Below are positions 1 to 64,000 of a stretch of DNA of 64,000 bases, piece by piece. Made by a program: the position numbers and the translations under genes. The notes under the pieces are model-generated. The model did no database searches. It was not told the DNA's origin and saw only the letters and a list, made by a program, of their open reading frames with translations. The stretch covers positions 1 through 64,000 of the forward strand of contig NIVC01000446.1 in NCBI GenBank assembly GCA_002269645.1, read 5' to 3'. The DNA is from Macrostomum lignano. Taxonomy: Eukaryota. The first letter of the stretch is position 1, and each line of letters starts with the position of its first letter.

Positions 1-819
1 CTCCCAGCTGGGCGGCTAATAAATCCCAAACAGAGTCGGGGAGGAGGCCCGAACCCTCAGCCGATCCCGCTAGCCTCTTCCATTGGCTGGCGGGAGAATT
101 ATCCCGTCCAATGGGGACGAGTGCCGCTGGGAAATTTTCGTGCAGCTCACGATGCCGCGTCTCCGAGGGATCGCGGAGACTGGAGAAGCATAATTTTCAT
201 TGGGATTTGGGATCATATTTGGATGAGGTGAGGTGAGGTGCTTGTCCACATTTTGGGAATTTGCTTCCTCGTGAGCGGGGGGGGAGCAGTGGGAGTGAGC
301 CTCGTGGATTTGTTAATCTGCGCCCAGTCTAGCTTAAGCCAGAGTATTGTTTGGGAAAATAATCCCCTTATTGCCAGAGTGCTATGCACTTGACAGTGAG
401 ACAAAGTCCTCGGGGGGGGGGGGGTGTGAAGAGCTAATTATGTACATACTTTTGGTTCAGAAAGGTATGGTTCCCCCCATACTATGAAGCTTGTCCTGAA
501 TGAATATACGAGCGTACAATGAGCTCAGTGTTGTTCGGTTGTGTTGTCAGTGAAGAATTTATGATATAGATACGTTATACAACAATATTCGGTGCTGGGC
601 ACCAGTCTTAATCTTATTATGTAGAGTGACTTTAACAGTTTAGCCTAAATAATCTGTGCTATAGTCCTGTGTCTGTTATACTCGTACGTATTTTTTTGTG
701 CTTATAGATTACTCTGTTTGCATTAGGCTTGGTAATATAGACTCTAATTTTTTTCTGAACAAAATCTGTTACTATGGTAAATGGAATATAGGGTGGTAGT
801 TGTGGACTGTTTAGGTAGA

Positions 820-1176
820 TAAATTGGTAGACCCGGTAGGTGTAGACTGGTAGGTAACTGGTAGGTAGACGGTAGGTTAGACTGGTAGGTAGACTGGTAG
901 GTAGACCCAGTAGGTGTAGACTGGTAGACCCGGAAGATATGGATGGTAGACAGGTAGGTATGGACTGGTAGACCAGGTAGGTATGGACTGGTAGACAGGT
1001 AGGTATGGACTGGTAGACAGGTAGGTATGGACTGGTAGACAGGTAGGTATGGACTAGTAGACAGGTAGGTATGGACTGGTAGACAGGTAGGTATGGACTG
1101 GTAGACAGGTAGGTATGGACTGGTAGACAGGTAGGTATGGACTGGTAGACAGGTAGGTATGGACTGGTAGACAGGT
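820..1176. repeat. 22-bp minisatellite (GGACTGGTAGACAGGTAGGTAT)n, degenerate at its 5' edge
   Basis: About 10 near-perfect units read directly; the ORFs over it have 22-aa periodicity. Confidence 0.95.
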
Positions 1177-2518
1177 ATTGCTGACTGAAGCAGAGAGTCA
1201 TATAAACGTGAAGTCGTGTTTGTTCGACTGTTAAAAATCAACTCAAAATGAATACAGCATTAATTTGAGAAACTTGTGCAAAAAACAACAGAATAAACAT
1301 CTATGTAGGCAAACTTCTATAGTTATATTCTTTGACCTTGCAACCGAATGAATTCTAAGAATCTAAGATCAATAGCCATGACCCTTAGTTCTTATTATAA
1401 TGCACATCTGTCTGCAGTATTAGCTATGCGCTGCCGTGTGTTTTTTATAAATTAGTTTTAATTCAATTCCTTTATAGATTATACTTTGCTAGCCGTATAC
1501 TTAGAGCCATACTTCAGTCAACTCATAGGCAGTCACTGGTGAGGCAAACAGGCATGGCATGGGATAGAGAGAGAGAGCAGAGCAGAGCAATGGAAAGCGA
1601 AGACATTCAACAACAGATGTTGCTCGCGACCGCCCTTGCGGGTTCGTGAAGTTGAGCCGGCCAATGGAATATATTTAAGAAAAACTTCGAGAGGAAAACG
1701 CGCCCGTGTGCGGCTATTTGGTAATTTAAGAGCCCCAGTGCAGCACCCGACACCACCTCTGGCTATACCTGCCTTGCCCATGATCAACTGCTGGAACCCC
1801 TGCTTGGTGACGCGAGTCAGTTGAGTGCAGCGCGGAAAATATAGACTCAAGGGGGGGAGTGAGAAGGTGCTCAACGCAGTATATGTTGAGTTTTGGTCTG
1901 CGAGAAAAAAATGAATTTTTTTGGGAAACTTTTTTTTGCATTCGCTGACATTCTTCCCAATCCGAAACAACCATTTTATTCACCGTTTGATTGAGGGACG
2001 GGGTGTGCAGGCAGCTTTTTAAGTGAGCATGCACATTGCAGCGAGGTGCGACTGTTATATTGAAGAGGCCGCGCAGCATGCATTTTACTGTGGCGCGGCT
2101 GGGTGGTGGGTGAAAGTCCCTACAAGAGACGCCATCTGCGACACACGTGGTGCAGCTCTCAAATATTGCCGCGATTCTCTCGCTTGCAATCCACCGGACA
2201 GTCATTTTCTCTCTACTTTCACTCTGGTGTTCAACTCGCTGGGGGGGGGGGAATGGAGGAATAAAGGAATGTAATGCAAGCTCAAGTTGCTCAGTTCAGT
2301 TTGAGGAGTGGAGTGACTGCAGTAAGAGTTGCAGCAGCTCTCGTGTATCAAACTGCGGGGGCACCCCTTCTCATTTTACACTCTGCCGCGGGACGGGCCG
2401 GGCCGGAGTTGGAATAGAGGAAGCCATTGAAGTGGCTTACGCATTGAATGCAGTTATGAAGTGACCGAATGGACCGAAGAATATTATAGATCTGTTATTT
2501 GGGCCAGATCCCCGCCTA

Positions 2519-3254
2519 TAATTTGCGCTCCTGTGTTTGGCGCCACCTCCTCCCTGTAACTTGCGCTTCTGTGTTTGGCGCCACCTCCCCCTGTAACTTG
2601 TTGCGCTCCTGTGTTTGGCGCCACCTGTAACTTGCGCTTCTGTGTTTGGCGCCACCTGAAACTTTTGCTCCTGTTTGCGCACCTGTAACTTGCGCTCCTG
2701 TGTTTGGCGCTCCCTAACTTGCGCTTCTGTTTAGCGCCACCTGTAACTTGCGCTCCTGTGTTTGGCGCCACCTGTAACTTGCGCTCCTGTGTTTGGCGCC
2801 ACCTCCTCCCTGTAACTTGCGCTCCTGTGTTTGGCGCCACCTGTAACTTGCGCTCCTGTGTTTGGCGCCACCTCCTCCCTGTAACTTGCGCTTCTGTGTT
2901 TGGCGCCACCCCCCTGTAACTTGCGCTTCTGTGTTTGGCGCCACACCTGAAACTTGCGCTCTGTGTTTGGCGCCACCTGAAACTTGCGCTCCTGTATTTG
3001 GCGCCACCTGAAACTTGCGCTCTGTGTTTGGCGTCACCTGAAACTTGCGCTCCTGTGTTTGGCGCCACCTGAAACTTGCGCTTCTGTGTTTGGCGCCACC
3101 TGAAACTTGCGCTCCTGTATTTGGCGCCACCTGAAACTTGCGCTCCTGTGTTTGGCGCCACCTGAAACTTGCGCTCCTGTGTTTGGCGCCACCTGAAACT
3201 TGCGCTCCTGTGTTTGGCGCCACCTGAAACTTGCGCTCCTGTGTTTGGCGCACC
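2519..3254. repeat. 31-bp minisatellite (TGGCGCCACCTGAAACTTGCGCTCCTGTGTT)n
   Basis: Over 20 units; CTGTAAC variant in the 5' half, CTGAAAC variant in the 3' half; 31-aa periodic ORFs. Confidence 0.95.
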
Positions 3255-5326
3255 TAATTGCACGCAGAATGGCTTAATAGAAATTAAATTGAGCTGCTCA
3301 CACACCTAAAAAGAAGAAAGTGAACACAAATAGAAACACAGTCAGTTTTGGCCATAGAGTTATGCTTGGCGGTGTCAGAAGTTCTCCCGTTTTGAAAACT
3401 GCATTGACACTTCGTACCTATTGACGATAGAGGCGATATAGACCCGCAGTTATTTGGCCAGCAGCTCACCATTAATGTGTGCACAGTGAGAAAACACATG
3501 AATTCTTCTCGACATTCTTAAGACCATGCTGTATGAGGATCAGGGATGCTGTGTAGACAGTTTAGTTGGTGTCAGTTTGCACTTCCGGAAGTTCAATTCC
3601 GTTGGATACTACAGTATAAGGATAGTTATTGATCCAATCTATATATATATACAGACTCGGAGGCGTGACTTGTGCCATCAATGTAGCATCTTCTATACAC
3701 AAAATGGTTCGCATAATTATCTTGAATAAGTTAGATTCAGCTTGCTGTCCGCGCGGTGTGTGTGAGAGTGCAAACACGGGCGGCCTCGACTCGGGCAAAG
3801 TCGAGGTGTGCAACAATGAGTCTCAATAGAGCCTCCTCCTCAACTGCAGTATTAGTCTTGTTCAGTCCGGGTGGCAACAAGACAAGGGAATTTCCCTATA
3901 AATTGTTTGTGTGGCTGGGGGGAGAGAGAGTCTTTGTATCTATGCGGAGATGAGAACACGGCTCAGACAGGGAAAGTGGCGAATTGCCCAGATCAGCAGG
4001 CAGACTAAATATAATAAGAGAAAGGATGCGAACTACCGAAGAGAGAAAAAAGTGGCAACAAAAACCGATTCCGGCCATCAGAGAGACTCGGAAGAACTCA
4101 CAGGACCGGAACGCGCTGACAAAAAACAACTTTGAACGGTTTGAATGAGAAACCGTTTGACAAGGGGGGGGTAATGGCTGGCACGCGACCCCCCTTAGCG
4201 GTTGGACTAAAGGCTTGAGACTTGTTGAACTGGGGAAGCATGGTGCTAAGTCAAGCTGGCAACAAAACAATTCAAGAGCTTGAGAAGGCCTGTCAAAGGG
4301 ATTAAGTTTTTTTACTGTCGTCCTCCGACTCGAGCGCAATTGAGTTTAAGAATTGAGCTAAGACAGGTAAGCTGCTTGTTGTGCCTGATCAATTAGCCAT
4401 GCAGCTTAGACAGGAGAAAGCATGGGTGAGGAGAGAGGACAGGAACAATGAGATGTCACAGATGGGTTGGATTCTCAAAAGCAATTTTTTCTTTTCTACA
4501 TGTTCTCTTTTGCACGGAAGCAGAAAAAATGGAGCAAAGCATTACTGGGTTCTCAGAAACCACACTGCAGGTATGTATATAAGAGTTGAAACTCGAAATA
4601 AGATCCTCATATCGCTGCCTTAAATTACAGGCGATCTTCAGCTGGGGGAGGGCAGCAGGGGTTAGCTGAGTCTTGAAGTTTCCCAATGTCTTCCAAGGGT
4701 TTGAGCTGGAGAAACATCGGGTTCGATTCTCACTGGCATGAGAACACGGTGAGCTCCAGTCTAGAGCAGCAACAGACTGCCCAACAGGTTCTCAACACTG
4801 GGACTATGGGTAGAAAACTGGGACTATAGCCGTCAAAAACTGCTCAAAAACCACCAACCCCCACCTCACTAAATTTGCTTCCTCCTTCTTATTGAGTTGA
4901 ACTGAGACTGGCGGCTTGCTTGAGTCAACATGCGTTGAGTCCGTGGGAATCAACAGGGAAAATTCTCAACAAAAAATTCCCCTTATACTCATGCTGTGGT
5001 GTCTTCTGCTTCTCGGACTCTTTGACTATGTTATATATTATACTCAGTGGTATGCGGCGCCCCTGAGGATCCAGGAGATCATCTCCCCTTTCCCCTTTTC
5101 CCCTTACCCTCCCTGCTCCCCTCGGAGAGGATATTCTCTCCTGCCGTGTGGCCACTTGAGCCACTTGAGCACGAAGTTAATTGGCAAGCTGAGTTGAGTT
5201 ATGACCGGGCCATCTGACCAGGCTGTGGGGGGTGTGAACGGGGCCCTTCAGTTCGGCAGTGTCTTGGAGTTCAACAGTGGGTGATTTGAAACTCGAGACA
5301 AGGGAATGCGGTAGGAAGTAAGTGGC

Positions 5327-5829
5327 CAGATTAGAAAGTGGCGCCCACCAGATTAGAAAGTGGCGCCTGTCAGATTAAAAAGTGGCGCCCACCAGATTAG
5401 AAAGTGGCGCCCACCAGATTAGAAAGTGGCGCCCACCAGATTAGAAAGTGGCGCCCACCAGATTAAAGTGGCGCCTGTCAGATTAGAAAGTGGCGCCTGT
5501 CAGATTAAAAAGTGGCGCCCACCAGATTAGAAAGTGGCGCCCACCAGATTAGAAAGTGGCGCCCACCAGATTAGAAAGTGGCGCCCACCAGATTAGAAAG
5601 TGGCACCCACCAGATTAGAAAGTGGCGCCTATCAGATTAGAAAGTGGCGCCCATCGGATTAGAAAGTGGCGCCCACCAGATTAGAAAGTGGCGCCCACCA
5701 GATTAGAAAGTGGCGCCCACCAGATTAGAAAGTGGCACCCACCAGATTAGAAAGTGGCGCCTATCAGATTAGAAAGTGGCGCCCATCGGATTAGAAAGTG
5801 GCGCCCATCAGATTAGAAAGTGGCGCCCA
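5327..5829. repeat. 22-bp minisatellite (CAGATTAGAAAGTGGCGCCCAC)n
   Basis: About 23 tandem units seen directly. Confidence 0.95.
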
Positions 5830-5884
5830 TAGCATTTGAAATTGGAAGTTCACGCTGGTGGGTCAGGATGTTTGATCAGGCTGA

Positions 5885-6268
5885 AGGGTGAGGCTGGTGG
5901 GTCACGTTGGTTGGTCAGGCCGGTGGGTCAGGCTGGTGGGTCAGGCTGACGGGTCAGGCTGACGGGTCAGGCTGGTGGGTCAGGCTGGTCGGTCAGGCTG
6001 TTGGGTCAGGCTGGTGGGTCAGGCTAACGGGTCAGGCTGGTGGGTCAGGCTGACGGGTCAGGCTGGTGGGTCAGGCTGGTCGGTCAGGCTGGTGGGTCAG
6101 GCTGGTGGGTCAGGCTAACGGGTCAGGCTGGTGGGTCAGGCTGACGGGTCAGGCTGGTGGGTCAGGCTGGTCGGTCAGGCTGGTCGGTCAGGCTGGTGGG
6201 TCAGGCTGGTGGGTCAGGCTAACGGATCAGGCCGGTGGGTCAGGCTGGTTGGTCAGGCTGACGGGTCA
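5885..6268. repeat. 13-bp minisatellite (GGGTCAGGCTGGT)n
   Basis: Tandem units with GGT/GAC/AAC variants; 13-aa periodic ORF. Confidence 0.95.
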
Positions 6269-6989
6269 AGGTGTGAGCAATTAAAATTAGTTCCTTAAAT
6301 TTCACTCTTCACAATTTTAATCTCATAATTGTAATTGAGCTGGAACAGACAATTAAAAATGAGTTTTTTCCCTTTAAAAAAAGATGCCCCGCCTTTCGGC
6401 ATAGAGTTGAGATCCACTTTGATTGCTGGACTCTGAGCGGCGCGTGAGCAACGGGGAGTCCACGTGTGGACACTTGTCGGGGCTTGATATTAAAATTGAC
6501 ACGAGCCTTATCTACTTGATGAAGAGTATGGCAGTTTGTCCAAAGGTAAGGGCAATTATATAAGCAACAGGAAGAGACACTCGGGGGGAGAAGTTATGCC
6601 ACTTGTGAGCCGTCAGAATTTCAATTTCAAGCTTGCATCATCAACATTTTTTTGAGATTCGTTCGCCTCCTTCCTTCCCGAGAATGAAGAGCCCCGCACG
6701 AGCGGCCTGGGTCAAGGAGACCGAAAGCTAGAACTTGGAGTTTAAAAACTGCAGTGAGTCAATTACATTGATGAGATGACGGTGACTGCTTCGTCCCGTG
6801 GTCCAGCTGCATTGGAACATGGACCTTGCCAATGACAAAGTTCTCCATCTTGGCGTCTAGAGACTTGACTGAGCTTATCTCACCAAGGTGAAGAAGGTCC
6901 TTACCAACAACAGGAACAAAATCAACAGCAACAAAATCAACAGCAAAGTACGCAGCCCCTCATGCAAGTCACAGTGAGAGCAGGGCGCA

Positions 6990-7245
6990 TCAGATGGCGC
7001 GCCGCAGAGTTTGAGAACAGACGAAGTTCACCCCGTTGGCAGTGTCGGGCGCCCCAGCAGCGTCGCACAGCAGGCAGTCCACGTATCGACTGGTTCGGGC
7101 CTGACCCCGCCTGAACGGGCCCTGCAAGGTGAGCAGCAGGACGTCCTTCGCACATTGGGGGGCAGTAGCCCTCGGCCCGGATCACGTGGCCCGCCAGTTG
7201 AAGTCGCCGCCGGCGCAGGATGGTGGACCATGCAGTTTTATTAGT
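6990..7245 (-). mobile_element. 5'-truncated, frameshifted 3' end of an RTE-like non-LTR retrotransposon ORF
   Basis: Translation LRRRRLQLAGHVIR, then after a frameshift KDVLLLTLQGPFRRGQARTSRYVD...TGA. This matches the RRRLxWxGHVxR ... RxRGRP pattern C-terminal of RTE-clade reverse transcriptases. Confidence 0.7.
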
Positions 7246-8335
7246 GTATTCGTGAATTAAAACAAAGGGATTTTTGTGGCAGTGGAGTGGAGTTGAGCTG
7301 CTTACCCTCTCCAAGTTGCAGTTCAGTTTGCAGCCTCCTTGGCTTGAGCACACAAACACCCCGGCCGGGACCTCCTCCAGTGTCGCTTCATCAAAAGATT
7401 TCGCTGAAGAGTTGTCCAGTTTAGCATATATTGTGCCTATAAGAGGATCCGGTCAGAGAAGAAGTGGCATCAGTGGCATGAATTTATTATTGCAATGCGC
7501 TGGCTCCATATGACTTGCTCAATATTTGCTCAGCAAGGAGGGGCCTTCCTAGGCTCCATTAAGCCTCGCTCGCATTGCGCTTCCATCTACCGATTAGCAC
7601 ACACAGCACAAAAATGGAAGCAGCAGATGTTAGCGGGAGCGGCTCTCTTTGACATTTCTTGAGCATTGGGTCGGCTTTGTGTGCTCTCACTTTTTCGAAT
7701 TGAGCTGATAGATTGTATAGAGAGAAATAGAAACTGCCGCTGCAGGTGAGATGAGGAAAATATTCAAACTGAGTAGCAGCATCCATCATCTTCGCGATTC
7801 AATAGGGGCTATGGCTACTAACCAGGCCATGACATTGACTCCCGAGTGGACACAACGTCTTGAGTCCCAGTCAACATGAAAGTGAAGAATGACTTTCTGT
7901 ATAGGGTGAGGACTGGATCGAATTCATGCTGGATTTGTCGTTGCGATTCACAGCCATCAAGGGCAAGTCCCCCCAGGCACAGTGACTGTACATGCCTGAG
8001 GATTACAATTCGATTAGTTGCTATAGTATGCTCGATCTAGAGAAGTGGTCAGCAACCCCCGGCCTTTTGAAGCGTCCTAACCTGATAGCAATCCGGCATA
8101 CTCGAGGTTTAATTCTCTTCTCAACTCTCTTTTCTCATCTCCAGTCCTATCTCCCTTTCCAATCTTTTTTCATCTTCTCTCTCTAATCTCTTCTCCCCTT
8201 CTATTTCTCATCTTCTATCCTCTCATCTCTCTTCTCGTCTCGTCTATTCCCTCTCTTTTCTTCTCACCCCCCCTTGCTTTAAAGAAATCAGAGAGTTTTC
8301 TAGTGCAGATCTTTTTAACCGAATTTTTTTACATT

Positions 8336-8785
8336 AAACACTAAACACGAAGCACTAAACACTAAACGCTAAAGCACTAAACACCAAAAACCAAACACCA
8401 AACAATAAACACTAAACACTAAACGTTAAGCACTAAACACCAAACAATAAACACTAAACACTAAACGTTAAGCACTAAACACCAAACAATAAACACTAAA
8501 CACTAAACGTTAAGCACTAAACACCAAACAATAAACACTAAACACTAAACACTAAACGTTAAGCACTAAACACCAAACAATAAACACTAAACACTAAACT
8601 TTAAGCACTAAACACCAAACAATAAACACTAAACACTAAACGTTAAGCACTAAGTCTAAACACCAAACAATAAACACTAGACACTAAACTTTAAGCACTA
8701 AACACCAAACAATAAACACTAAACACTAAACGTTAAGCACTAAGTCTAAACACCAAACAATAAACACTAGACACTAAACCTTAAA
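8336..8785. repeat. Heptamer-based satellite with a ~42-bp higher-order unit (AAACACT AAACACT AAACGTT AAGCACT AAACACC AAACAAT)
   Basis: Six diverged 7-mers repeated in fixed order. Confidence 0.9.
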
Positions 8786-9287
8786 ACTCTGAAGAAGCGC
8801 TCTTCTGTCACCCATGCTCAAACCTATACTTCGAAATATTAAAAAAAATGGGCCTAACCTTGCAGCCACAGCAACAAGCACCAATGTTCCCCGAAACTGA
8901 CATCGAATCCTCTTTTAACCTTGTCTGGGGAGCGCGATTTCACTTGAAGCGAAAGTAGACTGTTTGCTAAACACTTTAATTAATAACAGCTCGCTTGAGC
9001 ACGTGTCAGTTATTGTACAGTCAGTCAAACACTGATAGTGTACTCAGCAACTCGTTAGCAGTGAAGAATTTTGTCCACTTAGTCACGCTCGCAGCCTACA
9101 GTGTCCGATTGAGTCGAATTAGTTTCTATGGACAGATCCAAACTTGGTTGAGGAATTATGTGTCAATGAAGATTTATGGCACAACAATAATTGCTCGCTT
9201 GAATTCTGCAACAGGTTATCGGGATCCAGGACTCAGTATGAATCACTCGTGACCTCATGAGCTGGCTCATACACTCTTTAACTCACC

Positions 9288-11415
9288 AATGAACTCACTC
9301 ATGAACTCAACTATGGAATCACTCATGAACTCAACTATGGAACCACTCATGAACTCAACTATGGAATCACTCATGAACTTAAATATGGAATCACTCATGA
9401 ACTCAACTATGGAATCACTCATGAACTCAACTATGAAATCACTCATGAACTCAACTATGGAATCACTCATGAACTTAAATATGGAATCACTCATGAACTC
9501 AACTATGGAATCACTCATGAACTTAAATATGGAATCATTCATGAACTCAACTATGGAATCACTCATGAACTCAACTATGGAATCACTCATGAACTTAAAT
9601 ATGGAATCACTCATGAACTCAACTATGGAATCACTCATGAACTTAAATATGGAATCACTCATGAACTCAACTATGGAATCACTCATGAACTCAACTATGG
9701 AATCACTCATGAACTCAACTATGGAATCACTCATGAACTCAACTATGGAATCACTCATGAACTTAAATATGGAATCACTCATGAACTCAACTATGGAATC
9801 ACTCATGAACTCAACTATGGAATCACTCATGAACTCAACTATGGAATCACTCATGAACTCAACTATGGAATCACTCATGAACTTAAATATGGAATCACTC
9901 ATGAACTCAACTATGGAATCACTCATGAACTCAACTATGGAATCACTCATGAACTCAACTATGGAATCACTCATGAACTCAACTATGGAATCACTCATGA
10001 ACTCAACTATGGAATCACTCATGAACTCAACTATGGAATCACTCATGAACTCAACTATGGAATCACTCATGAACTTAAATATGGAATCACTCATGAACTT
10101 AACTATGGAATCACTCATGAACTCAACTATGGAATCACTCATGAACTCAACTATGGAATCACTCATGAACTTAAATATGGAATCATTCATGAACTCAACT
10201 ATGGAATCACTCATGAACTCAACTATGGAATCACTCATGAACTCAACTATGGAATCACTCATGAACTCAACTATGGAATCACTCATGAACTTAAATATGG
10301 AATCACTCATGAACTCAACTATGGAATCACTCATGAACTCAACTATGGAATCACTCATGAACTCAACTATGGAACCACTCATGAACTCAACTATGGAATC
10401 ACTCATGAACTTAAATATGGAATCACTCATGAACTCAACTATGGAATCACTCATGAACTCAACTATGGAATCACTCATGAACTTAAATATGGAATCACTC
10501 ATGAACTTAACTATGGAATCACTCATGAACTCAACTATGGAATCACTCATGAACTCAACTATGGAATCACTCATGAACTTTAATATGGAATCATTCATGA
10601 ACTCAACTATGGAATCACTCATGAACTCAACTATGGAATCACTCATGAACTCAACTATGGAATCACTCATGAACTCAACTATGGAATCACTCATGAACTC
10701 AACTATGGAATCACTCATGAACTCAACTATGGAATCACTCATGAACTCAACTATGGAATCACTCATGAACTCAACTATGGAATCACTCATGAACTCAACT
10801 ATGGAATCACTCATGAACTCAACTATGGAATCACTCATGAACTCAACTATGGAGTCACTCATGAACTCAACTATGGAATCACTCATGAACTTAAATATGG
10901 AATCACTCATGAACTCAACTATGGAATCACTCATGAACTCAACTATGGAATCACTCATGAACTCAACTATGGAATCACTCATGAACTTAAATATGGAATC
11001 ACTCATGAACTCAACTATGGAATCACTCATGAACTCAACTATGGAATCACTCATGAACTCAACTATGGAATCACTCATGAACTTAAATATGGAATAATTC
11101 ATGAACTTAAATATGGAATAATTCATGAACTTAAATATGGAATCACTCATGAACTTAAATATGGAATCACTCATGAACTCAACAATGGAATCACTCATGA
11201 GCTCACTCATGAACTCAACAATGGAATCACTCATGAACTCACTCATGAACTCACTCATCAACTCACTCATCCACTCACTCATCAACTCACTCATCCACTC
11301 ACTCATCAACTCACTCATCAACTCACTCATCCACTCACTCATCAACTCACTCATCCACTCACTCATCAACTCACTCATCAACTTACTCATCCACTCACTC
11401 ATCAACTCACTGATG
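9288..11415. repeat. 24-bp minisatellite (ATGAACTCAACTATGGAATCACTC)n grading into a 12-bp array (ATSMACTCACTC)n at its 3' end
   Basis: About 2.1 kb of tandem units with a recurrent ATGAACTTAAAT variant; gives the 712-aa and 602-aa repetitive ORFs. Confidence 0.97.
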
Positions 11416-12693
11416 AACTATTCATAAACTCAAATATGAACTCACCCATGAACTTATTATTCATGAACTCACTCAAGAACTCACTAATTACCCCACTTAG
11501 TCAAACGTCACTGCAAGCAACGGCAGAGAGGAGCGAGATGCAAAAATAAAAAACATTTACAACTCAGATCACTGGTCTTTGTGAAGAAAGCAGTTTATAT
11601 TCAAGTGGAATCCAAAAGGCCTGTCATCTCACCTGTCCACAAAGACTTTTCCAAGAAACGCACACACAAACACACACAAAGCCGTTTAAAAAGGATCCTC
11701 TTTCGAAAAGATTCTCAGAAATGCCTACCTATACAGACCAGAAGGAACCATAAGAATCTGCAACAGAGGGAACTGTGTGATCGCACCGACCCAGCACCCT
11801 TAATTCTATGTCCAAATTGAGGAGAAAAGCAAACCGAATTAGCAGGAATCATACCCACCCCTCTCAAAACGAGAGGGGCCAGATTAAGCATATAGGGACT
11901 CCGGGGACAGGACAGAAAGCAAAAGCAAAGTAAACAAAAAACCTGACAGACGCTTACTGGGGGGGGGGGCTGAGCAGCAGCAGCAGCAGTGGGAGAATTT
12001 TCACTTGGGCCATTTTATCTGCTCTACACTGACCCCCTCGCTTCTTTGAGTCTTTTTTTCAATTTTCGTCTCTATTTTAGTTTGAGAGGAAAGTTGGGGG
12101 GGGGGGCGTTAAGAAAGTCCCGTCTGATTGCAGAGCCAAGGACAGTTAGTCTTGAGTCTGGAGTCGAAACACATTTAAGGAATATAACTAATTAAATATC
12201 TGGGAGTCTACAAACTTCTTCATCCACTCCCGATGATTCTGCACCGACAACTCCATGGTTCAGCCGCTACAGGTCTCCATGCCAGACTCCAGACCAGGCG
12301 ACTCTAGAACTCCATGGTTCCGAAAGCGCATATTCTTTGCGGCAAGAAAAAATGAGAATAAATGCATGCGTGTGTTGGAGCACTGAAAGCTGATCAAGAC
12401 TGCCCGACCAACCTTCCCAGTTATTGAACAATCAGCAGAAGTTCCACCTCTCTCAGCTACCACACCTGCACCCACAGAGGTCTAGCTGTCCAAGAGCTGC
12501 AGCCGTTGCAATTCAGTTTTACCGCAAAGGGGGGCTCGCCTTTCGAGAGGCCTGAAAAATTCGCACAGGTGTCTGCTATTCTTGAAAGACAAACCAATAT
12601 AATGAGAATGAAATAAAATAGCATTGATCCACTAGCTGAAATATAAATTTTTGTACTTCAAGAAATTGCTATTGGCAACTACATGTATTGTCA

Positions 12694-12920
<227 letters not shown>

Positions 12921-13601
12921 AATATAAATTACACAGAATGAAATTAAACAGGCAAAACATGCTACTCAACAGTAGTGTCTTATGTGGCAGAGTTTTATTC
13001 CACTATAGTGCCAAAAATACCCGGCCTGAAACCGGTACTAATTAAATCCTGACATCAAATCGAAGGCAGCACGCGCGTTAGGCAACAAAAGTTTGAAACA
13101 AAAAATATTTGTGTCCAAAAAAGTTAAGTTAGCAATTAAGGATAGAAAATAAGCAACGAATAATATGTAAGCAACCACAAGTTGAAGTCCTTGTTTAAGA
13201 AGGTACAAAAAAGCACAGCCGAAGTTTCCCGGCTTTGTTTTTTAAGCATCGTAATTAACGAGGTCACTTTACGGTATATAAAAGATACGAGTTAAGTCGA
13301 AATGGGAAATCTGGTAGGTCCTGCTGCAATCGGGGACACTTCAGACTGCGCGTCTTTGTTAAAAATCAAAGAAAGAAGCAACAGCAGAGCATGATCGGAG
13401 ATGCTATAATCATTTTAACTTTAGCCGATACATTCACTTCGATTATAAATATCAAGGACAAAAAGCGGGAGAGGAACCATTTCGGGAAATTAAATTACAC
13501 AGTTGCCAGAGTGTTTTTGGACTTGTTGGATTTAATAGTTCTATAAATTTTAGTCTCATATTCAATACCAAGAAAAATCAGGTTTCTTATCCTCGCTTTT
13601 T

Positions 13602-15548
13602 TTAATTCTCGTCCTCGCCGTCGCCTCCGTCGGCGTCTGCCTCGCCCTCGCCGTCGGCTTCGCCCTCGGCGTCGGCATCGCCGGCATCCTCAGCCTCCTT
13701 AGCGGCCGCTGAATCGTCGGCATCGGCATCAGGCGCATCGCCTGGCGCGCCGGTCGCCTCCAGGTTGGCCATCGCGTCGTTTTCGTCTTCGTCTCGCGGC
13801 TGCGACTGAGTCTCGGAGGCGGCGGCAGCTGATGGATCAACCATGGCGCGCCGGTCCTCCTCGGCCATGCGCTGCTGCTCGATTCGCGTCTCCAGGGCGC
13901 GGTAGGCGGTGTGCCGGTCGCGAATCACCTCGCGCAGCAGGCCGTCGAGTAGGGCGCGGGCGCGCACGGAGGAATCGATGTCGGTGTTGACAGCATCCAC
14001 CAGCCAGGGCAGGAAGCCGCTCTCCACGTCTAGAAGAGGTCAGATCAAGGAGAAAATGTCACTTGTTATCTCCTTAGGTCCACGGAGTCAAAATACGTGA
14101 CGTGAATGTGCCGAGACAACATGACATGCCTGACCGTTACGAGTAGAAACTCCTCATCTAACGTAAAGAACGTTCTTCTGCCAATCCAAATGACCAATTC
14201 CAAGTGACGATGATGGAAAAGTGACTCACCGCGCTCCACGGGATCGTAGAAATATCCGTGCTCTGCCAGGGTGCCGAAAACCGACGGCACGAGGTCGGCC
14301 AAGTAGCTCTGGGCGAAAGCTCGCGCCGCGATTTTGTTCGCCGTCTCGCGCTCTTTCTCTTGCACCTCGCGCTGTTGTTGAACACGGCGCGCCTTCTCCT
14401 CGCGATGGCGCCTGTCCTGCTCTTCCAGTCGCTGTTGTTCGACGAGCTCGGCGTTGCGCAGCTCCTCGAAGGCGCGCTGCTGGGCCCGCAGGTTGGCCAG
14501 CTCCTCTTCGCCGCAGACCTCCAGCAGTGACTGCTCAATGGTTTTGCCAACTAGCACCTCCAGGATGGGCTTGACCTCGATGTCGAAGTTGAACAGCTGC
14601 ATCGAAACAGGGGGAGGGGTAGTGAGGTCAATGGTTGATGATACTCTGGTAGCAAGTCAGAAATTAGGCAATAAATATTGCGCCAAATCTTTACCTCGTT
14701 GTCAAGGATCTGAGTCTCCTTGTCTTCACCGCTTTTAGCTGGGACAAACAGCGGCGACGGGGGCCTGTCAAGGAAGTCGTCAGTTTGGCATTGAACGTCG
14801 GCCTCCTCGATTCGGTCCGCCAGCTCTTCTAGGTACAGCTCCGTCTGGATGTCAATGTGCTTCCTGCCCTCGACGGCTTCTGGCGACTTTGGTCGGAGCT
14901 GCTCGCGTGCGCGCTTCCTAGCCATGGCGCGCCTTCGCATCTCCTGCTGGCGTTGAATTTCCACCGGATCGGGCTGCGCCACTGCAGGCAGCACATGCTG
15001 CGAGTAGGTGTTACCCCGAATGACTCGCCTGTCGTACATCAAGTTGCCGTGATGCGGCACCTCATCCGAGTTCCTGCGCGAGTATAGTGAAAATTGTCTT
15101 GATTATCGAATAAAATAACCTCAATAAAGGAAGCGGTTAGCCGGTTACCAGATAATAAAATGACTATTCGCATAAAAAACGTAACTTAATTTCTTATTTT
15201 TTCGATTATATGCAGTTGCTTTAGTTTTTTGGCGTCAAATGTTGCAAAAGCAGAGTAAATACGAGCGTAGTATATCAGTTGCAATACTTTCCCAAGAACA
15301 AAAACTGTCTGCATTCAGCGGATTAATTCTAGCTATTAATTTTTGAAGCATCAAACCTTAGATTTTACTAGAACTCGCTATGGTTTACAGTTGAAAAAAA
15401 ATTAATTAGTAAAGTCAAGCATTCGATGGTTGACTCACTGCTGTGCAAACTGATCTCGGTATTTTCGTCGGTTAGGAACAGCTCTGGGCTGACTCGAAAA
15501 GGTGTATGTATTGCCCTCATTGGGCTGCTGAGCAAGCGCCGTTGCCAT
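13602..15548 (-). CDS. RSPH3: Radial spoke head protein 3; 4 exons: 15548-15439, 15073-14695, 14596-14230, 14029-13602
   Basis: Motifs TYTFSSQPRA, HGNLMYDRRVIRGNTY, GRKHIDIQTELYLEEL, DRPPSPLFVPAKSG, LFNFDIEVKPILEVLVGKTIEQSLLEV. GT-AG junctions checked for phase (2,0,1); acidic C-tail. Confidence 0.95.
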
Positions 15549-16265
15549 TTGAAAAAATATAAGTTGTAATATCTGAATAAAGAATTAGTTCGCTGCGACG
15601 AGGAGCACACTAATCTCTAGCAATAAAACTGTACGTATTTATTCAAGTTGAAATTTGCATTAACTATGGTGCTGAGATAAATCTAAATATAAGATTAAAG
15701 TTTTGCTTAATTTTTTATGTGTTAAAACCTAAAAAAGCAAATTAAAAAAAGATTTAAAATCTTGCTACAATATATTTTGAACATCGCCGGAATATTTGTT
15801 GTAAATATTAATAAACTTTCAGCACTAATTCAAGAAGCGAACGAAGCTTAGCGACTATAACAAAGCGAAAACAGCACGATTGAGTCAAATCGGTTTATCA
15901 TGAATCACGTGTCATTTGTTTATGTTTCCTGGCAGAGCTACAGCTACTGCTACAGGCCCAACTGGAATGACAATAAGCTATTAATTCATCATAATTTGAT
16001 GATAATTCTTCATTATTTGCTTTCGTCTTTAGATTGGCAGATTCTATTTTAATTTTTTATCTCAGACTGTGAGACTCAGTCTTATTTCATCATGGACGTG
16101 ACGCTTGATAAAGACGATTAGAAAAAAGTTTTTTTCGACTTTTAGACGTATTACCCTAAATACTATATACAAACACTGCAAAATTATGAATAGGGGCCTA
16201 TGAATCAACAATTTATTAGTTATAGGCCAAGGCCCTAGGCCCTAAAGTTTACAGACAGACTATTA

Positions 16266-16357
16266 CTCTTAGCATGTGCCATCCACCATGCCTAACTATT
16301 GAAAACATTTTAATGCAGGCGCCATTATATTGTTGTTGGCATGGCACATGCTAAGAG
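16266..16357. other. Perfect 17-bp inverted repeat (CTCTTAGCATGTGCCAT / ATGGCACATGCTAAGAG) with a 58-nt spacer; small foldback element
   Basis: Arms at 16266-16282 and 16341-16357. Confidence 0.75.
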
Positions 16358-16381
16358 AGAGTAGCAGGCCCATTCCTATAT

Positions 16382-17067
16382 GAATTCCAGTTGTTTCGCC
16401 CCCAAACTGTTTCAGCCATAGACATTTCGCCCCTAGACCATTTCGCCCATAGTCTGTTTTGTCCATAAACCAGTTTGGCTATGGACCGTTTCGCCTCCAA
16501 TTTAGGCATGGGTATTAATGTACTATTATGTATTAACTAGAGATATAGCTGTACATGTATCTTTATTTTCTTTTTTTCAATGCTAATTTTTAGTTTTAAT
16601 GTTCAACAAAATATGATCTGAATTGTTGCCAAAACAATTGTGTTATTGCATTATTGCAATTTTGTTTATTACGATTGTGAATTATTACAAGTTTTTTAAG
16701 TCATTCCTTTGAAAAGTTATAAGGCTAGGTATTAGGCCAGAAATATTTGTACTAGAGCGGTATAGACATACAAACCTTAGAGATTTAGTATATTTGGATT
16801 GTTGGTGTTTTAGCCCCTGGAGTGGGGGTGGCTACTATTGAACCTTGCTTATAATAAATCATATCATTGGTTGTCAGTGCTTTTGACACTTATGTCTCAT
16901 CTCGCATATTCTCAGCTCATGACTTTGTTCATTTCAACCCTGGTCCAAATTAGAGGCGAAATAGTCCATGGCCGAAATAGTTTGTGGGCAAAACAGTATA
17001 TGGGCAAAATGGTCTAGGGGTGAAATGTCCATGGCAGAAACAGTTTATGGACAAAATGACCGGTTAC
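16382..17067. mobile_element. MULE/Mutator-like MITE with ~120-bp internally repetitive TIRs and a 9(-10)-bp target-site duplication
   Basis: TIRs about 16385-16505 and 16945-17065, built from TTTCGCCC/GGACA subrepeats. TSD TTCCTATAT at 16373-16381 and 17068-17076. The two TIRs differ mostly by transitions. Confidence 0.8.
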
Positions 17068-19299
17068 TTCCTATATGTATTATAATTTAGCTATAAAAGG
17101 TTATATTGCTATTATTGACACAGTATTGTCAGGAAAGCTGCCTTTTATTACTTTCAAATTAAAGAATATTCCCATCTCTAATTTTAAACCTTAGCCTTAG
17201 TGTTAGTGTTAGGCCTCAGTACCCAATATTAAGGAACATGGTATATAGGCATATGCTTTAGGCTTAAAATATTATTTAGAAACAAAAACTTTTTGGCCCA
17301 ATGCTTAAAATGCCAATTCTCAAAACTCAAACTCAAATATGCCCTAATCATTAGATTTTTTATGCTTTGAAATAGTCTCATATTCTATTAAAAGTTATTT
17401 AAATATATTTTAAAAGTTAATTAATTTAATTAAGTAATTAATTTAAAAATAAAAAAAAATGAAAATGTAAATCATATGTAAGTCACTATTTGACAGAATA
17501 GTAGTCGCATGACTGCTCTCAGCCAATAGCAATTTACATGTTTATGTTGCCAATAGAAATGGCCAAGTGATTCCCAAGGTTGCGCATGTATATTTTATTT
17601 TATTGCATTAGATAATTGATGCATAGCTAAAGCATCTGGGCATGGTACGCAAGCCTAAAAGTGGCTAGCTAGTGCATGGTTGCCATGCCATCTAACATAA
17701 ATAGTACCAGCTTATGCATTATTACATTGATATTATAAAGCTTGGCTACAGACTTCAAATCAGCCTTAGGTATAATAGTAATTAGTGTTCTAGGCCTCCT
17801 AGCCATTTGACAATCATTAGATAGGCTAAGAAGTTTATGAAAGCATAAAAATAATTTAACACAATTAAGTTAACGATTGCCACTAAAATAAATACCTTGT
17901 CCTTATAAATAGTTAGCCTATTACAGACTACTCAATATTTGTCCTTATATATTTTATTTTCATAATGAGTTTAAACTAACTAAAGCAAGTAGATAGATAG
18001 AGTTTAGGCTTGATTTATATGTTTATAGCTTAGCATTTTTCATTGGCTCATAGTATTACTCATACTATAATTAATGCAATATATGAAAGGTGTTTCAAAA
18101 GAAACAAATGAGAATATAACTTCTTTGCTTTCAAAAGGATAGATTTGTGGTCAAATGTAATTGGAAAATAGTTATAAAAATTATACAATATATAAAAGAT
18201 AATAAAATTAGTCTTTTTTAGTTACCATGTAAATAATAACATTACTTTTTATACAGTACCATATAAATAACAAGTGCCTTAATTCACAAGTCAAATTTGC
18301 CTATTAACAAGTTTACTTTTTGACTAAAAAACTAGGTAAGCTTATTGTTAATATCTTATAATATGGTAATAAATATTATTTAAATCACATTGCAAATTAT
18401 ATATATGAAACCTAAAATTGGATACAAAACAAATATAAATCTATCTAACCTTGCTTGCTTGCTTTATCTTGCCTTTCTAGTCCTATTTTCTTGCCTTGTT
18501 TAGTGCTTATAAGCTATACCACCTTTAGTCAAAAAAGTAACATAGCTTATATTAAAGTATAAGTTAAGTAATCTCTACAGTGTTAAAACCTAATATAGTT
18601 TTGTGCTTTCTAATGCTCTGATTAAAGCTGAGCTAAAACAAATATTTGGAATATTTATTTTTGAACTAATGTAATCAAATATTAAATTTAAATTGTAATT
18701 GAAAAATTAATAATCTAAATACCAAATAGTCATTTTAATATAAAGACAAAGATTTAGAACAAGTCAAGTTAAGTATTAATATAGTTCATAATGTTGTTTA
18801 TATAGTTTTTAAGACAAATAAAAGGAAAAATTATGCTGCATAGGAATAAAGGAAATAAAGACTAAGAAGTTTATATTTAAAGAGTTTAGAATATTAGAAG
18901 CCTTGGGCATACATGTCTAATATCTGGCAATGGCCAACTTGGCCAATTAAACTTGGTGGCAAAAGGTATAGCTAAGATAAATTGCAAAAAAGCTAACCTA
19001 AAAAAATTGACAAAAGGGGAAGACAAAATAGGTAAAAAAGAAAGAAAAAATAGGAAGAAAAAGAAAAAATGAAAGGAAAGAAAAAAAACAAGACAATATT
19101 GCAGCTAAAGGCAACTAAGGTATAGCTAAAGATAGCTAAATTCAAGTGAGTGCTAAAGTCTATTGTTAAAAAGGGGGTAAATTTGCTAACAATGTAAATT
19201 TATGTGAATGGTAAATCACAGGATTCTTTTTTCTGACTCATTTTTATGATTGCAGACACAGAAACTTTTTTATATTTCATGAACAATGAAATTAGACTT

Positions 19300-20022
19300 A
19301 CCTTGCAAATGGTCTCCGCCAAGATGGTTGTTCCAATTGATTGGCACAATTGATGAAGCTATTAGATATTTTGGCACATCCAAAATTGTAGCCAAAGACT
19401 AGAATTGGGTTGGTTATACACAAAGACTGATATTAGAGCACAGGGTGCTTTTTCTAAACAAAACCAAATCACACAATCTAAAGGAATTTGCAATGTTGAT
19501 GCAGTCAGTGGTTGTTAATGTTGCAGTTAGCACCATCCATGGCACCAATGGCATGCTGTCACGGAGGCCTCTGAGCTTCAGGTAGGCCAGCCTAAAGTCA
19601 TTGTCCTATTTGTTTAAGCAGTGTGCCTCATCTAGGATGATGCAGACAAGCTAGCGCAGCTTGACAAGGTGGGCAATGAAGGCTCGGGTCTCAGCTAACA
19701 ATTCTGCCTTCTCTAGTATGCAGTATACCAGTGTATAGGCTGAGGCAAAACTCAGATCTGCACTTGCCACTAATATGCTGTAGGCCTTAATACTCTTCGG
19801 CAGATTCCACAGCTGATCCTCAATCAGGCTAAGAAGAGGTGAGATAACTAGCATTACCCCAAGCATTAGCATAGCCAGGAAGTGGTAGCAGAGGCTCTTG
19901 CTGCCACTAGTGGGTAACACTACAAAAATATATGATGGAGTATTGATACCAATCAGAATTATATCCTCCTGCAATTTATCTTGAAAATTGTTATGGCCAG
20001 ACAGGCTTAAGGCAGCTTGCAT
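19300..20022 (-). pseudogene. Degenerate RecQ-family (SF2) helicase frame with in-frame stops; possibly a relic of a helicase-encoding DNA transposon
   Basis: One frame reads VLPTSGSKSLCY (motif I), LVISPLLSLIEDQ (Ia), VYCILEK (for YxTPE), *LVCIILDEAHCLNK*DNDFRLAY (II, for DEAHCxSxWGHDFRPxY) and VLTATL (III). TAG at 19653-19651 plus further TAG/TAA downstream. Confidence 0.85.
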
Positions 20023-21281
20023 TATGAGACTTTAAAAATATTCCAAAAGCTCAGATAAAAAGATCACGGACCTAAATTTGGAATATTAACAAACTAGAAT
20101 TTTTAATTTTTTAAATCACTTATATATGGGAAAAAGTGTCACAAGAGTAATGTCTGGGTTTTTAGTACATCCAATAGATTACCACCCATAAAATGGGAAT
20201 TGCCCCTAACTTCATTGTACATTCAACTTTTAACCCTACAAAATTTGTGGGGAACTCGTATGTTTACTTCTTGCTAAATGGCAAATTTTCTATTGCCTAT
20301 ATTTTTTAGCATTGCTTAGCAAGTAATATTTTTATGCTTTATCCATTTTATAGCATTTCTGTAAAGACAATTTGTGCTTAATGCTCTTAGAGCTTTCTAT
20401 ATATACTGTCTTTCTATATATATTTTTTTCTAAGAATATTAACCTTTGGCTATTGAAAATGTTATTTTTTGCTGCCATGCTTGAATATTAGATTGTGGGT
20501 TGTTTTGAACATATTTCATGCAGATTTTGCACTAAATTATAGAATAATGTAATTGTTCTGAGTTCTGAATACAAACAAACCAAGTCTTTATCTCCTAGGA
20601 AACACATTTCTAAAAAAGTACCTACAACATAATAAGTTATAAGAAATTATCTAGATTAATCAGGATTTCCGGGACATTGGCTGCAGCAAAATACTGTATT
20701 CTTAGCTGGAATTTCAGGTTTTAAAGAGCACATTTTGCATCGTTTGCTTGGGCAAGCCTGGGCTTCTATTGCTGGGAGTCTCATTGGTGAATGAGTTGGA
20801 CGGTTAGCCTGCATAGGGGTTTGAACCTGAGTCGGTAGCCAAGCGCATCCCAGTCCTAAGTCGCAGATCAGCGTCTTGATGCTATTTTCTAGGAAAGTTA
20901 AAAATTTGGCTGTCCCACCACATTTCTTGTATAGTGTCCAGGAGTTTTGTACAAGTGTGAGAATCTAGTGAAACGCAACTTTCTGGAACCATTTATCTTT
21001 TATTTCCGTTCAGTCTCAATACCAATGCAATTAATCCTGGATGAAAGTTTTTAGAAATATACACTGTCAATAACAATAGAGAGATTCTAGAGGAGTTGCT
21101 CACTTGGGTTTTTGTGCCCAAATGATGCAGATGCACAGTAGAGGTTGGACAAGATCAAAATTTTAGCGGATATTTAAGTGAGATTGGAATTTTGATAAAA
21201 TAAACATTTTAATCATTTTTCAGTTATGCAACAGCTCAATAGTATTGAATACAGATGGTGCTTGACAAAGTAACTTAATTA

Positions 21282-21833
21282 ATGTTAACTTTCATGAATT
21301 GTCTCCGCACCATTGGCCGACTGGTGTCGGCCACAGCTGCCAGTGGCTTTTCCAGTGCGCCACGTTTTGCATCAGTTGTGAATTGTCGCGTCAATCAATG
21401 TCAGCGCAACCGATGGCTGTCAACCGTAAATATGTCTGGTAATAATTCTGCTTCGGCTACTTCTAGCAGCAAACAGAAGTACCAGCCAGATTTTGTTCCA
21501 ATATATTTTATACTACGCGACGGGTCAAAAGTTCGCGTCGATTGTCGAGTTGGCGACAACCTGCTAGACATAATTATCGATCAGAATGTCGATATTGACG
21601 GATTCGGCGCCTGCGGCGGCACTCTCAGCTGTTCCACCTGTCATCTCATATTTGACAAAGCTAATTACGACTCGCTGCCTAATAAGGTGACGGAAGAGGA
21701 GCAGGATATGCTGGACATGGCCTACGAATTGAGCGACACATCCAGACTGGGCTGTCAGATTGTTGTCACTCCGGACATGCAGGATTGGGTTATTAAAGTG
21801 CCCAATGATGTAGCCGATGCTAGGATTCTGTGA
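21282..21833 (+). CDS. FDX1: Mitochondrial adrenodoxin-type [2Fe-2S] ferredoxin, single exon, with an N-terminal transit-like peptide
   Basis: DGFGACGGTLSCSTCHLIF, EEEQDMLDMAY and SRLGCQ motifs. The GTLxCSTCHLIF pattern is of FDX1 type rather than FDX2. Confidence 0.92.
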   Translation: MLTFMNCLRTIGRLVSATAASGFSSAPRFASVVNCRVNQCQRNRWLSTVNMSGNNSASATSSSKQKYQPDFVPIYFILRDGSKVRVDCRVGDNLLDIIIDQNVDIDGFGACGGTLSCSTCHLIFDKANYDSLPNKVTEEEQDMLDMAYELSDTSRLGCQIVVTPDMQDWVIKVPNDVADARIL

Positions 21834-22474
21834 TTTGTGATAATAGTTGAATAAGGCATCGCTTGCATTGGCTCCTGGTCCATTTTCTTTCATTATTAAA
21901 TGTATTGAGTTTATTCATTTTGCTCTGGCTTGCAACTTTGTTGACTGCAGAGCTAGCTAGCTCATCCCATCCGCCATTTTTTAGTTTTCTTGATGACGCT
22001 GATTAAAGACGCTTAATTTTGCACCTTAACTGAAAACAAAAATATAAATTAATTCAATAATTCACTGCTTGTTTTGTTGTCTATTTAGTGGCCCGCCTAC
22101 ATTAATTAGATAGAGCTGTACTCTCTTGCTAGTGAACAGGTTTAACAGAAAAAATATGACCTTCAAAGCTGAATTAGATAACGCAAGTTTTAGTTGAAAG
22201 TTTTGATAAAAAGATCAATTACTTGCTCCTAGATTAAAGTGCAACTGTAGCCTAAACTAAAGTCCCTATAGAAATGTACCTTTCAGTGTAAGATTGTTTA
22301 AAAGTTTTCACGTGATTTTAATTATTAATAACTGAGAATTTGTCTGTCTTCAACATTTCAGCTCTGTTTTTCAACGATCAATTCAGCTGTCCTATTTATA
22401 CCCTTGCAAACAACTAAATATAAACTTGTATTTAGAATAGAATTAAATTTTAGTTGGTTTAATACTGGTTGTCA

Positions 22475-23854
22475 ATGGGACCGACTATTGTTGGCGCGAC
22501 CGCGTCTCCGGCAACCACTCCGGGTGGTGGATCGAGGCGTCAACATCAGCAGCAGCAGCAGCAGAATCGCAGTTCCATTGGCGGCTCCTCCAGCAGGTCT
22601 TCGCTAGGCGCTTCTCCTGCACCTTCGTCGGCCTCTTCTGGCGGACAAGCCAGCCAGCGCAAGCAGGAGAGTGGTCTAATCTGTCGGGTTCGCTATTGCA
22701 ACAGCTTGCCAGACATTCCATTTGATCCGAAATTCTTAGCCTATCCGTTTGAGACCGGTCGATTTGTAAAGTACAATACGACCTCGTTAGAGAAAGAATA
22801 TAAGCACGAACTGCTTACTGAGCTGGACTTAGGCATCGACATTGACTTAGTGAATCCGGACACTTATCAAACATCTTTAGTTGCTAAGCCAGATCCCGAA
22901 GATGAGGCTCTGGTTGCCGACGAGACCGGACCTGGCGGTTTACACCAGCGTGCGTCCCGGCACGACAGGATGAAAGCCTCCTGGCTGCGCAAGACTGAGT
23001 ATATCTCTAATGAGGCTAATCGACAGAACCAGGTGTTTAGCGATAAGATTGAATCGAAGATCAATCTTAAGAACAAAGTATTTAGCGAGGCCGAAGATAT
23101 TTACAAGACCAAGGAGAAACAGATTGAAGCTATTGAGAAAACATTCGAAGCCACCAAGCGACCAGTAGAGGAGCATTATAGCCGTCGTGGAGTCCACGCC
23201 GTCCAGGTGATGCCTCTGCTGCCAGACTTTCAACTCTGGCAGCACCCGTGCGCACAGGTGATCTTCGACACCGATCCGACTCCGAAGGATCAGTCCGGTT
23301 TATCCGACGATGTAACCCAGGCAATGATTCGAGGCATGGTCGACGAGTCTGGCGATCAGTTCGTAGCTTACTTCTTGCCAACTAGGGAGACCAGAGCTAA
23401 GCGGAAGCGCGATCAGGAGGCTGGCCTACCCTACGTAGCCGAGGATGTCTACGAGTACGAACTCAACAGAGAGTACAATTGGAACGTTAAGAATAAGAGT
23501 ATGAAAGGCTACGACGAGAATTACTTCTTTGTATTTAGAGAAGGCGGCGTCTATTATAACGAATTAGAGACCCGAGTTCGATTGAGTAAGCGTAGAAAAA
23601 TCGGCATGCCCGGCGGTGCGCCGACCACGAAAACTAAACTGGTTGTCCGACATCGCGATTTCAATCCGGCCGAATTGGCCGACAGAACGGCCAGATTGGC
23701 CGCGTTGGAGCCAGCCGAGGAGGTTGAGGAAGACGATGATGATGAAGAAGAAGAAGAGGGAGAGGCTGCGAACGATGATGAAGAAGAGGAGGAGGAGCTT
23801 ATGGAAGAGGGGGCCGATGAAGAGGAAGAGGATATACCGCCTGCTGACGAGTAA
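22475..23854 (+). CDS. PAF1: RNA polymerase II-associated factor 1, single exon (first ATG at 22475; the track starts at an upstream TTG)
   Basis: MGPTI start; CRVRYCNSLPDIPFDPKF, SWLRKTEYIS, QHPCAQVIFDTDP, QAMIRGMVDESGDQFVAYFLP, YYNELETRVRLSKRR; acidic tail. Confidence 0.96.
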   Translation: MGPTIVGATASPATTPGGGSRRQHQQQQQQNRSSIGGSSSRSSLGASPAPSSASSGGQASQRKQESGLICRVRYCNSLPDIPFDPKFLAYPFETGRFVKYNTTSLEKEYKHELLTELDLGIDIDLVNPDTYQTSLVAKPDPEDEALVADETGPGGLHQRASRHDRMKASWLRKTEYISNEANRQNQVFSDKIESKINLKNKVFSEAEDIYKTKEKQIEAIEKTFEATKRPVEEHYSRRGVHAVQVMPLLPDFQLWQHPCAQVIFDTDPTPKDQSGLSDDVTQAMIRGMVDESGDQFVAYFLPTRETRAKRKRDQEAGLPYVAEDVYEYELNREYNWNVKNKSMKGYDENYFFVFREGGVYYNELETRVRLSKRRKIGMPGGAPTTKTKLVVRHRDFNPAELADRTARLAALEPAEEVEEDDDDEEEEEGEAANDDEEEEEELMEEGADEEEEDIPPADE

Positions 23855-23933
23855 CGAGAATTATCCTTTTTTGTTTCCAATAACACGCCTTGTTGTTTTT
23901 TAATTGGAGCATCAGTTTTAATATGAACCACAT

Positions 23934-24376
23934 ACTAGAATAATTAGATAGGCCACTCAGCACATTTGCGTGTAAGCTACTTTCAGTTCAGTAGCAAGTT
24001 AACAGAAACATTGTAATGTATTTTAAAGTCAAGGCTCGTTTATTGGCTCTTACCCTCCTTCCAGCTTAAACCCTCCAACCGCGTCTTTCCACACTACCCC
24101 CCCGCGCGCCCCAATTTTTATTGCCTTTATCCGAATTCCAGCGTAAAGCGGCCATGTACATTTCAGTGGGATGGCTAATGTACATTATGGCTGAACCAAT
24201 TAGCAAGCTGTTTACGCCTGCAAGCTTGTGTGGGCTCCTAAAACTATCAAACTTTTCAATTCAGCTGCCTTTATTTTTATAAAATAGCTTATGTATTCCT
24301 CTTTGCTACTGAACTGAAAGTAGAAAGCTGTTTTACTAAGTATATACGCCTGAGTGGCCCATCTAGTTATTCTAGT
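23934..24376. mobile_element. Unclassified foldback MITE with bipartite TIRs; no TSD evident
   Basis: ACTAGAATAAYTAGATRGGCCACTCAG at both ends in inverted orientation, plus a second inverted block CTACTTTCAGTTCAGTAGCAA (about 23977 and 24303). Confidence 0.75.
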
Positions 24377-25129
24377 CTCAGTGATCTAAACCAAGTTTGC
24401 TATTCTAGAAAATTTACTCGATCTAGCTTCTGTTTATTAATTAATATTGTCAGCATGTGCCGATTAAGGTTTTTAGTACCTGAGCCCCTCATAATTCAGA
24501 TGGGAATTGTATTACTCTTATCAGTTGGGATTCTAACCCCCTCCCCTAGACTTAATGGAATTCTTTTGTAAGTAAGAGTGTAGAATAAGCCAGTATATCT
24601 ACGTATGTGAGGATTTGTAAGGTAAATTGTGAGATTTAGGGATGTTATTTAAACCCTGTCTCATGTCATTCATTATTTCTTTCGTTTATGTTTAATTGCA
24701 TGTACATATAACATACCGGTTTGCATCCAGCAATTAATGTGAAGTAATACTACTGCATGTACAAAGTAGTACAAGTAGTACATCAGCTTAGCGTTTTTAT
24801 AGACGCTTTTTTGTCCTAAAAAGTTGATAGTAAACAATTGATAAAATGTATAAAGTACCTTTTGCCAGTTGGAGCAAAATGTTTATTGAGTTTTTTATTT
24901 GTATAATACTAAAAAGTCAATTTAGTTTACTTAGCGAAATAGTCAAATAAGAGCTATCTAATTCTAGCGGACTAGCCAATTAATAGAAATTAATATCATA
25001 TTTCGCTAAGCAAGCTTAGCTCCCTCTGGACCTTAGATACCTGATTCAAGCGGTTAGTGACCTGATTAGTGATTGCAACGGGTGCATGACCATAACTATC
25101 TGAGCTACTGTAGGGGTGTACCACTATGA

Positions 25130-25765
25130 CGGACTGAATGACTGTAGGGGTGTATGACCATGACTGTAGGGATGTATGATCATGACCATCTAAAGGACTG
25201 TATGAGTGTATGACCATGACTGTAGGGATGTATGATCATGACCATCGAAAGGACTGTAGGGGTGTATGACCATGACTGTAGGGATGTATGACCATGGCTA
25301 TCTGAAGGACTGTAGGGATGTATGACCATGACCATCGAAAGGACTGTAGGGGTGTATGACCATGGCTATCTGAAGGACTGTAGGGATGTATGACCATGGC
25401 TATCTGAAGGACTGTAGGGATGTATGACCATGGCTATCTGAAGGACTGTAGGGATGTATGACCATGGCTATCTGAAGGACTGTAGGGATGTATGACCATG
25501 GCTATCTGAAGGACTGTAGGGATGTATGACCATGGCTATCTGAAGGACTGTAGGGATGTATGACCATGGCTATCTGAAGGACTGTAGGGATGTATGACCA
25601 TGGCTATCTGAAGGACTGTAGGGATGTATGACCATGGCTATCTGAAGGACTGTAGGGATGTATAACGATGGCTATCTGAAGGACTGTAGGGGTGTATGAC
25701 CATGACTGTAGGGATGTATGACCATGGCTATCTGAAGGACTGTAGGGATGTATGACCATGACCAG
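25130..25765. repeat. 34-bp minisatellite (GAAGGACTGTAGGGATGTATGACCATGGCTATCT)n
   Basis: Tandem units directly upstream of SHPRH, with shorter variants at the edges. Confidence 0.93.
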
Positions 25766-25889
25766 TCAGTTTTTCATAACTTCTAAAGTCAATGAATAAA
25801 ACTATATTTACATTTTGCAGATCTAAATGGATAAACTAATGGGGGTTAATGGCTAGACAAGACGATTCGATCGAGTTTGCAAACAGACC

Positions 25890-28800
25890 ATGAAGAGAAA
25901 GCAGTCGCAACCGGTCAGATTGGTGCTAGCGGAACAGTCCAGTCGGTCTTGGCAGTGCAGCTGGCTTGCTAGTTCCACTTCCATTACGGATGAAGTTACC
26001 GATTCACAACCGGTTGTTAAGCGTCAAAAACTTATTGGCAGAAAGGGTGCGAATGATCCGTTAAGCCTTATAAAGAAGTCGGCTAATAGTACTGCAAAAT
26101 TGCATTGGTTGCCGACAGTTGAAGATGGTGATCATCAAGCTGCTCTAGCCACCGTGTTAGTTGATGAGATTTTGCCCGCGTCTAATTCTCCGCTGACTAG
26201 AGCGGAGCTGATGCCGATGTTAATAAAGAATTCAACAGCTGATACAGTTCAGGATGAGCTGGTAGACTCCAGTTTAGAGGCCTGTCTGTTGTTTTCTTGC
26301 GAGCAGGTGAGGCCCTTTTTTGTTTGAATTCTGTGTGGGTTTTTATAACTTTTGGTGCCCATTTGGGTGACATTGTTTCACAACCAGCCAGCACTGAGGG
26401 CACATACAAGTGCTCATGTACATGTTTTCAGAGGCTCGTTTGTTTTGGGTCTTTGCACTTTGCTGTGCAGCCTTTTAGATTTTCTTTGTTTTGAATTGAA
26501 ATAACCAGTTTCTTGTCATAGCCTAGTGTTTAAAGCGTCGGAGTCACGACTATAAGGTCTGGGGTTCAAATCTCTGCTCACTCGGAACAATTTGTGTCCT
26601 TGAGCAAGACACTTCACTCTGCATTGCTTCAGTTCACCCAGCTGTAAAATGGGTGCCAGCATTAGCTGGGGTAATTGAGAGTGTGTGGCGACCCCCCCAG
26701 TCCTTGGACTGAACAGCCGTACGCAGCCTTCAGATGCGCCGCGCAATAGCTGCGGCTAAGCTGTCGGTTACACATCTGGCTCAATTGGGGCATGTGTAAT
26801 AAATTATTGATTATTTTATTTTTCGAATTTTAGCGTATTATCCCTATATTTCTACTATCAGTAGAGTATCAAAGAAAAGTTCAGTATATTAGATTATGCT
26901 TCTGTCAGTCTTTTATATAGCTCATTAACTTCTCTAGTGCAACTGCATTTACAACTGCAATGCTCAACATTCCCCATTGTTCCTCAGGTATTTCTACACG
27001 TCAGACTGTCTTCCCGTTCCCATAGCAACCAAAGCAGTCGCGAAGCTGTCTACCTGCTATCGGATCAATCAGGCAAACTTGGCTGTTTGAACTGTCCCAG
27101 TAAGCTCTGTTTGACAGCTCGACAGCAGAATCTACTGGATTGTCTAACCGACTTAGCTTCGTCTTGTAAGACTTCGCTAAGCAAGCCGTTGATTATCGTT
27201 GCCTGTCTCCGAGTTGAGCGCCTGTTGGCAGCTTCGTCGTCTAGTCGGCATCGTCTTGGCGATGATCCAGCCGATTGGCCAACTAGTAGAGGCGTCTGGT
27301 GCCGACGCCTAGCTCATCTGGTGCAGCTCGACTGGGGCTTGACTGACAGGTCCGTGCAGCCCGTGCCCGCTTCGTCTGGTCGGGAGAATCTCATGCTGTT
27401 TTTTGATCAGGTTTGTGTGGCTATTGATCAGTAATGCTACTTCAGTATGTTCTTATAGATCTACATTCCTGTGCTCTGTTGCCGCAACAGTAGTTAATTA
27501 GAATCCCAACTCATTGATTAAAAAACTCAAACGGAATCTCCATCTCAGGGATCGGAATCCCCATCTCAGGGATCAGATTACCCTATCTCATGGATCAGAA
27601 TCCCCATCTCAGGGATCAGATTGCCCCATCTCATTTATCAGAATCCCCATCTCATGGATCAGAATCTCCATCTCAGGGATCAGATTACCCCATCTCATGG
27701 ATCAGAATCCCCATCTCATGGATCAGAATCTCCATCTCAGGGATCAGATTACCCAACTAAGGGATTAAAATGCAGAGCTACTCAACCAGTTAACCATGTG
27801 CCTGTCTGTCCAGGTAATGGACAATAATTTATGTCGCAGCGGCAGCTCCGAGGCGCTAATCAGCTGGTACCATACTTAGTCAGAACTAGTTGCTATGGAC
27901 AAGCTCGGCATGCACTCCCAACTGCGTCCCTATCAACGCATGGCGCTAGCCTGGGCAGCCAGGCGCGAACTGGAGCCCCAGCTGGCTACAGGAATTGTTG
28001 GCGGACTGCTGCGAGAAGCCTACAGAGAAATTCAACTGCCAACCGCCAAAGCCGCCTACGCCACTAAAGATCCTACTGTTATGAGTAGTAGTACTAGCGC
28101 TACCGCTGTGTGTTATTCACCCTATCATAATCATTTTGTGCTGCGACTGCCCGCCTGGGAGAAGCATTCCGCTGAAGAATTGGGCGCTAATTCGATAGCT
28201 AGGTGATTTTTTTATTACTGTTATCAGTGATGAGATTCTGGTTGTGTCGTCTCAATGGATGAGATTCTTATCCTGTGGTCTCATGGGTGAGATTCTTATC
28301 CTGTGGTCTCATGGGTGAGATTCTTATCCTGTGGTCTCATGGTGAGATTCTTATCCTGTGGTCTCATGGGTGAGATTCTTATCCTGTGGTCTCATGGGTG
28401 AGATTCTTATCCTGTGGTCTCATGGGTGAGATTCTTATCCTGTGGTCTCATGGGTGAGATTCTTATCCTGTGGTCTCATGGGTGAGATTCTTATCCTGTG
28501 GTCGCATGGGTGAGATTTTTATCCTGTGGTCTCATGGGTGAGATTTTTATCCTGTGGTCTCATGGGTGAGATTCTTATCCTGTGGTCTCATGCAGTGGCG
28601 CAACCAGGGGGGGGGGGGGCGGGGGACCGAAAAAAATCAAAGGGGGGCCAAGCGAATTTTCGCCAAAAACAGAGCCACCCCTCCGCCGCCCCCCCCCCTC
28701 CCGGGACTTTACCCTCAGAATCCGCCCCCCCCCCTTGAAAAATTTCTGGTTGCGCTACTGGTCTCATGGGTGAGATTTTTATCCTGTGGTCTCATGGGTG

Positions 28801-31800
28801 AGATTCTCATTCTGTGGTCGCATTGGTGAGATTCTTATCCTGTGGTCGCATGGGTGAGATTCTCATCCTGTGGTTTCATGGGTCAAATTCTAGATCTGTC
28901 ATCTCAGGCTTGAAATTCTATAAACAGCTGGCACTCGTAGAGTTGAATTCCATTCCGTAAATAGTCTTCATATCGGTGTTTTAATATTTTCACGCAGAGG
29001 AGGCATCCTAGCCGACGAGATGGGCCTCGGCAAGACTGTGGAGATGATCGCCCTGATCTTGGCCATCCGCCGCCGTCGCCGCCTGCGAACGAAGACTGTA
29101 CTAATATTATTGACAGAGAGGACGCTGAGCAGCTTGAGTCGAAGAGTCCGATTGGCCGACAACTCTATTGTCTGTGCAACAACGCAGAAGTGATCGGTAT
29201 GGATTATGGTCGACGTCAACGCACGGATCCGATTATTCTACTAGACTATGTCGTTTGCGACTCTTGCGGCGACGTGCAGCATCGACGCTGCGTTGGTTTG
29301 GCTGCGTCTTCAAATTTGCGACGTCAAAGCGAACGAGGCTACCTGTGCCCAATGTGCCTGCTGCGTCAGCCGCCAGTGCCCGGTCGGGCTACGCTGTTTG
29401 TTGTGCCGCCTATACTGCTGGAACAGGTGATTTATGATTCTCAACTTTAGGGTAAAATTGAAGTTTTAGTTACTTCAGGTGACGTTTTAGCCTAGAGGGT
29501 GAGATTTTGAAGGTCAAAGCTAGAGGGTGAGATTTTGAAGGTCAAAGCTAGAGAGTGAGATTTTGAAGGTCATAGCTAGAAGTTGAGATTTCAAAGCTCA
29601 AAGCTAGAGGGTGAGATTTTGAAGGTCATAGCTAGAGGGTGAGATTTTAAAGGTCAAAGCTAGAGGGTGAGATTTTAAAGGTCATAGCTAGAGGGTGAGA
29701 TTTTAAAGGTCAAAGCTAGAGGATGATATTTTAAAGGTCATAGCTAGAGGGTGAGATTTTAAAGGTCATAGCTAGAGGGTGAGATTTTGAAGGTCATAGC
29801 TAGAGGGTGAGATTTTGAAGGTCATAGCTAGAGGGTGAGATTTTGAAGGTCATAGCTAGAGGTTGAAGTTGAAGATTGAAGATTGAAGTTGAGATTTTAA
29901 AGGTCAAAGCTAGAGGGTGAGATTTTAAAGGTCATAACTAGCGGTTGATATTTTGAAGATATTAACTAGAGGGTTAGATTTTGAAGGCCAAGGCTAGAAG
30001 TTGAGATTTTAAATGTCAAAGCTAGAGGGTGAGATTTTGAAGGTCATATTCAGAGGTTGAGATTTTGAAGATCTTGCTAGAGGTAGAGATTTTAATAACA
30101 ACTGCCTCGTAGCTTTTTTAAATATGAGACTGAAGAAAATAGATTTGCTGAAGAGTAATATGAGACATTAAAAATTGCTAAAAAAACACACAGCCTTCCC
30201 CTCTCCTCTTCAGGTGAAATTAGAATTTGTCAGACACACGGCTCGCCCAGACTTCAATCTGACAGTGTACTCAGGAATTGAGCACGGCTACGTTCAGCCA
30301 ATGACTTGGCCCAATCAGACGTTGTTGTCACACTACGGCGTGTTGCAACGCGAAAGTCGATTTGTTTTAACTGACGCTAATTGACGAGAAGCATCAACGT
30401 CAGCGCCGGTATAACCGGTCGGCCAGGTATCCCGGCATATTAGTCCGCTCACCTGTGTGCACTGGTGGCGCATTGTGCTGGATGAAGCTCAGACTATCTG
30501 CTCTAGCAACACGCAATTAGCTTGCATGACCAATCGCTTATCAGCTGTCAATCGTTGGTGCGTCACCGGTACACCGGTGCAAACCGGCCTGTCTGATCTG
30601 CACGGCCTGTTCCAGTTCCTTGGCGCACCTGTAGCCCAATGCTCTCGCTGGTTTAAACACCTGTTGCTCTATCCGTATCAGGCTGGCAGCTATCAGCCGC
30701 TGGTGGAGTTCACTGCCAGCCTACTGTGGCGTCAGACTAAATCTCGGGTAGCCGATCAGATTGGCATTCCGCCCCTGACCGAGCGGGTCTATCGGCTCAG
30801 CTTTAGCGGTATCGAGTCACTCTATTATCGGCTAAGGATGGAGAGCGAGAGAAGCGCCTGGCGGAGAACGCTTGATAGGTAGATTGAGTTTTGCATTTGT
30901 TATTGTATTCAAGTGTGTTCGATAGGGCTGTGTGACTCTTTTTATTAGAGGCAGGGGGTTCTGTGCACCCTGGCGCACTTTAAGCGACATGGGCACACAA
31001 CCGGCGAGAGGGATTGCTGCCCATTCCGCCGACTCCCCTGAGCAGGCATACAAGCGCGCGGAAACGTATGCAGGCACACACTCACACAGGAGTGTACAGC
31101 GGCTTTAACTTTATTTTATCGTTAGGCATGTACACTTCACTGCGCCTTGGGGGGTTGGCTCTCAAGGCCGTTAATTGCACGAGCAGAGCCAAGCTGAGAT
31201 TCCAAATTCAGCCCCAAATCAATGTGACTGCACTTGGAATCGAGCCTGGGTCGCTGGTACACCAGAGCCTGCGCTAGACCGCTGGGCTACGGCACCCCGG
31301 CTGTGTGACTCTCTTCCTCCCTCTGCCTTCCGCTCCCTCCGTTCTTCCTCTCCGCCTATTCCGCCCCTCCGCCTTCCGCCCCCTCCGCCTTCCGCCCCCT
31401 CCGCCTCTTCCGCCCCTATCCGCCTCTTCCGCCCCCTCCGCTTCTTCCTCCCCTGCGTTCTTCCTTCCATCCGCCTCTTCCGCCCCGTCCGCCTCTTCCT
31501 CCCCTGCGTTCTTCCTTCCATCCGCCTCTTCCGCCCCGTCCGCCTCTTCCTCCCTGCGTTCTTCCTTCCATCCGCCTCTTCCGCCCCCTCCGCTTCTTCC
31601 TCCCCTGCGTTCTTCCTTCCATCCGCCTCTTCCGCCCCGTCCGCCTCTTCCTCCCCTGCGTTCTTCCTTCCATCCGCCTCTTCCGCCCCGTCCGCTTCTT
31701 CCTCCCCTGCGTTCTTCCTTCCATCCGCCTCTTCCGCCCCCTCCGCTTCTTCCTCCCCTGCGTTCTTCCTTCCATCCGCCTCTTCCGCCCCGTCCGCCTC

Positions 31801-34800
31801 TTCCTCCCCTGCGTTCTTCCTTTCATCCGCCTCTTCCGCCCCGTCCGCCTCTTCCTCCCCTGCGTTCTTCCTTCCATCCGCCTCTTCCGCCCCGTCCGCC
31901 TCTTCCTCCCCTGCGTTCTTCCTTCCATCCGCCTCTTCCGCCCCTCCGCTTCTTCCTCCCCTGCGTTCTTCCTTCCATCCGCCTCTTCCGCCCCGTCGCC
32001 TCTTCCTCCCCTGCGTTCTTCCTTCCATCCGCCTCTTCCGCCCCGTCCGCCTCTTCCTCCCCTGCGTTCTTCCTTCCATCCGCCTCTTCCGCCCCGTCCG
32101 CCTCTTCCTCCCCTGCGTTCTTCCTTCCATCCGCCTCTTCCGCCCCGTCCGCCTCTTCCTCCCCTGCGTTCTTCCTTCCATCCGCCTCTTCCGCCCCGTC
32201 CGCCTCTTCCTCCCCTGCGTTCTTCCTTCCATCCGCCTCTTCCGCCCCGTCCGCCTCTTCCTCCCCTGCGTTCTTCCTTCCATCCGCCTCTTCCGCCCCG
32301 TCCGCCTCTTCCTCCCTGCGTTCTTCCTTCCATCCGCCTCTTCCGCCCCGTCCGCCTCTTCCTCCCCTGCGTTCTTCCTTCCATCCGCCTCTTCCGCCCC
32401 CTCCGCTTCTTCCTCCCCTGCGTTCTTCCTTCCATCCGCCTCTTCCGCCCCCTCCGCTTCTTCCTCCCCTGCGTTCTTCCTTCCATCCGCCTCTTCCGCC
32501 CCCTCCGCTTCTTCCTCCCCTGCGTTCTTCCTTCCATCCGCCTCTTCCGCCCCGTCCGCCTCTTCCGCCCTATCCGCCTCTTCTGCCCCTCTCCTCACCT
32601 CATTTTCACTCCTTCGTAGTTACCTCTTTCAAGACCTACACGGTGACACGTGGGTACCATTAGACATTCAATCATTCACTCTCAATGATATCTACTGTAA
32701 TTCTTCAATTCCAGACTGGCACTGCCCGGCTCACTGCGCTTAGACGAAATCAATCGAGCCCTACTAAAACAGTTGCTAGGCCCGCTAAGCTGTATGCGAC
32801 AGGCTTGCGATTTCCCTGCATTGATGCGATCGGTGCGAGTGCACCACCAAGGGACCGCTACTGCTGCTGTTGCTGCTGCCGCCGCCGCTGCCGCTACTGG
32901 CGGAACTGCCGCAGGCGGCCAGATGAACTTTCCGCCTAGTGCCTATGTGGGAGTCGGCGAGTACATGACTATGGATGAGGTAGTTTTAAGTTTATATTGA
33001 TTAAATCTTATTACCGACTTATTCTGATTTAGTTCATTTTTACCGAATCATCCCTAAGAATCGCCCCTTAAGTATCCTAGAGAATCGCCCCTAAATCATC
33101 CTTAACAATCGCCCTTGAATCATCCTTAAGAATCGCCCCTGAATCATCCTTAAGAATCGCCCCTGAATCATTCTTAACAATCGCCCCTGAATCATCCTTA
33201 AGAATCGCCCCTGAATCATTCTTAACAATCGCCCCTGAATCATCCTTAACAATCGCTCCTGAATCATCCTTAACAATCGCCCCTGAATCATCCCTAAGAA
33301 TCGCCCCTTAAGTATTCCTAGAGAATCGCCCCTTAAGTATCCTAGAGAATCGCCCCTGGATCATCCTTAAGAATTGCCCCTGAATCATCCTTAAGAATCG
33401 CCCTTTAGTATCCTAGAGAATCGCCCCTGAATCATCCTTAAGAATCGCCTCTGAATCATCCTTAACACTCGCTCTTAAATCATCCCTAACAATCGCCCCT
33501 TAAGGATCCTAGAGAATCGCCCCTGAATCATCCTTAAGAATCGCCCCTGAATCATCCTTAAGAATCGCCCCTGAATCATCCTTAAGAATCGCCCTTTAAG
33601 TATCCTAGAGAATCGCCGCTGAATTATCCTATAGAATCACTCTAAACTTTCCTGAAGACTAATCGCTAAATATATTCCCCATATAAACCATCTGACAGGT
33701 GCTTGACAGCCTGATCCAGAAGACTCGCATATCGCTGAAAGAAGAGCATCGCCGATGGCTAATGGCGGTGAATGGCTTGGCAGCCATAGCATTTAACGTT
33801 GACAACTGCCCAACCACAGCAGCCCAACTGTATAGGGAAGCCCTGGACTCAATCGCCTATCATTGCGAGTTTGTTAAGACAGATTCTGCTCAGGAGCTGC
33901 ACGCCATTCATTGGTTGCACGAGGTGCTAGAATTGGATAAGGCTAAACAGTTGCCAAGGGCTGTTAGCGATGATAGCTTGCCTGAAAGGTATTGCATAGT
34001 TATGTTTAATGCTCATTGTTTTAATCTTAATAGCTGATATTTATACGGTAACTTCAAATCTCAGGAGGGACCTGTTATCTAAGGGGTGAGATTCTAACCT
34101 GTTAACTTAGGGGTGAGATTCTAACCTGTTAAATCTAGTGGGTGAGATTCTCGACCTGTTATCTGAGGGGTGCGACTTTAGATCTCTGATCTCAGGGGTT
34201 AGATTCTATGAGTAGATCTGCCATCTCAAAGGTGAAATTCTAAGTCTTCATCTCAAAGGTGAGATAAGATGGCATGAGTCCAGCTGAGGTTACGAGTATA
34301 ATAATGCTGATAAATAAAATATATGTAAGATTGGAATTTAGAACTGCCACATGGTCTTTATAAATGTGTTTCGATAGAATAATAAGCATAAGTGCTAACT
34401 TACAATGCCTACCCGTCGCTCTCGCACCTCAGAGAGACGGTCCTACGCGATCGCATGGTAGCTAACCAGCAGTCAGTAGTGGCCCAAGCCCGCTCCAAAG
34501 CAAACCTTGTTAGCGAGAATATCGCGGCCGAAGAATCTCGCTTAGCCTTGAACGAGGACTGGCTTGTAGACCTGTTGCATCGGCACTGGCCTAATTCTAC
34601 TAGCGCACTGGCTGACAGCCTGACCGATCTGTTGTGCTACGATAATTCCCGATTAGCTGGTCAGCTGAGAGCCTGTTCCACCCCGGCTGGGGTTGGCATG
34701 GCTTTGCACAGCGAATTGGATCGATTGAAGTCAACTAGGGCTAAGTTAACAGCCGCTATGGCTGAGATAGAGGGTGATTGGACGGAACAGCAGTTTCGCG

Positions 34801-37800
34801 AGTACGTCATGCACTGTCTGCGCCGCGCCGAGGGTCTGGACTCTTGTCGCTGGTGTAGCTGCGAACAGCTCTTTAATGAGTATAAGAAGGTATGGACGAA
34901 TTTTATACTCTTTTTCATGATAATAATTAAATTTACAACGCCCCACAGCACCAGAGCTGAGACGATTCTGCTCATTCCGCTGACTCCTGAGCACAAAAGC
35001 GCGCCAATACTGTACTCAGAATCGCCCTGTGTACAGGGTGTGCGTATTTAGCGGCCCTGTGACTTTCTAATCTTCGGGCATGCACACTCTCTGTACCTTA
35101 GGGGCTGCCCCTCGAGGGTGTAAATTGCACGAATCGAAACGCCCTCCAGCTCCATTGAATCGTCCCAAAAAACATCCCAAGAGTTGTTTTTACACATCTC
35201 AGATAACCAACCTAGAGAACCTTACACAAATCACCATTAAACGCTTTCATAAATCATCCTAAATTATAATTAATCATCCCCTAAACACCCCAATTAATCA
35301 CCCATAAACACCCAAATGAACCACCCATAAAAACCCCAAAGAATCACCCTAAACACCCCATTGAATCACCCCTAAACACCCAAAGAATCACCTCCTAAAG
35401 TCTCAAATAAATCACCCTAAACACTCCAAAGAATCGCCCTAAACACCCCAATGAATCACCCTAAACACCCCAATAAATCACCCTAAACACCCCAATGAAT
35501 CACCCCTAAACACCCCTATGAATCACCCTAAACACCCCAATGAATCACCCTAAACACTCTAATAAATTACCCTTAACACCCCAATGAATCACCCTAAACA
35601 TCCCAATAAATCACCCTAAACACCCCAATAAATCACCCTAAACACCCCAAAGAATCGCCCTAAACCTCCAATGAATCACCCTAAACGCCCCAAAGAATCA
35701 CCTTAAACACCCCAGTAAATCACCCTAAACACCCCAATGAATCACCCTAAACACCCCAATGAATCTCCCTAAACACTCCAATAAATCACCCCAAACACCC
35801 AAAAGAATCACCCTAAACACCCCAATGAATCTCCCTAAACACTCCAATAAAATGATGCTCCTTCAACCCGCAGGCCGTATTCCTGCCAGCCGGTTTCGTA
35901 GAAGACAAACGCCTGCCGCCTCTGATTGACAGCCTGCTTAGCCGGCTAGTGCGTTTCGTCCAGAACGATCCCGCCGCTATTGCCGACTTAACTAGTCAAT
36001 TAAATTCGCTAAAATTAATGCGACGCGAGTACAATCTGTTGCACGATCTGTGGATTGAATTGGGCCAGTTGCAGTCTGTTAAGGATGAGATTGACCAGGC
36101 ACTGACCAGGTTGCGACTGTTGCAGCCTGGAGAACAGGTAAATAGGGCTGTAATTGCGTCTGCTGCGTTACCTGCTTTTGTAGTATGTAATCTACAAGTA
36201 TATACTAAAATGGTTTATCGTTATCTAGATATCTACGTGATCGATTTCAGAAAAAAAATCGATTTCATTTCCTTCATGATCTTATATTCTTGTAACTTAA
36301 TGTTTCTAAGGGTTTTCTCATGTATTCCCTTCGGTTTCTCTTTTATTTCCTCCGGTTTCTCATAAATTACCTCCGGTTTCTCATAAATTACCTCCGGTTT
36401 CTCATAAATTACCTCCGGTTTCTCATAGATTCCCTCCCGGTTTTTTAGAGATTCCCTCTGGTTTCTCAAAGATTCTCTCTGGTTTCTCATAGTTTACCTC
36501 CAGATTCTCATAGATTCCCCCGGGTTTCTCATAGATTTCCTCCGGTTTCTGATACAACCCTTCGGTTTACTATAGATTCCCTCCGTATTCTTATGGACTT
36601 CCTCCAGTTTGTCGCAAACATTTAAAATTTTGCTAAAATCGCTAATTCTGTAATGAGGCAAGTTCCCTCATTTCATCACCAATTCTCTCCATCTTGCAGA
36701 CTGACGCGATGACCAAGAATTTTGTCCATAGTCGCCTAGAATTTGACGAGAAAAAGCAGCGCTACTTGGCCGACAAAGCCATCTGCTCAGCCACTCGAGC
36801 TCGAGAGCTCGGCCGATTGAAATATCTGATCAACGTCAAAGCTGATCGAGCAGCCAAGGCTGCTGCTGAATCAGCTGCTAGCGCTGCGGCAGATCGGGGA
36901 TCGGAGCAGGAGGACTGTCCCGTGTGTCGGCGATCTCTGCCCTCAAGATGGCACGTGCTCGGGTGCGCTCACCAGCTCTGCTTAAACTGTCTGCGCCGAC
37001 TGCTCAAATGTAGCCGCTTAGTGTGCCCCGTGTGTCGGCAGGTGAGTCATGGCTGGTTAAGATGGCTTTAGATGCAACTTGAGTTATCATAGTTTGATAG
37101 ATTGCTAATCTAGCCTGTGTGCACATTGCGAAGAAGTAGGATGGATTGCTAATCTAGCCTGTGTGTACATTGGGAAGAAGTAGAATGGATTGCTAATCTA
37201 GTCTGTGTGTACATTGGGAAGAAGTAGGATGGATTGCTAATCTAGCCTGTGTGTACATTGGGAAGAAGTAGGATAGATTGCTAATCTAGCCTGTGTGTAC
37301 ATTGGGAAGAAGTAGGATAGATTGCTAATCTAGCCTGTGTGTACATTGGGCAGAAGTAGGATGGATTGCTAATCTAGCCTGTGTGTACATTGGGCAGAAG
37401 TAGGATAGATTGCTAATCTAGCCTGTGTGTACATTGGGCAGAAGTAGGATAGATTGCTAATCTAGCCTGTGTGTACATTGGGCAGAAGTAGGATGGATTG
37501 CTAATCTAGTCTGTGTGTACATTGGGCAGAAGTAGGATGGATTGCTAATCTAGCCTGTGTGTACATTGGGCAGAAGTAGGATAGATTGCTAATCTAGCCT
37601 GTGTGTACATTGGGCAGAAGTAGGATGGATTGCTAATCTAGTCTGTGTGTACATTGGGCAGAAGTAGGATGGATTGCTAATCTATATTGGGAAGAAGTAT
37701 GATCTGGATTTCTAATCTCTGGTGTTTGGATTATCTCTCTGTCACAACATTTCGGCAATTAAACACGATTGTAGCTTCTAAAGGGTTTGGTGTAACTGGG

Positions 37801-38639
37801 TACTAGGTATTTGCTATGCAAGTCGCTAGCTACTTAGTTCAGCACAAATATAGACATAGTTAAGCAGATTTGGGAGCGGTTAGTTCACCGATCTGAGTTT
37901 TTAATGTTAGGAACTCGCATAAATCGATATAATAATCAATCTTGAAATGCCTATAATTATATTTCAGACCAGTCTCCAGTCCGACATCAAAACCGTATTT
38001 TCAAGACCGAATTTGTCAAGTCAGCATCACCAGTCTTCATCAACATCGGACAGCCACTCGGACAGCCTGTCCCAATTCGACTGCTACGGCGATTATTCCA
38101 CCAAAGTTTCCGGCATTGTTCGCTGTTTGAAAAGCATCGAAGCTAGCGAGCCAGGCGCAAAAGTGCTCGTGTTCTCCTCTTTCCCAGCCATGCTCGAACT
38201 GCTCCGCTCTGCTCTAATTATCAACGGCATACCGCACGCATTCGTTATGGATAGCAGGACTCGCGATTCTGGCATTGAGAAATTCAAATCCGAAGCCAGA
38301 CTGACTGTCCTGCTGCTGTCAATCAACTACGGTGCTAATGGATTGAACCTGATTGAAGCTAATCACGTGCTATTGGCTGAGCCGCAGCTAAATCCTGCTC
38401 AAGAGTTGCAAGCTATTGGTCGGATTGACCGCATTGGTCAGACTAAACCAACCTGTGTGCACCGGTTTCTCGTGTCCAACACTATCGAGGAGGCGCTCTG
38501 GTCGGCTGTGCGGACCTCTAATGACAGCTCCACCATTGCTAATGCGGCCTCGCAATCCTGCAGTCTGACTGTTGACCAGCTGACAGAATTGCTTTGTCCC
38601 AGTCCCGATGCTGACACTGACGATATTATGGAGGCTTGA
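25890..38639 (+). CDS. SHPRH: SNF2-PHD-RING helicase / E3 ligase. About 11 exons: 25890-26306, 26988-27410, 27814(or 27880)-28202, 28998-29426, 30214-30878, 32715-32979, 33699-33988, 34433-34889, 35874-36182(or 36137), 36700-37041, 37968-38639. Frameshifts in exons 4-5 as assembled
   Basis: Q motif LRPYQ, GGILADEMGLGKT, PHD (CxC...CDSC...HRRC...CPMC), WWRIVLDEAQ, RWCVTGTP, MRQAC, RING (CPVC...CAHQLCLNC...CPVC) and helicase-C (KVLVFSSF, GANGLNLIEANHV, QAIGRIDRIGQ). Confidence 0.92.
26515..26770 (+). mobile_element. tRNA-derived SINE with a conserved central domain (Meta/V-SINE-like), in SHPRH intron 1
   Basis: A-box TAGCCTAGTG (about 26519), B-box GGGTTCAAATC (about 26562), then GTGTCCTTGAGCAAGACACTT...CACCCAGCTGTAAAATGGGT, typical of metazoan SINE cores. 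Confidence 0.75.
27530..27755. repeat. 21-bp minisatellite (GGATCAGAATCCCCATCTCAK)n, SHPRH intron 2
   Basis: About 10 units seen directly. Confidence 0.9.
28255..28870. repeat. 28-bp minisatellite (GGGTGAGATTCTTATCCTGTGGTCTCAT)n, SHPRH intron 3, interrupted by a MITE
   Basis: Tandem units on both sides of 28593-28760. Confidence 0.93.
28593..28760. mobile_element. hAT-type MITE (168 bp) with an 8-bp TSD
   Basis: TIRs CAGTGGCGCAACCAG / CTGGTTGCGCTACTG; TSD GTCTCATG at 28585-28592 and 28761-28768; internal poly-G/poly-C. Confidence 0.9.
29485..30090. repeat. 28-bp minisatellite (AGCTAGAGGGTGAGATTTTGAAGGTCAW)n, SHPRH intron 4
   Basis: About 20 units seen directly. Confidence 0.93.
30940..31298 (-). 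mobile_element. Full-length tRNA-derived SINE with a 14-bp TSD, in SHPRH intron 5
   Basis: Minus strand: A-box TAGCCCAGCGG, B-box GGCTCGATTCC, 3' TAATAAAAA tail. TSD GGCTGTGTGACTCT at 30926-30939 and 31299-31312. Confidence 0.88.
31310..32590. repeat. 51-bp polypyrimidine minisatellite (TTCTTCCTTCCATCCGCCTCTTCCGCCCCGTCCGCCTCTTCCTCCCCTGCG)n, SHPRH intron 5
   Basis: About 24 units; source of the 373-522-aa repetitive ORFs. Confidence 0.95.
33045..33640. repeat. 24-bp minisatellite (GAATCGCCCCTGAATCATCCTTAA)n, SHPRH intron 6
   Basis: Tandem units with a TAAGTATCCTAGA variant. Confidence 0.92.
34075..34265. repeat. Degenerate ~25-bp repeat containing GGGGTGAGATTCT, SHPRH intron 7
   Basis: About 6 diverged copies of the motif. 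Confidence 0.7.
35275..35850. repeat. 22-bp minisatellite (AATCACCCTAAACACCCCAATR)n, SHPRH intron 8
   Basis: About 25 units seen directly. Confidence 0.92.
36325..36610. repeat. ~21-bp minisatellite (TCCGGTTTCTCATAAATTACC)n, SHPRH intron 9
   Basis: Three near-perfect units plus diverged ones; EKPEVIY periodicity on the minus strand. Confidence 0.85.
37095..37695. repeat. 44-bp minisatellite (ATRGATTGCTAATCTAGCCTGTGTGTACATTGGGMAGAAGTAGG)n, SHPRH intron 10
   Basis: About 13 units seen directly. Confidence 0.95.
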
Positions 38640-38659
38640 GTCTGGGTCTCTACCTAATT

Positions 38660-38893
38660 AGTTATTGACAGGAGGTTGTGTGTGCACCCTTGGTGCACTT
38701 TAAGCGACATTGCTGCCCATCCTGCCTGCTCCCCTGAGCTGTCATACGCAGCTTCCCTAACTTTATTTATCGTTAGGCATTTACACTTCACTGTGCCTTG
38801 GGGGTTGGTTGGCCCTTCAAGGCCGTTAATTTCACAAGCAAACCCAAGCCAGCCGAGCCCCAAAGATTGGAATCGAGCCTGGGCCGCTGGCAC
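38660..38893 (-). mobile_element. 5'-truncated copy of the 30940-31298 SINE, antisense, just after the SHPRH stop codon
   Basis: Shares GCACTTTAAGCGACAT, ACTTTATTT(T)ATCGTTAGGCAT.TACACTTCACTG.GCCTTGGGGG and TGGAATCGAGCCTGGG with the intron-5 copy. Confidence 0.85.
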
Positions 38894-39573
38894 ATCAATT
38901 AATTCCCTGATTCATTACCTAACTAACTATTTAGAGAAAATCACAGTTAACGACCTGTGACCCGAATATGGAGAATGGCCATTTGCGTATTAGCTCGTAA
39001 CTAACTGATTTAATAGGCTAGTGACATTGTGACATTTTGGCCCGGTTTGCAGAGAAGTTTATTCTTTCTGACCAATTACATTGTTTACTAGCAGTAAGTC
39101 TGTTCGACTTGATTTTAGCTTTTTTTTTTAGTTTTTTTGTATCATTTTTAGCTTCTGTTATTATTGCATGTTTAGTAACAGTTTATGGATCTTTCTTACT
39201 CATGTAAGAAACAATTGATCAACCGGTTAATCTGTCAGCTACAACTGTTGTCTCAATTCTGTCAAAACAGTAAATGAAGACTCGATACAATCGTTTTATA
39301 AGTCTGTGTGATCCATTTTTCTCATCATTTTTCTTTTGTTTTCAATTATTTACTGTTCTACTATAAGTAGTATGTAATTTTCGTGTAAAAACAGCAAAAA
39401 ATATTCGTTCCCGCATTTTATGCTGCATTAAAAGCGGCAACAGACAGCAACGGCAGCAATGCCAGCAGTAAAGTGAAGCCGCTATTGTGTTTTATAAACA
39501 ATCTTGCTTTAACCACTAAAAATAGTATATCGATTTTTAACGCCCGAAAAATCAGATTTAAATAACTACCGAT

Positions 39574-40267
39574 ATGTTGCGCAGTCTACGTTCGGCTGTG
39601 TTTGGCAAATCGAAATCGAACGAATTTGACTCGGGCGGAGGCGGCGCCAGCGGTGGTTCTTCTTTTAGTAGCAGCGCGCCAGGAAATCCTGTTATCAATA
39701 GCAGATTCGATGCGGTCTGTCGGGAATTTCTCGACGCTTGGCAATCGGAGTCCACCGACTCTGCCGACGCGTTGCAAGCTTCGCCTGCTCCCATTGACGA
39801 CGCGGAATTGAAAAGCCTTTGCGAGTCTGTCCAGTCGCACATTCGTCTAGTGGTATTCGTTGACAGTCACCGACTCAGGCGGCACGTGTTCTTCGACTCT
39901 AAAACCTTGGAAAGAATCGTTCCGGACCAGGGGGGTCAGGGTCAGGCGGCAAGCAGCCAGCAGCAGCGGCAGCAACAACAGCAACAGCAGAAGACTCAGA
40001 TATCAAGATCGGCAACAATTCCTGCTAGAATTGATTGGACAGCGTCTGGGCAGCAGTCAAGACAGAAGTTGCAGCGTCAGCAGCAGCAACAGCAGCAGCA
40101 GCAGCAGCAACAACCTCCAAGAAGACGCACTTTGCCACCTTGGACGCCGAATTATCGGCAGAGCAAGCAGGCTAGCGATATATCGCTGCTGAGAGAGCTG
40201 GTAGGCTGCCCACTTGCGCCTGCGTTTCTGTATGTCTGTCTGCCTGTCTGTCTGCCTGTCTGTCTGC

Positions 40268-40298
<31 letters not shown>

Positions 40299-40782
40299 CC
40301 TGTCTGTCTGTCTGTCTGCCTGTCTGCGGGTGTCCGTCTTTCTGTCTGTCTGTCTGTCCGTCTGTGTCTGTCTGTCTGTCTCTGTCTATCTGTCCGTCTG
40401 TTGGTGTCTTGTTTCTTTCTGTCTGTCTGTCTGCCTGTCTGTCTGCGGGTGTCCGTCTGTCTGTCTGTCTGTCTGTCAGTCAGTCTTTCTGTCGATGCCT
40501 GTTTTTATCTGCCTGTCCGTGTCTTTTCTGTCGATGCCTGTTTTTATCTGTCTGTCTGTCTGCCTGTCTGTCTGTCTGCCTGTCTGTCTGCCTGTCTGTG
40601 TCTGCCTGTCTGTCTGTCTGTCCGTCTGTCTGTCTGTCTGTCTGCGGGTGTCCGTCTTTCTGTCTGTCTGTCTGTGTCTGTCTGTCCGTCTGTGTCTGTC
40701 TGTCTGTCTCTGTCTATCTGTCCGTCTGTTGGTGTCTTGTTTCTTTCTGTCTGTCTGTCTGCCTGTCTGTCTGCGGGTGTCC

Positions 40783-40813
<31 letters not shown>

Positions 40814-40864
40814 AGTCTTTCTGTCGATGCCTGTTTTTATCTGCCTGTCTGTCTGCGGGTGTCC

Positions 40865-40907
<43 letters not shown>

Positions 40908-41345
40908 AGTCTTTCTGTCGATGCCTGTTTTTATCTGCCTGTCCGTGTCTTTTCTGTCGATGCCTGTTTTTATCTGCCTGTCCGTGTCTGTATCTGTCTG
41001 TTCTTCTGTCGATCCCGCTGCTTACCTCACGCACCCCATCCCAATGCCCATGCAGGTATTCGGCAACGTGGAACTTAGCCATAAAGCCGCCTGCACCAAG
41101 GTGCACGCCAGCGACAACCCGTTGAAGATTTACCTGACACGCCTGTTCTACCCGACCAGCTCCAACTGCGGCTCCGTCACGACCACCACCTCGGCTTCGA
41201 GTAGCGCGTCCGCCTCTAGCTTTGACCAGCAGCCGCATCAAGCTGCCAATTCTCCCGCTCTCGCACACGTTGGCCAGCTGCCCAGGCCCGTGTCTCTGGC
41301 GCACTTTATCGATCCTTCATCGACAACGCCCAGACCGCTCGGCAT

Positions 41346-41376
<31 letters not shown>

Positions 41377-41648
41377 ATTCTCCGTTTTCAGCAGCAGCAG
41401 GCGAACAGCAGTGTCCGCTCGTCCATGCCCTATCTATCCACATCGCCGTTCGCTACCGCTAGTACTATTAGTAATAGATCAAACGGAGTCTCTGGCCAGT
41501 CTCGAGCTGTTGCTATGGAAACTCACGGCGCCGCTAAATGGATGATCGGCGGCGGCGGTAGTCCGTCTAGCTATCCGGACTCGACGCCTGACGGGTCGGC
41601 AATTTCGCCGACATCGCCGACTAGCGCTGATGTGGCTTCTTCGCCGCC

Positions 41649-41685
<37 letters not shown>

Positions 41686-43181
41686 CTGCTAGTGTCAGCC
41701 TCGCCCAGAGAAGCTAAAGCGGCCATAACTAATCTGGCTTATCAGTGCCCGCTATCGTCAGTAGCTGCCGCCGCGACCGGCACTTCATCGTCTAGCGCCG
41801 CGTCTACTCCGGCGCCTTGTCGGGGCGATAAAATCGGCATCTGCTTGATTATTAATTCGCTTGGCCGGCCCAGTTCAGACGAGCGATTCTATAAGTTCTT
41901 TTTTACGCACAATGCCTTCTTTGATGCTCTGATTGTGGGACTGTGCGACGATGTTGTGCAGACGCTGTCTATGGATCCGCAGGTTTGTGCCATTTTTTTC
42001 TCCCTGTGGGATTTTAACGGGGGTATATAATCTAGCCTGTGTGTACATTGGTATGTGTGAATAAAACTTCCCAAAAACCGCCAGGTGACCAGAATCGATC
42101 CCCTGGAGACGGTGCTCAAAGCGTTGCGCTCTGTACAGCAGAAGATCAGCCAACTGTTCCACTGTCCGCTGCTGCATAACCCAGCCTGGCTTAGCGTTCG
42201 CCGTCAGCCTAGTCTCAATCGAATCTTTGCCAGCTCGTGTCTCAGGCCAGCTATGGCTAGCATTAACTCGGCCAAGCATAATTTCTTTGTATCCTCCTTG
42301 GTCACCGCCGCACTGACGCATCACCTGGCCTGGCTGGAGACCGCCGCCCCAGCTGACAGGCGGCACACCGGCTGCATCCATGCCGACAAGTCTCGGGCCT
42401 ACTGCGCACAATGGATGCAGCTCTGCCAGCTCTACAGCGTGCTGGGCTATCCCAGACGCGTGTCCAGAACTGTACTAGTTGGCAGCAATCGCAATCTGTT
42501 GGGGCTGCTGTTGCATTTGGTTAGTTATTTTCTAAGATGCAGCGATGTTATGCTTAGCGACGATAATCTGCCAGATGAGATTCATTATCAGCATCCGGAT
42601 CGGCTAGCGGCTAATCAGCCTCATCAGAATCATCATCAGTGCTCAGCTTCCAGCAGTTCCTCATCTGATAGCACCAGCGATTTGGACCATTCGCCGCCTA
42701 ATAGTGACTACTCAGCCACTGCTCTGGCTGCCGCGGCTGCTGTGGCAAATCTGCAGACTGCTGCTACAATTACTACTACTAGCAGCAGTAGTAAGGCCGC
42801 ACCTTCGCCATCATCCGACTATTGCAGCGACTGCGAACAGCATCAGCATTGTTTATTACAAATGGGCTCAAATTCTACCGCTGTTAGTAATCAGCCATTG
42901 CTGCAGCTGAACCTGTTGCAGCAGCAGCAGCAACAGAAGCAAGAAGCTGGTCAACGCGGCGAGTTTCTCAGTCTACCGCAGACTAGTCGGCCTTCGTTTA
43001 CTAAACGGCACTACGGCAGTCTGGGTCGGTCGTTGTTGCGCAGCGTGTCACCTTTTCTAGTACCGTTTGCCGCTCTGCAGGGCACTACTGACAGGTGATT
43101 AGAGGGGCTGTCTGTAGCTTTAAAGTTTAGTCTGTTTAGATTCAGAGATAGATGATAAATAAATAGAATAATTGATAGATC

Positions 43182-43258
<77 letters not shown>

Positions 43259-43515
43259 CGAATCATTCATTGCCGCAGCCAATCAAGCTGAAAGCACGCA
43301 CACAAGATCACCGGAAACGATTAAGGCAGCTGGAAAGCCAATGGGCGCGGTAAGCGCTTTTATCCAGAGGAACTACCTGCTGGAACCAGCCATGCCGAAC
43401 GAAAATCAGACTACTCAAGTAGTGCAAAAGAGTACGTGCAACTACCGAGAAATCTAATTTTCGTAACCGCTCCGGTGCAGGTCCTGGCTATAGATATAGA
43501 AAGATAGATAGATAG

Positions 43516-43599
<84 letters not shown>

Positions 43600-43631
43600 C
43601 TCGTAGATAGATAGATAGATAGATACACTCG

Positions 43632-43717
<86 letters not shown>

Positions 43718-43723
43718 CACTCG

Positions 43724-43809
<86 letters not shown>

Positions 43810-43843
43810 CACTCGTAGATAGATAGATAGATAGATACACTCG

Positions 43844-43879
<36 letters not shown>

Positions 43880-43883
43880 CTCG

Positions 43884-43955
<72 letters not shown>

Positions 43956-43959
43956 CTCG

Positions 43960-44040
<81 letters not shown>

Positions 44041-44552
44041 CCATGGATAGACAGATCTAGACAGATAAGTTAGTCAGCACACGAAGACCAAAACTCGCAC
44101 TAATCCGCAGGTCAATCCTGGACTCGCCGGGCGGTCTAAAAGAGCAGCTAAGGTTTTTTCTCGATCACGACGTCTGCGACGAGCCAATTAGCGAGTCGGT
44201 GCTGGTCATTGCGGACTGCGATCGATTCACTGTGACGGTGAAATCTCTGTCAGCTGACAGCACAGTGGTTCGCGATCTGGGCGCCGTTGTGCCAGCCTAC
44301 TCCGTCCACTCGATGCTGGAAGACTCCTGCAGGCATCTGGACCTTGGCGCACCGCCGGCCGCCTGTCTGGCCCACATCGAGTCCTGCCTGCAGCGGATTG
44401 AGCGCCTTGGCAGAGCCCTGGCCGCCGTGCTGCGCTGCTGTCCGCCAATGGACCGGGACCAGCTGGCCGCCTGTCTGCACACGCATCCGAATGATTTGCC
44501 ACTGCTAGCCAGTATTGCATTGTCGCAGTGCCGCTATGTCACTCCGCTGTGA
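39574..44552 (+). CDS. FNIP: Folliculin-interacting protein; 4 exons: 39574-40200, 41056-41982, 42085-43094, 44111-44552
   Basis: IRLVVF (longin), SLLREL|[38 protein letters not shown]...[48 protein letters not shown]. Junction phases are consistent. Confidence 0.88.
40225..41010. repeat. (TCTG)n compound microsatellite with repeated higher-order blocks, FNIP intron 1
   Basis: Blocks such as GTCAGTCTTTCTGTCGATGCCTGTTTTTATCTG recur several times. Confidence 0.95.
43145..44060. repeat. (GATA)n microsatellite with ACTCGT interruptions, split by a ~240-bp unique segment (43260-43495), FNIP intron 3
   Basis: Seen directly. Confidence 0.95.
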
Positions 44553-44712
44553 GATAAAAAGAAATTGCACGCTTTGCCTTATATTAATCGTAGTTATCTA
44601 TTCTACTATATAGCATTCGATTAAAGTTAGTTTAGCACATTTTATAAAATTGCAGGGTGCCTTAAAAGGGCCGTTTTGTGCACTCGTGTAATATATTCTA
44701 CGGAAAGAGTCT

Positions 44713-45033
44713 AAGGACTACTCAAGTAGAAGGACGGGACACTATGTTTCTTAGAAAATGCTTCATAAAAGGCCGGTTTTCGCCGAAAAATACACTACGC
44801 AGCATTTTTGTATTTCATTTTTTCACCACAAAAATTGCTATTGCAATTGAAAGGCACAGCATATCAAAAGATGAGCATTGGTTCTGCCTCCTATCGAAAG
44901 CAAGTTTTTTTTTTCATTTTTGTGCTGAAAAATAAAAACTTCCTATCCCCGTATTGTATTTTTCGGCGAAAATCGGCCTCATAAACATTTTCTAAGAAAC
45001 GTAGTGTCCCGTCCTTCTAGTTGAGTGGTCCTT
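44713..45033. mobile_element. MITE with ~80-bp TIRs (possibly Kolobok-like; degenerate TTAA-type flanks)
   Basis: AAGGACYACTCAASTAGAAGGACGGGACACTAYGTTTCTTAGAAAATG...TTTTCGCCGAAAAATAC in inverted orientation at both ends. Confidence 0.75.
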
Positions 45034-46144
45034 GAAACAGACTCCAAAGTTTAAGCTGCGGGTAATGTTAAAGAAAACTAGAAAATATATATCACTAAAT
45101 ATTTCGAAATATTAATAAGAACAAGAAAAGTATAGCAAAATTCGCGTCTAAAAAGGGCCGTTTTAACACCCATCTTTTTAAAACAAAAGCTACTAAATCC
45201 CGAACCTTTTACATCTTAGTATTTTGTCTATTGTCCCCAATTCTGTATCAAGAATGTTGATTTCTTTGATATTAATAATGTAAATAATATATATTCATAT
45301 ATATATAATGCTATATGTAACTACTATCACAATCAACTTGTTCACTTTATTAATTGATCACAGAATGCATTGTAAATAGTGGTTCTATTTCTTCTGTAAA
45401 CTATTATTGATTGAGTTATTAATATTTTATACATGAATGTTATGATGTGTAAATTAACTATAATTTTCCAACCCGTTGAGAAGACGATTGTTAAGTCACG
45501 AGCGCATCACGTGAGTTGCAGAAGTCATTATAGAAGGGCATCAGATTGGCAGACAATAGAGCGCCTCAAATTGACTTTTAAGCGACTCGTTGAAATCTTG
45601 TCGTTTTAGAGTTGTAGTGTAGAGTCACGTGTTTCCCATTTTACTTGGCGTTTCTTGGCCTGGGTGCCCCGTTTTCATCTGGCAGGTTATATCGATATTT
45701 ACTTGGTATAAATATTTCATTTCCTATAGTTGCCAAAAACTGTGCTTTGATTTACTATATTTGACAATTTTATTTGCTGCGCCTTGCTGTGCATGTATCA
45801 ATTTGTTTATTCATTGATTTATTCCTCATTTTTAGCATCCGCTGCCCCCGTTTGTTGCTCATCTAATCTAAATTTTTTATTTTGTGTTTGTCAATGATAA
45901 AAAATATCTCATCATCCAGTTGTATTATTCCGGTGTTTGGGTGTCTGCTTCGTACTTTCTTTTTAACCCAAACCCGTTTAGATTTGCGCGACCGCTTATT
46001 CTGCTTGTTATAATACGGCCTGTGCCTGTGTGAATATTTTCAACTACTTCAAGAACAGAGCTAGTCCTTTTAATCATTTTAATTTCCTGCTTTTTCATGC
46101 CATAATGAGCCTCTGTTAATCCCATCTCTTAATCTTGTACCGAA

Positions 46145-47210
46145 GTATCTCACTCTACTCTCTGAGCCTACTCTGAAGTATCTCACCCTACTCTCTGAGC
46201 CTACTCTGAAGTATCTCACCCTACTCTCTGAGCCTACTCTGAAGTATCTCACCCTACTCTCTGAGCCTACTCTGAAGTATCTCACCCTATTCTCTGAGCC
46301 TACTCTGAAGTATCTCACCCTACTCTCTGAGCCTACTCTGAAGTATCTCACCCTATTCTCTGAGCCTACCCTGAAGTATTTCACCCTACTCTCTGAGCCT
46401 ACTCTGAATTAACTCACTCTATTCTCTGAGACTACCCTGAAGTATTTCACCCTACTCTCTGAGCCTACTCTGAAGTATCTCACCCTACTCTCTGAGCCTA
46501 CTCTGAAGTATCTCACCCTACTCTCTGAGCCTACTCTGAAGTATCTCACTCTATTCTCTGAGCCTACCCTGAAGTATCTCACCCTACTCTCTGAGCCTAC
46601 TCTGAAGTATCTCACCCTATTCTCTGAGCCTACTCTGAAGTATCTCACCCTACTCTCTGAGCCTACTCTGAAGTATCTCACCCTACTCTCTGAGCCTACT
46701 CTGAAGTATCTCACTCTATTCTATGAGCCTACTCTGAAGTATCTCACTCTATTCTATGAGCCTACTCTGAAGTATCTCACTCTATTCTCTGAGCCTACTC
46801 TGAAGTACCTCACCCTACTCTCTAAGCCTACTCTGAAGTACCTCACCCTACTCTGAAGTATCTCACTCTATTCTATGAGCCTACTCTGAAGTATCTCACT
46901 CTATTCTCTGAGCCTACTCTGAAGTACCTCACCCTACTCTCTAAGCCTACTCTGAAGTACCTCACCCTACTCTGAAGTATCTCACCCTACTCTCTGAGCC
47001 TACTCTGAAGTATCTCACCCTACTCTCTGAGCCTACTCTGAAGTATCTCACTCTATTCTATGAGCCTACTCTGAAGTATCTCACTCTATTCTCTGAGCCT
47101 ACTCTGAAGTACCTCACCCTACTCTCTAAGCCTACTCTGAAGTACCTCACCCTACTCTGAAGTATCTCACCCTACTCTCTGAGCCTACCCTGAAGTATTT
47201 CACCCTACCC
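46145..47210. repeat. 33-bp minisatellite (CTCTGAGCCTACTCTGAAGTATCTCACCCTACT)n with repeated multi-unit blocks
   Basis: About 30 units; 11-aa periodic ORFs. Confidence 0.95.
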
Positions 47211-48236
47211 TTAAAGTGCACAGGATATTGCGTGAAAGTTTATCGTCACTCGCTATATAATTACTGTCTATCAAAGTTTAGATGTATATATTATCTGACT
47301 TAAACTTCTGACAAAACTGACACGTTGACATTATGTTATTTTTGTAAGAAAATATTTATTACTTATTATTTGATAAATGCACTGCACTCGTGTATCGGTA
47401 TGTTATGTTTTCTTGTCCGAATTCTGCTCACCAGCAAACACACGCGCACACAGATACACAAACACACAAACAGAGACTGCCGCCGCTAAAAGTTATCCGT
47501 CTTTATTATAACAAAGTGGATGCAATTTTGCTCATATATATTTATATTTATTTCTGTCTAACTGTGCCGCCAATGCGCCAAGTTGTGACTGTTATTAATA
47601 TTTATATCTGTGCGGTTACAACTAGACTTCAAAGATGGGTTTATTGTTCTCCTATAAAATCTCTACAATTTTTGTGCATAGCAGAATCCCCTTGTTGTCA
47701 AGGAAATCTATCCTCCTAGTGCATTATTAATTCTTGTCTATTTTTTTCTTTTACGCGCATTCAATTTTCGGTGCGCTGAAATGCTCATTCATGTCTTGAC
47801 TTTCCATAGCAAATTATGATTGTAATGATAGTACTAGCTGTAAGTAGACGGTTTCGTGCATTGCAATCTGTTCACTTGTTGCGTTGTTGTTTTTCAGAAA
47901 AAATACAGATAATGAAGGCATTGTTGACAAATCTGGCTTTGCTTTTTTGAGTAATTATTTTTAATGCAAACTAGGAAAATAATTAGATACGTATATATTA
48001 CTGACAGTAGACAAAGCACTAGGTTTTCATTCTATGCGGTATCTTTAATACCGGTTAGGCTTTTTAAAAATCATCTGAAAAGTCCGTCGTTTGGCAATTC
48101 AAATTTTGTATTTTCAGCGATTGAATTTACCTTGATATTTGCTTACGTCTCTACTTAATTCATCGAATGTCAGTAGGATAATGCGAATATTTTGCCAAAA
48201 TTATCTGTTAATGCTACACAGCCCTAGCAGCCAACC

Positions 48237-48572
48237 ATGCGCTACATCGCCGCCTTCCTGCTGTCCGCAATGAGCGGCCAGGAGCCCACCAAGGAGTCCG
48301 TGAAGAAAATCCTCGGCTCAGTCGGCATCGACTGCGAAGAGGACCGGCTGAACAAACTGTTCGCCGATCTCAAGGGCAAGAGCATCGACGAGATGATCGA
48401 GGCCGGTCAGAAGAAACTCGCCAGCGTCCCGTCTGGCGCGCCCGCCGCTGGTGCCGCCGCCGCTGCACCCGCCGCGGCCGCCGAGGCAGCAAAGCCGGAG
48501 GCCAAGAAAGAGGAGAAAAAAGAGGAGTCCGAGTCAGAGGATGACGACATGGGATTCGGCCTGTTTGACTGA
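48237..48572 (+). CDS. RPLP2: 60S acidic ribosomal protein P2, copy 1 (intronless CDS)
   Basis: MRYIAAFLL start, Ala-rich hinge and the conserved C-terminus [16 protein letters not shown]. Confidence 0.97.
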
Positions 48573-49548
48573 GAACAGAACCATCGCGGCATTTCTTGAA
48601 TGTTTTTTTGAGTTGATAGCTCGGACTGAAGGAGTTAGTTAAGGGGCAAGATTGCTTTATCGTAGTAAATAATAGTAAAAATAAATGCAAACTTCAGCAT
48701 ATATTGCGCCTCAAGAGCGTCGGATGGAATTATATTACTGTCTTTTACTTGTAACTTTTTTATTCAGTTAAGTAAGTAATAAATCGCTTTATTTACGTTT
48801 TAGCTCAGTGTGAAAAGGTTAGTTATTTACTAGCAGGAGACGACAATCGGCAATACCTGCAAAATCTTCGGTAAAATTTCTTTTTAAAAATGATCCATAT
48901 CTTTATCTGTTACTAAAAATTTATTTAAACAATTGAGTATAAAATGAATTAAAAATTATTCAATTTATCTACAGTCTATCTCGACTCAGCCATGAGCGAA
49001 AATAATAAGAATTAAAATATTCGTGCAAAATTTCGGGTTTTGTATCCCATCATTCATGTTGAGGGTGGTGAACTAACCTCACCTTGAAGCAGTCCTCTGA
49101 ATTGCATTCAATATATAGTCTAAATGGTTTTATAGATCGGTATAACTTTAAATTGTCTATTATCCGGGAAGCAAGTAGACATTTTAGTATATGAAGACTA
49201 TCGCTTGAACTAACCTCATTGGGAACTCGTATTGCTCAGGCTACGCCATTTAGTGCTGTCATGTAAAGCTCTAATTATTTTAGTATATTGGACTAGCAAT
49301 CTTAACCCCCCCGCTGGGGCGGCACCAAGTAAAGTAATATTAATACAGACAGCTACGTTTACGAAGGTCTTGTTTAGTCATTATTATTGGTTTCTTGGGA
49401 GTAAGGCATGCAGATGCAGAGTTTTAAAAAGCATTCGCCATCGCAGATCCCAGGCCTTCAGCGTAAGGTGCCATGCAACTTCCCGATTGAGCCTTGGCAT
49501 CTCAGCAACTCCCCCTTCTTCAACGCATTCCAGCCCTAGCAGCCAACC

Positions 49549-49884
49549 ATGCGCTACATCGCCGCCTTCCTGCTGTCCGCAATGAGCGGCCAGGAGCCCA
49601 CCAAGGAGTCCGTGAAGAAAATCCTCGGCTCTGTCGGCATCGACTGCGAAGAGGACCGGCTGAACAAACTGTTCGCCGATCTCAAGGGCAAGAGCATCGA
49701 CGAAATGATCGAGGCCGGTCAGAAGAAACTCGCCAGCGTCCCGTCTGGCGCGCCCGCCGCTGGTCCGGCCGCCGCTGCACCCGCCGCGGCCGCCGAGGCA
49801 GCAAAGCCGGAGGCCAAGAAAGAGGAGAAGAAAGAGGAGTCCGAGTCAGAGGATGACGACATGGGATTCGGCCTGTTTGACTGA
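49549..49884 (+). CDS. RPLP2: 60S acidic ribosomal protein P2, copy 2 (intronless CDS)
   Basis: Same protein as copy 1 except one Ala/Pro difference in the hinge. Confidence 0.97.
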
Positions 49885-50807
49885 GAGACTCGAATCAAAT
49901 TGTAGCTGTGGACAAGGTTGTTGAGCGGCCCAGATTCAATGCTAAGTTGGGACTCGCTTCTTTCTGTGGCTAAAAATACAAGTCATTGAAAAATATTCGA
50001 GTGTCTTCGACGACATTCTTCACCGGAGACGGACCAGTGTTATTGGATGCAAATCTGTGTTTGAAGTTTAATTGTTTGTCTTGCCTTCATTATTTTCCAA
50101 ACGCTGTACGCAGGCACGCATTCATACAGGGTGTACAGCGGTCCTGCTTTTCTGAGAAACATGTACACTCTGCCATCGTGGCTGCGAATCGCACGAGATT
50201 TTCTAGGGTTCGGAAGTTTCCCGCTTTTCAGGACAAGGCAAATCATTTAGAACAACTGTGAATTTTTAATAAAGCCAACATCATTGCCTGAATATGTATT
50301 TACTGTCAATCAGGATACAGAATTGCATATACATGTGGTTTAGTGTATGCGTAAAAGTACATTTATTTACTCGTTTATTATTACTCCGGACAAAAGTGTA
50401 CTTAAGTTTGTTAAGCGTAGATACTAGAATGGGTATTTGTCGCTCGCAAAAATGCGCCTTATCTACTCTTCTCTTTTTAGTGGTAAAAAATAGCGTTTTG
50501 CCTTTGTAATAATGGTACAACTAAGATTTCGTTAAATTTTACAAGATATTGGATTTTGAAAGTTATTTTGAAGCTGCTGCAATAATTGCCTCCCTCCGGC
50601 TTTCTACGAGCAGAACCATTAAACAAGCATTTTCACCGTTTTTCCGACTACCGAGTCTAGAAATTATTTAATAAAGAGATCAATTTAAGACTGGATTGCA
50701 AAAAAAACTTGAAAAAGCCTAATCCCGTGCGTTCTCTAGCGAGCAAGAGAAAAGCGGTGGCGCCCCAGACCCCAGCCAGGCCAATAAACAGTTGGGCCTT
50801 CTTGGCC

Positions 50808-51165
50808 GCCGTCTGACTTTGACCTCTCTCCTTACTGCTCTCTCATTGGCTGAGTTAGATTGGGCCTAGGCCTAGCCTGAGTTTTGTCCGTCTGACTTTG
50901 ACCTCTCTCCTTACTGCTCTCTCATTGGCTGAGCCAGATTGGGCCTAGGCCTAGCCTGAGTTTTGTCCGTCTGACTTTGACCTCTCTCCTTACTGCTCTC
51001 TCATTGGCTGAGCTAGATTGGGCCTAGGCCTAGCCTGAGTTTTGTCCGTCTGACTTTGACCTCTCTCCTTACTGCTCTCTCATTGGCTGAGCTAGATTGG
51101 GCCTGCCCCCTAGGCCTAGACTTATTTTTGTCCGACTGACTTTGACCTCTCTCATTACTACTCTT
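50808..51165. repeat. 79-bp tandem repeat, about 4.5 copies
   Basis: Unit GGCCTAGGCCTAGCCTGAGTTTTGTCCGTCTGACTTTGACCTCTCTCCTTACTGCTCTCTCATTGGCTGAGYYAGATTG, starting at 50862, 50941 and 51020. Confidence 0.92.
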
Positions 51166-51398
51166 ATTGGCTGCCATGCTCTTAAGGTTGCAAACCGCGA
51201 GGACGAAAATTTTAGCTGCGACAGTAAATTTAAGTGACATTGCGCAGAAAAAGTACTGAAATTTGAGTATACATTCTACTTTTGACAACATTAATTGCGA
51301 GTGACATGCCTAATTTTTCTGTATTTACCAAGAGTGGCACTCAATAGAATAGCTCGTATTTAGAACAAAGCGGTCTGTAAAATATAAATTTGTATGAT

Positions 51399-54142
51399 CT
51401 AAGTGTGCCCCATCATCCAGACCAGGCTCTGTGCCATAGCGCTCAGTTCTCTAGAATCTGACGCTTGCACACACCAAGGATTTGGCAATTGGCCAAGTTT
51501 CAAAGCTTGAATAGTTTGCATGCAGCTCACGGTGCGACAATTATCAGATCTGCCTATCAGAGGCAGGACTAAGACTGGCCGGTTCGGCTGCAGGGCCGCG
51601 GCGAAGGCCTCAAGCTCTGGTTGGCTTTCAGCGACTTCCTGCGGAGACGATTCCGCGTCCACCGTGTAGATGAGACCGTCTAGTTCGAGTCTGGTGATCG
51701 TTGGGATCACCTGGAGTGGAGATGCGCGATCAGGATAGATTATTTGGATTCCAGATTAAGTACAGCGGATCGGTGAGGATCGGGTAGGCAGTGGATCAGG
51801 TAGACAGACAGATCGAAGATCGGGTAGGCAGAGGATCGGGTAGGGAGAGGATCGGTAGACAGAGTGTCAGGTAGACAGATCGAGGACCGGGTAGGCAGAT
51901 AATCAGGTAGGGAGAGTATCAGGTAGACAGATCGAGGATCGGATAGGCAGAGGATCGAGTAGGGACAGGATCGTGTAGGCAGAGGATCAGGCAGGGAGAA
52001 GATCGGGTAGACAGAGTATCAGGTAGACAGATCGAGGATCGGGTAGGGACAGGATCGGATAGACAGACAGATCGAGGATCGGGTAGGGAGGGGATCGGGT
52101 AGACAGACAGATCGAGGATCGGGTAGGCAGAGGATCGGGTAGGGACAGGATCGGATAGACATCGGGTAGGCAGAGGATCGGGTAGGCAGAGGATCGGGTA
52201 GGGAGGGGATCGGGTAGACAGACAGATCGAGGATCGGGTAGGCAGAGGATCGGATTTATTACTTACTAGGCAGAGGATCGGGTAGGCAGAGGATCGGGTA
52301 GGCAGAGGATCGGGTAGGCAGAGGATGCAGCAGAGAGCACGCGCACCTGGTACCGCCGTCTACTCTGCTGTCCCGCCGTCGCCTCGCCCCGATCCCCTTC
52401 TCCAGCATCGGCGCCGCCCGCGGCCGGCTGCAGCTGCAGCAGGATGCTGGCTCGAACCCGTTGCGCTTCGCCCAGCTGCCTCTCGCGATCCTCGCGCCGG
52501 CAGGAGTACAGGGTGAGCAAGTCGAAGACGTAGCTGCCGCCATCGTCTGACGTCATTCGATAGGTGATGCCGGACCCGATGCCGTCCACCCCGTTGATCA
52601 TGTTGATGGGCTCGAACTGCTGGCCCAGGCGGTTGTGCACCAGGCTGTACACCAGCTTGGAAGTTCGCCGGCTCTCAATGCCGGAGCCAAGCAGGGCGAA
52701 TTTCGGGTTGCGTTTCCAGCGCTTTGATAAATATTGACGAACCCGCTCGTAGCCGAGGCCGCCGGGGAGGTACCAGGCTGCTGGCGGGGTGTTCTGGCGC
52801 ACCATGGGGCAGCACCTGTGGGCCAGTTTTTTTGTGGGAAATTATCCAGGTCAATATCAATCCCAAGGTTGATCCATTCCAATGTCATCATCCATCTCAA
52901 GGTCATCATCCATTTCCATTTCAAGGTCATTCTTCATCCCAAGGTCATTCTACACTCTAATGTCCTCACAAAGTCATTCTAAAGGCCAAACGTCAACTCC
53001 TAAGCCTAAGCCTAAGGTCATCCGAAATTAAATTGCTCCATTCATCACTATGTAACCAAAATACGACACTAGTAACTGTCGATTCTTTGTTTCCCAAATC
53101 CCAATCTGATCGATTCCCAAGTCCCGAATCCCAATCCGATCGATTCCCAAGTCCCGAATCCCAATCTGATGGATTCCCAAGTCCCGAATCCCAATCCGAT
53201 CGATTCCCAAGTCCCGAATCCCAATCTGATCGATTTCCAAGTCCCGAATCCCAATCTGATCGATTTCCAAGTCCCGAATTCCAATCCGATCGATTTCCAA
53301 GTCCCGAATTCCAATCCGATCGATTCCCAAGACCCGAATCCCAATCCGATCGATTCCCAAGTCCCGAATCCCAATCCGATCGATTCCCAAGTCCCGAATC
53401 CCAATCTGATGGATTCCCAAGTCCCGAATCCCAATCCGATCGATTCCCAAGTCCCGAATCCCAATCTGATCGATTTCCAAGTCCCGAATCCCAATCCGAT
53501 CGATTTCCAAGTCCCGAATCCCAATCTGATCGATTCCCAAGTCCCGAATCCCAATCCGATCGATTTCCAAGTCCTGAATTCCAATCCGATCGATTCCCAA
53601 GTCCCGAATCCCAATCCGATCGATTTCCAAGTCCTGAATTCCAATCTGATTGATTCCCAAGTCCCGAATCCCAATCTGATAGATCTCCCAATTCCCGGAT
53701 CCCAATCTGATCGATTCCCAAGGTTAGCTAATTATCAATTGTAAAGTACAAACCTAATATAGACCTCCTTGCTGCTGACTTGGCCAATCAAAGAGTCAGG
53801 ATTCCGATCGCGACTAAGCCTTGACCAAGTTGGCAGGTCTCTATTGAGCAGAAACTGCCACAACAGCTCGTCTGAGCCAATCTGATTGAACTGCCGCGAC
53901 ACGCAGGCGCACGAGCACAGATCCTGGGCGTTCAAATAGGCAAAGATGTTCAATAGAATCTCTGGCGGTAGCAGGCTTTGAATGTCGACAGTAGTTGAAC
54001 TGCTGCTGGCAGCATCCTCGGCTGTTTCTTCTGTCAGGCTCTGCTGATGCGACAGTCGCTGACCGCTGGCCTCCCTGGAGTGTCCCAGCCGTTCTCGGAT
54101 ATACTGGTTCAAATTGTATAGCGTGTTGCTTAGGAAACTCAT
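51399..54142 (-). CDS. FBXO4: F-box only protein 4; 3 exons: 54142-53754, 52815-52347, 51710-51399
   Basis: F-box LLPPEILLNIFAYL...DELLWQ; YIR|CCP junction; PKFALLGSGIE, DGIGSG, FDLLTLYS and PNPWCVQ match the FBXO4 GTPase-like substrate-binding domain; junction phases 2 and 0. Confidence 0.88.
51760..52330. repeat. Degenerate 16-bp-based array (GAGGATCGGGTAGGCA)n, FBXO4 intron 2
   Basis: Seen directly. Confidence 0.88.
53090..53720. repeat. 30-bp minisatellite (GATCGATTCCCAAGTCCCGAATCCCAATCY)n, FBXO4 intron 1
   Basis: About 21 units; 10-aa periodic ORFs. Confidence 0.95.
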
Positions 54143-54769
54143 AATGATAATAATAATAGCGTTCTATAGAAAAGCCAAGGCCCAGTTCTCAGCCTTAAAG
54201 TTTTAGCTTGTTCTTGAGCCTATTTAAGACAGCGAGCCTCTGTGTCTCTGATTATAATTTCTCTCAGCTTTGCACTTTTGCAAATAAAATGTCTGCTTTG
54301 GTTGCGCACAGGGCAGGCCCACGCTTTTCTTGTCTAATTTCTCTCTCTTCCACTCCTCGCCGCCCAGCGCCGGTGTACACCCAACCCCCAAATAAATGTA
54401 CAGCCAGTCCCCTTAATGTACACCAGGCCCATGACCCGACCCCTGCATTAATTTCTTTCCTAGCACTGTACATTATCCACCTCGCTCCCACGGCCCAACG
54501 ACCGGGCCAGAGCATATTCCCAGGCTAGCCAGACAATCCACTACACAAAAAATACGTGGCTAGCCAGGTGGCTCCACCGTGGGTCCACCTTGGCTAGCCC
54601 TTGCACCCGTGGACTCGGGGAATCAAATGAGTGAGTCAGACAGTTTCCCACGCTAAAAATAGCTTGTTGACGGGACCCAGCCAGGCGGCTGTGGAAAAGC
54701 AGACGCCAGAACTTGACTCGTATTGGTTGGCAAGATACATAGCACTAATTCAAAAAAAGAAAAAAAAAT

Positions 54770-55730
54770 TTTTGGCGCCATCGCGTGAGAACTAAATGCA
54801 TTGACCTTGCCAGGGCGCTAAAATGGGCGCCCAAAGGCTGAAATTGGCGCCGGTATATTAAAATCGGCGCCAAAAAGTAGCAAGCTGATATATGCTGCCA
54901 CTTCTACGCCCGTTGGCAAATTCCAGCGCTGATTCGGCGATCCTGGCGCCAAATTTAGCTTCCGGCGCCAATTCGAGCTTTCCCGCGCCAATTTGAGCTT
55001 TCCAGCGCTAGTTTGAGCTTCCTAGGGCTGGTTTGGGCCTTCTTGAGTTTATTTGGGGTTCCTGGCGCCAATTTGGGGATCCTGGCGCCAAATTTAGCTT
55101 CCGGCGCCAATTCGAGCTTTCCCGCGCCAATTTGAGCTTTCCAGCGCTAGTTTGAGCTTTCCAGGGCTAGTTTGGGTCCTCTCGCGCTGATTTCAGCATT
55201 CCAGCGCTGATTCGGCGATCCTGGCGCCAATTTGGGGATCCTGGCGCCAAATTTAGCTTCCGGCGCCAATTCGAGCTTTCCCGCGCCAATTTGAGCTTTC
55301 CAGCGCTAGTTTGAGCTTTCCAGGGCTAGTTTGAGCTTCCTAGGGCTGGTTTGGGCCTTCTTGAGTTGATTTGGGGTTCCTGGCGCCAATTTGGGGATCC
55401 TGGCGCCAAATTTAGCTTCCGGCGCCAATTCGAGCTTTCCCACGCCAATTTGAGCTTTCCAGCGCTAGTTTGAGCTTTCCAGGGCTAGTTTGGGTCCTCT
55501 CGCGCTGATTTCAGCATTCCAGCGCTGATTCGGCGATCCTTGCGCCAATTTGGGGATCCTGGCGCTAAATTTAGCTTCCGGCGCCAATTCGAGCTTTCCC
55601 GCGCCAATTTGAGCTTTCCAGCGCTAGTTTGAGCTTTCCAGGGCTAGTTTGAGCTTCCTAGGGCTGGTTTGGGCCTTCTTGAGTTGATTTGGGGTTCCTG
55701 GCGCCAAATTTAGCTTCCGGCGCCAATTCC
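54770..55730. repeat. Hierarchical array of ~20-bp GCGC(C/T)A monomers in alternating ~140-160-bp blocks
   Basis: Block starts at about 54941, 55081, 55240, 55399, 55558 and 55697; two block types alternate (318-bp period). Confidence 0.88.
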
Positions 55731-55827
55731 GGCATATATTTCCTCATCCTTGAATGACCTCATTTATCATCATCTCCCTGTCCTCAAATGGCCTTTCAAA
55801 AACTCGGTCGCCACCCCTAACCTGCAG

Positions 55828-55983
55828 GCCTCCGCCGATCCGAAATCCGAGGACGACCTCGATCTTGATGTCAAAGTGGATAACGATGACGAAGATTACG
55901 AGGGCGAATTCGACGCCACACTGTCTGGTCACCAGCAGCTGAACTCGGAGCCGAATTTCCGGCTGAATTCGTCGATTATTTAA
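55828..55983 (+). CDS. Putative orphan terminal exon encoding an acidic 51-aa tail (ASADPKSEDDLDLD...NSSII)
   Basis: Branch point/acceptor CCCTAACCTGCAG at 55815-55827, coding-like GC content, ends in TAA. No upstream exon identified. Confidence 0.4.
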   Translation, partial: ASADPKSEDDLDLDVKVDNDDEDYEGEFDATLSGHQQLNSEPNFRLNSSII

Positions 55984-56298
55984 AAACTGCACTAGCATGC
56001 GCTTGCACTACTGTCCTTAAGTAGCTAGTTGTAGCTGTTTAACTATTATCTGCGGTGTCGGTCTGTTTATGGACTTTTTCAGTTTTATCTGTTATTTTTC
56101 CATCCCTCACTTTTCTCTCGCTTTGGTCAAAAATCAATTCCTGATTGATTTTCCCGAATTCCCCCATTTGAATACATTAGAATTTTTCGGAATCTCCGCC
56201 ATTGAATATCTGGAAAGCTGATTAAGCTAGAGACATGATTCTTTCTGCGGAAGACACCGACTGGCACGCTCTAATGATCTGTAGAATGTCAAATCTCA

Positions 56299-58438
56299 GA
56301 GATCAAGCGCCACCCAAAGACAGCACTCCCAAATACAGCGCCCCCATGGAAGGGCAGTGTGTTCTCGCGCAGTGTGTTTGTTGCATAGATAATTTGCTAT
56401 AGCACATTTCCTCTGGTGACCAGTCCAGTAATGTGTATTGACAGTCGCAAAGTCATTCGCTATGCGCATAAAACACGATTCTACCTTTCATATCCTTTTT
56501 GCACTACTAGTAGTGCGGCTGAAGTACGCGAGGTAAAATAATTTCTTAGCAGCCAAAAATAACAGTTTGAAGAGAAAAAAGAATAAATAATTCTTCTTAG
56601 ACAGGCGCCGCGGAATGAGTTTTTCCGGGGGGGGGGGGCAGGACCAAGTTTCCGAAACTCAAGCCCAGACCCTGTCTTGGACAGTGACCAAAAATTGGAG
56701 CAAAATTATGCCGTTGAACGGTATTCGAGGGGGGGGGGGCAATGCCCCTCCAACTCAATGTCAGGGGGGCAGCTGCTGCCCCCCTTGCCCCCTTGTTCCG
56801 CGGCGCCTGCGTTGTTTGCAGTTTGCAGTGACAGGCACCGAAGCTTGCACAAGACTCCTGTGCCATACAGAGAATCCCTGAGAGCCGGGAATGCCCGACC
56901 AATGGGATGCCGGGACTTGCTCTGCGCTCATTGGCCCGCGCCACTCTCCGCCGGAACTCTCGCCCCCATTTATCCCCTTGTTTTATCCGCCGTTGAGCAC
57001 CAGAAGGCTGCATATCTTGCCTGGTTTAAAACTGTTGCTTTCGGGTATTCCCTCCCTCAAGCACTGCAGAGGAAAAGTAGCAAATATATATGATTCGCGA
57101 TCCACTCTGCAAGATCTCTTTCAACCTGAGTTCTTTTGTTAAGAATAGCTGCGATAACTCCAGTGCCAACGGATCAGTGTGGCGAGATCAAGCGCCACCC
57201 AAAGACAGCACTCCCAAATACAGCGCCCCCATGGAAGGGCAGTGTGTTCTCGCGCAGTGTGTTTGTTGCATAGATAATTTGCTATAGCACATTTCCTCTG
57301 GTGACCAGTCCAGTAATGTGTATTGACAGTCGCAAAGTCATTCGCTATGCGCATAAAACACGATTCTACCTTTCATATCCTTTTTGCACTACTAGTAGTG
57401 CGGCTGAAGTACGCGAGGTAAAATAATTTCTTAGCAGCCAAAAATAACAGTCTAAAGAGAAAAAAGAATAAATAATTCTTCTTAGACAGTGCAGTATCCA
57501 AGAATATTCTATTCTATTGTATTCTATTCTATTGTATTGTATTGTATTCTATTCTATTCTATTCTATTCTATTCTATGCGCCACCCAAAGACAGCACTCC
57601 CAAATACAGCGCCCCCATGGAAGGGCAGTGTGTTCTCGCGCAGTGTGTTTGTTGCATAGATAATTTGCTATAGCACATTTCCTCTGGTGACCAGTCCAGT
57701 AATGTGTATTGACAGTCGCAAAGTCATTCGCTATGCGCATAAAACACGATTCTACCTTTCATATCCTTTTTGCACTACTAGTAGTGCGGCTGAAGTACGC
57801 GAGGTAAAATAATTTCTTAGCAGCCAAAAATAACAGTCTAAAGAGAAAAAAGAATAAATAATTCTTCTTAGACAGTGCAGTATCCAAGAATATTCTATTC
57901 TATTGTATTCTATTCTATTGTATTGTATTGTATTCTATTCTATTCTATTCTATTCTATTCTATGCGCCACCCAAAGACAGCACTCCCAAATACAGCGCCC
58001 CCATGGAAGGGCAGTGTGTTCTCGCGCAGTGTGTTTGTTGCATAGATAATTTGCTATAGCACATTTCCTCTGGTGACCAGTCCAGTAATGTGTATTGACA
58101 GTCGCAAAGTCATTCGCTATGCGCATAAAACACGATTCTACCTTTCATATCCTTTTAGCACTACTTAGTAGTGCGGCTGAAGTACGCGAGGTAAAATAAT
58201 TTCTTAGCAGCCAAAAATAACAGTCTAAAGAGAAAAAAGAATAAATAATTCTTCTTAGACAGTGCAGTATCCAAGAATATTCTATTCTATTGTATTCTAT
58301 TCTATTGTATTGTATTCTATTCTATTCTATTCTATTCTATTCTATGCGCCACCCAAAGACAGCACTCCCAAATACAGCGCCCCCATGGAAGGGCAGTGTG
58401 TTCTCGCGCAGTGTGTTTGTTGCATAGATAATTTGCTT
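56299..58438. repeat. Head-to-tail ~386-bp units, each complete unit ending in a (TATTC/TATTG)n tail; copies start at 56307, 57192, 57578, 57964 and 58346 (partial)
   Basis: Near-identical units GCGCCACCCAAAGACAGCACTCCC...CAGTATCCAAGAA followed by the pentamer tail. Confidence 0.92.
56602..56809. mobile_element. hAT-like MITE (TIR CAGGCGCCGCGGAA / TTCCGCGGCGCCTG), no TSD match
   Basis: 14-bp perfect TIRs and internal poly-G/poly-C; truncates the first 386-bp unit. Confidence 0.7.
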
Positions 58439-60255
58439 GTGAAAGCAACCCACGATACATTGATCTGTGAATACAATCAATACATTAAATAAAAGCAGTC
58501 AGATTCAGAGATCCTGTAATTGTTTTAGAGGCTGATTTTCGTGAAAATACACTGGAGAATATATCATTAACAAAATATATTACCCAAAGCATTTCATTCT
58601 GAAGGATGAAGACTACCATTATTTTAATATAGCGTGCACAACATGTTACTCTACTTTATTTTATATGCTAATAGTTGCGCGTTAATAAGTTTCATCATCC
58701 TAGTTTTCATTTTTAATACACTTATGAATTTTTTTACTGTTGTGTCCCTTCTTCACACTTTATATGCTACATTATATATATACTTGTTTCAAGACAAAGC
58801 AAAACAAAATATTTCGGCTACTGATACTAATGTCACTAGTGAGTATTTATAACCTTTGGCTTGTAAAAATTTAAAAAAGAATTATATCTAAATTATATTC
58901 AGATTAAATCTAAATATAATCTATATTAGGCAAAAACTTTTTAAACCCAACAGGCAACATACATGTATATAATACAACAGACTGACATGCTTTGCATCCT
59001 AAATTAAAAGAATGGTAGTATTCATTAACCGAGATCAAATGCTATCGCTTGATTTTGTGATGCAAAAATGACGCTTTTCCTGTCTCCGCATCCGCACTGT
59101 TATTTTTGATGGATATTAGCCTCCAAAAATTATAAAATTGCACGGCGAATGCCGCGAATGTACTGCCTGAGGTCTTGAGAAAGTTTCTGAATAATTTTAC
59201 TTTACTCTAGAACTGTATTAAATGCATGACAATTCATAATAACAATTAGGCTGCATTCTCACATGAACTTTAAAAATCATAAATTTACGATACATTAAAT
59301 AAAAAGTAACTGAGTTCTTGTTGTCAACAGCTACGGAAAACATTAACAAAACTGAACTTACCTTTCGATTTTTTTACTCGTCCATGATAAAAGCAGGGAA
59401 GTTTTTAAGTTTTATTGCAATACATAAAACATTTAAGACTTTTTTACCAGAAAAAATGTATCTAAGGTGGCACAACAGTTGAACTTTCAAATATTTTTTT
59501 TTTTTAATAATTACGATACGTCGAAACGGTACCGGTATAATTGATCTTCGACTTCAATGACAATAAATATGACAGGAACTAAATGTGCTTCACCCGAAGT
59601 GTTACAAAAGATTACTAAGTGTTCAATATTAGCACTGCTAGACTCAAACCGTGCCAAAACAAAAACAAACCAAAAAAACACAGACCATGAGTGATGAGTG
59701 CATGACTTCATGAGAGTTACTTAACTTTAGGCCTGCAACTGCCACATTAATGGACTGCCACATCGCTAACTTGCAGGCGGTTGAGCTTGCTGCTGATATT
59801 GGCAGCAGTGTGAGCTGTGAGCGCGTGCATGCAAGGAGCCTACCTGTGCTGTGCATCTTAGTATTAAGGCTATTGGCTAACCCGATAATATATCAATTTG
59901 GCTTATGAGTGGCTCTCCAATGCATTATCACCAGCTTAATCACTTAAATTCTACAAACCCAAAATGAGCTACTGATTTAAAGTACTATGATTACAGACGA
60001 AGTATGAATGCTAATACTAAATTTTAAAAAATCATTTCCACCGTTTTTATTTATGTTCGAATAAATAATACTTTTTACTCTTTCAATACTACTATTATCC
60101 GCGTATTTTCATCGCTTAAACTTAATAATCCTCTAATTTTAGTAGTAATAATCCTTACCATAATTTAATGTTGTTCACTTAAATTCTAATTTTTGGTCTT
60201 CTGCCTGTTCTGCTTTTTTTACACTCACAATACTTACATCAAGAAAATATTTTGT

Positions 60256-60320
60256 CTAGCAAGATTCGAACCTCAAACCTTCCAATTTCAAGTCAGGCGC
60301 ACTGGCCACTCGACCAATTT
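60256..60320 (-). mobile_element. tRNA-like (Ser-TGA-derived) SINE head or tRNA pseudogene
   Basis: Minus strand TGGTCGAGTGG (A-box), GACTTGAAAT loop, GGTTCGAATC (B-box); no intact cloverleaf. Confidence 0.55.
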
Positions 60321-61309
60321 TTAGCGGTGTCTATTTTTAGCATTCAGAATTCCCAGACTTCTCATTCCCGTCCGCGGGTGCACTCGACCCCAGCCTACAC
60401 GGACCAATAGCAGCGTTCCTTGGCATATCTAGCGTACTATCACTGTGCGCACTGTGTGGACTCTCTAGGCTAGCCTGTGTGGGTCCACACGTGGACTCAC
60501 TGGCTAGCCAGGTATTTTTTGTGTAGTGGATTGTCTGGCTAGCCCACGGCCGTTAGGTGACCGGGCCCCGTTGCAGTAATTCAGCCTTCCATTTACAGCT
60601 CGTCTCTCTAATTGCGATTCATGCATTGCACTACACTGTTCAGTATCTTAAGTCCTAACGCTTCATGTCACGTCCTATGCTGGTTTTGAAAAGCGCTTAA
60701 TTTGTCTAATTTAGTAGCTATCATAATTGTTAATTGGCTTGAAAATTTGCTTTTCTGGCGCAAATACAATGCAGTCTATGTAGGAGAAGTGGCTTGCAGT
60801 TGCAGTATACAAGCGTAGTACTGCGGTCTTATCAATAATCCATATTACTGTAGCCGTAATTTAATAGTTAATACAAACAATCTCGTAATTCCTCATAACC
60901 CTCATTTCCTCAATCCTCATAATTTAGCTTAAACCGCAAGTTGTCAAGTTCAAGATCACAGCAATCAGAGTTACCAACGCGGCACTGTATCGCAGCGATA
61001 TGCATAGGTGCTATACGAATACAATACTAAGCTAACTAGGACGGATGTTGCTTTCTTAACCCCTGGCCTGAATGGACATTTTACGAGCATTTTTGACTTA
61101 CTTTCATCCAGGGACTCTATATCATTATTTTCTACTTAAAGTAGGCTATTAAGAACATTTATAAACTACCCTCTCGTTATCTTGAAATACAAAGTTTTAA
61201 TCGTCATTTTGGGTCAGCTTTTTTTGCAAAAAGCAGACTTTAAGTGAGTGGGCAAGCAAAAATTTTTGGTGCTCCTTGTAAGCAGCTTTGAGGGCACCTT
61301 GAGCTAAAG

Positions 61310-63335
61310 CCCCTTGGTGCTGGCGCCCCTTGATGCTAAAGCCCCTTGGTGCTGGCGCCCCTTGGTGTTGGCGCCCCTTGGTGCTGGCGCCCCTTGGTGC
61401 TGGCGCCCCTTGGTGCTGGCGCCCCTTGGTGCTGGCGCCCCTTGGTGCTGGCGCCCCTTGGTGCTGGCGCCCCTTGGTGCTGGCGCCCCTTGGTGCTAAA
61501 GCCCCTTGGTGCTAAAGCCCCTTGGTGCTAAAGCCCCTTGGTGCTAAAGCCCCTTGGTGCTAAAGCCCCTTGGTGCTAAAGCCCCTTGGTGCTAAAGCCC
61601 CTTGGTGCTAAAGCCCCTTGGTGCTGGCGCCCCTTGGTGCTAAAGCCCCTTGGTGCTAAAGCCCCTTGGTGCTGGCGCCCCTTGGTGCTAAAGCCCCTTG
61701 GTTCTAAAGCCCCTTGGTGCTGGCGCCCCTTGGTGCTGGCGCCCCTTGGTGCTGGCGCCCCTTGGTGCTGGCGCCCCTTGGTGCTGGCGCCCCTTGGTGC
61801 TGGCGCCCCTTGGTGCTGGCGCCCCTTGGTGCTAAAGCCCCTTGGTGCTGGCGCCCCTTGGTGCTAAAGCCCCTTGGTGCTAAAGCCCCTTGGTGCTAAA
61901 GCCCCTTGGTGCTAAAGCCCCTTGGTGCTAAAGCCCCTTGGTGCTAAAGCCCCTTGGTGCTAAAGCCCCTTGGTGCTAAAGCCCCTTGGTGCTAAAGCCC
62001 CTTGGTGCTAAAGCCCCTTGGTGCTAAAGCCCCTTGGTGCTAAAGCCCCTTGGTGCTAAAGCCCCTTGGTGCTAAAGCCCCTTGGTGCTAAAGCCCCTTG
62101 GTGCTAAAGCCCCTTGGTGCTAAAGCCCCTTGGTGCTAAAGCCCCTTGGTGCTAAAGCCCCTTGGTGCTAAAGCCCCTTGGTGCTAAAGCCCCTTGGTGC
62201 TAAAGCCCCTTGGTGCTAAAGCCCCTTGGTGCTAAAGCCCCTTGGTGCTAAAGCCCCTTGGTGCTAAAGCCCCTTGGTGCTAAAGCCCCTTGGTGCTAAA
62301 GCCCCTTGGTGCTAAAGCCCCTTGGTGCTAAAGCCCCTTGGTGCTAAAGCCCCTTGGTGCTAAAGCCCCTTGGTGCTAAAGCCCCTTGGTGCTAAAGCCC
62401 CTTGGTGCTAAAGCCCCTTGGTGCTAAAGCCCCTTGGTGCTAAAGCCCCTTGGTGCTAAAGCCCCCTTGGTGCTAAAGCCCCTTGGTGCTGGCGCCCCTT
62501 GGTGCTAAAGCCCCTTGGTGCTAAAGCCCCTTGGTGCTAAAGCCCCTTGGTGCTAAAGCCCCTTGGTGCTAAAGCCCCTTGGTGCTAAAGCCCCTTGGTG
62601 CTAAAGCCCCTTGGTGCTAAAGCCCCTTGGTGCTAAAGCCCCTTGGTGCTAAAGCCCCTTGGTGCTAAAGCCCCTTGGTGCTAAAGCCCCTTGGTGCTGC
62701 GCCCCTTGGTGCTAAAGCCCCCTTGGTGCTAAAGCCCCTTGGTGCTAAAGCCCCTTGGTGCTAAAGCCCCTTGGTGCTAAAGCCCCTTGGTGCTAAAGCC
62801 CCTTGGTGCTAAAGCCCCCTTGGTGCTAAAGCCCCTTGGTGCTAAAGCCCCTTGGTGCTAAAGCCCCTTGGTGCTAAAGCCCCTTGGTGCTAAAGCCCCT
62901 TGGTGCTAAAGCCCCTTGGTGCTAAAGCCCCTTGGTGCTAAAGCCCCTTGGTGCTAAAGCCCCTTGGTGCTGGCGCCCCTTGGTGCTGGCGCCCCTTGGT
63001 GCTGGCGCCCCTTGGTGCTAAAGCCCCTTGGTGCTAAAGCCCCTTGGTGCTAAAGCCCCTTGGTGCTAAAGCCCCTTGGTGCTAAAGCCCCTTGGTGCTA
63101 AAGCCCCTTGGTGCTAAAGCCCCTTGGTGCTAAAGCCCCTTGGTGCTAAAGCCCCTTGGTGCTAAAGCCCCTTGGTGCTAAAGCCCCTTGGTGCTAAAGC
63201 CCCTTGGTGCTGGCGCCCCTTGGTGCTAAAGCCCCCTTGGTGCTAAAGCCCCTTGGTGCTGGCGCCCCTTGGTGCTAAAGCCCCCTTGGTGCTAAAGCCC
63301 CTTGGTGCTAAAGCCCCTTGGTGCTAAAGCCCCTG
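61310..63335. repeat. 16-bp minisatellite (GCCCCTTGGTGCTAAA / GCCCCTTGGTGCTGGC)n, about 125 units
   Basis: Seen directly; two variant units occur in clusters. Confidence 0.97.
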
Positions 63336-64000
63336 GTCCCTCAAATGTCACCCACCAATTAAAACTCGTGCCTACGCCGGATTGTTATGAATCCTCTGCT
63401 TCATCTTTTCCAACAAAAGCTCTTACATCACTGTCAACCAAATCTATAAAACCTATAAAACCGCCTTCATTTGATTCCTTCAAAATCGCGAGCGTACGAG
63501 CGTATTCTATCCAGCCAATCCCAGGTACTTATAAAAAACTGTCATTAAATCAACAATTTGGAAATTAAAACAGTTTTTAAGGATTCGAGAATTTTCCTTC
63601 TTGGGTGCTAGGCAATTTGCCTGATTGAAAGATGAACCTGTAGAAGTGGATTGTCGAATGATTAATCACATCCGTAGCCGATTTTTATAAAAATTAATTC
63701 AAACGAGCAACGAATTAATATTTGAGAAAGGCAGCAGGATGTTTTTGCTTTTTTACCTTAAACAAGCAGAAGACTTATTAGTGCATTCGGGAAATTTCTG
63801 CGACGACGTGAACCGCCCCTCAGTGCCCCTGCACTGTCGAGTAACTGATTTTTTCATCGAATTTCCCATGTGACTTCAGCCGGAGAAATAGGGGCTCCCG
63901 CATTCGATCGGGCATCAGCAGTTTTTTTGCATTGCTCACTATGATTCGAGCATCAGGGCAGGTTAGAGCAATGTCAGTATTGTGAAAACATTCCTGTTGC

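Follow-up and report, generated by a model that had tools for sequence, protein, structure and literature searches.

Locus and paralogous copies

The window considered here is the whole stretch of DNA that was analysed, positions 1-64000 (64,000 nucleotides) of contig NIVC01000446.1 from Macrostomum lignano, an animal. It holds a CpG-depleted, AT-rich island (16148..20800), characterized by CpG positions, CpG observed/expected (o/e) ratios, shuffles, matched windows, and its borders in other copies. The island fills the intergenic space separating two divergently transcribed genes, both gene calls: radial spoke protein 3 (RSP3; 13602..15548, minus strand) is the left neighbour, and Fer2, an adrenodoxin-like 2Fe-2S ferredoxin (21297..21833, plus strand), is the right one. 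RSP3 has a CpG o/e of 1.0-1.4 and is free of hypermutation, and on the Fer2 side CpG density is back up from about 20800. Its ~4.6 kb are the nested remains of a long-dead transposon or pseudogene.

A segment measuring 17 kb or more, in which RSP3, Fer2, PAF1, and SHPRH all lie, occurs in three copies (L001, L002, which is the window itself, and L003) with 95-99% identity. The triplicated genes and promoters have a CpG o/e near 1 and no C>T excess, and the flanks are not hypermutated. The island has identical borders in three independent contigs of the assembly; with the junctions the same in all three, they are not a misjoin. At 17465..17466 there is a window-specific deletion site, where L001 and L003 are both ~165 bp longer. 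The AT-rich core of the island (17077..19404) has a GC content of 22-31% in 500-bp sub-windows from 17251; six-frame translations gave no coding signal there, and helicase homology, as searched by tblastn, does not extend into it.

The helicase remnant

A remnant of a RecQ-family helicase lies on the minus strand at 19405..20049 (Pfam PF00270, E=2e-10), and tblastn with 71 homologues gave matches confined to about these positions. What is left is the N-terminal DEAD/DEAH lobe alone, carrying motifs I, Ia, II, and III (motif II has an intact DEAH, and motif I has the sequence PTSGSKS); 55 of the 94 conserved columns are retained in the alignment to the 71 RecQ-like proteins. Homology stops at about 19405, no Helicase_C or RQC/RecQ zinc-binding domain was found in the remnant by tblastn, and the reading frame is broken by four in-frame stops. 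The remnant is a truncated pseudogene, either transposon-borne or a copy of a host gene. Its best protein matches are in non-animal eukaryotes (stramenopiles, metagenomes) at 33-42% identity; for the closest relatives identity is 37-42%, or 57% over 64 aa. These stramenopile and metagenome matches are ordinary cellular RecQ genes, and a search for a viral relative found none.

A reading made earlier from the sequence only had pointed to codons that depart from the RecQ consensus, and the 71-homologue alignment bears all of them out: T-P appears as ATA CTA, W as TAG, GGGK as AGT GGC AGC AAG, P as CTG, and T as ATG. Its remark that all stops are TAG or TAA is true of the four in-frame stops, but the lack of TGA carries no significance among 4-6 stops because TAA and TAG together outnumber TGA ~4:1 in this AT-rich DNA. 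At conserved columns, 20 of the 33 assignable codon changes are C>T/G>A, and half of these (10/20) fall at an ancestral CpG. The non-CpG remainder (CpA 6, CpC 3, CpT 1) has the same proportions as the flanking DNA (27:17:7).

Inserted elements

A MITE, that is, a non-autonomous TIR element, was inserted into the relic at 16382..17067 and is found in all three copies of the locus. Its TIR arms (left, 16387..16523, plus strand, with 16-nt sub-repeats beginning TTTCGCCC; right, 16927..17063, minus strand) are 137 nt long and 78% complementary. The flanking 9-bp TSD, TTCCTATAT, is identical on both sides (16373..16381 and 17068..17076), and no ORF with homology was found inside the element. With TIRs, a TSD, and no coding capacity, the MITE first proposed from the sequence is thus real; the accompanying statement that its arms differ mainly by CpA and CpG transitions is weaker, since 17 transversions stand against 10 CpA-type and 7 CpG-type transitions. 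The CpGs of this MITE are partly decayed (CpG o/e 0.48). A second insertion is visible by its absence: the empty target site ACTAATAT at 19769..19776 is occupied in L001 by a 278-bp hAT-like MITE with a CpG o/e of 0.79.

CpG depletion

The CpG counts of the sequence-only reading withstood recounting. Its figure of 10 CpGs in 17101-20100 is exact (o/e 0.14), compared with 72.1±7.1 in mononucleotide shuffles (minimum 46 in 2000). Its CpG-free stretch at 17880-19310 (23.1±4.1 expected from shuffles vs 0 observed) is confirmed, as there is none between 17875 and 19316, and its roughly 30 CpGs in 15101-16100 come to 33 (o/e 1.16). Between 16148 and 20800, 25 CpGs are left; the island as a whole has a CpG o/e of 0.21, which drops to 0.14 once the MITE is excluded, whereas adjacent genes and promoters are at about 1.0-1.4. 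Of the 153 non-tandem 500-bp windows, those belonging to the island (17) have a median CpG o/e of 0.15 (maximum 0.45) and the 136 others a median of 0.84 (minimum 0.38), and values below 0.38 in the non-tandem DNA of the window are seen in the island only.

What CpG decay leaves behind can be seen as well. For CpA/TpG, the o/e is 1.06 window-wide but reaches 1.15 in the island and 1.36 in the helicase remnant. In the island, CpG is therefore strongly depleted and TpG/CpA correspondingly in excess, as is expected of 5-methylcytosine (5mC) deamination. CpG o/e also falls with residence time, from the young hAT-like MITE (0.79) through an intact mariner (0.62) and the old MITE (0.48) to the host relic (0.14).

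Changes across the three copies

Singleton changes polarised from the three paralogous copies were compared between island and flanks. C>T at CpG reached 6 of 50 sites (12%) in the island and 12 of 1013 (1.2%) in the flanks (OR 11, p=1e-4), or 6/50 versus 1/423 with the left flank as the sole comparison. At CpA, the rates were 2.4% and 2.1% (OR 1.15, p=0.73), and inside the island CpG stood above CpA (OR 5.5, p=0.003). Other island rates per site were 2.0% for CpT, 0.65% for CpC, and 0.36% for T>C. CpG transitions in the island are thus far faster than those at other sites and at flank CpGs, which is again the pattern of 5mC deamination. An independent control, 10.4 kb within positions 38.7-61.3 kb of the window compared with paralogue L007, gave CpG transitions of 1.6-1.9%, not above CpA or CpT.

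The C>T-biased decay that had been claimed for this animal DNA is real, since C>T accounts for 33 of the 57 changes polarised in the island but for 63 of 199 in the flanks, and the data support its still going on. C>T changes in the island are strand-symmetric (17/16), and its changes are distributed over the three copies (24/19/14); this symmetry and spread point to steady accumulation, not a burst. CpG loss is confined to the relic, continues in each of the three copies, and proceeds without a RIP signature. The copies have not diverged evenly: the left flank differs by 0.45% and the right flank several times as much, and absolute rates are therefore hard to compare. The CpG-rate counts are small, with six events at a single locus.

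RIP and other sources of C>T change

In RIP, CpA is the preferred target, so that CpA/TpG becomes depleted and TpA enriched. The process acts at a premeiotic stage, requires a RID-type DNA methyltransferase homologue, and is triggered by duplication, so that any duplicated stretch longer than a few hundred bp is hit. We applied three index criteria (TpA/ApT > 0.89, (CpA+TpG)/(ApC+GpT) < 1.03, and a composite index > 0), and none of the 17 island sub-windows passed all three. The substrate index, (CpA+TpG)/(ApC+GpT), was 1.05-2.06 in the island (median 1.49) versus 1.19 in AT-rich controls of the window, which places the island further from RIP than other AT-rich DNA. TpA/ApT was the same in both (0.98 and 0.98). 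The island had been called rich in TA, but its TpA o/e of 0.96 (0.83-1.07 in AT-rich controls) shows no enrichment beyond composition. By its indices the island shows no greater likeness to RIP than the window's other AT-rich DNA does, an outcome that the sequence-only reading had itself named as refuting its proposal.

A true RIP-like defence of the kind known from Neurospora and other fungi, which would sense duplicated DNA and deaminate CpA (and CpG) cytosines in both copies, is very improbable here. It would account for the dominance of C:G>T:A transitions, in the island as in the helicase remnant, for the six CpA>TpA changes in the latter (W>TAG among them), and for the slightly positive composite index (0.11-0.16) of the AT-richest core (17751-18750). 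However, it is CpG, not CpA, that is raised; the CpA rate matches that of the flanks, CpA/TpG is not depleted, and mutation runs limited to one copy or one strand were not found in the three copies. The flanks are triplicated yet unmutated, and since their genes and promoters keep their CpGs, duplication as such is not the trigger. We give equally little credence to AID/APOBEC-type editing of retroelement cDNA or genomic DNA. In its favour, C mutates least often after G (by 5' base, 0.9% for GC, 3.4% for TC, 2.6% for CC, and 2.3% for AC), a weak preference beside the 5' TC/CC or WRC contexts, strand asymmetry, and clustering of such footprints. There is no strand asymmetry in the island, accumulation goes on independently in three chromosomal copies after insertion, and retroelement features were not found there. 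In a survey of AID/APOBEC-like deaminases, moreover, the sole flatworm hit was doubtful, being identical to its host's sequence (PMC5889660). That the island was CpG-poor from the start, having been acquired horizontally from a virus or from a donor with methylation or RIP, or that it is a contaminant or misjoin, is just as hard to credit. The non-animal helicase matches might suggest it, but at 33-42% identity these cellular genes are too distant to indicate a donor, no viral relative turned up, and the junctions agree in three contigs. An old, horizontally acquired, RIP-ed sequence had been suggested; fungal or horizontal signs are absent, and CpG loss is happening in place.

Methylation as the probable cause

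The explanation we favour as probably correct, on sequence evidence, is that a transposon relic was methylated at CpG and its 5mC then deaminated, which would make this ordinary decay and not RIP. DNMT1/DNMT3 would methylate the CpGs of the relic in the germ line or the stem-cell line, but not those of the flanking promoters and genes. Remaining and past CpGs of the relic turn into TpG/CpA some ten times faster than CpGs of the neighbouring genes and promoters, as spontaneous deamination of 5mC to thymine would bring about, and the rest of the low G+C would stem from long neutral, AT-biased decay. Methylation is thus the likely cause of the CpG loss, and the relic was presumably targeted because it is transposon-derived. 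According to reviews, both DNMT1 and DNMT3 have been retained in M. lignano, whose 5mC level is low (PMC11292947, PMC9246332, PMC10658182). In most invertebrates gene bodies, not intergenic transposons, carry 5mC (PMC11292947), so methylation aimed at transposons would be out of the ordinary.

One feature of the island is not accounted for by CpG methylation alone: relative to other changes, non-CpG C>T (CpA≈CpT>CpC) is in ~3-fold excess. Non-CpG C>T versus other changes number 27 vs 24 in the island and 51 vs 136 in the flanks (OR 3.0, p=0.0012), and 9 vs 2 in the helicase segment (p=4e-4). Against the left flank, which is equally little diverged, the counts are 27/1432 and 2/1093 (p=3e-5). 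The per-site ratio of C>T to T>C is 5.3 in the island and 1.6-1.8 in the flanks (1.6 in AT-rich flanks), and transitions to transversions are 32:9 island-wide versus 18:22 in other AT-rich DNA.

These figures would fit a relic bearing both CpG and non-CpG (CpA/CpT) methylation, or undergoing DNMT-dependent deamination, as an animal analogue of fungal MIP/RIP without the duplication trigger; we consider this possible, though rather unlikely. A non-CpG-methylation component had also been among the options of the sequence-only reading. DNMT3 enzymes have a known non-CpG preference, which the island's order of contexts (CpG >> CpA ≈ CpT > CpC) resembles. The CpA ≈ CpT > CpC order is, however, shared by the window's other AT-rich DNA (1.8, 1.9, and 0.6%) and so may be a property of AT-rich context. 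The absolute CpA rate is equal in island and flanks, CpA/TpG shows no depletion, constraint may be all that sets the flanks apart, since most of their DNA is coding or promoter sequence, and CHG does not differ significantly from CHH. We hold as equally doubtful the reading that M. lignano aims cytosine methylation at dead transposon DNA and not at gene bodies, with methylation or the methyltransferases raising C>T at CpG and CpA/CpT. If true, this would be a slow, duplication-independent animal counterpart of MIP/RIP, eroding transposon relics into AT-rich, CpG-free islands.

Comparison with known systems

As in RIP of the Neurospora crassa type, a dead mobile-element remnant is decaying in one direction, C:G>T:A, which creates TAG/TAA stops and an AT-rich tract beside normal DNA. 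The island differs in preferring CpG to CpA, in its undepleted CpA/TpG and negative indices, in the sparing of duplicated flanks, and in slow per-copy accumulation instead of bursts. Basidiomycete transposons show CpG-context (TpCpG) hypermutation, and in MIP methylation is induced premeiotically; both resemble the island in a CpG-dominated C>T load on transposon copies that is plausibly methylation-linked. Here, the host is an animal and no duplication dependence is seen. APOBEC footprints in vertebrate LTR retrotransposons likewise leave a C>T/G>A excess in a mobile-element remnant, but they are strand-asymmetric, clustered, set at retrotransposition, and found in 5' TC/CC context, whereas the changes in the island are symmetric, dispersed, post-insertion, and CpG-centred.

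The decay of methylated relics, such as old vertebrate Alu and L1 copies and transposons of sponges and some molluscs, also has its differences: the host here is a free-living flatworm in which 5mC is reported to be low, and the gene bodies of the window are not CpG-depleted. The likeness extends to a CpG deficit with a TpG/CpA surplus, CpG transitions ~10-fold over other sites, a deficit limited to repeat-derived DNA while neighbouring promoters keep their CpGs, and a deficit that deepens with insertion age.

The locus and its three copies

The animal origin claimed in the sequence-only reading holds: the PAF1 ORF at 22469-23854 matches the Macrostomum lignano homologue BOX15_Mlig024082g3 at 100% identity, and this, with the identity of the contig, places the DNA in a free-living flatworm. 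Assembly GCA_002269645.1 returns window 12475-33854 itself at 100% identity (L002, NIVC01000446.1:12475-33854) and two further copies of the locus, L001 (NIVC01002314.1) and L003 (NIVC01004599.1), which are 95-99% identical to the window. The gene order RSP3, island, Fer2, PAF1, SHPRH is common to all three, with the divergent genes RSP3 (13602-15548, minus strand) and Fer2 (21297-21833, plus strand) bordering the island. Both L001 and L003 carry about 165 bp of AT-rich sequence, free of CpG, that is missing from the window at 17465; judged from these two copies, the absence is a deletion specific to the window copy. Across 12805-29480 the three copies diverge unevenly: by ~0.45% in 12805-16170, by ~1.2% within the island, and by a several-fold larger figure to the right of 20800. 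This unevenness points to recent gene conversion or to a triplicated segment of mosaic history.

The island consists of a MITE, an AT-rich core and a helicase remnant. The MITE (16382-17067) has 137-nt terminal inverted repeats (TIRs) and a 9-bp target site duplication (TSD), TTCCTATAT, and is found in all three copies. Just to its left, at 16266-16357, two 17-nt sequences in perfect inverted repeat (CTCTTAGCATGTGCCAT / ATGGCACATGCTAAGAG) are separated by 58 nt. No coding signal was found in the core (17077-19404). The RecQ-family helicase (19405-20049, minus strand) retains nothing but its DEAD/DEAH lobe (Pfam PF00270, E=2e-10); it has four in-frame stops, its homology stops at ~19405, and 55 of 94 conserved columns are kept. 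The sequence-only reading was right on the codons, the TAG/TAA stops, the MITE with its TIRs, and the perfect TSD.

A word-indexed search of 5.8 billion clustered proteins found no close relative of the remnant (≤42% identity), and HMMER, run in full against 1.84 billion representatives with the intact 123-aa ORF as query, gave a best match of 57% over 64 aa and no source for the ancestral DNA sequence. Ordinary cellular RecQ genes from other eukaryotes match the remnant best. The top match, the RecQ protein P0192, contains internal repeats of an assembly-like kind; two other matching proteins, P0007 and P0014, have ordinary cellular genes as neighbours, not transposons; and no viral relatives were found. 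The remnant may come from a helicase-encoding DNA transposon, AcademH or KolobokH being one idea, or from a copy of a host gene. Self-BLAST of the window found no further copies of the island, the sole self-match being the MITE's own TIRs. The tRNA, SINE and Rfam searches gave no signal, though the region 20800-20890 appears tRNA-like.

CpG deficit

The CpG deficit is real and statistically solid. Exact counts reproduce those made by eye: 17101-20100 holds 10 CpGs (o/e 0.14; 72±7 in base shuffles), 17880-19310 none (23±4 in shuffles) and the neighbouring 15101-16100 as many as 33 (o/e 1.16). The CpG-poor zone extends from ~16148 to 20800. When minisatellites were masked first and the remainder cut into 153 windows of 500 bp, CpG o/e had a median of 0.15 and a maximum of 0.45 in the 17 island windows, against a median of 0.84 and a minimum of 0.38 in the 136 others.

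The remaining low-CpG stretches (9.3-11.4, 25.1-25.8, 37.1-37.7, 46.1-47.2 and 61.3-63.3 kb) are not comparable islands; they are minisatellites with CpG absent from the unit. More than 20 separate minisatellite or microsatellite arrays, with periods of 4-386 bp, lie across the window, and several of them explain its other CpG-free kilobases.

Composition and repeat-induced point mutation

The sequence-only reading had proposed hypermutation resembling fungal repeat-induced point mutation (RIP), a process in which CpA/TpG is lost and TpA gained. The island has a strand-symmetrised CpA/TpG o/e of 1.15, which rises to 1.36 in the helicase remnant, and a TpA o/e of 0.96; none of these falls below what AT-rich controls show. 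The reported richness in TA dinucleotides is correct as an abundance, but does not go beyond composition (0.96 vs 0.83-1.07 in AT-rich controls) and is owed solely to the high A+T content.

By the thresholds customary in the RIP literature (TpA/ApT >0.89, (CpA+TpG)/(ApC+GpT) <1.03, composite index >0), none of the 17 island windows passes all three criteria, and the 9 of 136 other windows that do are chance passes. Island medians and those of 37 other AT-rich windows are 0.98 and 0.98 for TpA/ApT, 1.49 and 1.19 for the substrate index, and -0.43 and -0.19 for the composite index. Only the AT-richest part of the core (17751-18750) nears the RIP line, with a substrate index of 1.05-1.10 and a composite index of 0.11-0.16. 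Within the window, then, the island's indices are like those of other AT-rich intergenic DNA, the very outcome that the sequence-only reading had named as refuting it, and the RIP-like reading is not sustained.

Polarised mutation spectrum

With three copies, changes can be polarised by taking a base found in one copy against two as derived. Should the root lie on one branch, some changes would be mis-polarised; this would dilute a directional bias and would not create one. Non-tandem columns totalling 14.6 kb, 4577 bp of island and 9985 bp of flanks, were aligned, and per-site changes were summed over the three branches.

C>T at CpG reached 6/50 (12%) in the island against 12/1013 (1.2%) in the flanks, a 10-fold higher mutability (OR 11, p=1e-4). 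At CpA the figures were 14/578 (2.4%) and 27/1275 (2.1%), no increase (OR 1.15, p=0.73), and inside the island CpG exceeded CpA (OR 5.5, p=0.003). The other classes, island and flanks respectively, were CpT 11/546 (2.0%) and 7/1338 (0.5%), CpC 2/308 (0.65%) and 17/916 (1.9%), T>C 11/3095 (0.36%) and 46/5443 (0.85%), and transversions 13 and 90. Island events are strand-symmetric (17/16) and distributed over the three copies (24/19/14). A second, independent control, 10.4 kb from 38.7-61.3 kb of the window set against paralogue L007, gave CpG transitions of 1.6-1.9%, not above CpA or CpT.

An older layer of change can be read in the helicase remnant, where polarisation against the consensus of 71 homologues gave 35 single-step codon changes at conserved columns, the codon examples of the sequence-only reading among them. 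C>T/G>A accounts for 10 of these at ancestral CpG, 6 at CpA, 3 at CpC and 1 at CpT; 1 is T>C, 12 are transversions and 2 are ambiguous. CpG thus makes up half of the C>T changes, and the non-CpG ones are proportioned as in flanking DNA (27:17:7). Little weight was given to the comparison of the two TIR arms, because it cannot be polarised and the arms were possibly imperfect at birth.

Mobile elements and residence time

Several mobile elements are confined to one of the paralogous copies compared. In L001 alone, the helicase remnant is interrupted at 7016-7293 by a hAT-like MITE of 278 bp, whose empty site in the window is 19769-19776; this MITE has 14-nt TIRs (CATACATGCGCAAC), an 8-bp TSD, ACTAATAT, and a CpG o/e of 0.79. 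L003 alone carries an intact Mos1-like mariner (10873-12165; empty site near window 22180) that encodes its transposase in a 355-aa ORF (Pfam Transposase_1, HTH_48) and has perfect terminal repeats, a TA target duplication and a CpG o/e of 0.62, and its restriction to one copy indicates recent activity. A 6022-bp element at 54523-60544, present in the window and absent from L007, is probably a young DNA transposon: its ends are 45-nt inverted repeats, 98% complementary, and its CpG o/e is 0.86. Two tandem arrays lie within it, one of a ~20-nt unit in higher-order repeats (54920-55729) and one of a 386-bp unit (57192-58437). The old MITE shared by all three copies stands at 0.48 and its host relic at 0.14, a gradient which indicates that mobile DNA arrives with near-normal CpG and that longer-resident elements hold fewer CpGs.

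Interpretation

The island is best explained as CpG decay of a transposon relic that was probably methylated. On the simplest account, the relic would have been CpG-methylated, with the flanking promoters and genes unmethylated, and its 5-methylcytosine would then have spontaneously deaminated. According to reviews citing Wasik et al. 2015 (PMC11292947, PMC9246332, PMC10658182), M. lignano keeps DNMT1 and DNMT3 and low-level 5mC, unlike planarians and parasitic flatworms; these reviews, one from 2022, call the genomic pattern of 5mC unknown.

True RIP is contradicted in its defining features of composition, context and duplication trigger; the genes and promoters of the triplicated segment are not hit, which means that being duplicated is not in itself the trigger. 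Editing of the APOBEC type is contradicted by the strand symmetry of events and by changes that accumulate after insertion, and a deaminase survey gives only a doubtful flatworm match (PMC5889660). The alternatives of an acquired sequence already depleted (or RIP-ed) on arrival, a contaminant or a misjoin are at odds with decay that is ongoing in place and with junctions that are identical in three contigs.

CpG decay of the putatively methylated relic does not account for a modest excess of non-CpG C>T relative to other kinds of change, for which counts are small and between-copy divergence is uneven along the locus: 27 against 24 other changes in the island and 51 against 136 in the flanks (OR 3.0, p=0.0012), and 9 against 2 in the helicase segment alone (p=4e-4). 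Per site, the island has 27/1432 against 2/1093 in the left flank (p=3e-5), which is equally low in transversion divergence. Per-site C>T/T>C stands at 5.3 for the island and 1.6-1.8 for the flanks, AT-rich ones included, and pairwise transitions to transversions are 32:9 against 18:22 in other AT-rich DNA. The order CpA ≈ CpT > CpC also occurs in other AT-rich DNA and so is not specific to the island. Neutral AT-biased decay set against constrained flanks, or easier deamination in AT-rich DNA, could each produce such an excess, as could a component of non-CpG methylation, which we consider unlikely.

As a single locus this is a modest finding, and the RIP reading, which was the source of excitement, fails. 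It nevertheless offers sequence-level evidence that CpG hypermutability in a flatworm retaining DNMT1 and DNMT3 is concentrated on an intergenic transposon relic, with neighbouring genes and promoters spared. Invertebrate methylation usually follows a gene-body pattern, from which this relic-focused hypermutability differs. It adds a flatworm case to a known kind, the CpG decay of transposon relics that were probably methylated. The M. lignano genome is partly triplicated, and three-copy polarisation is therefore a cheap measure of context-specific mutation spectra; extended genome-wide, it could show whether flatworm genomes are shaped by methylation aimed at transposons, be it at CpG alone or at non-CpG sites as well. 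The thread of possible further interest is the non-CpG C>T excess.

Other features of the window

AT-rich DNA, in the island and in most controls alike (e.g. 15101-16100, 17068-19300 and 57501-60500), has a strong excess of GpC (o/e 1.5-2.1), and within the island C after G is the 5' context that mutates least (0.9% vs 2.3-3.4%); both may reflect a genome-wide context effect. The C-terminal part of a minus-strand ORF at 6940-7452 resembles by eye the tail of a LINE reverse transcriptase (…RRRRLQLAGHVIRAE…), with no Pfam match, and CpG o/e in the surrounding 1-8 kb is moderately low (0.53-0.74). Some tandem arrays lie inside long ORFs, such as 39574-42030, where TCTG repeats are translated as SVCL... 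Finally, 48237-48569 and 49549-49881 are tandem genes for 60S acidic ribosomal protein P2 (Pfam Ribosomal_60s) that differ by one residue, and L007 likewise has two copies.
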